Positions 1 through 64,000 of a stretch of DNA of 64,000 nt are shown here, in pieces. A program made the translations under genes and the position numbers. This stretch comes from Phoronis australis. Taxonomy: Eukaryota; Animalia; Phoronida. The stretch is from assembly GCA_002633005.1 (NCBI GenBank), contig NMRA01000025.1, forward strand, positions 469,502-533,501. The letters run 5' to 3'. The stretch's first letter is position 1, and every line of letters starts with the position of its first letter. The notes beneath the pieces were generated by a model, which ran no database searches, was not told the origin of the DNA, and saw nothing but the letters and a program-made list of their open reading frames with translations.

Positions 1-1149
1 TTCATTCATCTTGTATTCTGAAGTGCTTAAAGTAAAACATCTGTGATTATTAGCATTAACCACACTTTTAATCGAGTTAACAATTACTCCCTCATCGGGG
101 CTCATAATGCACCGGAAGAGGTCAATTAGTGGAAAGGTCATCAAAAAATTAATATGTTATTTCTCCTACAATTTTAAAGAATTCCTTTTCATATTGGTAA
201 ACGGGTTGCTGTCAATAACTTCCCATAATAATTCCAGTAATACGCACGCGCAGAGTCCGTTATTGTCACGCCGTGACAATAATCATTCTAGAGTGGGAGA
301 CTATGATACACATGATACCCAATTACATCTAAATGGGGCAATACATAGGCCAAGGCAATACATAGGGCAATACATAAGGCAAAACCTGCTAAGATTTCCA
401 TGATGGCAATACATTACATGCTAACCTATATATAACTGGTTTCTACAAAACTCAGTGAAATTTGAGTTAATGTTCAAATCGTGTGGTTATGTGATTGCAT
501 TTGAATTAGACAGCCCCCATGTAGTTGAAATAAATGCCTTGCAGTACTTATTCAATACAGTAACGTGCTGGTAATCGCTCCGTGTCTAAAGTGAATTGCA
601 AAGTCATAAAGGTTCTGATTGATGTATATTTGGGTTCCAACGAAAGCTTTAATGTCGAACTATCTGATGAGTGGACTGCCACAGAACTGTGTTTTGTGGT
701 TTTACTGTATTTTGACTCTGAACTTTGTGAGTATCGATGAAAATTTTTGCTGCAATACCAATATCCTGCTGTGTACTCTTCCTGGTTGCCTATTCAAGGT
801 GCAGCATTCAGCTGAACGGAACTCAATAGGTGATAACCCACTGCATTGCTACTGCTATGTATTTGGGACAACTGCATTGTTTCCCGCATTGTGTCTATCC
901 ATGTTTCCAACCAGAGAAGCACCATGACAATGTAAATGACTGGCATGAGTCTTTTAATGTGGGAATTCCCCTAGTCACTGAATCTGCTACCAATAACAGT
1001 GAGGTTCTTTGCGGTCCTGAACAGAAAGATGACACAGTTGCAACCACGGAAACGTGGCTCAAACCAGACCACGCTCTCAATGGTTTCTCCGATTTTCTTA
1101 ATTTCAGAGAACATTAATGAATCAACCCCGTCAATCTCTGGCAGTATCC

Positions 1150-4100
1150 TGAGTGACCATGGTCCCGATATTCTATCTGATTTAAAATACACCAAAGGTC
1201 TCCATATTGGACACTAATATAGTGTCACTGACTGACCGAATTGATGATCTGCGTTTAATTATGAGTCAAAAACCCATCGATATGTTTTGCTTGAATGAAA
1301 CATGGCTCTCTTCTATCATCGATGATTCTGAGATCGCCATCGACGGCTTTGAATTGAATAGGAACGACCGTAACAGGAAAGGTGGTGGTGTTGCCATCTA
1401 CACGAAAGAAGGACTAACTAGCCGTCAGCTCCAGCACCATGACGAACAGGTGCAGTCGCTCTGGGTTGAGATTGATATTCCTTAATCGAAGAATTTGATT
1501 ATTGGATAAGTCTACAGACCACCCTCTGCGAACGCAAAATACACAGAAAAAATGACTGATCATTTAAAAAGTATTGTTCATAATCAAGCTCACACTAACA
1601 AAGATTTTATTGTTACTGGTGATTTTAATCATGATGCTTTGTGTAAGAAGACAGTGGGTAAGATTAAGGCATGGGAACGAGAGTTGGGTAAGCAGATTAT
1701 TATTAATGTGCCCACAAGGGTTACCGACAAAACTTCCACATGCCTTGATCTTATTCTTGTATCAAACGTTGACAAAGTTTTTACATTTGATAGTATACCC
1801 ATTGGGATTAGTGATCATAATCTTGTATTCACAGCGTATAAGACTTGTCGCCCTAGGTTTCCGCCACGTATCATTACTAAGCGTTCATATCGCACCTTCG
1901 ATAACGAAGACTTTCTCAGAGATCTACAGGCGATTGATTAGGGCGCCGCTACCACCGCTGTTGACCCCGATGCCGCTTGGCGACTTTCAAGCAAGGTTTC
2001 ATTAGAGTAATTAATAATCATGCCCCCGTAATCCAATTGAAATTAAAGTGCAAATCACCCGAGTGGTATAATGATAACCTCATAGCTCTCTCTCGCAAGA
2101 GAGAATACCTAAAGCGAATAGCTCAGCGTACTCGAAATTCATCTGACTGGGGTATCTTTAAGAAAGCTATAAATAAGGTAAACAATGCTCTTAAACGGGC
2201 TAAGGCTGAGTATTACGACCAAGTTATTAATGAAAACAAATCTAACGGAAAAACTCTCTGGAAAATCATAAATCAATTTTACCTAACAAGTCTAAATCTG
2301 TCGCAAATGAATTTCTAATTGGAAACGATGTTGTTTCGGACAAAAGTAAAATAGCAAATGCATTTAATGACTTTTTTACTGGCATTGGCCAAAAACTTGC
2401 TGAGAATTTCAGTATGTCAACTATTGAGCTCCCGCCCAAGATACAAGAGGGAATATCATTTAAGTTTCAAGACATTCAAGTTGACTACGTCCGAGAACAA
2501 ATAAAAACTCTGAACTCTAGTAGTTCCAGTGGCATCGATAGCATTGATATCAAACTATTAAAACTGGTGTCTCAACAAATAGCTGAGCCCCTTACCAATA
2601 TCATGAATTTAAGTTTAAAAACGGCCACAATTCCTTGAGAATGGAAGATGTCAGTTGTTACTCCTGTTTCTAAAGATGGTGAAAAGTCAAGTTGCGAAAA
2701 TTATAGACCAATATCGGTCCTCCCTGCAGTGTCCAAAATTCTTGAAAGGTGTGTTCAAAAGCAGCTTCACCAATTCCTGGAACAAAATTCTCTTCTCTCG
2801 GCAGCACAGTCTGGTTTCCGCCCCTTGCATTCCACTCTTACTACAAACATTCATGCTGCTGAGTTTATCTTTAATAATATGGATCAGGGGAGGCTTACTG
2901 GTGCTATCTTTGTTGACCTTAAGAAAGCCTTTGGCACTGTGGACCATGGTATCCTATTGCAGAAACTAGAGTCTTATGGAGTTAATGATAACGAACTCCT
3001 TTGGTTTAGAAACTACTTATACGACCGTAAACAGGCCACCAAATACGGTGTTATACTTTCTGACTACTCAACCGTAATCACGGTTCCATTTTGGGCCCTC
3101 TATTATTCACTATAATTGTGAACGACCTCCCTACTGGCCTCCACAACAGTGTCCCAGTTTTATACGCTGATGACACTGCAATTATGTCCACAGATGGATC
3201 AGTAAAAGAACTCGAAACTTCTGTCAACGATGAGCTAGCCCTTATCCATGACTGACTGATTCAAAATAAACTCACTCTTAACGTAAGTAAAACCAAGTCG
3301 ATGCTGTTTGGAGCCCACCAGAAATTAAAACAACAAAAACTATCCCTTTCTATCAGCAGTTCTCCCATCGAGAATGTTGACATGTTTAAGTACTTGGGCC
3401 TTATTTTAGATCCCAATCTTAAATTTAATATGCACATAGATCATATCACAAAGAAATTACCAAAGAAAATCGGTGTACTTAAACGTCTAGGCAAATTTCT
3501 TAATGTCAGTACTCTTAAGACCCTTTACCATTCTATTATTCAGCCTCATATTGATTATTGTTTACCGGTTTGGGGGCACACTAGTGACACAATTGTCGGC
3601 AAAGTCCAAGTAATCCAAAATAGAGTCGCCAGGGCTACCCTGGGTACTAGAATTAGGGACACTAGGGTTGACGACTTGTATTCCAAGCTGGGATTTATGA
3701 AAGTAAGACAAAGAAACAAATATCTCTCTGCCTATTGTATGTACAGATGTATCAATGGCTTGGCTCCAGCATATCTCAGCAGTAGATTCAATAGCAGTCA
3801 GGCTGTATATTCTACACATTCTTCTGTTGTTGGCAATGTTTCTTCTAAAAAAATTAAAACCGAGTGCAGCTGCTATAATATGGAATTCTCTTAGCCCAGA
3901 AATTAAACGGTCCAATTCAATCAATTTTCTTAAAATAAATATTAAAAAGTGGCTGTAATTTACCTAACCTTTTATACCCTGCCTGTCTTAATCATGTCAT
4001 TTTTTCATTGTCGTAAATACTCTCACTGTCTAGAGTCATCTCTTAATTTATTTCATCTGTCTTGGTTAAATTTTTACTATTATTCGTCATTTAGTTAATG

Positions 4101-4283
4101 TCTTGATTCTTAACCTGTTATAATTGTGTCTTTGTTACGTATACTTCATTGTTGTTTTATTACTTCATTGTATTACATTACTATTTTTCTTTATGAGGGC
4201 CCTGTTGGAAAGCAGTGCTATCACTGAAGAGGCCACCCTCATTTTAAATATCACAATAATAAATAAGTAATAAATAAATAAAT
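1150..4283 (+). mobile_element. Decayed CR1/L2-clade LINE: ORF2 (APE endonuclease + reverse transcriptase), 3' UTR and (TAAA)n tail; 5' boundary approximate
   Basis: Consecutive broken ORFs carry APE motifs (FCLNETWL, GGGVAIY, GDFN, SDH) and RT motifs (NYRPISVLP, QSGFR, DLKKAF, YADD at ~3163, KYLG). In-frame stops and frameshifts are present. The element ends in a GC hairpin (~4195-4240) and TAAA repeats (~4256-4283). Confidence 0.93.
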
Positions 4284-5465
4284 GATAAAATGGCTTCATG
4301 TGACCATTCAATACTAATTTTAAGTGTGAAGAGTACCAGTTTGCGCCAATGGGTCCGTTTCTGCTTCTGCGAGCGTCGTCAGTGGTTATGCACTTAACCC
4401 CGACAAACTAGTGCATGTAAATTCTGCAGAATGGCGCCTGTTCGATGCAATTGATAACAAATAACGTGCATGGAAATGTGTATTTTAGTGCTTTTCTGTG
4501 CAATTGGTTTCTAGGTTATTGGCATGAGGGCATGCGCAGTAACAACTCCTCGCATGATCTTGATAATGGTGGTGAAGACATGTAGGCCTATGATGGTGAT
4601 GATGAGCATTGCATGTCTACTTCGTGGCATTTGGAATGAACTAGTCAAATGCTAAGACGACGACGTAGTGGTATGCAAGTTGTATAATAAAGTTGAACTT
4701 TCAGAAAAAAGTGCATCTGTATATCACTTGATAAGTGCACCAAACAGTCTTAAATTTTGGAATTGAAGTTTGTTTATATGTACAATCCGTATACTAGTGT
4801 CTAGCTCAAAATTCATGGTTGGATTAAGTGTCTTATGATTTGCTGATTGAATGCTAAACAAAAGTTGTGCCTGTTACTGAAATTTGGTCTTACACATGAT
4901 TGTGCACTGAAGTTGAAACGTAAATTTTTGAAAAAATATTTCGAAAATCTGATATTATCTTTCTTTCAATCGACCCAATCCGATACATTATGAGCCATAA
5001 CAGAAGAATATCGGCAAATATAAACAAAACGTAGAATGAGAGACGTCTAGCGGTTGATGCACTAGAATACAAGTTGAATCAGAAAAGTAAAGTCGAAATT
5101 CCAAAGAATAAATGCACCTGATGATCCCATAAGGGCATCAAATGAACTCAAATTTGGAATCGAAAATGATTTTCGCGTAGTGGTCACATGTCTACATTTG
5201 CTCAACATTAATTTTTGCTCTCAGTGACCTTGGGTATCATATAAATTCTGATTGGATACTGAACTGGATCGGTTTGAGAAGTGGCGCGTTTAATTGGCAC
5301 GGCAATTTGCACGTGAGCAGTGAAGTTGAAAAGCAAACTTATAATTGTAAGCGAAGTTACATTTTCAAATTCTAATGACGCTTTTGCCAAATGGCAACTC
5401 CCGGTTACGGTGGCCCGAAAGTATCATCGCTATTTTAGTTTATTATTTTTTTATTTTTCCTTTTC

Positions 5466-5815
5466 CACCTAGGATGAAATATTTCAACCTAGGTGGAAAT
5501 TATTTAAACCTAGGTGGAAATTATTTTCACACTGGTGGAAAATATTTCAACCTAGGTGGAAATTATTTTCACCCGGGTGGAAACTATTTCAACCTAGGTG
5601 GAAATTATTTCAACCTAGGTGAAAATTATTTTCACCCGGGTGGAAATTATTTTCACCTGGGTGGAAACTATTTCAGCCTAGGTGGAAATTATTTCAACCT
5701 AGGTGGAAATTATTTTCACCTGGGTGGAAACTATTTCAACCTAGGTGGAAATTATTTTCACCCGGGTGGAAACTATTTCAACCTAGGTGGAACTTATTTT
5801 AACCCGGGTGGAAAC
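5466..5815. repeat. 21-bp minisatellite (consensus ~CCTAGGTGGAAATTATTTCAA), about 16 copies
   Basis: Direct tandem repeats that run into a single N. They generate the spurious (NLGGNYF)n ORF. Confidence 0.95.
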
Positions 5816-7967
5816 NCTAATGACGCTTTTGCCAAATGGCAACTCCCGGTACATTTTAGAACACAGAAACACAGCATTTTAAATGTTATGTAATTTGAAT
5901 GGCGTGTGAATTTCAAAAATTGTTCTTTAATCGTTTAGGCCCATCGAGGTCTAAAGCAAGCCAGAATATGATTATAACCGTAGAGCAAATGTACTATGCA
6001 AAGGTACGCGCAGAGTCATCATTGTAGCCTATGAAAACTGCCGTTAATGTTTTAAGAACATTATTTAAATGGTTACTAAATAAAACCAATGCAATGTTTT
6101 ATGCATGCCAATCTACTTAATAGGAAGACATTCAGAGTAGTCAACTGTCAAAACAGTGAACCTTCGGAGTTGGTATGTTACCAAATAAGCAAAGCCCCTT
6201 TGATTGCACTCACGCTAAATCTTGTGAGACCTTTTGTGTTTCTAGTCATGCGCATTAGGAATGTGAAACGACTATCAAATTAGAATAATACTAAAAGCAT
6301 TAAACCATCCAGTGACACTAACGATTTTCGATTAAATAACGCGCAATATAGTCACTGCGCTACAGAAGATAATTTCCGTCTTACTTGAATATATGTAATA
6401 ATTAGTGTCCATGACGTAGGATTTTAAATTACATGTACATATATAATGCGTTTGTTTATTAAACGAGTGAACAAGAGTCAATACAGGCGAGCTTTGGCGA
6501 CCATTACGCAAATTCATGCTTTAAGACTAAAAAATCTCATTTTGGCGATTCTTTTTCGATGGGAACGATTTTTTGAAGTCACAAGCTTTGATCAAGGTAT
6601 AAAACAAAAAAATTGTGTTGTGTTTTTGTGGTTGTATTACAAATCGTCAATTCTCGCAGATGTCTACCAAGGATTCGATGAAATCAAGCCTGGTGACTTA
6701 ATAAAAGTGTTTGGGCATCTGGCCAGTGTCACTTAGTTGCGCTAGCAGTTAGTGGCCGCGGCGCTTCAGGCTCTAATCCGTGGTCAGACTGGGTTGAGTT
6801 CCGTAGACGCAAGAATCTCGCCATCTAAGTTAGTGCGCTCACTTGAAGCCATGCTGGACGCACTGCTGAAAAGTCAATTTGCCGAGTCCTGTCTCGTGCA
6901 ACGATAAGCTGCCAGCTCAGTTCCAGTGAAAATATCACCTGCGATTTGAAACCAACTGCAAAACGATAAGTGGTGCAAATCAAAAGTTGTTTCTGTAAAG
7001 AAAGGCGATTCATAGCCGCTTTAAATGATTCAGTGTTACATGTATGCATAGTTTGCACAAAGACTATCGGGTTGAGTTTTACTGTGGAGCCAATTTCAAG
7101 TACCCTAATAAAAACTCTTGACATCACTTCCGCCTTATGACCGTAAAGGTTCTTGTCACGTGTCACATCTGACATGCGCTTATGTAAGACCTTATCGACA
7201 AGTCTGCAATTAAGAAAATATCTAGAAAAGTGTAAATTTTAACTCAGTGAAAGTATATATTTTCTGGAAGTAGAAAAACGCAAAATTTTGTTTTTGACTT
7301 TTTATCAAACTTTCTTTACTTGGGTCACGTGGCCATGTCTTTTTAGTAATATTTATCAAAGAATGAAAAGTACATTGATAATAAAACAACGATATCAATC
7401 ACATAATCAATGTTCAAGGTGAGATTTCAAAGACCCTGTTACTGTTTTCTAAAATTTCATTTCGTTTTATCGTTTTTGAAATATTTTCATAAAACCCATC
7501 ACAGTGTTATTTTTATAGCTTCTCAAGAAAAGTGAAACATTGTTAAAATAATTCCTATCAGCTTTTTTAAGACTAATGCCAAAAGCATTAGATTCAAATT
7601 AATATGAATCCAATCATCCGTTTCCGAGATATGATGGTCTGAATTTTCCCAAATTTGGTTGAAAAAATTATGTGCTTTTATTTGGTGTTTCTAATATGAC
7701 ATTAGTGAATTAAAAAAAACATCAATATCATATCAAAAACACAAAAATTCAACAACACCAGTCGATCAGCTGTCAAACTAGAACACTTGCAAACTTTATT
7801 TGACGAGATGTCAATTAGCTGATCTCGAGTTATGAGCATTTAATGGTTGATACATATTACGTAGAATTGGGACAACCAATCACGGCATTAGTCCTCCTCC
7901 ATTGTTTTAACTGTGTCATCACAATTTATCGCTCGTTTTTTGGCGATTTGATGCGCAGTAATGAATA

Positions 7968-8110
7968 GTGAGGTACTGCGTTTGTCGTGCTTGTGGCAAC
8001 TCAGTATTTGAGCACGCTTTGGCTCCTTTCCGCGCTCTCTCGCAGGATACCAGAGAAGAGAATATATGGCTCAAATTTGTAAAAGAAACCGGCGTGTCAG
8101 TAGACATGAC
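7968..8110 (+). pseudogene. Possible THAP zinc-finger remnant of a DNA transposon
   Basis: RYCVCRACGN...F...WLKFVK resembles a THAP N-terminal half (C-x-C, W). The C-terminal C/H residues are not found. Confidence 0.3.
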
Positions 8111-9828
8111 ACATTGGCGCTGGAGACGTTCACACGTCCGTAGAGCCAAGAGACTCTCGCGTTGTCAAACGGGCCAAATTGTGAGAGGCAGTCAGGTGAG
8201 CATCTAATTATTGTCTTCAGCTACGTTTGATGACTAATTGAAAGTGAAACACTACGCTCACTGGATAATGAGGTGGTTGAAAACCAGATCCTTTAAATCC
8301 TCTTCAAAACATATATTTGCTGTGAATAGTTTCTACCATTTAACTTTATATTTTTATCAATCCTAATTAAAACTTGTCAAGCAGGATTTGTTGTCGGACT
8401 GCCATGCTGTCACTCGATCGATCAACAGTTAACTACACTTAGTCAACGGTGAGCAATTTGATTAGGACTTTCTAAAGTGATAAAATAAACATGAAAATTT
8501 GTTCTGAGTAAACTTAGTTAACTTTGGCAAACTTGATGATGAGATTCAATTGTTTCACTGTTCTTCAGATCATTGATTTTTAAAGTGTTCAACTTTTTAA
8601 GGGTCATTGTGAATAATTGAAAAGCTGCAACAAGCAACAAGTAGAAAACTGGACCACAAATTTTGAGACTTCCGCTTGACTAATTATATCAAAAGAAATT
8701 TGGTCACATGATACCATTTAGCTGCAAATGTTATTTTCTTTTATGTTCATCTTAAAGTCACGTGACACTATCATAGTCAAAATTATATTGTACAGGCTTT
8801 CTTCTCAGAAGATATATACGCTTACAGTCTTAAATTCTCCAGTTTATGGATACCGTAAAACTTAATAGAAACTAATATCAGCCGGTCTCCAGTAGCGGGC
8901 AGGTAATTAGAAACGATGATTAACAATCAACAGGTCTCCAAGAATAGCCGCCTGGTCTCCACTATTAGTAAAATCCTGTAAGGTCAACACACGACTTTAG
9001 AGCTGACGATTCACAAAGGCGATTATGTCTGTTTGTCTAGTTGTTTAGGCCTGGTAATTAATAAACTCCGAATCTCCGCTAAACGCCGATAGAGGCCAGG
9101 TCTAACGTTCGTACTCTGAAAATCATAAAATACATATAACACCTTATCGACAAATTTGTATATTTAACCCACTACGCAAAAAGACAATAAATTTAAACTC
9201 AGTGAAAAAATATATGCTAGTAGAATGCCTTTAGAATTTCTTTATTGACTGTTTAACAGTATGGTATTAACTGTAAATCAAGGAATCCACGTGCTAAATG
9301 ACACACCAGCCATTTCTGAGATAGTAAATTCCAAATTTAGCCAAATTTGATCATTTTCCTGGGTCGCATATACGTTGTATTGTTAACAAACGGACTTCTT
9401 GAAGAAACTTGGTGGTAGTTGGCCAAATGCACAAATGTTCTCAGACAATTCTTGCTAACAAATGCAATACAAAAAGCTATGGTAACAAATAACAGAGACA
9501 AATGTACAGTTTTAAGAATGAGTATCGATATACATTGGTTGCACACCCGTACTGTACATGAAAATTTGACTACGTCTAGTTTTAGTTCTTGCCCGTTAGC
9601 CCTTCATACGCAAGCCAGGACTGAGCTCGCTCTGAATACTATGTAACTAATTAGGTATAAGTGGGCGAGTTCGATTGGTGGGAAAATACATAACACGAGT
9701 ATTCCTTCCAGTAATCGTTATCCATGCTACTGAATTGATTGACGCCGACGTCACACTGAGGCGCTTTAAAGGTACGTACTTTTCAACATTGATTTTTGTG
9801 TATCTAATGCATTGCACGCACTTTGTAA

Positions 9829-10144
9829 ATGGACATCATGAGAATACATAGCTTTGTACTTGCTATGTTTCTTCATCATTTTCTGGGGAAACCATTTTGC
9901 CATTGCATGCAGAGTTATTTCGAAACGCTAGTTGGACACCAAGGGCAAAAATATTCACTGAACACGTCGAAAAGCTATAGCACCGACAGCAAATCCATCT
10001 GTTCTCAACTGTGCCTCTTGCAGTTTCAAGGAAATTGCACGTTCTTTAGCCTCAACAAAGAAGCAAAAACGTGTCAAATTTTCTCGGAGAAATGGAAGAA
10101 TTCCCTTGCAGTGCCTTCTCAGTCCTGGTCCATCACACATAAAG
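9829..10144 (+). CDS. Exon 1 of a secreted PAN/apple-domain protein (signal peptide + PAN)
   Basis: ATG at 9829, hydrophobic N-terminus, PAN-like cysteine spacing C-x3-C-x7-C..F....C (ICSQLCLLQFQGNCTFFSLNKEAKTCQI), and a strong donor AAG|GTAAGA at 10144/10145 (phase 1). Confidence 0.75.
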
Positions 10145-10793
10145 GTAAGATTCAAAAACTTCCTGATTTAATTGCATAAAAATATCGCACATGTTTATTC
10201 AAACTAAGCTTAATAACTACATGTTTGGTGGTGATCATACATACTAGATTGTTGCGCTTGTTTTTTTAGATCATCGACACTTGTCAAACTTTTAAACTGG
10301 AAGAAAGTTCTTCTCATCACACAGTAAATTATGTAAGGGCAAATCTGTTGGCATTTTAGACGTATTCAGATATTTCAAATTTTCGTTAAAATTGGTGCTC
10401 GTTGCACCAGGTGCACTGTTTCTATCGTTTCTTGTGTTGTCGTTATTCCACGCAGCAAGAAGTTATTGTTTAATGGGATATCGTTTAGTAGCCAACAAAA
10501 ATGCATTTGTGGGATTGCATGCTGCAACTTCTTGAACTTGTTACCTTTCACCAGCAGCTATAAAACAATACAGTCCGTTGAGCTTTTTGTGCGTTGAGTA
10601 CAAATCACCAGGGTCTCGTCGTTGTCTGCACACATTGGCTAAAGACAATGCCCCTGTCTTACATTCTTAAACCTTAAACTACTTTGCTATGTTCGTGGGA
10701 TGTGACTCAGCTGTAGTAAGAGCGTCCAGCTACTATTGCGGGGTAAGTGGTTTCGATTCCGAGCTGCTGTTTGTTTCTGAAAAACGACTTTTC

Positions 10794-10896
10794 TCGCCTA
10801 GACTGTCCCGTTAAATCAGCACCATCCTTGTCATTGTAGCATCACTCGCCTAGACTGTCCCGTTAAATCAACACCATCCTTGTCATTGTAGCATCA
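10794..10896. repeat. 52-bp tandem duplication
   Basis: ctcgcctagactgtcccgttaaatca(g/a)caccatccttgtcattgtagcatca occurs twice in tandem. Confidence 0.9.
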
Positions 10897-13800
10897 AAAA
10901 TGTCTTTGTTACCACTATCGTCACATACATTACTATCGTGATTACTTGGCGGAATTCTTTGAATTCCGACAAGTATGTTGCTCTGTCGTCAAGTTTTTTT
11001 TTGTTTGCACTGTACAGGTCGCAATTCTCTTCTGATTCTCACGCAATTTGCACACGACGTGTGCATTGGAAAGTCCTGGAAGCCTATTGTTTTTAGTCAC
11101 GATCAGATTCAAAATGGCGGACGTGGTGGCCATTTTGTTTCCGATTTCACATTCAAATGCTCATAGAGGCCGCATTTTTTGACGTACAGAGCTGAAACTT
11201 GATACGATTATTGTAAAATACATGTGCTACAACTATCTTGAAAAACGTTGACTTCCAATTAAAGATAGCGGAAATATTGACAATGGCGCATGCGCACCGC
11301 AATATCTGGTGTCGCATTTTTAACGGGAAGAGCAAATGACGTGAATTTTTGCATGTGGATTCCTTGAAGTAGGCTCTTTCAAAAGTTCTGGGATAACGTT
11401 TTTTCAAGCTTACCGTTTTCGAGTTATTTGACTTTGAATTTAAAAAAAACGCAAAATTTCAATTTTTTCGAATGGAATTTTGCGAAACTATCAATCTAGA
11501 TAGAATTTTGGACGGGCTTTCAGAAGATATTTCCATTTTTCGCTACGACGTCTACTTTTTGAATTATTCGAAATTTTCTGATAACGCTGTTCCTGTGTTG
11601 ACAGCTCTTGCTGCCCTGGTGTTGGTTTAGCTTCTGTTGAACAGGACCATGAAGACATTGCTCATAGAAGCCTCATATTTCGACGTGCAGGGCTGAAAAT
11701 TGGTACGATTATTATAGCTTACAAGCACTACAACTGCGCCGTAAATCTTTAACTTCCGGTCAAAGACGGCGGAAATATCGGCAATGGCGCATGCGATAAC
11801 TGGCCGAAAACGTTTTGCCTATTGTCGCTCAAGACTGTAGGTAGCATTAAACAGTCAGGCCGCGGCCACGGAGCATTTTCTAGTCCCTAGAATTTAAGTT
11901 GAGGGCTTGTGTCAGGTTTGGCGGGTGGTTTGTGGAAATTGTTGACAACAATTGCCAGGAAATTTATTTACTTGTGTTTTGAATGAGAAAAGCCAAGTTT
12001 TACCTACTTTTGATGCAAACTGGTGGCTGTCATTTGCTATCAACCTTTGTCGTCTGCTGTTCGAGAAACTGGGTGCGATTTCAGGTGGCTGTCAGACAGA
12101 TCAAATTTGCCAAAAAAGTAGCTGGTAAGAGGCTTAGTTAGAATCTAGTGAGGACGAGCATTCTGAATCTGTAGTCAGACTTTTTCTAGGACTTGCAGGG
12201 AAGTGGTTATTTCGGGGAGAAAGTTGTCAAATTTGGCATTTTTTTTGCAAATAGTTTTCTGTGCCGGGATTTTCTTGCCATGTATATTAACCGATCAGAA
12301 ATCTGTACAGTTCGATAGACTTTTAAACGGGCTTTCATAAAATATTTTTCATTTCTCGCCAGTCGTCATGATCGTCGTCGTCGTCCTCCCCATCGTCCTG
12401 TTTTCGCGTAATTTCGCCAAGTGTCGCTCCTCCGAGCGCTCTCGCACTGTTGCCAGTTTACCGGGTGCGTGAACAAGACTGCAGGCTATTTCTTACTGAT
12501 TTGTTCGCTAGTCACATGAATATTACCGCGTTGTTCATAATCTTCGCCTTCATCGTCATGAAAGTCGTCGTCGTCCTCCCCATCTTCCTGTTTTCACGTA
12601 ATTTCGCCGAGCGCTCTCGTCTTTATCGTCACCTTGACACCTGCCTAAAAACTGATGTGTTCTACAGTATGTGTGTGGAGGCATTGTCGTGTCTTAAAAT
12701 TAAACATCCATTTAGACCACTGATTGGTCTCAAATTGTTTTGTATTCAGATGAGAAATGGTGTTTGGTATCGCAAACGTCTGACAGTTCGTTATTCGCTT
12801 CGACAACGGTTTATCTAATCCAAGAAATCAACTCTGTTTACTAAGGAATAATTTTAGACCCATTTCCACAGGGGTGGAATTCTAAAATCGATTTTTTAAG
12901 GAAGCCATGTTAATAGCCGATTTAAAAACGTTGTTAGTGTGATGCTTATTTGATGCAAAGTTCGTCCGTTTCTGTGTGACGTTGATGTACATTACTAAAC
13001 TAGTATCAGCATTTGCAACAAATTTCCTGGGTTTACCATATTTTGGAATAAACTAAAATATTTTAGGCTATCCCGTCAAACTCCGAGGCTAGTATGCGGA
13101 TTGTCACAGAAATCTTGCCATTCGTCGCTATCGCATCACCCGTTCATTGTATTCATTCAAAATATATCTTAAATCGTCGAGTTTTCACACTTTGAACTAA
13201 GAACTACCTCTCGTTTCCACTCGCACATACATGTATTCTCAAGAATGTATATGCGTCAACTTGCCTGGCCCTTTAGGTTATTTCAACCTTTCTCGACTTT
13301 AAGTAAAGCAAAGCTTTGCAAGCTTTCAATTGTGAACAAGATCAGATAAAATCTGTATTTGAAACAGATCATCAATTTTTGTATCATTAATTCCCACAAA
13401 CACGACACACTGCCTATTTTAGAGACAGCTTGAAAGACTTCGGCATTGTACATTGTAGGTGTGTGTTATATAACTTTAAATACATTTCAACTAAAAGAAA
13501 AGAACGGTGTAATCATGGGGTATCCCGCTGGCCGCTACACTATTGCTGAACCTAGCTAGAAAGCAAGACTTCGCGAGATTACGCGAAATATTGCCGTGCA
13601 TTTTGTTTTAAAACACGTGATTTTGACCAGATTTTTCTAGCTGCAAGACAGCTCCTGAACTCATTGTCTCGAGCTTTCAAGTTTCCAGCTTGTTGCCTTT
13701 ACTGCATTCCACGTTAACAGAGCATAGCGCGTGCATTAAAATTTTGACAATAACGTGCTGACTTTCCCTTTGGTGACTTGGCCGAACTTCTCTCTGAGTT

Positions 13801-14907
13801 TTAGTGCAGTGAAAGAAGGATGTTGTGAAGCCAATACTCAGCTCTTATTCGCCGTTTTATGTGTAGAGATAAATGTGTTCGCGCAATTGAAATTTTGAAG
13901 TGAGCAGGTTAATATTTGACGTGCAATTCGAGTGTCATGTGAATGGCACTTGCTTGTTCATTTTCACTGTTCGGACTATCAACCCAGATTAAGGGTTGCT
14001 TTACGACTAGATGTATAATTGTTGAGTCGTTATGAGTTAGAGTGATACGATTGGTTAAATAGAATGTTGCCTGGAAACGGGTTTCCTTCAAGTTTTAAAA
14101 AATGTCAAGGAGCTTTAGTACGTTTAAAAAAATAAAATGCACGATTTTTCGTTTGAATATGGTGTGCACTGAAGTTAGCGAATGGTCACAGTGGAGAAAG
14201 AAAGTTTAATATTCAATGCATATGCCTGTATGGTCCATAAATAGGCATGGAGCGCGAAATCTCGACAAAAATATCTTATAAACATTTCTTGACGAAAGTA
14301 CAATCGTGCAACATTTACTGCAGAGTTATTTACTTTTCTTTTGAGATAATTTCTAGGAAAAACTAACAAAATTCACAGTTTTTGAAGTACGTGCGAAGGC
14401 CTGAAAAGCTCCAAATGTCACCACAGAATTTCTAATTTTCCTCCAACTTACGATAAATGCGCGCATGCGCTCAAAATAATTCGACAAACAGCTGACTCGC
14501 AAGATGGATGTTAAAGGCAGAATATCAGGTGTGATTGCACTTCCTGCCAAATCTGAGGTCGACAGCACAGTGTGAGGCAAGACCGTGAGGCAGGCGATTT
14601 CCCAAACGGAATTCCGAGTACATTTAGAATGCATTTGAATACTACGATACCTATATAACTAATTTTAAGCAGTTAGCCTGCCTCTTAATCGTACTGGCTG
14701 CTTGAAGTCCCCATTGTTTTGTTTACATCAAAGGACAAAGTTGACATTTTCCATATAAAGGGAAATTTGCTGTCTGTGTCTTGCCATAACAAATAAGGAG
14801 ACGTAGTTTGCCTTGTGGTCACTTTTTGAAATTTGAAACAAAAAGAAAAATGTTTTGTCATCAACAGAATTTCAAAATATTTACGAGGTTTGTTTTTTTG
14901 ATTTCAG

Positions 14908-15340
14908 TGCCTGGTTGCTTGAAACGGTTCAAATAGGGACTCAACTAAGTTCCCTAAATATTTTGCCTACCTGTGTCCCTGTTTCCTCACAGTCGTAATT
15001 TTTTTCTATCATTCCGTCTTTATTATCAGTTCCTCTCTGACTAATGAATTTTTCAAATAAAATTAACTAAAACCTGAGCCCTTATTTCAATGAAAATAAA
15101 TAGGGACTTAGTCCTTAAGTTAGGGGCGTTGCATGAAAAGATCCCTATTTATTTTCGATATTTTTGAGAATTCAACATCAGGTTCATTGTCGATTTGTAT
15201 CAAAACCGAAAATTGATTTAGTGACGAAACTCAAACAGCTTAAGAAAGGACAATGGGTGTTTCCACAAATCCACAAATACGCAGTAGACTTAGGGAACAT
15301 AGTTGAATCCCTATTAGGGACTGTTTCATGCAACCGGGCA
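14908..15340. mobile_element. MITE with ~50-bp imperfect TIRs (Harbinger-like), inserted in a decayed relative of the 24778-25444 element
   Basis: tgcctggttgcttgaaac..atagggactcaactaagttccctaa pairs with ttagggaacatagttgaatccctatt..gtttcatgcaaccgggca. The flank 14520-14907 aligns with 25040-25380. Confidence 0.7.
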
Positions 15341-17356
15341 AAGACCTCTTCAAATTCCGTTAGGAGAAGACGAAAGTCAGATTTGGAGGCAAAAGTTTTC
15401 TCAAGTACATCATAACGTCGAACGTAAATGACGAATTGTATCGAATGTGCGTGATTATTATTGTAATTTCTTTGTTTCGTATTAGTCTATCCAAATTCAC
15501 GACAATATACTTATTTCAATATTTTGGGTGTTTTTTTAGTCCGCGACCTGCACCTCGAGCTAGATGGAGTCCATGACCACTACAAATATGCTGTCAGGTA
15601 ACTTGCCGTATGCTTTAGACAGATCATCCTTCCATTTGACTCAGCAAGTGTTCACGAGACACAGTAGAAGATTGATTCCTAAATCGATGAACATAATTAT
15701 TCATGTACAATTTGCTGTTTTGATACCTGTTCTAGTTGGAAGTAAACACAGTTATTGAAAAGAAAAGTTTCAATGGGGTCTACAGTTCGTAGTGCTTAAG
15801 ATAAATATTTTATGAAACTATTCAGCCACTTTTATTTCACTACACTTGAGCAGCTATAGTAAATGTTGTAACCAGAAGAGTGCCTACATGTACATGTATA
15901 GTTGTTTTGCCCACCGCGTGACAAAAGACAAGAGCATCTGAAAGCGAGTGTGATTGCATCTCACACTTATTAAGCAAAAGCATCACGCAGGCGATATCTC
16001 GCAAAGACTCAAACAAGAATGCTGCCGCATCCGTAAACACAGTGTCTCACTTATAAACGTGGCGCTCGTACTTGAACAACTCAGTTTACTTACTCACCGC
16101 TCACCTACCGCAAACCAAGGTGACGGACTCACAAAACACTGCTTGCGCACCCAAACAAAATCGTGCCATGCTCACAAATGCGGATGACTGGCCGCCACGA
16201 ACTGATTGGGCTGAGTTCAGGCACGAGTTCTGGCTGAATAGGAAGCCGTGTCTTGTGAGTCCGCCCCCGTGTTCGGTGGTCGATGAGCCGTCTTTGGCGA
16301 TCTGTCACCAATTTTTGAGCCGTTAAACTAAGTTTATTGAGTGTAGCCTGAACTCTGCCTATGCGTTGCACAGCCGTGTTGTTCGTGTAGCCTGTCCGTG
16401 GATCCAACTCACACGCGGGGAAACTGAGCTAGTGTTAGACCGGCAGCCCAGAGCAATAGACTCAATCATTGCGTGCTAAAAGCAGCTGATCGATAACGTA
16501 GAGGCATTAATCAGGCGTGTTCGATTGGCCAGCAATACCAGGTCTGTGGTGCGTAGACGCAAGTTTTAATGAATGATTGAGTCTATTGTTCACCTAGAAA
16601 ATCATTACATTTCTGTAACAAGTCAAAAACAACATAAAAATCTTTGTTTAACGAGTTCCCGCAATGTTATTGATAGTGCATTGCTATTTAGTCTACCTGT
16701 GTGGTGCGCCTTGAAAATATCGACTTAGGTCTGCTGTTGAAAAACAAGTCTTAGCCCGGTCAAAGGATTTTAAACAAATGTACTGGAGCTATCGCGTAAC
16801 GCCGCTCTTACCGAACTTTCTAGGAAAGATTGCGCGATTGTTTTTTTTTTTTCAAGAAAACGCTGCTCCAATGCCTTAGCCAGTAACATTTTTGAACATT
16901 GCTCCTGCGTCTTCATTCACTATATATTTTGGGACGGCTGTTACATTGCACGGTTTGTGTTGCGGTATTTTCAGTTCAAAACCAATACCTCTCGGATACT
17001 CAGTGGTCCAGCTCAGGAAATGTAGTTCAGATGAAACTTGACTGTGCCTTTCACCACGACGATATCAACCTTAAATGTTTCTTTGAGAGTTTCCACCGAA
17101 GGACACCTAGCCTTTTCAAAAACAGATGTCTTGGATAGGTTGCTGTTTACGCTCTACCGGAAGTCCCGAAATCATGATATAGTAGTGCAGTTGCAATATA
17201 GTAGGACACTCAATTTAGATGACGTGGAGGAAACTAAGCAATAATTACCAGCCGCTACATGAAAGGTATTTGATCGGAAACCACACATAAAGAGCGTAAG
17301 GCAAATAATCAGGAATGTCCGAATAATATATAGTCCATCGTGACATAAACAATAAG

Positions 17357-18687
17357 GTATAAGTAGAATCAGCTCAGAGACTTTGAGTTCGTATGTTTCG
17401 TACAGCTCTCTACAGTCCTTTTTCAACGACTGATGACGGGACGTCCAGGTTTTTGCTGTTCTTACCTCAGGAAGTAAATTGACGTCGTAGATTGGCGGAA
17501 GCTGCAATCCCTGATCTCGATTCATGGTAGGCTTCTTAGTCTTGATATATGTAGATTCCTTAATCTTCCTTGAGGACCAGTTTAATTCCTCTTTAGCCAA
17601 GACCTTGGCATGTTTGCCACATACAGAATGGCCGGAGATTCTCAGACGTTCTCCCACGCCAGTGGGCTTGTCTAGTTTGTTTTGCTTTTTGATTCTGGTA
17701 CCCAGGGATTGCTTAGTCTCGTCCATGTAGGTATAAGACGGATCTTCAGTGCAATTGGCGATCAAAGGGCTGGGGTCCCTGGAGTGGATTAGCTGGTTTC
17801 TCAGGGTGTTTACGGGCTTCACATAGGTGTTGATGTCGTACGACTTGTACACTCGATGTAGATGTTCTGAGAGCCCCCTGATGTAAGGAATAGAGACTGA
17901 AAGTGATTTCTTCTCTTCTCGGTCCCCAGGGGGGGTTCCTAGGCCGACGTTGGGGGGGCTTGAATGCCCACTCCTGGTACTGGTTTGCTTTGAGTGCTGA
18001 CCTGACGTATTTAATATCAGCCTGGCGATCCTCGGGTCTTGTGACACAGTTCGTGGCCCTGTTAAAAACAATGCGAAGGACTGTTTGCGTTGATTCGGGT
18101 GGTTGGAGGCGAAGTAAATACTGGTCAGTGTGTGTCGGTTTCCGGTATATGGTGGTTCTCGTGGAGCCGTCATCGTTAATGTGAACACACAAGTCCAGGA
18201 ACCGGAGTTTGCCATCTGTTGTGTCATGTATCAACTGTCATGCACTGAAGGTCCGTCTTATACCTACATCGACGAGACTGAGCGATGCCTGGGTACTAGA
18301 ATCAAAGAGCACAACGTACTAGACAAGCCCTCTGGCGTGGGAAAACATCTGGGAATCACCGGCCATACTGCATGTGGCAAACATGCCAAGATCCTGCCTA
18401 AAAAGGAGAACTGGTTCTCACGAAAGGTTAAGGAATCCATGTATATTGATATTACCAAGCCCTCCATGAATCGAGAACAAGGATTGCAGCTTCCGCCCAT
18501 CGATGACGTCAGATACTACTTCTGGAGACCAGGACGGCGGGAAACCTGGACGTCCCGTCATCAGTCGTTGACAAAGGACTGTAGAGAGCAGTCTGAAACG
18601 TGCGAACTCACAACATTTTAATCGCTGAGTAAGTTCCTCCTACTTATACCATACCTTCACCGATACTATTAAAAACCTTTTTTCAAT
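17357..18687 (-). mobile_element. 5'-truncated Penelope-like element (RT C-terminus + GIY-YIG) with an inverted copy of the EN/pLTR segment
   Basis: Minus-strand ORFs carry PLE motifs (LRFLDL, TIYRKPTHTDQYL, IPYIRGLSE, YMDET..LGTRIK, RKIKES, MNRDQG). Segment 18222-18652 (+) is an inverted copy of 17357-17750. A 13-bp direct repeat, cataaacaataag, lies at 17344-17356 and 18688-18700 (candidate TSD). Confidence 0.9.
18561..18609 (+). ncRNA. Degenerate minimal hammerhead ribozyme (U3-A8 core variant); second copy at 17385-17433 on the minus strand
   Basis: agtcg TTGACAA A GGACTG tagagag CAGTCT GAAAC gtg cgaact, located in the PLE pLTR just after the ORF end. Confidence 0.55.
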
Positions 18688-18712
18688 CATAAACAATAAG
18701 CTTTTATTTTAG

Positions 18713-19280
18713 TTTACAAGGAGGCGCGACGTACGCTTCAATTGACGGCTGCACAGCTCTCTATATGGACGGAAGTGGTGATTTCGCTGATGTCTCCCCA
18801 GTTCCACAAATATCTTCTAAAAGCTTCACTATGGGTGCTTCTGTACGATTCTCGACGATTAACAGGTTCCACGGGATTCTTCAGGATTGGTCTTCACCCT
18901 GGCAGTTTAGACTGTATGTCACCGATGCAAACAAAGTTGCTATGAACTTAAGGAAAAATGAGCTCAGTGCTTCGGATTTATTGTTTGTAACATCGTCTGA
19001 GGTGGTTACGGCCAACAAGTGGTATCATATCGCCTTCACCAGAAATTTTGAGAGTGGGTCCTATGCCCTTTATATGAATTCTGTTAAAGTGGCAGATGGA
19101 ACATTGCCAGCAAGTACAACTCACATGATAAACAATCACATGTCATGGGAAATTGGCTACAAAAAAGACTCGTTGGACAACGTTCTTCATGGTTATATCC
19201 GCAACGTTTTTGTCTCCCTCGGTGTTCTATCGGTACACGATATCGAGACGTTGCTGCCTTCTCCTCCCGGCGTGTCGTAG
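18713..19280 (+). CDS. Terminal exon encoding a LamG/concanavalin-A-like (LamG_3) domain
   Basis: Acceptor ttttattttag at 18712, then an open frame LQGGATYASIDGCTALYMDGSGDFA...SFTMGASVRF...KWYHIAFT...YALYMNSVKV...WEIG...LHGYIRNVFV. Stop at 19280; AATAAA at 19467. Confidence 0.8.
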
Positions 19281-20136
19281 AGACGTCACGCGCCCGAAAC
19301 TAACTTGTTGTTTGTGTTTTCCGTAATGCAGGCGCGATGCACGAGTATATGTTACATGTATGTAATTGTGTTTAAAACATTAGTTGTTCCATACGAATAA
19401 CTGCGTAGCACTGTTACAGCTAAAGGACAACGTGACATTTCACATCATCTTTATTTATTGTTATATAATAAAGCACTTATATTCATTAGCGTCTGCACGG
19501 TTATCAGAATGTCCCGGGTTTGAATCCCGGTTGGGGCAGAAATCTTAAGATTTATATTCATTATGTCACGTGATGTGGCCACAGGTTGCGTGCTGACCAC
19601 ACTTAAAATGTTTGCGATACATAATTTCCATATCGGCTTAAGAATTTCATATTTATATAATAAGTAAATCTACACCAGATATTTACGTTCATGTACGGAT
19701 GTTCGCGAAATTCTCATGTTTTGAAGAAATTTTTACCCCCGTAGTTGTCATAGGTTTTTCGGAGCCTTCTTTGTGGTCCTGCCATTTTGCGTTTTAATTT
19801 GAAGCCACTATTAACCATGCTCTGGTGTCGAAAACATGTTCTTCACATACACTGTACGTATTAGCTATTACAACGTTCTCGCGTTTTTATCCTTTGTCTG
19901 AATTAAAGTTGATTATACAGGCAAAAATTATTGGGGGGCATAAGCCAAGTCGACTTTGCCAAAGTACCCCCCCATCGCCACCCCCCNTCCCACGTCCGCC
20001 ATAGATGGAGGCAATTCAGGAAGTTGAGTAATCGTGAACCAACAATGTTTCACGAAGATTAAGAATGGGCCCCTAGGGCCAGCGCACTGACGGGTAGGTG
20101 GGAGCTGCCGCAAGTAACTGTAGCTGAGATCTAACA

Positions 20137-22636
20137 CTGGTGAAAATACGAAATTCGATGAACTAAAGCTAGTCGCTGGTCAGCTCAGCTATGATTCACT
20201 TGAGACATGCAACTTAGTTCGTACCAGCCCATCTGTGCTGGTTCTAAAATCAAGCTTCGTTTCATTGTGATCCAGTTTCGGGAAAATTCATTTTGTTATC
20301 ATGTTCATTGTTTGAAGAGATTTTTTGAAAAGGTGAGGACTCCAGGCCCCTGGTATGATGCCTTTGGGGCTGTTTCAAAATCCCTTGTTGAAACACGGTA
20401 ATAGTGTGATATATTGTGCCCGAATTTTGAGAACCAGTTTTCTCCACTAAATAACGGGCATCAAACTGGTTCTCAAAATACGGGTACGTTATATCAGACT
20501 ATTGGCCTGGTGGCGGGGGAAAATGATACAGAGTGTGTCCCAAAAATGTACACACTTCAACGCCTGGAGTTCAAATTCAGCTCCCGTAGATCACTGAGAA
20601 TATGCGTGAGCCTACTTCCTTCTTATTTTTAACGTAGGTGCATCGGTCATGAAGTGCTTCATCTGTGTAGCATGTACGGTAATGGTAAGCAAACGATTCA
20701 GTTTTGAAGAACAAAAATTCATCGCGCAATACTACTTGAAACTAAAAACATCAAGGAAGTGCAAAGACCACCTTTCCAACTTAATGTGCAATGAGTTCAA
20801 TTTTATTTGTTTAAGGACATAAACTTCTTTTAAGATCGCGGTTTGTTAATTTAAACCACTTGTCAATTTCCTAAGTCACTAAACAACTTATTGTCATTTG
20901 AATTGTGAGAACATTTAGAACTGCCGGACACTCATCTCTATCCTTGAAAATTATTTCAGATAAACAAAAATAGTTTAGTGCACTTTGCTATTTGGGAATA
21001 TGATGATAGATCGAATTTTCCAAATGTCAACCTGCAACTAAGTTCACTAAAGCATCGTCATTTCCTACGAGATTAGTTACTAATTGTCAAAAAAATCGTT
21101 TATTTATCGTTCGATTTTCGTAGATACATAAACATGTAAATCAGAAACCAACAATTGATTCCATGAGCAATCCATTTACCTTGATTTTGTGACTCAATTC
21201 CTTTTTGATCTCCTGTTATTGAGTTAAACGCCAAATCTTGTACCTAAAAAAATGAATCCAGGGCCCGGTCTCTAATCTTTGTACTCGAAACGAACTCGAA
21301 ACTATTTTTGGCAATTTCTCTGCTCCTTTTGTGCCAACTTAAGATAATTGGTTATCAGACTGTGCTCGNNNNNNNNNNNNNNNNNNNNNNNNNNNNNNNN
21401 NNNNCTGGTGAAAATACGAAATTCGATGAACTAAAGCTAGTCGCTGGTCAGCTCAGCTATGATTCACTTGAGACATGCAACTTAGTTCGTACCTGCCCAT
21501 CTGTGCTGGTTCTAAAATCAAGCTTCGTTTCATTGTGATCCAGTTTCGGGAAAATTCATTTTGTTATCATGTTCATTGTTTGAAGAGATTTTTTGAAAAG
21601 GTGAGGACTCGAGGTCCCTGGTATGATGCCTTTGGGGCTGTTTCAAAATCCCTTGTTGAAACACGGTAATAGTGTGATATATTGTGCCCGAATTTTGAGA
21701 ACCTGTTTTCTCCACTAAATAACGGGCATCAAACTGGTTCTCAAAATACGGGTACGTTATATCAGACTATTGGCCTGGTGGCGGGGGAAAATGATACAGA
21801 GTGTGTCCCAAAAATGTACACACTTCAACGCCTGGAGTTCAAATTCAGCTCCCGTAGATCACTGAGAATCTGCGCGAGCCTACTTCCTTCTTATTTTTAA
21901 CGTAGGTGCATCGGTCATGAAGTGCTTCATCTTTGTAGCATGTACGGGAATGGTAAGCAAACGATTCAGTTTTGAAGAACAAAAATTCATCGCGCAATAC
22001 TACTTGAAACTAAAAACATCAAGGAAGTGCAAAGACCACCTTTACAAGTTAATGTGCAATGAGTTCAATTTTATTTGTTTAAGGACATAAACTTCTTTTT
22101 CGATCGCGGTTTGTTAATTTAAACCACTTGTCAATTTCCTAAGTCACTAAACAACTTATTGTCATTTGAATTGTGAGAACATTTAGAACTGCCGGACACT
22201 CATCTCTATCCTTGAAAATTATTTCAGATAAACAAAAATAGTTTTAGTGCACTTTGCTATTTGGGAATATGATGATAGATCGAATTTTCCAAATGTCAAC
22301 CTGCAACTAAGTTCACTGAAGCATCGTCATTTCCTACGAGATTAGTTACTAATTGTCAAAAAAATCGTTTATCAATCAGTCGATTTTCGTAGATACATAA
22401 ACATGTAATTCAGAAACCAACAATCGATTCCATGAGCAATCCATTTACCTTGATTTTGTGACTGAATTCCTTTTTGATCTCCTGTTATTGAGTTAAACGC
22501 CAAATCTTGTACCTAAAAAATGAATCCAGGGCACGGTCTCTAATCTTTGTACTCGAAACGAACTCGAAAATATTTTTGGCAATTTCTCTGCTCCTTTTGT
22601 GCCAACTTAAGATAATTGGTTATCAGACTGTGCTCG
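20137..22636. repeat. 1.23-kb near-identical direct duplication across an N-gap (20137-21368 and 21405-22636), probably haplotype or assembly overlap
   Basis: Both copies abut the gap exactly and differ only by scattered SNPs. Confidence 0.9.
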
Positions 22637-22930
22637 AATACATTGTAGTTTATGCATAGGAGTTTCTAGTTCAAGTTTGCCCTTGAAGACCCTTATATTC
22701 GTGCTACAAACTCGAGTAAAAACTCGAAATTTCGAGTTCAAACTCGAACTTATTGCTTTAATATTGGGTTTGCAAACTGTGAACTAAGGGCAATAAATTA
22801 TCTACGTAAGTTATTGTGTACTCGAGCATAGAATAATAGACACTTATTTTGAGTTCGCCCAAAAGTAGAGTAGAAAATGTCAAACCTAATTTCGAGTTCC
22901 ATTTCGAGTAAAAAGATTGGAGACCGGGCC
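22530..22930. mobile_element. PIF/Harbinger-like MITE; partial copies at ~21262-21368 and ~49070-49255
   Basis: ~40-bp TIRs (ggc[a/c]cggtctctaatctttgtactcgaaa / tttcgagtaaaaagattggagaccgggcc) flanked by CAG...CAG. The 49070 copy is preceded by CTG, consistent with a CWG target. Confidence 0.75.
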
Positions 22931-24777
22931 CAGGTGGCCTGATGCATTTTACGGTACATCAGGCGTTTTTTATGCCGCAAGACCCGAGTCCATTACACTA
23001 ATTTTGTACTTAAGTTAAACAGCAGTGCATTTTTTGTCAATTGAATTGTCAGTATATTTTGGGAACTGTCCGAATTTCATCATTGTCTTTGAGACTTATT
23101 TCAGATATGTTAAAATCGTGAAGTGAATTTTACTATATGGAGATCGGATTATAGAGTCTTTCCAGCTGCAGGCTTCAACTTGATTAAATGAAACATCATC
23201 AGTTCTTACAAGATTATCTTCTAATTGATGAAAATCATTTATGCATCTATCAATCGGAAACCAATGAACGTGTTTATCAAAACGGAATGTTATAAGTAAT
23301 TTCCACAGGCATGATCGCAGATTTTTGACGAGTTACTGGGGGAACATGGGAGATGGGGTTTTGTTCATTTCAAAGGTGCCTACATATATAACAGTTCACG
23401 AGGTAAACTTGAACTCCAAAAAACGCTGAAATCGTTGTTTATGATTGCGAGTGTACTTTTAGTAGCCCTATTCTACATTTACACGGTTATCACAAATCGT
23501 AGAGTCGACAGTCTTTTCGACATGTGGGAATTCCTTAGAAACAACTCCCAGTAATGATCTTCAAAAGAAATGCTATTCTTGTGATACTATGGGAAAACGT
23601 TAAAATTATTTTATGGCTAGTCATCGGAAATAGTCCTTTTCTATAATTCACAAAAAGTGGTTTTCACGTTCTTCGAAATGCCAGCTTTCCGATGGCGGTC
23701 AATCCTTGTGTATTTTCACATTTTCTGTTGTTTTGATCGAATGTCTTTATACAGCTGTGCTGTGCACGAATATTGTGTGTTTTTTCATAATTTTGGAATC
23801 TCAACTGCTCTTTGTCAATACTTGGTAGTGTCATATTTACATGTATATTGTGACATGGGACATTTACCTCTAACTACCCTACCGAGAGAGGGTCCGGCCT
23901 GAACTGGGACAAGTTAAAAAGCTCGTTACACCGTCGTGTGGTCACACCGCGGTGGAGGAAGTGACCTCCCTCAACATGAAAGCAGGTTGCACGATTTCAC
24001 AAAAGAACTACAAGGTAGAAATAATCGATTCCAACATTGGGCCCTCTCTCCGTGAGCGGTACCTTAAGAATTTGTAATTAAAAACACAAAAAGTGTGGCC
24101 ACATGAAAGTTATTTTTCAAGTGAACATAGGTTTATCCCCCTCAAGCACTGAGCATAACAACAACGAAACAACAACCGTTGAGTTATGTTACTGCTCAGT
24201 TTGTGGTTTCCATTCTGCGCTAGTGCTAATATCTGTAAAATCATTCTCCCGGAGAGCAGCAATTTAACTTCACATATCCCCGAATCTTAATAAATACATA
24301 AACAAGTTCTCATTTACTTTTCAGTCTTGTGCCCTCAGTCAACTAACACATCAATTGGCCATCTGAACAGATAATCTGAAAAATTACTCCTCACTCTGTC
24401 CACGAACTATTTTATAGTGTACCTACATTTATTTGTATCATGCCTAGGATTTTTTAATTCCAGAGTAACAGTTGCAAAAGCTGATTTTAATGAGCAGCTC
24501 GCTCACGATATCAGGTTTTTAAATCGATGCACCCCATGAGTAAATTGAAACATTTAGCACTGAACAGCCTGCAATTTCATGAGATGTTTATCGTTGTAAT
24601 ACAATCTATAGGCTTCTCCTGAGCGATCTTGTGCTCTTGTTAAAAGTGGAAGAAGATCAATATACCTCGGACGATGTTAATTTGTCAAAATACGTTCGAG
24701 AATAGACAATGCACATAATGCTTCCAACACGCAAACAAGTGCAGGCTGCCGTCCGTTTCATGAAAGTCACGACTTAA

Positions 24778-25444
24778 AGAGGCATGGAACGCGAAAGCTC
24801 TTCAAAAATATATTTTAAACAATTCTTGACAGAAGTACCATCTCGCAACGTTTGATTCAGAGCTATTTCCTTTCCCTTGTGGTTTTCACGATTTTTCAAA
24901 CGCGCTAAAGAAAAACTACGTAGTCATCTCAGTGTTTCTTATCTCCCTCCCGCTTAATGCACATACACACAGTCATCGACAAATAACTCACTGACAAGAT
25001 ACATGTAGATGTTAACAGAAGATTATCATATCTGAATGCATTCCAAATCTGAGGTCAACAGCACAGTATTACTGGGCAAGCCAGTGAAGCATGCGAATTC
25101 CCAGGGTACCAAGTGCCTTTTAAAATATATTTGAATACTACGGTACCTTTATACCTAAATTTAAACAGTTAGCCCTCGCTTCAATTACCTCTTAATTGAA
25201 CTGGCTGCAGTTTGAAGTCAAAGTTCAAAGGTCACATTTTCCTTATTATGTCTCGCCATTCCAAATAAAGAGACGTGCTCTGCCTTGTGGGAGAAAAATG
25301 CTTTGTCATGAACAGAAATTCAAAATACTTACGAACAAACCGTGAAAATATCAGGTGAACAGGTTGAATTCTGTTTCAGTGGCAGAGCCTTCGGAACCGC
25401 TTTGAGTGATGCAGTTTAGTCTGTTCTTCGCGTTTCTTGCCTCT
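24778..25444. mobile_element. Non-autonomous Kolobok-like element with TTAA TSD
   Basis: TTAA|AGAGGCATGGAACGCGAA ... TTCGCGTTTCTTGCCTCT|TTAA (16/18 TIR match). AG termini with TTAA targets fit Kolobok rather than piggyBac. Confidence 0.8.
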
Positions 25445-25491
25445 TTAACACACAAATGTGGTCTTAGGCTCCCACTTCAGAATTGGTGAAT

Positions 25492-25701
25492 AAAGACTTA
25501 GTCAAGTTATTACCATCACATAACAGTGTAGAAAGGACTTAGTCAAGTTATTACCATCACATAACAGTGTAGAAAGGACTTAGTCAAGTTATTACCATCA
25601 CATAACAGTGTAGAAAGGACTTAGTCAAGTTATTACCATCACATAACAGTGTAGAAAGGACTTAGCCAAGTTATTACCATCACATAACAGTGTAGAAAGG
25701 A
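25492..25701. repeat. 41-bp tandem repeat, 5 copies
   Basis: gtcaagttattaccatcacataacagtgtagaaaggactta repeated head to tail with no spacers. Confidence 0.97.
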
Positions 25702-28479
25702 TTCATAGAGATTATCCCAGTACCTCGCGATTGTGTGTATATTCTCAAAGATTTTGCACTTTTGCTCGGGTGAGATGTAATATTTTTTTCGGAAATAGCT
25801 GTATGTGTGACCAAATTTCTGTCTGAAGTAAGTAGCTTTTCATAAAACAGGCCCTTGTAGAGTGATCTCCGGGAGTTACCTGTTATTTGGCTTGGAGAGT
25901 TATAACGCTGATGAATGTGAGAGAATAAATCAACAAGGGGAAGGAATATATGACTGGACTATCGTCATTTCATTTACATGTACGTTCAAGCAATTCTTGT
26001 GTTACGTTAACAATTTAAAAAGTTTGTACACAAAACGAAACACACAGATTACGTATAGAACCAATGCCATGTTTGGATTAACGCTTTCTAAGCCATACTT
26101 GCGATTCTTGTCTGAACCCAGTCACGTGACCCGCCGTAGGCGTAATTTTTGTGATAAACTGCATTAAAGTTTCCTCTGCCGAACACGTGTCGTTGTTATA
26201 CTTATAGCAGGAGTCTATTTGTCTCTGTACAGTCGCAGAAACTTTGTTCTTAGCTTCAAATAATTGAGTCGATAAATTTCCTGTAGAAAGCCGTTTTTAA
26301 GTTCTTTGCAGAACATTATATTCTACACATCACAATAAAGTGACGCTAGTGTCAGGTGACGTACAATGTATAGTACTGCGCTTCAATGTTTCTTTATCAA
26401 AGGCAAAACCCAACTTCGTGTGTTTATACTGGGCTGCTTCGAACTACAGAATTTCTAAGCAATATAATGAATAATTCGTAACTTGAAGAAGCGAATTTCG
26501 ATTTAAGGAAAATGTCTAGGGTTTCCTGGATGAATCGTTTGTTCCGCTTCCGTTGAGTGCTGCTGTAAAACGCCGTATAATTAAGGTCAACATCATGCAC
26601 ACAGCGGATGTTTTTCTTTTGATAGCAGCAGCTGCATGAAAAAGCAAGCGGGCATACAATCGAACGAATTTAACAATTATGCATCTTTGGATATCAATCA
26701 GCGCACAGACCACTGCGATATCTAGACGTAACAGTCATGGCTGGTTCACTTGGAAACTGTGTGATGACAAAACATGTCAATCCTTTTCACTGTACGTAAC
26801 TGGCGTACTAAACGCAATAGATGTGTCGCACGAGTAATGTATCCCCCACCCGGTGCTTTCACGTTCAAGTTTTGACTCCTCCCACAAAAAGGTGACAAAT
26901 ATTAAAAAGTAACGGTTAACACGGATCGATAAAAATACTTTTTGTCCGTAATTTTGATGAGCCGAAGTCTTCATTGGCCATACAGGGACACATTGAATAT
27001 CGAGCAAATACATGGATGAATGTTTCAGTGCCCGGAGTTCGATTTGCACCCTGGTCATTGTCTTGACCACTACACCGGTTATGTTAACAGAATTTTCCTT
27101 GACGTTCGATGCAGTCCACTAAGATCATACTTCATCTGAGATAAACTTGAGATTATAAAGCTTAGCTTAATTTTGCTCTTAGCCTCTCACCAAGGGAAGA
27201 AACGCTCATTTATACCTGCGAAGTATAATGCATTACAGATGGTAACAGACTGGGCGCATTTGCTACTTTTTACAAAATTCTGATATTCTTGGCCTGACTA
27301 AATGAATACCTAGCATGTCGCATCAGTGGACGAGCTCAATTTTAGGCACGCTGTTGCTGCCGTGTGCATGATAGTCGACTGTGACGAAATGTTTAAGTTC
27401 TGTTCTAATGAAGCAAGCTTTTAATATACTTTGCGTTATTATAACTGATTTAGATAAAAAAAACTTCGCAATGTACGCAATAAAAATATGTTTATAGGCT
27501 GTATCCTATCGAGAATTCATTTCATCTGGGAATGTCCTAATGAATGAATTCGAGATTGGAAATCGCAGTAATATTCATTCCATGGACTTATTTGCGTCAT
27601 CGCCCCAAAACCTTGTTGCCTTGTGCTCCGGCTTGTTGTTATATGACGTCATGTGTGCATTTATGCCAAGCACGGTACCCAAGCCGGTTAAGCGACAAGA
27701 CTATCTGTAAAAGTGATGAACAACCAGTAAAGATATATGTCTTAATAAATTGATTAGATTTTTCAGTTTATGAATGCACTGAACCATTCAAAAATATCAA
27801 AATTTTGTCGGAAACTTAGAAACAATCCATTGGGGAATATAAAAGTTGAAACATTCCCTGAACAGTTGTGCAGCAGTATGTCGTTTAGCTTCGATAAATT
27901 TCTTCGTCTATTTTTGTGTCTTAGCTTTTGGATTGTAAATAGTAATAGAAACATTTCACCGTGTTGGAAACTGTGCTGATTTGCTGAACTTGTGGTAAGG
28001 ACTGTATGATCGCAAAAAGCAGATTTTACGCTGCGAGCAGACAATTGTTTCGGTAAAAAAACACATACTCTATATTAGGTCACAATTTCCTGTAAAGACC
28101 TTAGCTCTCAGTGTGCATATACTGTATCTATTAATAATGACACGTTAGATTTGAATTAGATTTTTAGACTATTTGTTGGCCGGGGACGCTATTTAGCTTA
28201 TATGGGATAAACAATAATAACTGATGGGTCAAAGAGTTACAGAAACAAAAGTGTATTCAATTTGTGTATACATATTTTAATCTGGTAAGCCACACCTGTT
28301 TTCGTTAAACCGTTGTCGAACAAATATACACAAATGAAAAGTACCAGCAATGTTTTATTGTAGAAGCACGTAGAACTACAATCAATGAATACTAATTAAC
28401 CTTTTGAAGTTAAACCCTTCACACCATGGACATAAACGCTTGAATTCGGTTACCGACAATTTTATTATGATATTTTAAG

Positions 28480-29160
28480 TATTTGAACGTACCTTAGCCT
28501 ACAAAGTTCGGTAGGCCTAGGGCCAATTTACCGCAAGGTAGGTCGCGGGAGTTTGGAGTCTGTTGGGTGATAAATTCAAATTATTGTTCCGTGAAATACA
28601 GACAGGAGAACGTAGTTGCATGTTGTAATTTTAAACTTGCGATTTTTCAGTTCTAAAGACACAAAACGCTTGCTATCCCGGCCAGTGGCTCGGAACCCGA
28701 TCAGACCCATTGCGGCCGGACTGAAGACATCACGAACGTAAACCAGCCAAAGTTGGAAACTAAACTTCCAGTCACGTAAAGACTATACTAGTGAGCCAAA
28801 AAAATGTGCACGTGATTAATTTGTGAATTAGCTGCGAAACTGCGCGGTCGCCGCGAAGTCAGTTTACCCTTCCGCAGAACCGTCAGGGCAAAAGTTATAC
28901 AGTAACAATGATTCGAATAATGTATAAGGATATCTAAAGAAAGATTCCCCTAACATCTGACCATAGGATATAAAATCGAGTTATTGTTTCATAACAGTTT
29001 TCTGTCAGCAAACACTGAATTAGTATGCGCTCACACGGAATCGGTGCCCGCGGTCAATTAGCCGGTTTATTGCATCTAAAGCCGGTAACACAATGAATTA
29101 TTCATTGCTGGCTTCTCAAAACATGTACGCGCATGAACACTCCAAGGCATAACAAATATT
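28480..29160 (+). repeat. Diverged copy of the Kolobok-like left-arm family also at 32203-33530 and 38118-38950
   Basis: Shared blocks: cctacaaagttcgg, gtgaaatacagacaggagaa, ccagtggctcggaacccgatca, ccgtcagggcaaa. Confidence 0.8.
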
Positions 29161-30109
29161 CCTTTTGCGAGTTTATAACAACAATGCGAGATTATGTGAG
29201 ATTTAACTGTGACGTCACCGGAAATGGGGCAATAGCTTGCAAGCATTGGTGTTATGGCAAATGAACTTCAGATTCGCACTACAATACGTTCTATAGCGTT
29301 GTGTACTAATTTCGTCCCGTGTATTTTAAACGGGCGGTAGACGAAATCCGCTCACTGATTAAGTTTTCACCTCGCCAAAAATACATTTCACACCTACAAT
29401 TATCACCTACTAAGACGCTTACTTTCTTCAGTGATCCTTTTTGCTTCTAAACATATCTTCAATGAAGCATAGCTACTAGAATTCAGGTGACTTTGGCGAA
29501 GAATTCCAACTCCACTTTTTGGTTACCGTTAACTTTGACCGCGAGCGCGATAACCACAAAGTATTTCAACTGAGTCAGGTGAGTATGAGGCAAAGGCTAG
29601 CGCGAGACTGAGTAAAGCGCATGACCTGACGCGTGACACTTGCCCAATAGCATATCATATATATCCAGATATTGATAGAAATGATTTGTGCAGTTGTGCT
29701 TTTTTCTTCAACCAATGAGGTCACATTTCTAAATGAAACTCTACACTGACTAGAACTAACTTTGTTTTTTATTTCCCAAAGTTGAGCAGCATTTTTTTAC
29801 CCAAGATCACCTAAGTCTGATCAAACTTGAAGTTTATCAAATGGTGTTATTTTTGGCATGTGCTGTCGAAAGTTGGGATTGGAGAATATAATTTGGGACT
29901 TCATCTGAGACAATTCAAATAGAATTCAATTGACTCACTCAGTGTGAAATGTGCATTTTCCATGTTTTAGTAGCTACTGAGGGTGTACAGCTGAAGTCAT
30001 TCTGCTCTGTTGCTACCCTTGTTCCGATCTAACGACTTGTGTGGCTTCAGACAGAGATGACTCTCAACCCATTGACGTGTGGTCATGATGTGCCTTCTTA
30101 TTTTTTGTA

Positions 30110-30175
30110 GGTATCATTTGCTATTTGATGACAGTGTTGAATGTGGTACCTGCAGTGGCTGGTATCATCGTTTTT
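30110..30175 (+). pseudogene. PHD-finger-like fragment, probably transposon-derived
   Basis: After a tttttgtag acceptor, one frame reads DDSVECGTCSGWYH (C-x2-C-x2-W-x-H). Confidence 0.3.
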
Positions 30176-32202
30176 TAAAAATACTCTTTCCTTTGTTTTC
30201 ACATCAAACTCTACTGAATTTGAGCCAAAAATGAAGTCCTCATCAAAGAACACTTATTTTTCATGAATACATTTTGACTAAATTTTATAGGGTTTTGATT
30301 GACAGTGTTGGTAGTTGATTTCATTCTGCTCTGTTGCTACCAGTGTTTCGATTTAACGACATGTGTGGCTTCCGACAGCTATGATTTTTGGTCATGTAAG
30401 ATTTCGAAGGCACCATGATGTACGCTGTAACGAGAGTCCATTGTTAATGTATTTTGACACCATATCAAAGTGTTTGTTACTGCCATTTGTGGTCTGGAAG
30501 ATGCTGTTTTTGTCTCCTACAATCTTTTTAGTTAAAGGATATGGATTTTTAGCATCGACATATTCATTTAAATATTAAGAGTTTGTTTTCATAGATATAC
30601 CCAAAACTGTATATTTTCAAAGTGATTTTGTTTTGATTTTGAATCAAAATATTCGACTAAGATTTTTGATGCTGGAAATTCTAGTTTACTGTCTGTTATG
30701 GTTTTTCTTAAGTTCAAGAATATAGTCGTCTCCAGACTTCCATATGTATTTTACAATACGCGTTGTACTATTATTATCGTGAATGTACCCAAATTGTACA
30801 TTTTCAAGTCAGTTTGGAATTTATTTTATTTCTAAATATACTAGCATTTGTTATCCAAGGAGGCTATCCAATCGCCCTTGTGAATTTTGAATTGAGAGTT
30901 GTTGCTTCTGACTTGCAATTCATGTTAAGAACAGGTTTTGTACCACATTAAAGAACATGTTTTTTGTATTAATCAACAATTTTCAACATTTTCTCATGTC
31001 ACTAGTACATAATGTGTTCTTTCCTTTGTAATTATTATTTGGAGAAAATGAATTTAAATCTGAATGTTCTCGTCTCATTCTCTTGAGTTGGCTTTTTTGC
31101 GGGATACTTGCCCCAGGCAGTTATAGCTTTTGGGAAGTAGGTGTTCATTTTCTGCAAACCAGGACGTCTGAAAAATAACAACTGGTTCCAAAATTGTTAT
31201 ATTTAGTAGGACTTGAACAGTGTTTATTACAACTTCAAGTTAGCGACTTTATCTTAGTAGTCAACGAAACAACTTTTTAGGTTCCAATGTGGAAATCCGA
31301 AAATTGCGTGATATTGGTAACTTATGAAACGCAAGCAATCGTCTTGTTGCTGTGTTCCCGAAAACGCTTCTTCAGTCTTGTACAGGGACCTGAAAATGAT
31401 AACGTAGTAACGGTATTCACTTTGAGAAGAAATGTAGCTAATTCGTAACTGCTGCTCAAAAAATAGAACTTTCATTCCTAAAATCTCCAAGTCGGATTAT
31501 TTCTGTTTGGCATTGTTCCGTTTCATATCAGCGTGATTGCAATTTCGTGTCGAGGCAATTCGTCACTTCTAGGTCTTTTCAAGAACTTAACAGTAAGCCT
31601 AACGTCGCAAATTACATTTGGTTCTGGTCTGTGCTCTTTGCATGACTTAAAGATACGCCAGAAATTTTGAAAAAAATGGTTGTGGTCCACGCCCGCATCA
31701 TTTTGAACCTTGCGCTTCTCTGTTAATGCAAACTAGTGAAACCCGCATCACCGCACTATTTTAGCAGATAACAGGCTAATTTTTCAGTGTTTTCTTATCC
31801 ATGTTCATACAGGAACAAGAAAAAGTGCACGCCCGCATCAGTAGCAAAGTTGACGATTTTTTTAACACAAGCGCATCCACGCACAATGACTTGCCAACAC
31901 GTAAGGTTAACGATTAAGAAAGACCTTTGTTGAAAATCTCATACATCTTGTTTTTGAAAAAAAATCAACCAAAAAGAAAATCGCACCCCTTCACTTTTCA
32001 AATAGCTACAGATTTACACATTAAAAGGAATGAGGAATATACATATATATTGCTTCACAAATTTCAATAAACTTTAAGACATTGGTTTGCCATATTTCAC
32101 GGGCGTCTTGGCATCGAAATGCAATTAATGAGATCAGTTAAAGTGAAGACAAAATGCTCAAATCAGTGAACAGTTCCTTTGGGAATATGTAGTGGCCCTT
32201 AA

Positions 32203-34110
32203 AGGAGCATGCCACCCAAAAAACAACCTAATTTGTATCAATTTAGATCGAGTAGTTCTACTCCATAACGACACGTACATGTACGGTTGCGTTACCTGAC
32301 ACCTGACGGCAGACGGAGGTGTTGAAATTATCCATTGACGTCATCGGTTTCACACGCTGTCTGTTCAACAGTTCTCAACACTGGTTACTGGTGTCAGATT
32401 ATCGCTTGAAGTCATCGTTTAACACCAATAAATCATCAAACTTCGATGTAAAACCCTTAAAAATACACCGAGTTCTTATAAAAACGTGTTGTTTTATTTC
32501 GCTCTTACGGATTTATTGGTATTTGGACACACCGTAGCCTACAAAGTTCGGCAGGCCAATAAGGTCCGTAGCAGGAGTTTGGGGTCAGTTCGGAGATAAT
32601 TTCGAAGTATTTTCCGTGAGATACAGACAGGAGAACCTAGATCTGTGTTGTTTAGACTTGTGATTTTTTGAGTTCTAAACACAAAACGCTTGTTATCCTG
32701 ACCAGTGGCTCGGAACCCGATCAGGCCCATTGCGGCCTCATTATCATATTGTTTGGATTCTCAGGTCAGTGACCCTCTTTACCACGTGATCTCTTTGTCT
32801 TGTTGCAACACTGGGCCATCGTCCACAATTCAATCCAAATTTCAGTTTGCACTCAATTTCTCTTTCCCTCCCTCCCGCAAACCAATTTTCCGTACTTCCC
32901 TGTTTATCCTTACCTTCCCCATGTCGCTGTCCCGGTGTTGCTGTTATGCTTCCGCATATTATTACTTAACTTTCTATTCCCACTTTCGTATACCTTCATT
33001 GCTGCTAGGCAGATTGTCACCCCACCTGTACAGTTCAACATACTATGTAACTTTTGTAATTACCGATATCTGTAGTAGTTTAGTTTGTCATAATATATAT
33101 GACCTTTTATCTCATCTACACGTGTTGTTTCACTGTAAATTAGCTTCGGTATCGCTTCGCAGTTAGCGCATATAAAATACTATTTTAGTGAGCCAAAGTA
33201 ATGTGCACCTGATTATGTTGGTGAATTAGCCATAAAATTGCAAATCTACTTACTCGTCGGGGGCCGCGAATTCAGATTCCGCTTTGGCCACAGCACCGTC
33301 AGGGCATAAGTTGTACATTGACAATCATTATTTGAGTAATGTAAAAGGAAATAAAGATTCCCCTAACACCTGGCCAGTTTCTGCCAGCAAACACTAAATT
33401 AGCAGAGTCACACGGCCTCGGTGTCCCGTCAAATAGTTTTATTGCACCAAAGCCGGTAACGCAGTGATTTATTCTTTGCTGGCTTGTCAAATCATTTGCA
33501 CTCACGAACACTCCAAAGGCATTATAAATGCATCTAAAGAGACAGACTTTGTTTCAATTTTATATAAGTGTTGGTTAGGGTGAGAATAATTCATTTTGAA
33601 ACAGAACGCTCAGTAATAAACGCCAACATGGCAACTTGCAATCCCGACTTAGGACGAGCTAGAACTCATCGCAGGTGGATCGTTAAGTTTTACAGGCTAT
33701 CCATTCGAACAGGAATACAGTGATGAAGAAATACTAGAGAGGCGCCGTGAACAAGCTCAGACAACGGGACGTATGGAGTTATTTGGTAATCCGGCATTCG
33801 TCAGGCACTGTCGACGTCTGCAGGCCACAGACACGGGTATGTTTCACGGCCTCATACTTGCTATTTACAGCGTACATTTCATTCTTCACTACCATGAGCC
33901 ACTTCCTAAGCATTTCGGACTCTCGAGGAAGTAAAAAAAACGATATACCCGCTTTCCTCGCAGCTGCTTAGTTCAGACAAGCGGGAACGATGCACCGCAA
34001 CACAGCGGCATTCACTCTGCATATGAACCACTGACGTCGCTAGCGTCGTTTCTCACCTTCCTCACAGGTTAACGCGACACCTCTTGGCAAGGTAAGGTCG
34101 ACCGTATGCG
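32203..34110 (+). mobile_element. Kolobok-like left arm with a possible P2X7-C-terminal-like accessory gene remnant (~33630-33970)
   Basis: TTAA|AGGAGCATGCCACC terminus. Downstream frames read GYPFEQEYSDEEI and FTAYISF...IPAF, weakly like Kolobok accessory proteins. Confidence 0.55.
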
Positions 34111-34512
34111 AGGCGATGTGGANTATAGCATGATGCCAAAAGCTTGTCTTGCTGCATGACTTCAATTCGGTATGGTATAATCTGCGGCACTGGGGGTTTG
34201 TACGGAAAACTTCTTCATGATAATGAGTCGCACATTCTCATGTGTTCAGTGTCCTGAAATTAAGTTGTGATATCAGATGGTGATACTCTAGACCGGATCG
34301 GGATTTGCCTGCATTAGAATAATTAGGTCATTCTAATATGGACAGTCTAGGCTCATGCTAGCCATTTGCCACCATTGGCGAGTTCTGAGTGGCACTGGCG
34401 ACGGTATAGCTAAGTCCATTCGCCAACTTGGCGAATGATTTTGCAGCTTAACCATAAAAATTAATTTCACGCGACAACGGCAAAAAAGACTAATTAAATC
34501 GGGTGGCATTCT

Positions 34513-34760
34513 TTAAAAGGGCCTTTGGGTTTCATTCAGATGCACAAGGTCACGATGCATGAGCTTGTGATTGTTCCGAAATCGCCGGTGAAACCAAAAC
34601 ATTACATTGGGAGAATGTTCGAATGTCTCCCGCAGCAGGGTATTCAATGTATCTGCTTTCTTGTCATATCCTGCCAGGTTGTACCTGTACAGGACAGAGG
34701 ACACAAGAATGGTAGACACTTGATACACTTGCTGCAAATGCTTGGTTACGCCCTTCTTAC
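34513..34760 (-). pseudogene. SGNH/GDSL esterase C-terminal fragment, retroelement ORF1-like
   Basis: ILVSSVLYR...LNTLL...NVMFWFH...RDLVHLN contains the DxxH block V motif. There is no N-terminal GDS block. Confidence 0.6.
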
Positions 34761-36212
34761 ATTTGTCCGTAAGAACTTCAATGTATCACGCACAATGTAC
34801 ATCGCAACTGCTAATCGCGCAACTGAGCCGACATTATATATTAACTTGAAAAGATCCTCAGGCCCAGTCTGGGCCAGTGACTAAATGAAAAAAAATAAAA
34901 AGCAGTGACCTACATCATTTTACAACTGGATGTTCCCGCTATGTCGCTGGCTACGATACGAAAATTAAATTGTGACAAAAACATTTCTTAGTGGTAACAC
35001 CACCAACAGGAACCTCAAATCTTGAGTGGCGATTCTGTTTCAGAGTGAATCCTAACATACCGAATTGGAAAATGTTTGAACGTTACTCAAACCTCAGTGA
35101 AATAGGAATACGAGGGATTAAACCAAACAATTTTGCATTCGTTTTTAGCCAGCTAAAGGAGTTATGCTGTTTAAAAATCTTCTCACTCACTGCCATCCTA
35201 TTATTAACTCTCGCTATTTTGATGATAACCCCTCCCAATTAGCAAAATCGAAAACTTTGTATGAAAAGTGCTATAAAGATAAGATAAACTTCATTATGCG
35301 CCTTTTAAAAGAATAAGTGCTCAGAAGGAATTTTACATACAGGTAGTTAGATGTCTATTCCTGCCGACGACCAGTAAACAACCGCTCAGTAAAGCTTAAT
35401 ATGAACTCTCTTTTTAAATTATTCTGCTCATAGAAACATATGGGCACATTTTTTGACAACTATGATACAATTTCTGGGACTGCATTAAGCACAGAGTCAA
35501 GATAGGTAGGTTTTTTTAATTTGACCATTTTGTTTTGATGTCTTAGTTACTTGCAAATCGTCATCAAAATGGTATGTGTTGTCAATAAAATCAGACAAAG
35601 ACGATTTTGGATGACCAATTAATAATTTATTAGTACAACCTAAGGTGTATCAAGAGACTGGCGCAACGAAATTAAAATGAGTTGTTTTCAATCTCAGTAT
35701 TTTCCGCTATGCGCTGGTCATAGATGTATATTGGGCTGCAAGGGATGATCAAGTTATTAGAAAGAGTTATTGGTCCAATACATTACGAAAAATGTTGGAA
35801 AGGATGTTGAGCGGAACCACGCAAAGAAAAATTGGAATTCAGTTGATATGAAAAGTAATGTTAAGTTATTTTACAGTGATACTTGCATTCTACAGATTTT
35901 ACCTGGCGCAATTATCGTACTTTCAATTTTGTCTTTCTCAAGATTCCGATGGCACTGTAAAGTACAAGCAATGCTGTGCAATATCTTACAATGGATGCCG
36001 GCTTTAGCGTTTTAGCACCCAAATTAAGCTGCGCCTCCAATTTCACACCCGATCTTATTTGCCACCTGGTATTGCTTTCCCTGTCTGTTTTGCGATTGGC
36101 TAATTGAAGTTAACTGAGTAGTCCAATTAAAAAGTCTGGTGACTGTCAGAGCATGTAATATTTGTATTTAAATTTACACTGTCTGGATAAGCCACATCAT
36201 GACTGACTATTA

Positions 36213-36700
36213 GAGCATACACAATATCAAGAGCACAATCGTGAAATTTGGCACACAACATATTTATAGTGTCTAATGAAAATTTAGAAGACAACAACAA
36301 TTGTCTTTAAACTTGGCTGACTATGAGAGCCAAAAAGCTAGCATAACTTAGGCCACACATGAAATTCTCGTTCATTCTTATGCAAAGTCAAAGCAAAATA
36401 GCTTCCAAAATCTACAATATCAGGAGCACAATCATGAAATTTGGCACACAACATATTAATAGTGTCTAATGAAAATCTAGAAGACAACAACAATTGTCTT
36501 TAAACTTGGCTGACTATGAGAACCAAAAAGCTAGCATAACTCAGGCTAAACATGAAATTCTCGACCATTCTCAAAGCAAAATCGCTTCCAAAATCTACAA
36601 TAACAAGAGCACAATCGTGAAATTTGGCACACAACATATTCATAGTGTCTAATGAAAATCTAGAAGACAAAAACAATTGTCTTTTAAGTTGACTGACGAT
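36213..36700. repeat. ~190-bp tandem repeat, about 2.5 copies
   Basis: gagcacaatc(g/a)tgaaatttggcacacaacatatt recurs at ~36231, ~36424 and ~36608. Confidence 0.9.
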
Positions 36701-37435
36701 GCACATTGTTTTTGTTGTCGCTCACGAAGTCTGCAATTCAGCTTATTTTTCGGTGATGCCAGGACTGCAAGGAAAGACAACAAAACAGTATTAATCAATG
36801 TGTAAATTCATTAACATATACGACAAATGACGTTATTTTTTTACGTATTTACAGAAATTGTTTAAACTGAAGCTGAACTATAACTCTTAGATAAGTTTCA
36901 AGACCATTTCAGAAGAAATTTGTGCAATAATGGTACTGTCGTGGATGCATTATTGAGTTTGACAACATTGTTCGTAATTGTTCAATTAGATCCTAATCCA
37001 TGTTTGTCCATCTTGAATGACCTATGTTTACCATGCACGTAGTTGTACACTTGGCATTTATCAACCCCGCCAGCACCACAGCACCCAATGTCTCCATCTA
37101 CGATGTCTTTTATGCATTGCACTTGAGGTCTCTGCCATCTGAAAATAAAATGTTTAAATTGAAGTTGAACAACAGCTAGACATATCAACTCTCACCCCTT
37201 TTTTCAGATAAAAATTTGTTCACCCTGAACTTCAATATTACTATCAAAGTTAGAACTGAACTGTTGTGTTCATTACCTATTATCATTTATTATTAGTAGT
37301 AAACTAGGTGATTGGAGGCAAAAAACTATCAAGAAATAAAAACTGTGTTTGTTGGACGTTCAACATCATTGTACAAACAGATGAAGCCTGTGTCGTGTAA
37401 AATGAAAATCAATAATAATGGAAGAGTTTTGGGTA

Positions 37436-37742
37436 GGTGCATCCGTCCAATTCTATTGGACAGGTGTGTTATTGAACAATAGTGCATCCGTCCATCTGAA
37501 AAAGCAGTCAGAAGTGGCTGTGGATGCATTATTGGACAGAGGTGTCATTGCACAATATTGCATCCGTCCATCTGATAAAGCAGCCGGAAGTGGCTGTGGA
37601 TGCATTATTGGACAGAGGTGTTATTGCACAATAGTGCATCCGTCCATCTGAAAAAGCAGTCAGAAGTGGCTGTGGATGCATTATTGGACAGAGGTGTTAT
37701 TGCACAATAGTGCATCCGTCCATCTGATAAAGCAGCCGGAAG
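37436..37742. repeat. 76-bp minisatellite with an internal inverted repeat, about 4 copies, running into an N
   Basis: gaag recurs at 37511, 37587, 37663 and 37739. Each unit contains ggatgcattattg...caatagtgcatcc. Confidence 0.92.
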
Positions 37743-39294
37743 NTAATCGACGAAGCACAATGGTACAAAGCTTTCATAATTTTGGAATAGACAAGACAGA
37801 ATTGAGTATCTTTTACCAGAAAAACATCCAGATAGCATCAATACAATTAAATATGATAGGTCCTGATAAACGCACTCGGTATTCGAAGAAATGAAATCAG
37901 TGTCCGCTATTCGCGACTGGGCTTTGACAGTCCGGATAAAAACTTCGGTTTACAACTTAAGGTTCGAGACACAACACTAAAGTGGCTAGAAAATTAAATC
38001 GTGATTCAATAAAAGGCTTAAATTACCTCTCTGAAATCAGGACATCCCGCAGACTGAGTGGGCTCCAACTCGGCTTCACTCGCCGAAGACTCCGGTGCGG
38101 GGTGTGTATAGCCTTAAAGGAGAATGCCACCCAAAAAACAACCTTTTTCGTATCAATTTAGATCGAGTAGTTCTACTCGATAACGGCACATTCTGTTGCG
38201 TTACCTGACACCTGACGGCAGACGGAGGTGTTGAAATTGTCCAATGACGTAATTGGTTTCACACGCAGTCTGTTCAGCAGTTCACAACACGGGTTAGTGG
38301 TGTCAGCTTATCGCTTGAATTCAACGTTTAACACCAATAAATTATCAAACTTCGATGTAAAACCCTTAGAAATAAACAGAGCTCTTATAAAAACGTATTA
38401 TTTTATTTCGCTGTTACGGATTTACTTGTATTTGGACATACCGTAGTCTACAAAGTTCGGCAGGCCAATTTACCAAGGTCCATAGTAGGAGTTTGGGGTC
38501 TATTCGGAGATAAATTCGAAGTATTCTTACGTGAAATACAGACAGGAGAATCTAGATCTGTTTTCTAAACATACAAAACGCTTGTTATCCCGGCCAGTGG
38601 TTCGGAACCTGACTACGTCCGGCGTCGCGGCCAGACAGACTCGTTATCCCGGCCAGTGGCTCGGAACCCGATCATGCCCGTCGCGGCCGCCGGGACTGGC
38701 ACGAACATAAACCAGCTTGAGTTATAAACTAAACCTCCAGTTACGAAAAGACTATAATAGTAAGCAATGTGACGTAATTATTTATGTGAATTCGCCACGA
38801 AACTGAAAATCTACTTACTTGTCGGGGACCAAGAAGTCTTGAGGTTCTCCTTCCACAGACCGTCAGGGCAAAGGTTGTACAGTAACAATGATTTGAATAA
38901 TGTATTTGTATTTCTAAATAACAGATTCCTCTAACATGTGACCATAGCAATACCCCAACGTTTACAAAAATGTTCTGAAATTCCTTATTGTTTCTATATG
39001 GATGTCAAAAACTCAGCCCAAATGAAAATAAGGTTTTATTTGAAATACTATAAGAATTTCTTTATAACATTAAACCTCTTTGTCTGAGTGGATAGAATTG
39101 TATACGTGTATGAAAATGAATTATTTACATTCGTAATTATATCATTGTAGTCTTAACATCAGCTTTTTTATTTATGTATTCGTGTATTATAATTGTATAT
39201 AGACTTCTTTGTATTTTTCTAACCCAGATCTAATGCCTCTTGGCGCTTTCTGGGTTATGCATATGCATTGTATTCTGAAGATTTCGTAATAAAC

Positions 39295-41010
39295 ATTAAA
39301 AAATAACGGTTTTAAGACTTGACATGTTTCGGTGTCATTTATACAACACCGTCTTCAGAAGTGAGAATACAGTGGCCACCTAGCTAGGCCCAGCAATAAG
39401 TAATGAAGCACAGATACAGTCAGTTACAGGGAGTGACAATGAACTAGACGAAAAATGACAACCTGTGGTGTGTCAGTTGCCTATTGAGATTGGGCTTGCA
39501 CCAACTGATGTGTAAAGCCTCACGAATTTTAAGCTCCTTTGTTGTTACTGCCTGGTCTATTGCTGCAAAGTCATTGAAAGAGCACTGCTGATAACAACGA
39601 TTGGAGCTCTGTATCTGAATATTCACATGTGAATTCCTGTCAGAATTTAGATGTTCCTTGGTCCTGGTTTTCAAATGGCGAACAGTTTCGCCTATATAAC
39701 TGGAGCCACATCCAGCACAGATAAATTTGTATACCTTGGACCGTAGACCCGGCCATAGAAATTTTGTCCTTAGGGTTAAATAAATTCGACAGTTTTAGAG
39801 ACTTGAATGTTAATACAACTCTTAAGTTCACACAGTAATCATTCACCAATTTGTTGAGTTTTCGTTGAGCAATCTTGGCGTAAAGCCCAACATAGTACAT
39901 GTAGTTAGTTTTGTCTACAGGATGAACATCATCAGGGTACGTTGGAGTCTTGCTTTCAGTACCCTATTGAATAATTCTAGGGGATATTCATTCTTTTGCA
40001 AATTCGTTGTAAGTTCTTTAATATTAGAATCAAATCTAGCCCGAGTGTTGTTAATGCGATATACCCTGTCTGTTAGAGTTTTAATGAGACCTACTTTATA
40101 AACAAAGGATGCGAAGCTATGAAAACAAGTGTACAGTCCTGTGTAGGTCTTCTTATGAAATACTGATGTTATCACTGCTCAGGTACCCTCACGCTCCACT
40201 AACACGTCCAGAAATGGCAAAATGTTATCGACCTCTAACTCTACACTGAATTTCAAGTTAGGATGCGTCGAGTTTAAATACACCAAAAATTCCTGGGCTG
40301 ACTGCTGATTTTCAAATATACAAAACACATCATCTACATATCGTCGATAGAAATAGACGTGAGGACCAGTGTATGCCTCAATCCATGTTTTCTCATGGTG
40401 ACCTAAAAACATGCCAGCTAGTATGGGAGCCAAAGGTGAACCCATTGCTATACCATCAATTTGGTTTAAAACCTCCCCATTAAATACAAAATGGGTTTTG
40501 CTGGTAGCAAATTTGAATAGCTCCATGAGTTCAGCTCGAGTAATCTTTACACTGGGATTGTTTTTCATTATACAATCAGTAGCCAACGATATACATTCGT
40601 CCACAGGTAGCTTAGTAAACAAACTCGCAATATCAAAAAAGCCATGAAACGATTCCTGAGAATATGACCCCTAACCTCAGAAACAAAAGAGAATGTATCA
40701 CCTGTTGTGTAGTCCTCATTTACATGTGATTTGAGTAGCTTACATAGATACTTGGCAAGATTGTAATTGAAAGTATTCACAGATGACGCAACAGGTCTAA
40801 ATGGAGGGATGGAATCCATTGTCTGTTTGTGTATTTTAGGTAGACCATATAGTCTACCTGGCTGTGAACCTTGTGGATACAAATAGTTGTACGTTTCAGT
40901 ATCTATATAGGCGAACCGGTTCGCCATTTGAAAACCAGGCCCAAGGAACATCTAAATTGTGACAGAAATTCACATGTAAATATTCACCTACAGAGCTCCA
41001 GTCATTGTTA
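39295..41010 (-). mobile_element. Penelope-like element (RT + GIY-YIG, frameshifted) with an inverted EN segment at its 5' end
   Basis: RLYGLPKIHK, PFRPV, QIDGIAMGSPLAP, YRRYVDDVF, LPFLDV, KKTYTGLY, RTKEH, KIREALHI..KPNLN. Segment ~40900-41010 is an inverted copy of 39590-39698. Confidence 0.93.
39317..39362 (-). ncRNA. Minimal type-I hammerhead ribozyme with an intact core
   Basis: Minus strand reads ACUU CUGAAGA C GGUGUUGU AUAA AUGACACC GAA ACAU GUC AAGU: 4-bp stem I, 8-bp stem II, palindromic ACAUGU stem III and a GUC cleavage triplet. Confidence 0.85.
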
Positions 41011-41237
41011 TCACAAAACACGATCCATTCACCCAAATCCACGGGACACGGACTCACATTCACGAAGAAACGCGGTTAACGGACCGCCAAACACGGATTA
41101 CGGACGAAATGTAGATGTCATCTGACCCAGGAAGCCGTTGAGTCCGTGACCCGTGTTTGGCGGTCAGTTAACCGTGTTTCCTCGTGAATATGAGTCCGTT
41201 TCCCGTGTATTTGGGTGAATGGATCGTGTTTTGTGAG
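41011..41237. repeat. Fold-back inverted repeat with ~85-bp arms, followed by short cgtgt-rich subrepeats to ~41330
   Basis: cacaaaacacgatccattcacccaaat...ccgccaaacacgg is the reverse complement of ccgtgtttggcgg...atttgggtgaatggatcgtgttttgtg. Confidence 0.85.
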
Positions 41238-41468
41238 TCCGTTCCCGTGTTTGTGAGTCAGTGGACGGTGTTTGAAGGTCCGTGAGTCGTGTTCATGCGT
41301 CGTGACCGTGTTTATGAGTCCGTTAACCGACGGTGTATTATAGGTACCTTGATATAAATCTAATAAGTTTTGACTGGTTTCAGAAACTGTATATTTTAAT
41401 CTGTGTTTTAAAACTTGGGTGGTCTTCTTCCGGCTTTGGAATCGTTGTCACTTTGAAAAGCACTTAAT

Positions 41469-44400
41469 GGGGCTATTCGGAAAATCTACAATAACTAGAG
41501 GGCGTGCGTGTACTAGTGGTGATAGATTAACAGCCTCGATTTCGCGAACCCTTTAAATACATGGTGAAATGGCTTGCAGCCGTGCCAACTGAATCTGAGA
41601 TTGCGTAAAAAGTGTGCTTCTATGAGACGAAATAAGCACGACCTCATACAAAGGTAAGGTTTGTGATTATTTTAACGATTATTCCATGATTATTCTACCG
41701 ATGCCTGTTAACTGAGGCACTCGCCGATGTCGACTTCGCGGCAGTCAGTCGCCAGCCAGAGTCTGGTTAATCTTTGTATGTTGTGATATGTGATACGATA
41801 CTTGACGTAGCAATCGGGATCTTTTCGTACATCAAAGCATTATTATTGTTTGGAATGATTTCTAAAAGTTTATCAGTGACAGTTACATCAATCAATGCTG
41901 AATGTTTATGCTGTCAACTCGATACAGGTTAATGAGTTAAGATTACAATCCAATCCCAATGGCAAAGGGTACGTGAGTGATAAATATCCATTGCATTAGA
42001 CTATTTGTTTACTCCCTATCATATGTCTTCTGGAAATCTATTACACGTTGAAATGGAAATCTATCACGTCAGTTTTCACGTAACCTTTGGTTTTTAGGTT
42101 TGAAGGCTTGTACCGTGCAGAGGAGATATGCATCGCTTCTGCACCGTCCCTGAATGGACAAAAATTGGTTTTTAGCATTTGACTGCAGCTAACCAACAAG
42201 ATCTTCCCATCCAGTGCAGATCTGTTGTCAAAGCCTACTTTCAATATTGGAGACAACGAACAAAGCCTTTGAAAAGGAACAGCTATTTTTAAAGTCATTT
42301 TGTTAAATTACTTATTCAGGTCCCGAGGGGGGATTGGCATGGGGGGTTGTAATATTTGGTACAACTGAATGTGTGGAAATAACAGGTAATACATGTTTGG
42401 GGAAAAGAGCATGGTGAGGTAATTCTTAACCTTCACGAAGTCCCTTCAAGTTGATTTCATGAAACTGTTTTGCTACTTGTATCAATTGTAAAACCACGAA
42501 AATATATTACATTTTCCGAATTCACAGTGACTGAATAGTCTTAACTCATGCCTTGAAATGTTGCAAGTCGTTATAAATTCAAATGACTGCCATTTTTGTG
42601 AAAATTGCATTTTTGATGGTGCCTTACGATTTGTAATTACTCTTAAACAACAGAAAGATTATCCATCATTTTTAAATGACCCAAGTCTTCATATCTTCTA
42701 TTAGAAGAAAAACGGTTCCCTCAACCTTAGGCTAGAAGTATGCTTGACAGACCCATGAACCTGTAATCTGAGTTTAAAATTGCTGAAAGTATCAAAATTA
42801 AAAAGGCTTGAAAATGGGTAACAAAGGTTTGAAGTTGTCTCAAAAAACTTGTATATTTTACAGACAAGTGATGCGTTTAAAGAATTGTTATGGCTAGGGA
42901 TAAAAAATAAAGACACAGTTTTATGCAATACTCATTATATACACCCTTGGTTTCTGAAAATAGTAATTATTTACTTTTATGTGAAACTGTAGACCAATCA
43001 CCATATATTTTTGAAAAACAGGGATAACATTTTTGATCCAATCTGGAGTACTTAATTATTCATATTTCAATATTTGTTCCAGGTTCAGTGACATTTTAAG
43101 GCCACTTCAAGCTGTATCATAGACAAGCTTTGTTACTCCGTTCTCTTCCCACAGCACTTCCACACACCAGCAGTGCTGCTTGGCACAATGTGCAAGTCAG
43201 TGGCCCTGGAGAAATGTGAATCGCAGTACTAAGTTACCATAAGACAATGTGCCAGTGGAGTGTCTGTGTATCCAGACGAACTATATCTGACTGCTACACA
43301 AATAAGCCTTGTTGGTGAGGATGCCCTTTCATAGGCAATGAGTCATGTGTGGACAATAGCTTATTTCCTTTCCTGGAAGAAACATGAGGGACTGAAGCTA
43401 AAGAAGACCTAGTCACACTCTGGTCTAGTTCAGAGTCTGATTTTGGGCTCAAAACGATTCAAGTGATATGCTGCTGTGTTTACCTTCAAGGGTCTAATTG
43501 TGGATGTTATTGAGGCTGAATGAGGTTACATGAAAGAAAGCCACGTGTTGAAACTGGACCTTTTTTACAAGCGCTTCTATAGGCCATTGAAACTAGAACC
43601 CAGTGAAATGAAAGCCAAAAGCTGAGTGACATTAAATTTTCCTTTCAGAAGAAAGGCTTTATACTATTGGTAAAAACTTTTCAATTTGGTACAGATTATG
43701 GGGAAATGACATTCAGTGACTGCATCGATTGTCTTATTGTATGTTTTCAATTGTAGCTAGCTGGATAAGAATCTGCTATGCACAAGATTCGAGAATAAAC
43801 AATTATCAGTGTATTTAAAAACAAATGGCAAACTGAAAAAGCACAGAAAGAAACAACATTGCGAGGGAGTCCATAATCAGGCATATCAGGTGCTGAATTT
43901 CTGAATTACGTTCAATTCTCTCAGGTTATTGCTGAAGGATTGCTTTTCACTTTGTCCAACGGTGAAATAGATGGTCAGGCGGTTGGTTTCAGTTGTTTTT
44001 TCTTGCCTGTAACAGAATAGAAATATTAGCAAATTGTAAAAGAAAAGACAAGACAAAACTACTTTTGTAAGGCAGAACATACTTGACATTTCATCTTCAT
44101 GTTTATGTGTAGAAACTAATAACCTTTGTACCCAAGTCTTATTTAATATCTGAATTAAAATATGTGAAACAGGCTAAAAGTGATTTAACAATGTGTATTT
44201 TTCATGACACTTAAAATGTGCTTCTGATCTCAACAAGTAAAATTCATTCTAGGTGTCAATTTTTTTCCAATGCAATGTTACGACATTTACTGAATTAAGG
44301 CTTATTCATGTTAATTCGATAACTGAGCTGGTGGTCCTGGGGGTGGGGTCCACGATAAAATAAGGAAACTCACTCATCTAGAGAATTTTATTGGAAACAG

Positions 44401-44980
44401 CATAGTTTTGAAGAGAAACTGCTGTGAAAAAGTCACTCTTGACTTCTGTGCATCACGTATCATACACCTCTTATTTTGGGAGCACTCCCACCCAGGACAA
44501 TATGAATATGTGCTGCTAGCCTACCCGGCATCGGGTGAGTTTCCAAAAAGAAACACTTAGTTCCACTCAATAAAACTGTTATTCAGTGGGGTAACTGGTG
44601 GGGATAACATCACCGAACGATGTTGATAGAAACTGATTGCTAAAAACTTACCAAGTAATGTTGTGTAGTCTCCGAATGGAACTGCATAGTCATAGAGCAC
44701 ACACGGGGCTTCAGCATCCACACACTTTTTGTCAGTTAGTTGACCCTGTTGACCGCAATTGTCCACGAATATAGTAACCTTAGGTTTTTTGGGAATTTGT
44801 GGCCACCTGTCGAAGACTTGCACCAGGGAAATTAGCAGTAATAAGGCTTAGCGCGACGACGTATTTTGATAAAAATTCCATCTTTTACCAGTTGTTTACA
44901 TGCAGACAGCCACGCATGCGCAATTCAATCACTACTAGTACAGCAGCGACACCGCGAGGAGAAATTCTCCGAATAGCCCC
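41469..44980 (+). mobile_element. Decayed ISL2EU-like DNA transposon with a YqaJ/lambda-exonuclease remnant (~43150-43600)
   Basis: AT|GGGGCTATTCGGA ... TCCGAATAGCCCC|AT gives TIRs and an AT TSD, plus a shared subterminal tgtactagt.gtgat. An internal frame reads LKLKKT*SH...VQ...VFTFKGLIVDVI...KLDLFYKRF, like a YqaJ C-terminus. Confidence 0.65.
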
Positions 44981-47900
44981 ATTGTCGTTGTCGGCTGTGC
45001 CTGTGCATGGTGTGTACTGCTGAAAAGTGAGGTGTGCTGCTAGAGGTTGAGTCTAAATGGAACTTTTGTAAGGGAACATTAACATGCAGTTTTACATCAT
45101 TACTCGAGAGGTAGGAGGAGTTGGGAAAGATGGCAGTTTATAACTGAGGAGAGGGGATATACTCATGGTGACGTCATCGCGTGGTTTACGACATCACAGT
45201 ACATATCGTTGCGAAACTGATTCACCTTCTGAGGAATTCGACCAATTCAAAAACCGGGACCTGCCGTCTCACGCTTCCAAGATTTTTTCATATTTCCCAC
45301 TTATCTTATGTACATGTACACGGACAAACGACAGACCCACTCCATCATTGCCCAGTAAACTGTAGGGTTGGTTTTGATGACGTAATTAGAGGCTGTACCG
45401 TGAGAGGGGTTCATGCAGGTGGTGACAAAGGCGGGCCGAGGGGGTAAAAATTGCCACAATTTGGATGATGTAAGGTAGGCATGCAGAAGTTATTCTGAAT
45501 ATCATTTTGTCATCAAGTGCAGTTGCTACGACTGTCATACATCGGAAAAGATGCACCTTTTCGATTCACCATTAAAAGAAAATGTTAACGTCATTTAGCA
45601 TTAAAACTGGATTTCGCGACAGGCTGACGAATGAAACGGCACCAAGTACAAATTTCCTCTAAAGGAATGTGTGTGTAAAAGCAATTTAGTTAACACGTAA
45701 TATCACGCTGTGTTTTTTTTTTACCATATGCATGATTCGTCATCCTATACCATTTGACTGTTATATTCTTGCTTAACTGGTATTTTGACTGCATTCAACC
45801 TTGTTCATTCATTATTGAAGTGCACTGTAGCTGACGTTTCGCTAATGTTGTCGATAAATGCACAATTACCTGTTGGTACATATTTAATGTTGATTGTTGT
45901 GAACATAAGTTTGGCCCCAGTGAACTGCTGTGCCCGGGGGCCCATGATATTGATAAGACCACCCTCTGGTGTCGGATACATGTAGTTCTCGGATAACACG
46001 ACAAGAAAGAATTGAACAAGTTTTGAATAAAATTCGCGGACTTCCAAGTGGTGAAAGTAGGCTAGACAGTGAAAATAATTGAAGCGATGCGTAAACCAGG
46101 AACGAATTGACGCTGTTTGTAACCTTAACACTGATTGGTTCAGAACATTGGCACGTGTTCGACAACTTGCTGACCGCGTCATTGACTAGTCAGCGTGTCA
46201 AAAATGACTCGTGGTGTGTCAGAAATGACTCGTCACAAGATGACGCCAGGCGCGTTCCACCGAGCAGTGCCAAGAACGACACTCGATGTTAACGAAAGTT
46301 CACCTCTCTAATCCTGAACACTTCGTCAAGTCTAAATTACAATGCACAGCTGGCATCTCTTTTCATTGCACAAAAACTGTTTAAATTGTGACATGCAATT
46401 TACTAAGCAGTCACTCACTTTCCGCGGCCGTAGTGGGATGTTTGCCCAGGCCTCGAAACTTCATCCAACCGTGCTTCATTTTACCTTTAAAGTTCCAGAT
46501 ATTCAGCAATTATGAAATGAAACAACTCAATTAGTTCGAAAATCGAATGTATCCATAAAGGTTTTGCATTGTTGTTTGGTGTTTTACTGCTGCAAAATGA
46601 TAAAGCCAGGAGATAATTTTTCGCAACTTGTGTCAACGTCATGACCCGTTGACGTCACAGGCTAATTCTAACACCATTGCCTGCTGTCTAGTGTCGGGTA
46701 ACGTGCTGTTATCGAGTGGAACTAGCTGAGCTGAATTGATGAAAAATGCAAACGTTTTAGGTGGCATGCTCCTTTGAAACGAAGCAAATGCTTCCTAGAA
46801 TAGATATAAAATGGTGTTTTATTTAATCTGAAAATGTACCAAATAAGCCTTTGTTGGTGCTCAAACACCTATGTCAGGGAAACGCATTTTTATTTTCGTA
46901 AAAGCTTTCAACAATTGGTTCTCTTATTTGTGCGCACTCTATAGTATATCTTAATTTCCCAGGGAAATTACTGTCAAATACGGAAGGTTTATTAATCTTT
47001 CCTCAGTCAGTGGCTGGACTGGCTGTCAATAATCAAACTTTACGGAGTTGTCACAATGCCGATGAACACAGATATGGTTGGTCTTAATGAAACCTATCTC
47101 TAGGGAGGTGAAATATATGCACGTTAAACTTATACATGGCTTTGTCTCAACCGATCAAGGAAACGTGTAAAAGCACCGAAGATATTTGGACGATTGCTGT
47201 TCTTCCACCAGTGATGCCGGTTTGTTTACCTATAACGCGCTACCTGTCAACAATTCGACCAGCCAATCAGAAACGCCGTTGTAAAAAGTTTTTCCCCGAG
47301 GAAAATTAAATGACGCCTTCGTGTCCCCTTCCCCCTTTCGGACACGCAGGGAATCAGGGAGACTTATTATGGCTGGTTTCCTGCAGTGCCCGAATTCACA
47401 ATATGCCTAGTGCGGACGAGTTTAGGAAAGACTGACTTTTGATAAACAGGTTATAAATAATCACAGTGAAGCCTTGATTGAGCATAATTATTAGATCTGT
47501 CTAGAAAATTGTAGATTCTTAACAACTCAAAAACAATGCAACTAGTACCGATCTATAAACAAAAATTCTTACGCTGATCATAAATATGCCGTTGTTCTTT
47601 GAACCCTTCAGGGCACGGCACTCGTAGGAACACCTTCCGAATGGAGATCTCTTTTACCGTACGTTTTGCATGTGTATGGTGCTTGTAACGGTAAGGTGGA
47701 AGTGCGTAATTCCATGCATTTGCTGCTATCTAAGCTGTATAAGCTAACTGCACGTCGTGCATGTATACTTATCTATGCTTATTCTTTGCAAACGTAAAGG
47801 GACTCAAAGGAAGGTGCACCAAAAGAAGCCATCGACTCAATAAGAAGATATCAAATTGTCCATACATTTTCTACCTGGTGTGGTCCAAAAACAAGGAATT

Positions 47901-49624
47901 TTAGAGACGGATTTGGCAGCGGTCCCGACAAAACGACTTGAGAGTGTGCATGGAGTACGAAATACAAAGTCATAAGGCGCTCGTAAGAAAACCGTAAGGT
48001 ACCCAAAGAACCATATTGTAAGAAGTCTAGTGTTATCGTGGGACCGAATCGATTCCTTTTCTCAAGAATGCGTCAAGTTTAACACGCAAATAGAACGACG
48101 GTACTCCATAAGAAGGTCGTAATACTCTATGACCGCGCTTTCATTTACTAGTCCACGTTTGTTCTTAGTTTCTGGCCCTAGATTCGAGTTAAAAACTCGA
48201 GTTCGTATTTGTGTATCCATCTTCAGATCGTGCAGCTCTAATTCTGGGGTCATCACGTGCACATTACACGCTACATTCATCCACGTAAAAACCATACTAG
48301 AGCTCACAACCATAAACACGTATGTTGAGTTCATCCTATGAGAAATGTCATTAATAATTTAGAGTTCGACTTCTGCAAAACTGACTTTTTTCTTGCTCTG
48401 ACGCGTGTGAATTTTTCTTTGTTCTTTTGCCAATGATCTATGATGTTACATTAAAGCATTGTATTGCCTTCTGAAGTATTTATAATATAGTTTATTTTCT
48501 TTCCAGGAAAATAGATAAACACTCTCACCGACAAGCGAGAGAGAGAGAGAGGCAGGGAGGGAGGGAGGGAGGGAGGGGGGAGACATTGTTCCATCGACAT
48601 AAAACTTAAGTCGACGTCGATACGCGGAAAAGGTCGACTGGGATATTATTTCATCCACTCCACTCGAGGTACGGTTTGTATTTATCCCATACGCTTCGAA
48701 CTCTTAGTTTCTTTTATTTTTCGGCGGATTTTTTAAATACTTCACCCAGGCTGTTCACGTGGCGGATCACATCCTATAACATATGTACTTGCGCGTCATG
48801 TTACAAGTTTACCCTAGTTAAAGAAAACAGTTATTGTATTAAATATAACGATTTATTACTTGAGAAGAGATAACAAAGATGGAAACAACAATAACTGTGC
48901 ACTGATTTTGTAACATTTTCTGAAAATAATTAAATAACAGCAATATTTAACATTGTAATTACCGAGGAATAGCGCCTGAGGCGCAGGTGATATAATATTT
49001 AGTAAATAAAACTACGATTGAAGTTTTATATAATTTTAAAACAGTTTTGTACCCGATGTTTGGGACCTGGGCCCGGTCTCTAATCTTTGTACTCGAAACG
49101 AACTCGAAATTATTTTTGGCAATTTCTCTGCTCCTTTTGTGCGAACTTAAGATAATTGGTTATCAGACTGTGCTCGAATACATTATAGTTTATGCATAGG
49201 AGTTTCTAGTTCAAGTTTGCCCTTGAAGACCCTTATATTCGTGCTACAAACTCGANGGAAAGTCAGGAAATTTGTCTAACATCAAGTCAAAAGACAGAAA
49301 TTCGCATTCTATTTGACTGGACAGAAGAAACGCAAATGACAAATATAGTTTTTGACTATTCCTTGTCAGATTTCTGACTTTTCGCCAAAGTCAAAAGGCA
49401 AAAGCGGCTAGATTTAGAGAAATAGGCCCCTGAGTTTTTTATGTTCGTGTCAGCGTCACATTCGATCTTCGTTATACTTGGATCCATCTTCGATGAACTC
49501 CAAAATCACTAATAGCTTCGAGTTTGAAATCGGATATAAATTCTGTGCTCAACGTTTCGATAAACGTCGCCCCTCTTCTGGAACGCAATTTCAAAGTCAA
49601 TTTTATTTATAAATCACGGTCATT

Positions 49625-49954
49625 TCATGGCTCAATTTCCTTTCTTAATATATCAGTGTACCATGTTTCACTCCTGACCATCTTCCAACAGAGCGGGTGC
49701 TTCTTCCCTTTGTCTGTTAGCGCGTAGCCAAACGTATTGGGCGTCGGCAGGTGGGAAGACTGCCTGATTTTAGTTTTCAGTTTGGCAAACGGGATCAGAG
49801 CCTTGATACAAGTCTGGTGCCAATACTGTCTCACTTTACGCAATTTATCCACGTCGTTTTTCATTCTATGTTCTCCATATTTAGCCACTTGTTCCAAGTG
49901 CCGTTGGACGAAGAAATTGTACAACTTCATGTCGCCCGAATTGATTCTTGCAAC
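49625..49954 (-). CDS. Exon 2 (terminal) of a Gal-3-O-sulfotransferase-family gene
   Basis: Acceptor atatttcag|GTT (phase 0). Reads VARINSGDMKLYNFF...YGEHRMKNDVDKLR...C...GYAL...C..M..SE..Y, the Gal3ST C-terminal pattern. Confidence 0.85.
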   Translation of the reverse strand, partial: VARINSGDMKLYNFFVQRHLEQVAKYGEHRMKNDVDKLRKVRQYWHQTCIKALIPFAKLKTKIRQSSHLPTPNTFGYALTDKGKKHPLCWKMVRSETWYTDILRKEIEP

Positions 49955-50102
49955 CTGAAATATTACTTCAAGCTGATGAAGAAATAGACCGGCAGCCCAC
50001 AGCAACTTGCATAGAAGAACGAGGAGACAACATGTGATCACAGGGGTACTAACTGCAAAGTGCACCCCCACTATGTACAGAAATGGAAGTCTGCGCATTT
50101 AT

Positions 50103-50580
50103 CAGGGCTTGGAATTTTTTTCAAATGTTCTGTCCGCGCATTTTATTATATTTCCGCGTAAAAAAATCGGATTTGATCTAAAATTTCCGCGGCAAATTCC
50201 TTTCTTACCGCGGCGTTGCAGATGACGTTCCCCTCGAAAAGCGGAAGTTGCTCTTTATGTTTCGGAGCAACGTAAATTGTCAACATTGCCGGGGCATCTG
50301 GGATAGCGTGGTGGGATTTTCAATGGCGTCTCGTGTTTTTGTAAAGCGCGGCGACAAATACTACGGCTCTGCAGCCAAAAATGTGTGGGTCGGGAGTGGA
50401 CCGACGAGCTAAAAGGACGCATGCTACTGATGGTGGTAACGTTTTTTTTTTTTGTTTTTTTTTGGCCTCTCGATTTTTGTCGGGGAAAGGTTCACATCGA
50501 CCATTTCAAGGCTAGGTAGCGCGTATGATTTGGGCCGTAAAAGTTTCCGCGTTTTTTGTCATTGGTCATTCCAAGCCCTG
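50103..50580. mobile_element. hAT-like MITE in the sulfotransferase intron
   Basis: Perfect TIRs CAGGGCTTGGAAT ... ATTCCAAGCCCTG and subterminal ccgcg repeats. The 8-bp TSD is not clean. Confidence 0.7.
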
Positions 50581-51059
50581 GCTTATGTCTGCACTCTAAG
50601 GACTTTATGATGAGAGGGCCACCAATTGACCTACATTAGATTTCCGAGGTACCGGCCGAAACTGAGTTCTGAGTGACCCATGAATAACAAAATGCCTTAC
50701 CCAAAATTGAGCTTACTCAAGCATTCGAGGCACCACAAAAATCCATGTGATTCAGTACACGCCACGGCATATCTCGGACAAACAAAATACACCCTGGGTT
50801 CGACTGCTCTCATGCGATTTCAGGTGAGCTCACGTCGAGATTTTGTGCTCCTGGACATGCGCGTTATGAATGTGAAAGGACTCTGGCTTGGTTGCTAGTC
50901 ACAAAAGACTCAGGGCTACTAACGAAGTGCTGCAACTTCTTGCAATTTGTTTTAAAACGTGCACAAATTTGGGACAAAGGGGAACATTTGGAAAATCGGT
51001 GAAAACAGAAATTGGCCAACACGTAGCACTCACAATTTTGTGCCAGATTTTGTTTTGGC

Positions 51060-53830
51060 TTTTACCCAGATATTTCTAAAGCTGCATATTTTTGCAAATT
51101 TGCACCAAGACAAATAAAAGGGTACACTTGAAAAGGCGATGTGAGACCCACTAAGCAACACGTTTATGGGGGTGGCCCCAATCCCTTGCCATGCTATACC
51201 ATGCGAAACGTAACGACCATTTTCCGTCTGTTGCTGTTCATGACTTCCCCGCCCCCTCCAAAAGTTGTTGCAAAAAAACAGCATATGGCGCTTGCTTGTG
51301 TCGCGAGCGTACTGTTTTCCAGTAGACGATAGAATTTTCTTGGCGAAGAGGACGGAGAATTATGCACGAAAGTGACGTTTATCACACTGTATTCCATTTA
51401 ACGTTTGTAACGAGCAAGGTGAGTGTCGGTTACCACTCACAGATTTCAAATGCACTTCTTCCAGACGTTAGATCCAAGTTTCATGCCAAGAAAACTTGGT
51501 AACACAAATCTATAAATTTAGTTCATAAATAAACTTTAGTCAGTTTTTGGAACGAGCCCCAAAACTATCCGGGCGGTGTGAAAATTCGACCTCTATATAT
51601 ATTTTCACGAATCGTTCCCTGGGTGCATTTTGACGCTAGTTGTACAGCTTTGCACTGAGGTTAGTCTTCATACAGTAGACTGGCTCGTGTATGTGTAGGT
51701 GGTTACCCATGTAAGTAACCTTGGTACAAAGCTGTATACTAAATATTTAGCTTTGCGCCGATGTGGGTAAAAAAGTGNAGGACGGAGAATTATGCACGAA
51801 AGTGACGTTTATCACACTGTATTCCATTTAACGTTTGTAACGAGCAAGGTGAGTGTCGGTTACCACTCACAGATTTCAAATGCACTTCTTCCAGGCGTTA
51901 GATCCAAGTTTCATGCCAAGAAAACTTGGTAACACAAATCTATAAATTTAGTTCATAAATAAACTTTAGTCAGTTTTTGGAACGAGCCCCAAAACTGTCC
52001 GGGCGGTGTGAAAATTCGACCTCTATATATATTTTCACGAATCGTTCCCTGGGTGCATTTTGACGCTAGTTGTGCAGCTTTGCACTGCAGTTAGTCTTCA
52101 TACAGTAGACTGGCTCGTGTATGTGTAGGTGGTTACCCATGTAAGTAACCTTGGTACAAAGCTGTATACTAAATATTCAGCTTTGCGCCGATGTGGGTAA
52201 AAAAGTGGTAAGATAAAATCTGACACAAAATTAGTGTCATTAAAAACTACAGTTTCCGTTGAGTAAACTACATTATTTAAAGGTGTTGGAAAAAATGTTG
52301 TTCTACCCTTATTCTCCTAATAGAGTTGAGGAGCGATCTTTAGCGACGACTTTCGGCGCCATGAAATATTACGTCACCTATTGGCCATTTTCTTTTTTGG
52401 CTGATTCTTCAATCAACTGTTGTTCTTTCACGAGGTTGCGTACACGTCACAACAATTTATCGCAACTGGTTTCACTTATACATAAGTTTTTAGAATATTG
52501 ATACCGAAAAACCGAATTTCAGAAAAAAAAATTTACTGCTGCCAAGCTATCATCATCTCCCGAGAGATGTCACAAAAATTTAGGAAATGGCGCGTGCGCG
52601 TGTCACGGGCGTACTGTTTTCAATACGACGACATAACTTTTCTCTGCTAGAAAAGGCGGAGGATTGCGCAAGAAAATGACGTTGACGAGCAGAATTTAAT
52701 GTTTCTTATGGTTATGAGTCAACGGAAAATTCGAGCGCATGTGGTTAGACACTAAAACTTTGACGAGTCGAGGCTCCTTACTCCAACTGTCCCAAATCCA
52801 AATAAAATCGGTGTGCATCTCCCTCAGACTGGTATTGCATAAACCTTTGAAGCCTTATCTTTCATTGATCCCCTTAAATTACCCCTGTGGGTGGCCGTGA
52901 ATTAGCGACGAATATTTCAAAACAATCTCTAAACTCTTAATTCAAGGACCCAAAATAGTAAACATGGCAGATTCCAGTTGTGCTTTAACTTGTACGCCTG
53001 TCGAAGATGAAATTTCCAGTTTGAGCAATCAATTTATCGGGTCCCCAATTTAAATGATTGAGGTTACTAAAAAAATCCTTTCATTTCTGTATAATGTGTT
53101 CCTCCTCATGCTCCTTTTATCAGTTGCAAGAACGGGCGTATCTTGTGTTTGATCTTGTTGAAGCATAACGAAAGCTCGGATTTTGGCGGAGATTTCCGAT
53201 GACTTATCGCACGTTTAGTTGCGGTAAATCATCCAATGAGATAAATATAACTATATATGTAGCTCATTTAGTGTACAGGTTTGTACCAAGGCTAGCTGGC
53301 TGACTACTATGTAAGTAGCCTTGGTATATAAATATACAGCTTTGCACCGATGTGGGTAAAAAAGTGGTAAGATAAAATCTGGCACAAAATTAGTGTCATT
53401 AAAAACTACAGTCTTCCTTGAGTATACAAAATTATTTAACAGTGTTGGAAAAAAATGGCGTTCTACCGTTATTCTGCTGCTAAAGTTGTGGAGCGTTCTT
53501 TAGCGACGGCTTTCGGCGCCATGAAATATTGCGTCACCTATTGGCCAGTTTCTTTTTTCGCCGATTCTTCAATCAACTGCTGTTCTTTCACGAGCTTGCG
53601 TACACGTCACAACAAATTATTGGAACTGGCTTCACTTCATTATAATTTTTTAGAATTTCGATACCGAAAAACCGAACTTCAGAACAAATTTTGCTTCTCC
53701 GAAGTTGTCGCGAAAATTTAGGAAATGGCGCGTGCGCGTGACACGAGCGTATTGTTTTCGAAACGACGACATACTTTTCATTGTTAGAAAAGGCGGAGAG
53801 TTACGCAAGAAAATGACGTTTATTGCATTG
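51060..53830. repeat. Intronic repeat cluster: gap-flanking duplicate (51349-51777 and 51779-52207) plus diverged ~0.5-kb units (52130-52690 and 53270-53830)
   Basis: Near-exact duplicate around the N at 51778. Shared blocks such as gatgtgggtaaaaaagtggtaagataaaatct and ttcggcgccatgaaatatt. Confidence 0.85.
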
Positions 53831-54179
53831 TTTTTCACTTAAACGGCTGTAACGGGCAACGTGCGTATCGGTTGATTCCCAGATTTTGCATGCACCCCGT
53901 CCGGTCTTTAGCTTTACATTTTGATACAAGTTTCACGGCGCGGTGACGAGCAGAACTACCCTGGCTGCGTGCAATTTCGGGGTCTACGGAACAAATACAT
54001 ACAGTGGTATCTAGCTGTATTTGGACGACAGTCATCATACAGCTAGCTGGCTGACTACCATGTAAGATGCATGCATTTGAGACTCATTACTAGAAAATCA
54101 GGTAACTGTATGACGACCAGCGTCAAAATACATATTTATGCATTTTAAGCACATTTTTGTATCAAGGCCAACTCATTAC

Positions 54180-54980
54180 CAACTGACGATGTAGTGTTTC
54201 TGTTTCTCTCGAACGCTTAAATATGCTTGGTACGCCCAGTTTAACGTAAGCCATGTCTTCGAAAGTTAATCCCAAACGATCTTTGACCAAAACCAAGCCT
54301 TCATCTAAATATTCAGCCACAAGAATAATGTCGAAGTGAGACCAAATATTAGCTATAACTGTTGAGGTCTGCTTCTCGTCCGTAGCATTTGTAGAAGCAG
54401 GCATTCCGAATTCTCGTAGAGTGGGATTGGGAAGAGGTATTTTGCATTTTCGCTTGAAGATCTTCTTGATGTACTTTGCAGGCGATTCCACGAAATGGCC
54501 AAGTACATTTCGTGTCTCTGGAATTTGCAAACACTGCCGAATATCCCATTGGTAGACACTGAACAAATATCTCAGTACGTCCTCCGGATGGCTTATAACA
54601 GTAATGTATACGGATTTACTTAAGCTTATTATCTTTTGCAAACGCTTGAAAATTAGCGGGACGCGGTGAACCAGGATGTCGTAACTTCCAGTTTCTGTAG
54701 ATCGATGAACAAGAAAAGGTTTTCCAAACTCATATCCTTTATCCGGTAAAGCAAAACGCAGGTGTCGACTTTCACCATATCTGAACATAATGTTTTGGAG
54801 CGAGTCACCGGCGGCACCAGACGTTTTGAAAAATAGCAGTTTTTGTTTTTTGAGCGGCTTTGATTCAGACGGGCTTAAGGTATTGTAGAAAATGTGCATT
54901 AAACACGTTGCAATTCCAACGGCAGCACCACTAATGAGGATTTTTAGACGACGATTCCTGAACTGTGATGAACAAAACAT
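54180..54980 (-). CDS. Exon 1 of a galactose-3-O-sulfotransferase-family type II membrane protein (376 aa after splicing)
   Basis: ATG at 54980 and an N-terminal TM anchor. Reads LLFFKT....SLQNIMFRYG...LRFALP and FDIILVAEYLDEGLVLVK..L. Donor TTG|GTAATG is phase 0 and matches exon 2. Confidence 0.88.
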
Positions 54981-56949
54981 TTCGTATCCTTTCTGGCTAC
55001 TTCATAAGAAACGACTAAAACTACCTACACCTGAACGTGCATCTCAAATCTCGTGCATGACTCGGTGGATTATTAATACAATCATGTGTCTTAGATGTCT
55101 ATGGTCTTGACCATAGACATCTTAATACTATGGTCTTGATGTATTCAAATTAAATGTGCAATCACTCAGGTTTGATCACTCTGAAAAGTCAAAGCGGATA
55201 AAGTTCCAAGACGCCAATTTTCTACTAAGCGTATTTACAGTACATGTAGGTGGATTAGAAGGCAGACATCCACTAATATAGTTACAAAAACATAACGGAG
55301 CTAATTTTTTTATAACTCTGGGGATGAAAGCTCAAAACTTATAGAAATTTGTCTGTCCAACATTAATCTCACTGAAAATGCGTTTTTGGTCGTAAAACCG
55401 ATTATGTCCAATTAAAACATAAACAATAGCCATAATCACGATGGGGTGTAAGACCTTTCATAAAAAGGCTACACATCTTTCCCCTAAACGCTGTTCTTGT
55501 ATCTGGCACGCATTTCGCACTTTTGAACGCAAATGCGTACTGCCCAAGTGCAGTGATTCTCATTTGATGATCATGGACCTGTTTCATGAAAAGTGACTCA
55601 AGACTTAGACAGAAATTATGTGTTATGGTGCCACTTCAATATTAGGTCTTATGATGCCACTTTAAAATCGTCAAATAAAGGTTTAGTCCTTAACTCATCA
55701 ATGCCTGGAATAGTAAGTAACATTTGTTGGTGTATCTGGGTACATTATTCTTTTCTAAAGAGAGTTTTTAGTTATTTTCAGAAATAGCTATGCGCGGCGT
55801 CACCAAATTTCTCTTTTAAGTCTTTTAAGTGACTTTTACGAAACAGATCCCATGCCTGTTAAAATTCAATGTTCAAACAAGAAACAAGAATGTCGCAAAA
55901 GTGAAGTCGAGTTATTTGTTTTGAAGTTATAAAACGCAAAGTTTCTTTTTCGTGGAATCTCAGTAAGATTCACCTCGCCTCTCGGGACCTGAAACTCGGA
56001 GGTCTCTGGGCAGTAAGCGAATGCAAGTTAGTGTTTTTTTCTACCGTAGCTGAGTCTAGTTTTCCCCTTTTAGTTTATCATCACAAAATTTTCCAAATGC
56101 ACGTTCGCACAAGACAATATTATAAAAATCAATGAAAACCAGTTTTATTTAACGGACCATTAGCGGGGTATCATAACTGAGAAATATGCAACTAATTGTT
56201 TTCTTTTGAAACAAGGTAAATTCCGTCATTCAGGAATTTGTTCAGGATGAAAAACACTCTATTGATATTAATACTGAAAATGAAATACAAATTTAAAAGG
56301 CATTCCTAATATTTTATGTTAAAGAGGTGATCAATCGAAATTCATTTAGTGGTACTAACAAAGTAGCAGCGGTGATCGGTAAAGAATCGAGAGCATTTTG
56401 ATTGGATGGTGAAGTTTAATCTGAGGAAGGACCCAGCTTTGCTCAAAGGAGTAACCTAGCTTGCTCCCAACAGTAAGCTAAAATGTTTTCTTGACATTGG
56501 TCAAGAAAGGACCGTTTGCAGCAGCAAGTTCGGGTGCTTGCCCATGAAAGTACGTGTATGACCGCCATCTGATGGGCTTCCCGTCTACCCGTGTTTGTCA
56601 GCTACCAAGCTTCAACAATGGGGCAAGACTGGTCGTATTATTCCGAACAATGGGGGTAGCTACTCCATTCAGTGACCTATTAGATCGGATATTCATGCAG
56701 TGTGTTTTGTATGGTGGTTTTTGACCAAACGAGTTGCGTGCAGTGGTTCAATTCTGTAGTTTTATGTAGCGGGTGTGCTGTGTCTTTTCTAGTATTTGCT
56801 GATCGCAGCACCCTTTGAAGACAATGAAAGCGGCAGGTAAGCAAGATGTCAGGAGATCGAGCTTTGAACTGTGATTAATGGTCATGTTTAACCAACAAAC
56901 CCGTCTGAGGTCACTGGCTGCATGGCCGCGCCTTGAGCATAACAGCTTT

Positions 56950-57845
56950 GTGGTTTGAACCGATCGTACAGTAATGTAGCAAATTTAAAGTAGACTTGAA
57001 CACGTCAGTGACGGGACATGCGTTTCCCAGGATTGTCAATCAATCGTGAACGGGCATACATTTGGGGCAAAAATCGTTATGCAGTACTTGACACTTAAAG
57101 CGGAACTGGTTTAAAACGAAACCGATTGTAGTCGCTCAAGCAAAATAGGTTGATTAGTCTATTTAGAAACCTATGTAATGAGTGCGTAACGCTGGATAGA
57201 CACATGTGTCCGACTCCGTTCCATAAACCTTTGATTGCCTTGACTAGATCAACTATAGTTGTATCAGCCAGCTATTCAGTTGCAATGTTTATTCAAGTCG
57301 TTTTTAATTGTATAAGGAAATTACTGGACCGGATTCAGTGTAGGCCTAAGTGCTCCCTGCTCCCGGATTCCATCCAAGAAAGATAGTTTTTCGTGCGAGG
57401 GAAAGGCAAGTCATGTGTGATTTCGTAAAGTACACATGTACGTGTCTTCACTAGCAATGCATCATCTATCATTACACGGGTGTTCTCACCAAAAGCCACT
57501 AGAGGACACTCTTGGTAAGCCAGCGTCCGCTCCGTAGACGCAAGACACTCGCAAGAACTATCTGGCAATGAAGGGTAACAGTTAAAGAAATCGACAAAAT
57601 GCAAGTACGTGTACATTACGGGAACGCAATAGGAGGAAACAAGAATACCTCAACTGAAATGACAAAAGCAGTGTGGGCGGTGCTTTTTTCATAAATTACC
57701 TTCTGATGAAAAGCAGGAAGGAAAGTTGGAGTCCATACCTGAAAGCAAGAAAGAAAGGAGCAGGATACTTTCACATGCTTGGACGCTATTTGCCGCCCGC
57801 TGCCGTGACCTCAATTCAACCTGTGTGAAAGGACCTCGTCAATTA
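56950..57845 (+). pseudogene. Decayed DDE transposase fragment (Kolobok-Hydra / Mutator-like type)
   Basis: Broken frames read VSDGT, EIDKMQ..HYGNAI..N...EMTKAVWAVLF, ESWSPYLKA and LP....IQPV*KDL, in the order expected for this family. Confidence 0.7.
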
Positions 57846-57862
57846 ACACTCAACTGTTATAT

Positions 57863-58216
57863 ACAGTGGCAGATCTAGGATGCCATAAGGGGGGTCGGGC
57901 CCAACATGTTGCCTTGGAGAATTGGGCAAAGCGTGATTCAGGCGCCCTGAAAGTTTCGGGGGCCGGCGATGTGACCTAGTGTTCCAAAAATCTATCGGAG
58001 GACTAAAAAAAACAAAAGAAAACGGAACGTCAACTCGATTCCGCCGCGCGCTCCTGACCGCCCCCCCGGCCTCCCCTCCCTCCTCGTCCGCTGCCATTCC
58101 TAGTTGGTGAACTTTATGTTTCCTCACGTTTCACGCTGTTGCTCTTTGATTTTGCTTGCATCAGCCAAGGAGGGAGGGCCCGGGCCACCTGCCCCCCCCC
58201 CCTGAATCCGCATATG
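57863..58216. mobile_element. Short non-autonomous element with CAGTGGC.GATC / G-run and C-run termini; relatives at ~59854-60015 and ~63680-63755
   Basis: cagtggcagatctagg..gggggg at the left end and ccccccccctgaatccgcatatg at the right end. Confidence 0.55.
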
Positions 58217-58619
58217 ATATAATGCTGGGCCGGACACAAACAAAACAAAACGATCGAATCTCAATTGCCAGTTTAAACGATGGTGTCAGTTAGTTTCGTG
58301 TTGGTGCTGGAGAGAATGATGGGAGTGGAGCCGGAGACTGGTCTTTTTAGGGTTGCAAATGCACAATGACAAGCTTTCTTGGCCTCAAAGGAGCTTCGCA
58401 GAGCTAGGATGCAAAGCTAAACTTGGACTAGAAGAGCACCAAAAAACAGGAGCAGAAAGACCAGCCTTCCGTACAGGGGCTTTCTGACATAATTACTTTA
58501 ATACAAGTGATCAGATTCTGCGTGCCGAGAGTTACATCATATTTTCCACAAATATGGATGGATTTTCTAGAAATTTTGAACACAGCTTGTATGATGCACT
58601 TTCTATGGTATGTAGCAGG

Positions 58620-58695
58620 CATTTTAGCCCCTTGTGAGTAGGGACATTTAGCCCCTTGTGAGTAGGGACATTTAGCCCCTTGAGAGTAGGGACAA
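58620..58695. repeat. 24-bp tandem repeat, 3 copies
   Basis: tttagccccttgtgagtagggaca repeated three times. Confidence 0.95.
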
Positions 58696-58937
58696 TTTTA
58701 TTGTGATGAGCGCATCTCACTTGAAGGATTTTGTCACGCCATTTTGGTTGGAGCAGTGATGAAAAGCAGGCATCCCAGCGGATCATCTGAAGTTCATACT
58801 AAAGACTGAATTAATTTCAGAACTGCATTTAAATAATTGTTATTGATCATTTTCCCATTTATTTAAAACAAAATTTCTATCAGAGTTTACTTTATTATTT
58901 GAATCCAAGACTTCCAGGGGGACTGCTCTAACTGCAC

Positions 58938-58938
<1 letters not shown>

Positions 58939-58981
<43 letters not shown>
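58939..58981. repeat. (GTATAT)n microsatellite
   Basis: Seven tandem hexamers. Confidence 0.97.
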
Positions 58982-59022
58982 CCTACGTTAATCTGCATTG
59001 TATAAATGAAAGTTTTTTGCAG

Positions 59023-59170
59023 CTGTCGCTGTCCTTGCTCTTGTGAGTCTCGTGAGCTTCTCCGTGGGAAAAGATACAATCAAGTGCTATAGTTCAGACC
59101 CTGACACAGGGAAACAAAAAAGGGTATACACCATCGCTCATGGCTTCGACTGGGGCGCGTACGAATACCT
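59023..59170 (+). CDS. Secreted solute-binding-protein-like gene, exon A (signal peptide + start of domain)
   Basis: ttttttgcag| xVAVLALVSLVSFSVGKDTIKCYSSDPDTGKQKRVYTIAHGFDWGAYEY-L |gtaagt; enters in phase 1, exits in phase 2. Confidence 0.8.
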
Positions 59171-61210
59171 GTAAGTTAGATCATTTCTCGCCAGGAAGCA
59201 CGTCGCAACATACTCGGGGCATTCACACGGGGCCTGCGTAGAGTTGCACTGTGTCTCGTACCGAGAACGACAAAATTACTACTTGTACTCAGATGAAAAA
59301 ATGTTGCAACGTACAGGATCGGCGTAGTATCTGCGTAGGTTATATGCTGTCGTTTTCAGTTGGAGACTGTCGTAAGGTAGCGTATTATTGCGTAGGCAAG
59401 ACTTACGGTAACGTCACGTGGTGTTGCGTAGTTTTCCGTAGACTTGATTTATTTAAACTTGACACTTTCTTCGTCCAGTGCTCGATCGACGAGTTTGTCC
59501 GTGAGGTGGGAACTATCATTCGTGGGCAGCTATTAATCTGCAGGGAGAGGTTTTAAGTTGTTATGTGCACGAGCGTTAAGGAGTGCGGAAGGGGAATATA
59601 CGTGGCACACTAGAACGTGATCACACTAACGTACTTTACTGGTGAAACTCTAGTGTCTACTGAACGCATGTAACCTTGCTGTTTTCGTCGGTCCAGTGCC
59701 TTAAGGTTCAATTAAGTAGGCTTGGCGTACAGTAGCGTGGTGTTGGGTAGATTTGCATAGACTTTGTAAACTGGGAACTTTTTGCGTCCATTATTCTTTG
59801 CCGAAAGAACGCGACTTCTATCTCGCGCACCCAGTGTAACCTAGCGTAGACACCAGTGTCTGATTTAGAGGGGGCCAAGGGGTCTATGCCCCCCCTAAAA
59901 TTCTCCCAGATTCCATTGGACAGTTAGGGGATGCGAATTTCTGGCTGGCAAAATCCTGGCTGATACTATGCTCTGNNNNNNNNNCCCCCAACTCAAAATC
60001 CTAGATCCACCCCAGGTCACAGCATGGGACACCGTAAGCTCGGTCAAAATTTCCACATGTGTGTGCATCTATATTCTGATATCGAAACTTACCGTTCTCC
60101 CGGGTGCACAAAGTCTGAGGACCTGATGCTGATCGAATTCCTTATAGGAAGAAGTCAACCTTTCGTTTACTAACGGTAAGACCTCGCTAAAAACAAAGAT
60201 TACGTGAGACATTGCCGTGTATTTTAAAATAGAACACATGACTTTGACTAGATGTTAGCTAGGTAGGTCCTCAGTGTTACTGAACGCACGCCAGGTTAAA
60301 CATCAACGTCTGTTGCAAAATAAAGCGTTTTTTACCACGAAATGCTTTTTCCGTTAAACACTGAACTTAGCCCAGTTACCGCTATAAAATTGGTCTCAAT
60401 TAGCTCCTAACTTAGACGAAAAGTGATTGCTGGTCTTGCGCAGAGCTGACTGCACCAGACCATACTCCGCGAGTGAATAAAATGACACGCCATGACAAAT
60501 CAACTCTTACAGTTTGTTCTCATCCAGTGACGAAGTGCCTGCTTTTCCCTGGAAAAATCACATCTATTTCGAATAAAGAACAATTTGAGACCAACTCGTC
60601 GCGTTAAGTGGTTTAGAAGCTGGATTTGTGTGGGAAGGCGATATTATTTCTCAAAATGTTGATTAGAACTGAATATGGCTTCCCTCACTTCTTCCCTATC
60701 AACAGTTTATGTGTCGTTGACAACGAAAAATACTCATATATTTCAGGTTATTTATCTCTCTGTATATACTTTAGAAACAATTCGTAACATCGTTTTTGGC
60801 GAACAATACATAGAAAACAATGCCTGTGTATGAGAGATTCATGTGAATCTGGGAACACATTCCTGAGATCTTATGTTATTTTTAAAACTGTGTAGGACTT
60901 ATAAAATGATCAAAATGGGCTTAAATTCCGGAATATCGTATCTCAGAAATAGCTCATGCTTCCGTACCGCTCGCCATAATTCTGTTAGAAATAATTGTTT
61001 TGCATCAGAGGCTATTATAATATAGGACTGGCTGGTATAAAGTTGAAAATCGAGCTCTTCGACATTCTACTTTCAGAAAATGCATAATCTAGCGTTGCTA
61101 ATTTCCATAGTTTTGTGGATATTTGGTTAAATTCACAGATTTTGGATAGGTCTTACATAACAAACGAACTTGCCCGATGAGGAAAACGTTTGCTCCTTTG
61201 CTCATTACAG

Positions 61211-61260
61211 GGACTCAGGCGGCTTCGTGCGAGGACTGATGTTAGATTTGATAATTGAAG
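61211..61260 (+). CDS. Solute-binding-protein-like gene, exon B
   Basis: cattacag| DSGGFVRGLMLDLIIE-V |gttcgt; enters in phase 2, exits in phase 1, compatible with both neighbours. Confidence 0.8.
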
Positions 61261-61751
61261 GTTCGTATTACCAGTTTGAGTATCACTTGGTAAAGTGAAC
61301 AGTTTGGCTTTTGTCAGACATTCCAAACGTAACGCTGCAACGCCGTAACTGAGAAGTCCTTCCCATCTTCTAAGTATTCGTAATTTGGCAGTACAGTTTC
61401 AAGATTTTATGCTTTCATATTAACAATAATCAACATTTTTTCCCAAGATGAATTTTAACACCATGTAGTTATGCACGGGGACCCTGTGCCTGCATGACGG
61501 ATGACCAGCCAACGGTTATGTGCCGCTTGATCATAGTATGATTTGTTATCAGGGAGCCAACTGTACCCTTCGCTAGTTCTTCTCTTCTTCAATACAACTG
61601 CAGTATTACAGAGCCCATTTTTCCAGAGACAAAATCTACGTATAGAGTAAAGGAAAGATATTTAAATCTTCCACTCTCCCTACCGCAAACTAAGACTAAT
61701 CATCCGGGATAGTGCTATTGTTGTGTTTAACTGCGCTCTTATGTTTGCCAG

Positions 61752-62012
61752 TGTGCGCTGCAGCCGGCATCGATTGTCTGTCTGTGTGGGAGCCTTATAC
61801 AAACTGCGTGCAGTCGTTGGCGGGCCAGCATATGCGTGGTGGAGAGGGCCTCATGAAGGGTTGGTACGACGGTTGTATTGGCTGGGCAGTGTCTGTCTCA
61901 AGAACTGCTTTCTTCAAATTCTCTGAGAGCTTCTTAAAGGCCAGTCGCGCGTCATTTTACGTAAAGGCCGACACGACGATTGATGTAAACAACTTCAACA
62001 AATACAGAATCG
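61752..62012 (+). CDS. Solute-binding-protein-like gene, exon C
   Basis: tttgccag| CAAAGIDC...GLMKGWYDGCIGWAVSVSRTAFFKFSESF...FYVK...RI-G |gtgagt; phase 1 to phase 1. Confidence 0.85.
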
Positions 62013-62341
62013 GTGAGTTAACTTCAAGGTCATTGTTCGCATTTATTTAGAAAAGTTCAAAAACGACTCGACATTTCCATTTAGTCGCAAAGCCATTGTC
62101 AATGCGACTTTTCCTTACAATAAATATGTGCTCCGTTTTTTTTGCTGAGACATTTCTTGTGAAAATAAATATGACCGAAAGATATGACCATTTCTTGGTT
62201 GATTTTTTATGAACATACACTGAAGTGCATCACATCAATCGTATTTGTGCTGACCATTCTATTGTGAGGTTTTAACAAAAAATAACAGCAAAATTTAATT
62301 TGTAAGATCGAATGCTGTTAAAGTCTCTCTTCCTGTTTTAG

Positions 62342-62469
62342 GGTTCATGGATGGTTGGGTTGATGATGAAAAATGCCTCGCGCGCCTGACAGACAAAGTT
62401 CTACCCGCCAATCAAATATTTTACTACAAGAATTCGGTGGAACTGAAAAACGCCATACTTTCGGGCGAA
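62342..62469 (+). CDS. Solute-binding-protein-like gene, exon D
   Basis: ctgttttag| FMDGWVDDEKCLARLTDKVLPANQIFYYKNSVELKNAILSGE |gtaagt; enters in phase 1, exits in phase 0. Confidence 0.85.
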
Positions 62470-63169
62470 GTAAGTGCAGGGACACGTCAATCTTTCAGAT
62501 TGAAAAACCATGTGCTTTAGACGGACAGTATAGGGCTGTAGGATCGAGATACACCACAATGGACCAATTGCGATACGTGCCGCTGAGTTACGACAGTTTT
62601 TGAATCCTTGTGATTGGGTTTGAGTTGTGAAACTAGACAACATACAACTTTTCACAAAAGTGTTAAAATTTTTCAACAGACTAACACATGTACTTTGGAC
62701 TGGCAAATTAAACTTTCACAAACTTAGGCAGTCTTAGAAAATGGTTAGTAGGCCTAAATAAATTATGATGAGTGCCACGTGACGTGCATTTCTCAGTATG
62801 CAACGAAGATACGCAAATTCGCTATTTCTAGTTCTGTTTCTGAGCTCTAGTGCTCGGGGATTTTCTTTTCTCAATAATTTATACTAAACTCCACTGATGA
62901 TCGTATGTTATACATGCACACAGAGGCCATGTTACAGATGACAGGAAACGGAATGGCCCACTTGTGTCCACCAAACTTTACGCATACTTCTAAAGTTGAC
63001 CAACCGCGCGCTATTCTTTAAACATTTTTGCAATTGCACGTGATTTAATTGGTCCATCCCTAATAAAGTTTGGTGGACAATTACTTGAACTACTCGAACT
63101 TACTGTAATATATATAATTTTTCATTTAATTTCGTGCTCAAGAGTAAATGATTTTCTGTGCATACAACA

Positions 63170-63287
63170 ACGTACTCCAAGTTTACACTAAATGATCCTC
63201 CAATATTCTAGTTTACACTAAATGACCCTTCAACATTCTAGTTTACACTAAATGGCCCTCCAACATTCCAGTTTACACTAAATGACC
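63170..63287. repeat. 30-bp minisatellite running into an N-gap
   Basis: gtttacactaaatg..c..caa.attc.a, about 4 copies. Confidence 0.9.
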
Positions 63288-63867
63288 NNNNNNNNNNNNN
63301 NNNNNNNNNNNNNNNNNNNNNNNNNNNNNNNNNNNNNNNNNNNNNNNNNNNNNNNNNNNNNNNNNNNNNNNNNNNNNNNNNNNNNNNNNNNNNNNNNNNN
63401 NNNNNNNNNNNNNNNNNNNNNNNNNNNNNNNNNNNNNNNNNNNNNNNNNNNNNNNNNNNNNNNNNNNNNNNNNNNNNNNNNNNNNNNNNNNNNNNNNNNN
63501 NNNNNNNNNNNNNNNNNNNNNNNNNNNNNNNNNNNNNNNNNNNNNNNNNNNNNNNNNNNNNNNNNNNNNNNNNNNNNNNNNNNNNNNNNNNNNNNNNNNN
63601 NNNNNNNNNNNNNNNNNNNNNNNNNNNNNNNNNNNNNNNNNNNNNNNNNNNNNNNNNNNNNNNNNNNNNNNNNNNNNNNCGGGCAAAATCCTGGCTAATA
63701 CTCTACCCTGACCCTCCCCCCAAACTCAAAATCCTGGATCGCCCCCACCCCCCCGTTTATACACTACCTGTGTTTTGTGTATTAGACTTAATATGGCGAT
63801 TTCTTAGAATAGCAACGATCATTGTTGTGTGCTCGGTTTTTGATTTGATCCCTTGGCACCATTTAAG

Positions 63868-64000
63868 GTACATGCTGGTCACATTGAAGAAGGGGTTTTA
63901 GAAACGTACATCACCGGCATGGCGAACCCGCTGCTGAAGAGGGTGGGGCCTTGGCGAACATGTGTTTTGCGCGGTGACGCTCTGATGACTGCATTAGATT
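63868..64000 (+). CDS. Solute-binding-protein-like gene, exon E (open to the window edge)
   Basis: atttaag| VHAGHIEEGVLETYITGMANPLLKRVGPWRTCVLRGDALMTALD; phase 0, giving ...AILSGE-VHA (compare SBP 'L..G.vDA'). Confidence 0.7.

Follow-up and report, generated by a model that had tools for sequence, protein, structure and literature searches.

To our knowledge, stand-alone solute-binding proteins (SBPs) are treated as prokaryotic parts, and the PBP2 fold occurs in animals as part of glutamate-gated channels. The last part of the analysed window, a 64,000-nucleotide stretch of the Phoronis australis genome, had been read in an earlier note, from the letters of the sequence, as an intron-containing gene for a secreted protein of this fold. 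This raises the question of whether an animal gene encodes a free, bacterial-type solute-binding protein and, if so, what this protein may bind and where its family comes from.

Gene structure, splicing and expression

The gene lies on the + strand and begins with an exon without counterpart in the earlier model (exon 1, 56686/56714-56836), which comprises a 5' UTR with three upstream ATGs, 13 coding bases and a GT donor. The ATG at 56824, closely preceded by a stop in the same frame, is the start codon, and read ends of the RNA run X4 accumulate at 56686 and 56714, the 5' boundary of this exon. Exon 2 (59023-59170, phase 1/2) codes for the remainder of the predicted signal peptide (about residues 1-20), the first strand of lobe 1 and W48, and exon 3 (61211-61260, phase 2/1) for a hairpin and a helix of lobe 1. 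Exon 4 (61752-62012, phase 1/1) contributes C72, C79, C89, C112, Y86, W115, R121 (codon 61901-61903), a hinge strand and the start of lobe 2, which is continued in exon 5 (62342-62469, phase 1/0) with W163, D166, E167 and C169. Exon 6 (63868-64000, phase 0) adds E207, C232 and the second hinge strand and runs past the window end. Exons 2-5 have AG/GT ends and are stop-free when joined, and exon 6 extends the same frame, resulting in 244 stop-free codons within the window. The gene is truncated by the window end, with about 40 residues and the last two family cysteines predicted to lie beyond 64000.

Splicing of this frame is evident from the stranded RNA runs X2/X3/X4, in which the joint between exon 1 and 59023 is spanned by 11/14/310 reads and the four junctions predicted in the earlier note by 16/15/197 (59170>61211), 17/13/192 (61260>61752), 19/10/158 (62012>62342) and 18/20/230 reads (62469>63868). 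The mate direction of all reads over the four predicted junctions corresponds to + strand RNA, and contig 1 of X1 crosses all four of them before extending 494 letters further. In X4 the depth is higher by a factor of roughly 16. The five-exon frame with matching phases was thus correctly predicted. The extent of the gene was not, as the start codon resides in a sixth, upstream exon and the 3' end lies beyond the window. Three other 5' ends were rejected: a different first exon that would lead to a membrane-anchored form (there is a single upstream joint across 53900-59300), an N-terminal extension via the upstream ATGs (these hit stops or are out of frame) and a start at 59006 (this ATG is intronic, lies within the acceptor and is out of frame). 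Of the 12 coding variants listed, 11 are synonymous, compared to 0.23 expected per random change, and the one non-synonymous variant is L9F. The gene is integrated in an animal genome, as indicated by its spliceosomal introns, the spliced RNA and neighbouring PF06990 and PF13385 exons; neither tblastn nor the family profile revealed a paralogous exon within the window.

Family membership, fold and relation to glutamate receptors

The protein encoded in the window belongs to a family of animal proteins. It scores 226 bits on the animal-family profile, its alignment to the family runs up to residue 244, and its closest relative, P0100, is 44% identical over 218 aa (BLASTP, E 2e-62). Since four of the exons, scanned singly against Pfam, gave no relevant match, the family assignment rests on the joined frame and the homologues. 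SBP_bac_3 (PF00497) was recognised at E<=0.05 in 61/61 aligned family members and above the curated cut-off (26.4 bits) in 29/30 homologues. When the family profile was run against the PDB, the best 60 rows were all bacterial or ancestral SBP-type chains, with a best single-domain E of 6e-20. The fold of the window protein was predicted through the AF2 model of P0008 (pLDDT 91.7), a homologue 35% identical to it. In Foldseek, the top matches of this model were LAO (E 9e-17, identity 15-20%), and its VIA Z-scores against bacterial SBP-type domains were 23.2-22 (best Z 23.2, rmsd 2.4, 222 aligned). The SBP_bac_3/PBP2 assignment of the earlier note is thus supported by the homologues, the profile-PDB matches and the model, and a PBP2 two-lobe fold with two hinge strands is predicted.

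Lancelets, echinoderms, acorn worms, lamp shells, molluscs and annelids are the six animal groups represented among the named relatives, in agreement with the earlier expectation of uncharacterised homologues in other marine invertebrates. Their database entries carry automatic labels only, and literature searches found no published description of the family; horizontal-transfer lists of the amphioxus, brachiopod and echinoderm genome papers may already include these genes. When longer proteins were searched by words of exon 4, 0/23 candidates were retained, the deep alignment A1 contained no stretch conserved sufficiently for a genome scan, the ESM Atlas gave only generic bacterial SBP_bac_3 clusters with both an animal and a bacterial query, and the plasmid search yielded nothing closer than matches of 21-30% identity, of which five carry a substrate-binding protein annotation.

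The only residues invariant across the family are cysteines and the arginine discussed below. The extra cysteines noticed earlier are part of a conserved pattern, all eight of which are present in 53/56 animal rows and in 20/23 rows of a cysteine-rich bacterial clade, compared to at most three in canonical rows and six or fewer in algal/protist-like rows. At several otherwise conserved columns the window protein deviates from the family (H202, H205, A242, L243). The signal-like N-terminus recognised before corresponds to a hydropathy peak of 2.09 at residue 1, and a second peak (1.78, residues 62-80) aligns with a helix of the folded domain in the P0008 model. We infer that the window protein is secreted, contains four disulfides and binds its ligand in clamshell fashion; its last ~40 residues may hold a C-terminal anchor or a tandem domain. 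About half of the family likely carries an uncleaved N-terminal anchor in place of secretion, and such members would capture ligands at the cell surface or serve as co-receptors. The family thus comprises predicted secreted and membrane-anchored forms, and also tandem forms.

The same fold is found in the ligand-binding cores of ionotropic glutamate receptors (iGluRs), and the gene might accordingly code for such a core set free or for the front of a longer receptor with membrane exons beyond the window. The P0008 model does resemble these cores (Z 21.4 for GluR0, 19.9 for AvGluR1 and 17-19 for others), PF10613 matched weakly in 2/61 members, and the 3' end of the gene lies outside the window. 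However, exons 4-6 code for lobes that are contiguous by residue 244, with a hinge free of any hydrophobic insert where iGluRs carry the pore, and therefore there is no iGluR pore. Hydropathy and alignment through these exons agree with the earlier statement that no transmembrane segment interrupts the domain. Lig_chan was recognised by Pfam in none of the 61 family members, 56/61 of which terminate <=12 residues after the last cysteine, and a hydrophobic 19-mer of >=1.9 within the last 225 residues was found in 0/59 members long enough for the test. The eight-cysteine pattern, moreover, is shared with stand-alone bacterial proteins. Judged by scores alone, as the rows of the tree included no iGluR sequence, iGluRs are absent from the best 60 profile-PDB matches, and GluD1 reaches an E of 0.79 compared to 9e-7 for a bacterial SBP. 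Either kind of receptor relationship is very improbable.

Binding pocket and candidate function

The ligand contacts of LAO, as given in PMC4917951, were transferred to the family by sequence alignment via L035 as proxy (one residue is gapped at Ser70), in a map that covers residue identities and leaves side-chain directions aside. The column of LAO Arg77, which contacts the alpha-carboxylate, holds Arg in 101/101 other aligned rows and R121 in the window protein; R121 likely holds the carboxylate of the ligand. W48 aligns with LAO Tyr14, and the two sandwich aromatics of LAO are retained. In contrast, the Asp11, Asp30, Ser72 and Asp161 columns of LAO are mostly replaced in the animal family, with an acid at Asp161 in 2/56 animal versus 10/15 canonical rows and Ser/Thr at Ser72 in 9/56 versus 12/15. 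Conversely, aromatics are frequent in animal rows at the columns of Leu71 (52/56 versus 3/15 canonical) and Ser120 (45/56 versus 0/15). By alignment, four aromatic columns flank the cleft, and the window protein has E207, A116 and G45 at the Asp161, Ser72 and Asp11 columns, respectively.

The ligand suggested by the loss of most amino-binding Asp/Ser together with the gain of aromatics is a modified zwitterion, of the betaine type or another, whose bulky or N-methylated cation would be held by W48, Y86, W115 and W163. Binding of betaines by SBPs through an aromatic cage plus a basic residue is described in PMC9732360. On this basis we tentatively place a betaine-type osmolyte or a similar modified amino acid above Arg, Lys or His as the ligand, a proposal that may well prove wrong.

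Alternatively, the protein could be a conventional amino-acid-binding protein (for Arg, Lys, His, Gln or an opine) through which dissolved amino acids are taken up or sensed. The best sequence and fold matches (LAO, HisJ, ArtJ, GlnP) and the automatic database names agree with this, as do the retained Arg and sandwich aromatics, and the alpha-amino group could still be bound by the window protein because of the Glu (E207) at the Asp161 column. A preference of SBP_bac_3 proteins for basic amino acids is reported in PMC10443332. On the other hand, the identity to LAO-type matches is low, the animal members reach just 24-50 bits on NCBIfam, compared to cut-offs of 256-522 bits for TIGR01096/ArtJ/HisJ (256 for the LAO family), and most of the residues by which LAO contacts amino groups are absent from the family, which makes the label 'amino-acid-binding' doubtful. 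We regard a conventional amino-acid binder as rather unlikely. An extracellular enzyme on an SBP scaffold, similar to cyclohexadienyl dehydratase and using the Arg to hold the carboxylate of its substrate, is less probable still. Such a dehydratase is among the profile matches (5jos, E 3e-12) and some acids and His in the cleft region are partly conserved (D47 in 31/56, D166 in 35/56, E167 in 34/56 and His at column 51 in 16/56 rows), but the invariant residues are Cys and Arg only, and none of the candidate catalytic residues is retained throughout the family or in the algal and bacterial branches.

Our best explanation, which we consider probable as a whole, is a secreted carrier or sensor of a carboxylate-bearing solute that acts outside ion channels. 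The expressed gene of at least six exons would give rise to a binding protein of about 285 residues with two lobes, predicted to be secreted and stabilised by disulfides. In mucus or body fluid, this protein would likely close around a small solute that bears a carboxylate, with R121 gripping the carboxylate and the four aromatic residues perhaps a cation. The solute would then likely be held, buffered or handed on by a protein that forms no part of an ion channel.

Origin of the family and comparison with known systems

The closest non-animal kin are a rare bacterial clade with all eight cysteines, plus algal/protist-like proteins. In the best tree, animals group with the algal/protist-like rows (89/77) and the cysteine-rich bacterial clade branches outside on a long stem, but the alternative grouping of animals with this clade is not rejected (p-AU 0.225). 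A sister relationship of animals to the four LAO/HisJ-like rows sampled is rejected (p-AU 4.4e-6). The model of a cysteine-rich bacterial protein (pLDDT 75) is poorer than the animal model and also matches LAO. The earlier note had proposed an intronised transfer from bacteria. The introns, the spliced RNA and the animal neighbours of the gene are in line with this; the bacterial clade, however, is sister rather than parent in the best tree. Horizontal transfer in the history of the family is plausible, with the tree giving neither its direction nor its timing. An early bilaterian likely already possessed the family, which has a common ancestor with the rare cysteine-rich bacterial clade.

It is quite possible, at a little under even chances, that there was no entry from bacteria into animals and that this is an old, often lost eukaryotic family, the bacterial clade being derived from eukaryotes or an equally old sister. 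Besides the topology of the best tree, the shallowness of the bacterial clade (46-84% identity to its first member) and its rarity (1/301 genomes of its phylum, 1/401 of its order) argue for such a history, and the examined neighbours of the bacterial gene L001 included no recognisable ABC permease or ATPase. Against it stand the grouping with bacteria at p-AU 0.225, the eight cysteines common to animals and the bacterial clade as opposed to six or fewer in algal/protist-like rows, and the finding of no fungal, choanoflagellate, sponge or cnidarian names among the clusters looked up, where most matches were unnamed. A more far-reaching scenario, which we regard as unlikely, is that bilaterian marine invertebrates of both great branches possess a secreted and cell-surface Venus-flytrap family, retained since an ancient transfer in which a rare bacterial lineage also had a share, that captures betaine-type osmolytes or related solutes and feeds transporters or receptors of the body surface.

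Soft-bodied marine invertebrates absorb small organic compounds in dissolved form, respond to them and maintain large osmolyte pools, and the family provides concrete candidates for these processes. The proteins described here are free solute-binding proteins with a remodelled pocket, and they make up an animal family that is expressed, conserved and spread over several phyla. If betaine capture were true, it would represent an unrecognised layer of bacterial-style scavenging and sensing in animals. In addition, the proteins are small, likely disulfide-stabilised scaffolds for biosensors, and the family lends itself to the study of gene transfer at the root of Bilateria or earlier.

Compared to bacterial family-3 SBPs (PF00497; LAO 1laf/1lst, HisJ 1hsl, ArtJ 2pvu, STM4351 2y7i, GlnP SBD 4kqp), the predicted PBP2 fold is alike over the whole domain, and the Arg77 equivalent, the aromatic sandwich, the LAO Cys38-Cys45 pair and, by prediction, the export signal are common to both. 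In contrast, the animal gene is split by introns, its product is just 15-20% identical, lobe 1 has gained an insert of 11 residues, six further cysteines are conserved, and in the pocket the amino-binding Asp/Ser are mostly replaced and two aromatics added; we know of no ABC importer partner in animals. The iGluR cores (GluR0 2pyy, AvGluR1 4io2, GluK2 1yae, plant GLR3.4 7lz0; PF10613) have the fold in common (Z 17-21) and also use an Arg-carboxylate contact, whereas the domain of the animal family is neither split by a pore nor accompanied by membrane helices, and the iGluR scores are below those of bacterial SBPs in both sequence and structure. SBP_bac_3-labelled sponge proteins are described as iGluRs in bioRxiv 10.1101/120998. 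With quaternary-amine SBPs (AfProX, OpuBC/OpuCC, EgtU and the ectoine-binding EhuB 2q89, which matches the P0008 model at Z 19.6), the proposed pocket logic would be alike in principle only: the aromatics of the animal family are at other positions, and none of the 61 family members has an OpuAC-family Pfam match. Functionally, the family may be compared to AChBP and odorant-binding proteins, which are secreted, stand-alone, disulfide-bearing ligand binders of invertebrates but unrelated in fold. AChBP represents a receptor domain that became free, while the animal family is nearer to bacterial proteins of the stand-alone type than to the receptor that has this fold in animals.

Gene structure, expression and neighbourhood

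The solute-binding protein (SBP) gene at 59023..64000 is real and expressed. As the earlier note had claimed, its exons join through four GT-AG junctions into one stop-free frame: the four internal exons carry AG/GT ends and chain in phase, and each junction is covered by a contig of one study (X1; RNA presumed, but spliced) and by raw reads from three stranded RNA runs of another (X2/X3/X4: 16/15/197, 17/13/192, 19/10/158 and 18/20/230). The homology goes on from the acceptor at 63868, one of nine candidates after 62469. An extra joint from 56836 to 59023 (11/14/310 reads) reveals an additional, first exon. Its reads end at 56686 and 56714, and its start codon at 56824 has an in-frame stop a short way upstream; inside the window, the frame comprises 244 codons. 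Read depth over the second exon was 184 in X4 versus 11.8 in X2 and 11.0 in X3, at similar amounts read. Among the coding variants listed, 11/11 were synonymous (expected for random changes: 0.23), and a twelfth replaces Leu9 by Phe, within the signal region.

The 5' UTR (56695-56823, forward strand) contains three upstream ATGs, which may damp translation: two open in-frame uORFs of nine codons and one codon, the third a 35-codon uORF out of frame. The final 17 bases of intron 1 (59006-59022, forward strand) share their first seven and closing four letters, out of frame, with the coding start of exon 1, perhaps by chance or as a trace of intron origin. Intronic dispersed repeats at 57870-57940, 59850-60260 and 63680-63740 draw in reads, on both strands, that come from many other transcripts, and the last intron includes an N gap of 392 bases (63288-63679).

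A galactose-3-O-sulfotransferase exon (54165-55001, reverse strand; PF06990, E 4e-27), spliced at about 54178, lies some 1.7 kb from the SBP gene in head-to-head orientation; its reads mirror those of the SBP gene, with a depth of 9-30 in X2 and X3 and none in X4. Another gene contributes a laminin-G/pentraxin-like exon (18693-19277, forward strand; PF13385, E 1.5e-14). Broken reading frames at 1510-3891, 17175-18618 and 39447-40951 resemble retroelement remnants, presumably of reverse transcriptases/endonucleases. Near-identical tandem duplicates flanking N positions at 20137-22636 (98% over 1233 bases) and 51349-52207 (99% over 429) are likely assembly artefacts of two alleles.

Fold and distribution of the protein family

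By profile and predicted fold, the protein is a member of PF00497, outside the subfamily of the bacterial amino-acid-binding proteins LAO and HisJ. The family profile matched 146 sequences in the PDB, the best 60 of which were all bacterial or ancestral SBP-type chains, and the homologue P0010 alone as query gave E values of 9e-7 for STM4351 and 0.79 for the GluD1 core. The PBP2 fold proposed earlier agrees with an AlphaFold2 model (pLDDT 91.7) of P0008, a secreted homologue 35% identical to the window protein, for which Foldseek returned LAO as first match. In a wide VIA search with this model, bacterial SBP-type domains scored Z 23.2-21.6 and ionotropic glutamate receptor (iGluR) cores 21.4 (GluR0), 19.9 (AvGluR1) and 17-19 (others), a modest gap. 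The stronger argument against an iGluR identity, which we reject, comes from exons 4-6, in which both lobes are contiguous and the hinge carries no insert. The domain is also free of an interrupting transmembrane segment, as the earlier note had stated, the peak in hydropathy at residues 62-80 (1.78) aligning to a helix of the folded P0008 domain. AChBP and odorant-binding proteins would be analogues in function.

With the longest exon as query, a full phmmer scan (E<=0.001) matched 95 proteins, mostly of 270-350 residues. The PF00497 cut-off was passed by 29 of the 30 homologues scanned, and all 61 aligned members matched at E<=0.05; two of the 61 matched PF10613 weakly, and no ion-channel families were listed for them. 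The nearest relative, P0100, is 44% identical over 218 residues. The window protein aligns with the family through its last in-window residue, and relatives extend about 40 residues beyond; the last cysteine lies at most 12 residues from the protein end in 56/61 members. As to the secreted, stand-alone form claimed before, no hydrophobic 19-mer reaching 1.9 occurs in the final 225 residues of the 59 members whose length allowed the test. A strongly hydrophobic stretch (at least 2.6) at the N-terminus, likely an uncleaved anchor, occurs in 33/61. Judged by its milder hydropathy peak (2.09 at residue 1), the N-terminus of the window protein looks like a signal peptide.

The source look-up, covering 30 of the 95 clusters, returned names from six animal groups, in keeping with the predicted homologues in other marine invertebrates: cephalochordates (Branchiostoma), echinoderms (Strongylocentrotus, Amphiura, Anneissia), a hemichordate (Saccoglossus), a brachiopod (Lingula), molluscs (Elysia, Haliotis) and an annelid (Owenia), as well as the alga Prasinococcus. 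The lobe-2 'IG' motif occurs in 17/28 short family matches, and in 13 the homology ends directly after it, at the site of the SBP intron at 62013. These matches appear to be single exons predicted on genomic contigs, which suggests that the intron is old and shared in the family.

Tandem two- or three-domain forms (P0001, P0003, P0025, P0020, P0028, P0082) occur separately in a mollusc-containing clade, in Prasinococcus and in bacteria-like proteins, and P0028, P0082 and P0047 bear hydrophobic C-terminal tails. An abundant marine branch with extra C-terminal cysteines (P0083, P0101-P0114, P0143-P0146; one cluster has 32 members) probably derives from plankton transcripts.

What is already known of the family are automatic database annotations ('arginine-binding ... 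-like', 'uncharacterized'). We found no published description in the literature searched, from which subscription journals are largely absent; transfer tables in genome-paper supplements may list members. The SBP_bac_3 mention in the accessible text of bioRxiv 10.1101/120998 concerns sponge iGluRs, and the accessible part of PMC8050422 holds nothing on eukaryotes. The gene represents an apparently undescribed cysteine-rich family across six animal groups.

Cysteine-rich bacterial relatives and origin

Two family matches of bacterial appearance, P0082 and P0020, led to an Acidobacteriota genome with a 539-kb contig (L001) and to a metagenome contig (L002), and 48 further proteins of this type (P0152-P0199) were called bacterial by likeness, not name. 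Against a profile of 59 rows presumed to be animal, 48 of these rows scored 70-107 bits, algal/protist-like rows 80-107 and 14 ordinary SBPs 15-70; comparison of the animal and cysteine-rich bacterial profiles gave a probability of 99.8% (E 6e-30). The extra cysteines pointed out earlier are a family trait: all eight occur in 53/56 animal and 20/23 cysteine-rich bacterial rows, whereas the seven algal/protist-like rows keep no more than six and the 15 ordinary SBP rows no more than three. The bacterial type is rare, found in 1/301 genomes of the L001 phylum and 1/401 of its order, the carrier in both cases being the genome of L001. Near the L001 member, none of the 6 ORFs scanned (of 28 listed) was recognisable as an ABC permease or ATPase. 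In contrast to its relatives, this member (L001:5899-6792) has no recognisable in-frame start or signal peptide; its 5' end may be damaged.

From 102 aligned domains, a careful tree was computed with 57 after 45 had been removed as close or redundant. Likeness served to label rows that had no name, only one algal protein was named, and the outgroup comprised 12-15 rows, with no iGluR core in the set. With ordinary SBPs as root, the cysteine-rich rows formed a single clade (100/100), with subclades of bacteria (100/99), algal/protist-like rows (100/99) and animals (81/81). A grouping of animals with four LAO/HisJ-like rows was rejected (p-AU 4.4e-6). By these results, the family has a long history in animals and a tie to an unusual, cysteine-rich bacterial clade. 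The tree does not decide on the old bacterial transfer considered before: animals joined the algal/protist-like rows at only 89/77, and animals with cysteine-rich bacteria were not rejected (p-AU 0.225). It favours none of the candidate origins, be it gene transfer to animals, transfer from eukaryotes or descent of all from an ancient common ancestor. The window protein falls in a starred clade alongside Lingula and Branchiostoma proteins and Lingula is present in two deep branches, which suggests that early bilaterians already had several copies.

Ligand pocket and proposed working

According to the available text of PMC4917951, Tyr14 and Phe52 of LAO sandwich the lysine, and Arg77, Asp161, Asp11 and Ser72 also take part in its binding. 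With LAO numbering transferred through an LAO-like proxy alignment, the Arg77 column is Arg in 101/101 rows (R121 in the window protein), and W48 and Y86 are counterparts of the aromatic sandwich. The Asp161 column holds an acid in 2/56 animal, 10/15 ordinary and 21/23 cysteine-rich bacterial rows, and the Ser72 column is mostly substituted (Ala in the window protein). New aromatics occupy the Leu71 column in 52/56 animal rows (W115) and the Ser120 column in 45/56 (W163); both are also common to the algal and bacterial branches.

The main rival reading, an ordinary amino acid as ligand, draws on the Glu of the window protein at the Asp161 column (E207) and on the preference of the SBP_bac_3 family for basic amino acids, as given in the accessible part of PMC10443332; the mostly lost amino contacts speak against it. 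Because R121 is kept, these contacts are mostly lost and aromatics are gained, we tentatively favour a ligand that combines a carboxylate with a cation, either methylated or bulky; a betaine-type solute is the leading candidate, though we hold it to be less likely than not. Beyond expression, we infer that the protein would be secreted, form disulfides, close its lobes on the ligand and carry, buffer or present it to a transporter or receptor, and that anchored paralogues would act likewise at cell surfaces. The betaine-type reading follows the principle of ProX-, Opu- and EgtU-type proteins, which, in the accessible part of PMC9732360, hold betaines by an aromatic cage and a basic residue, as R121 and the aligned aromatics of the window protein might do, judged by sequence alignment.
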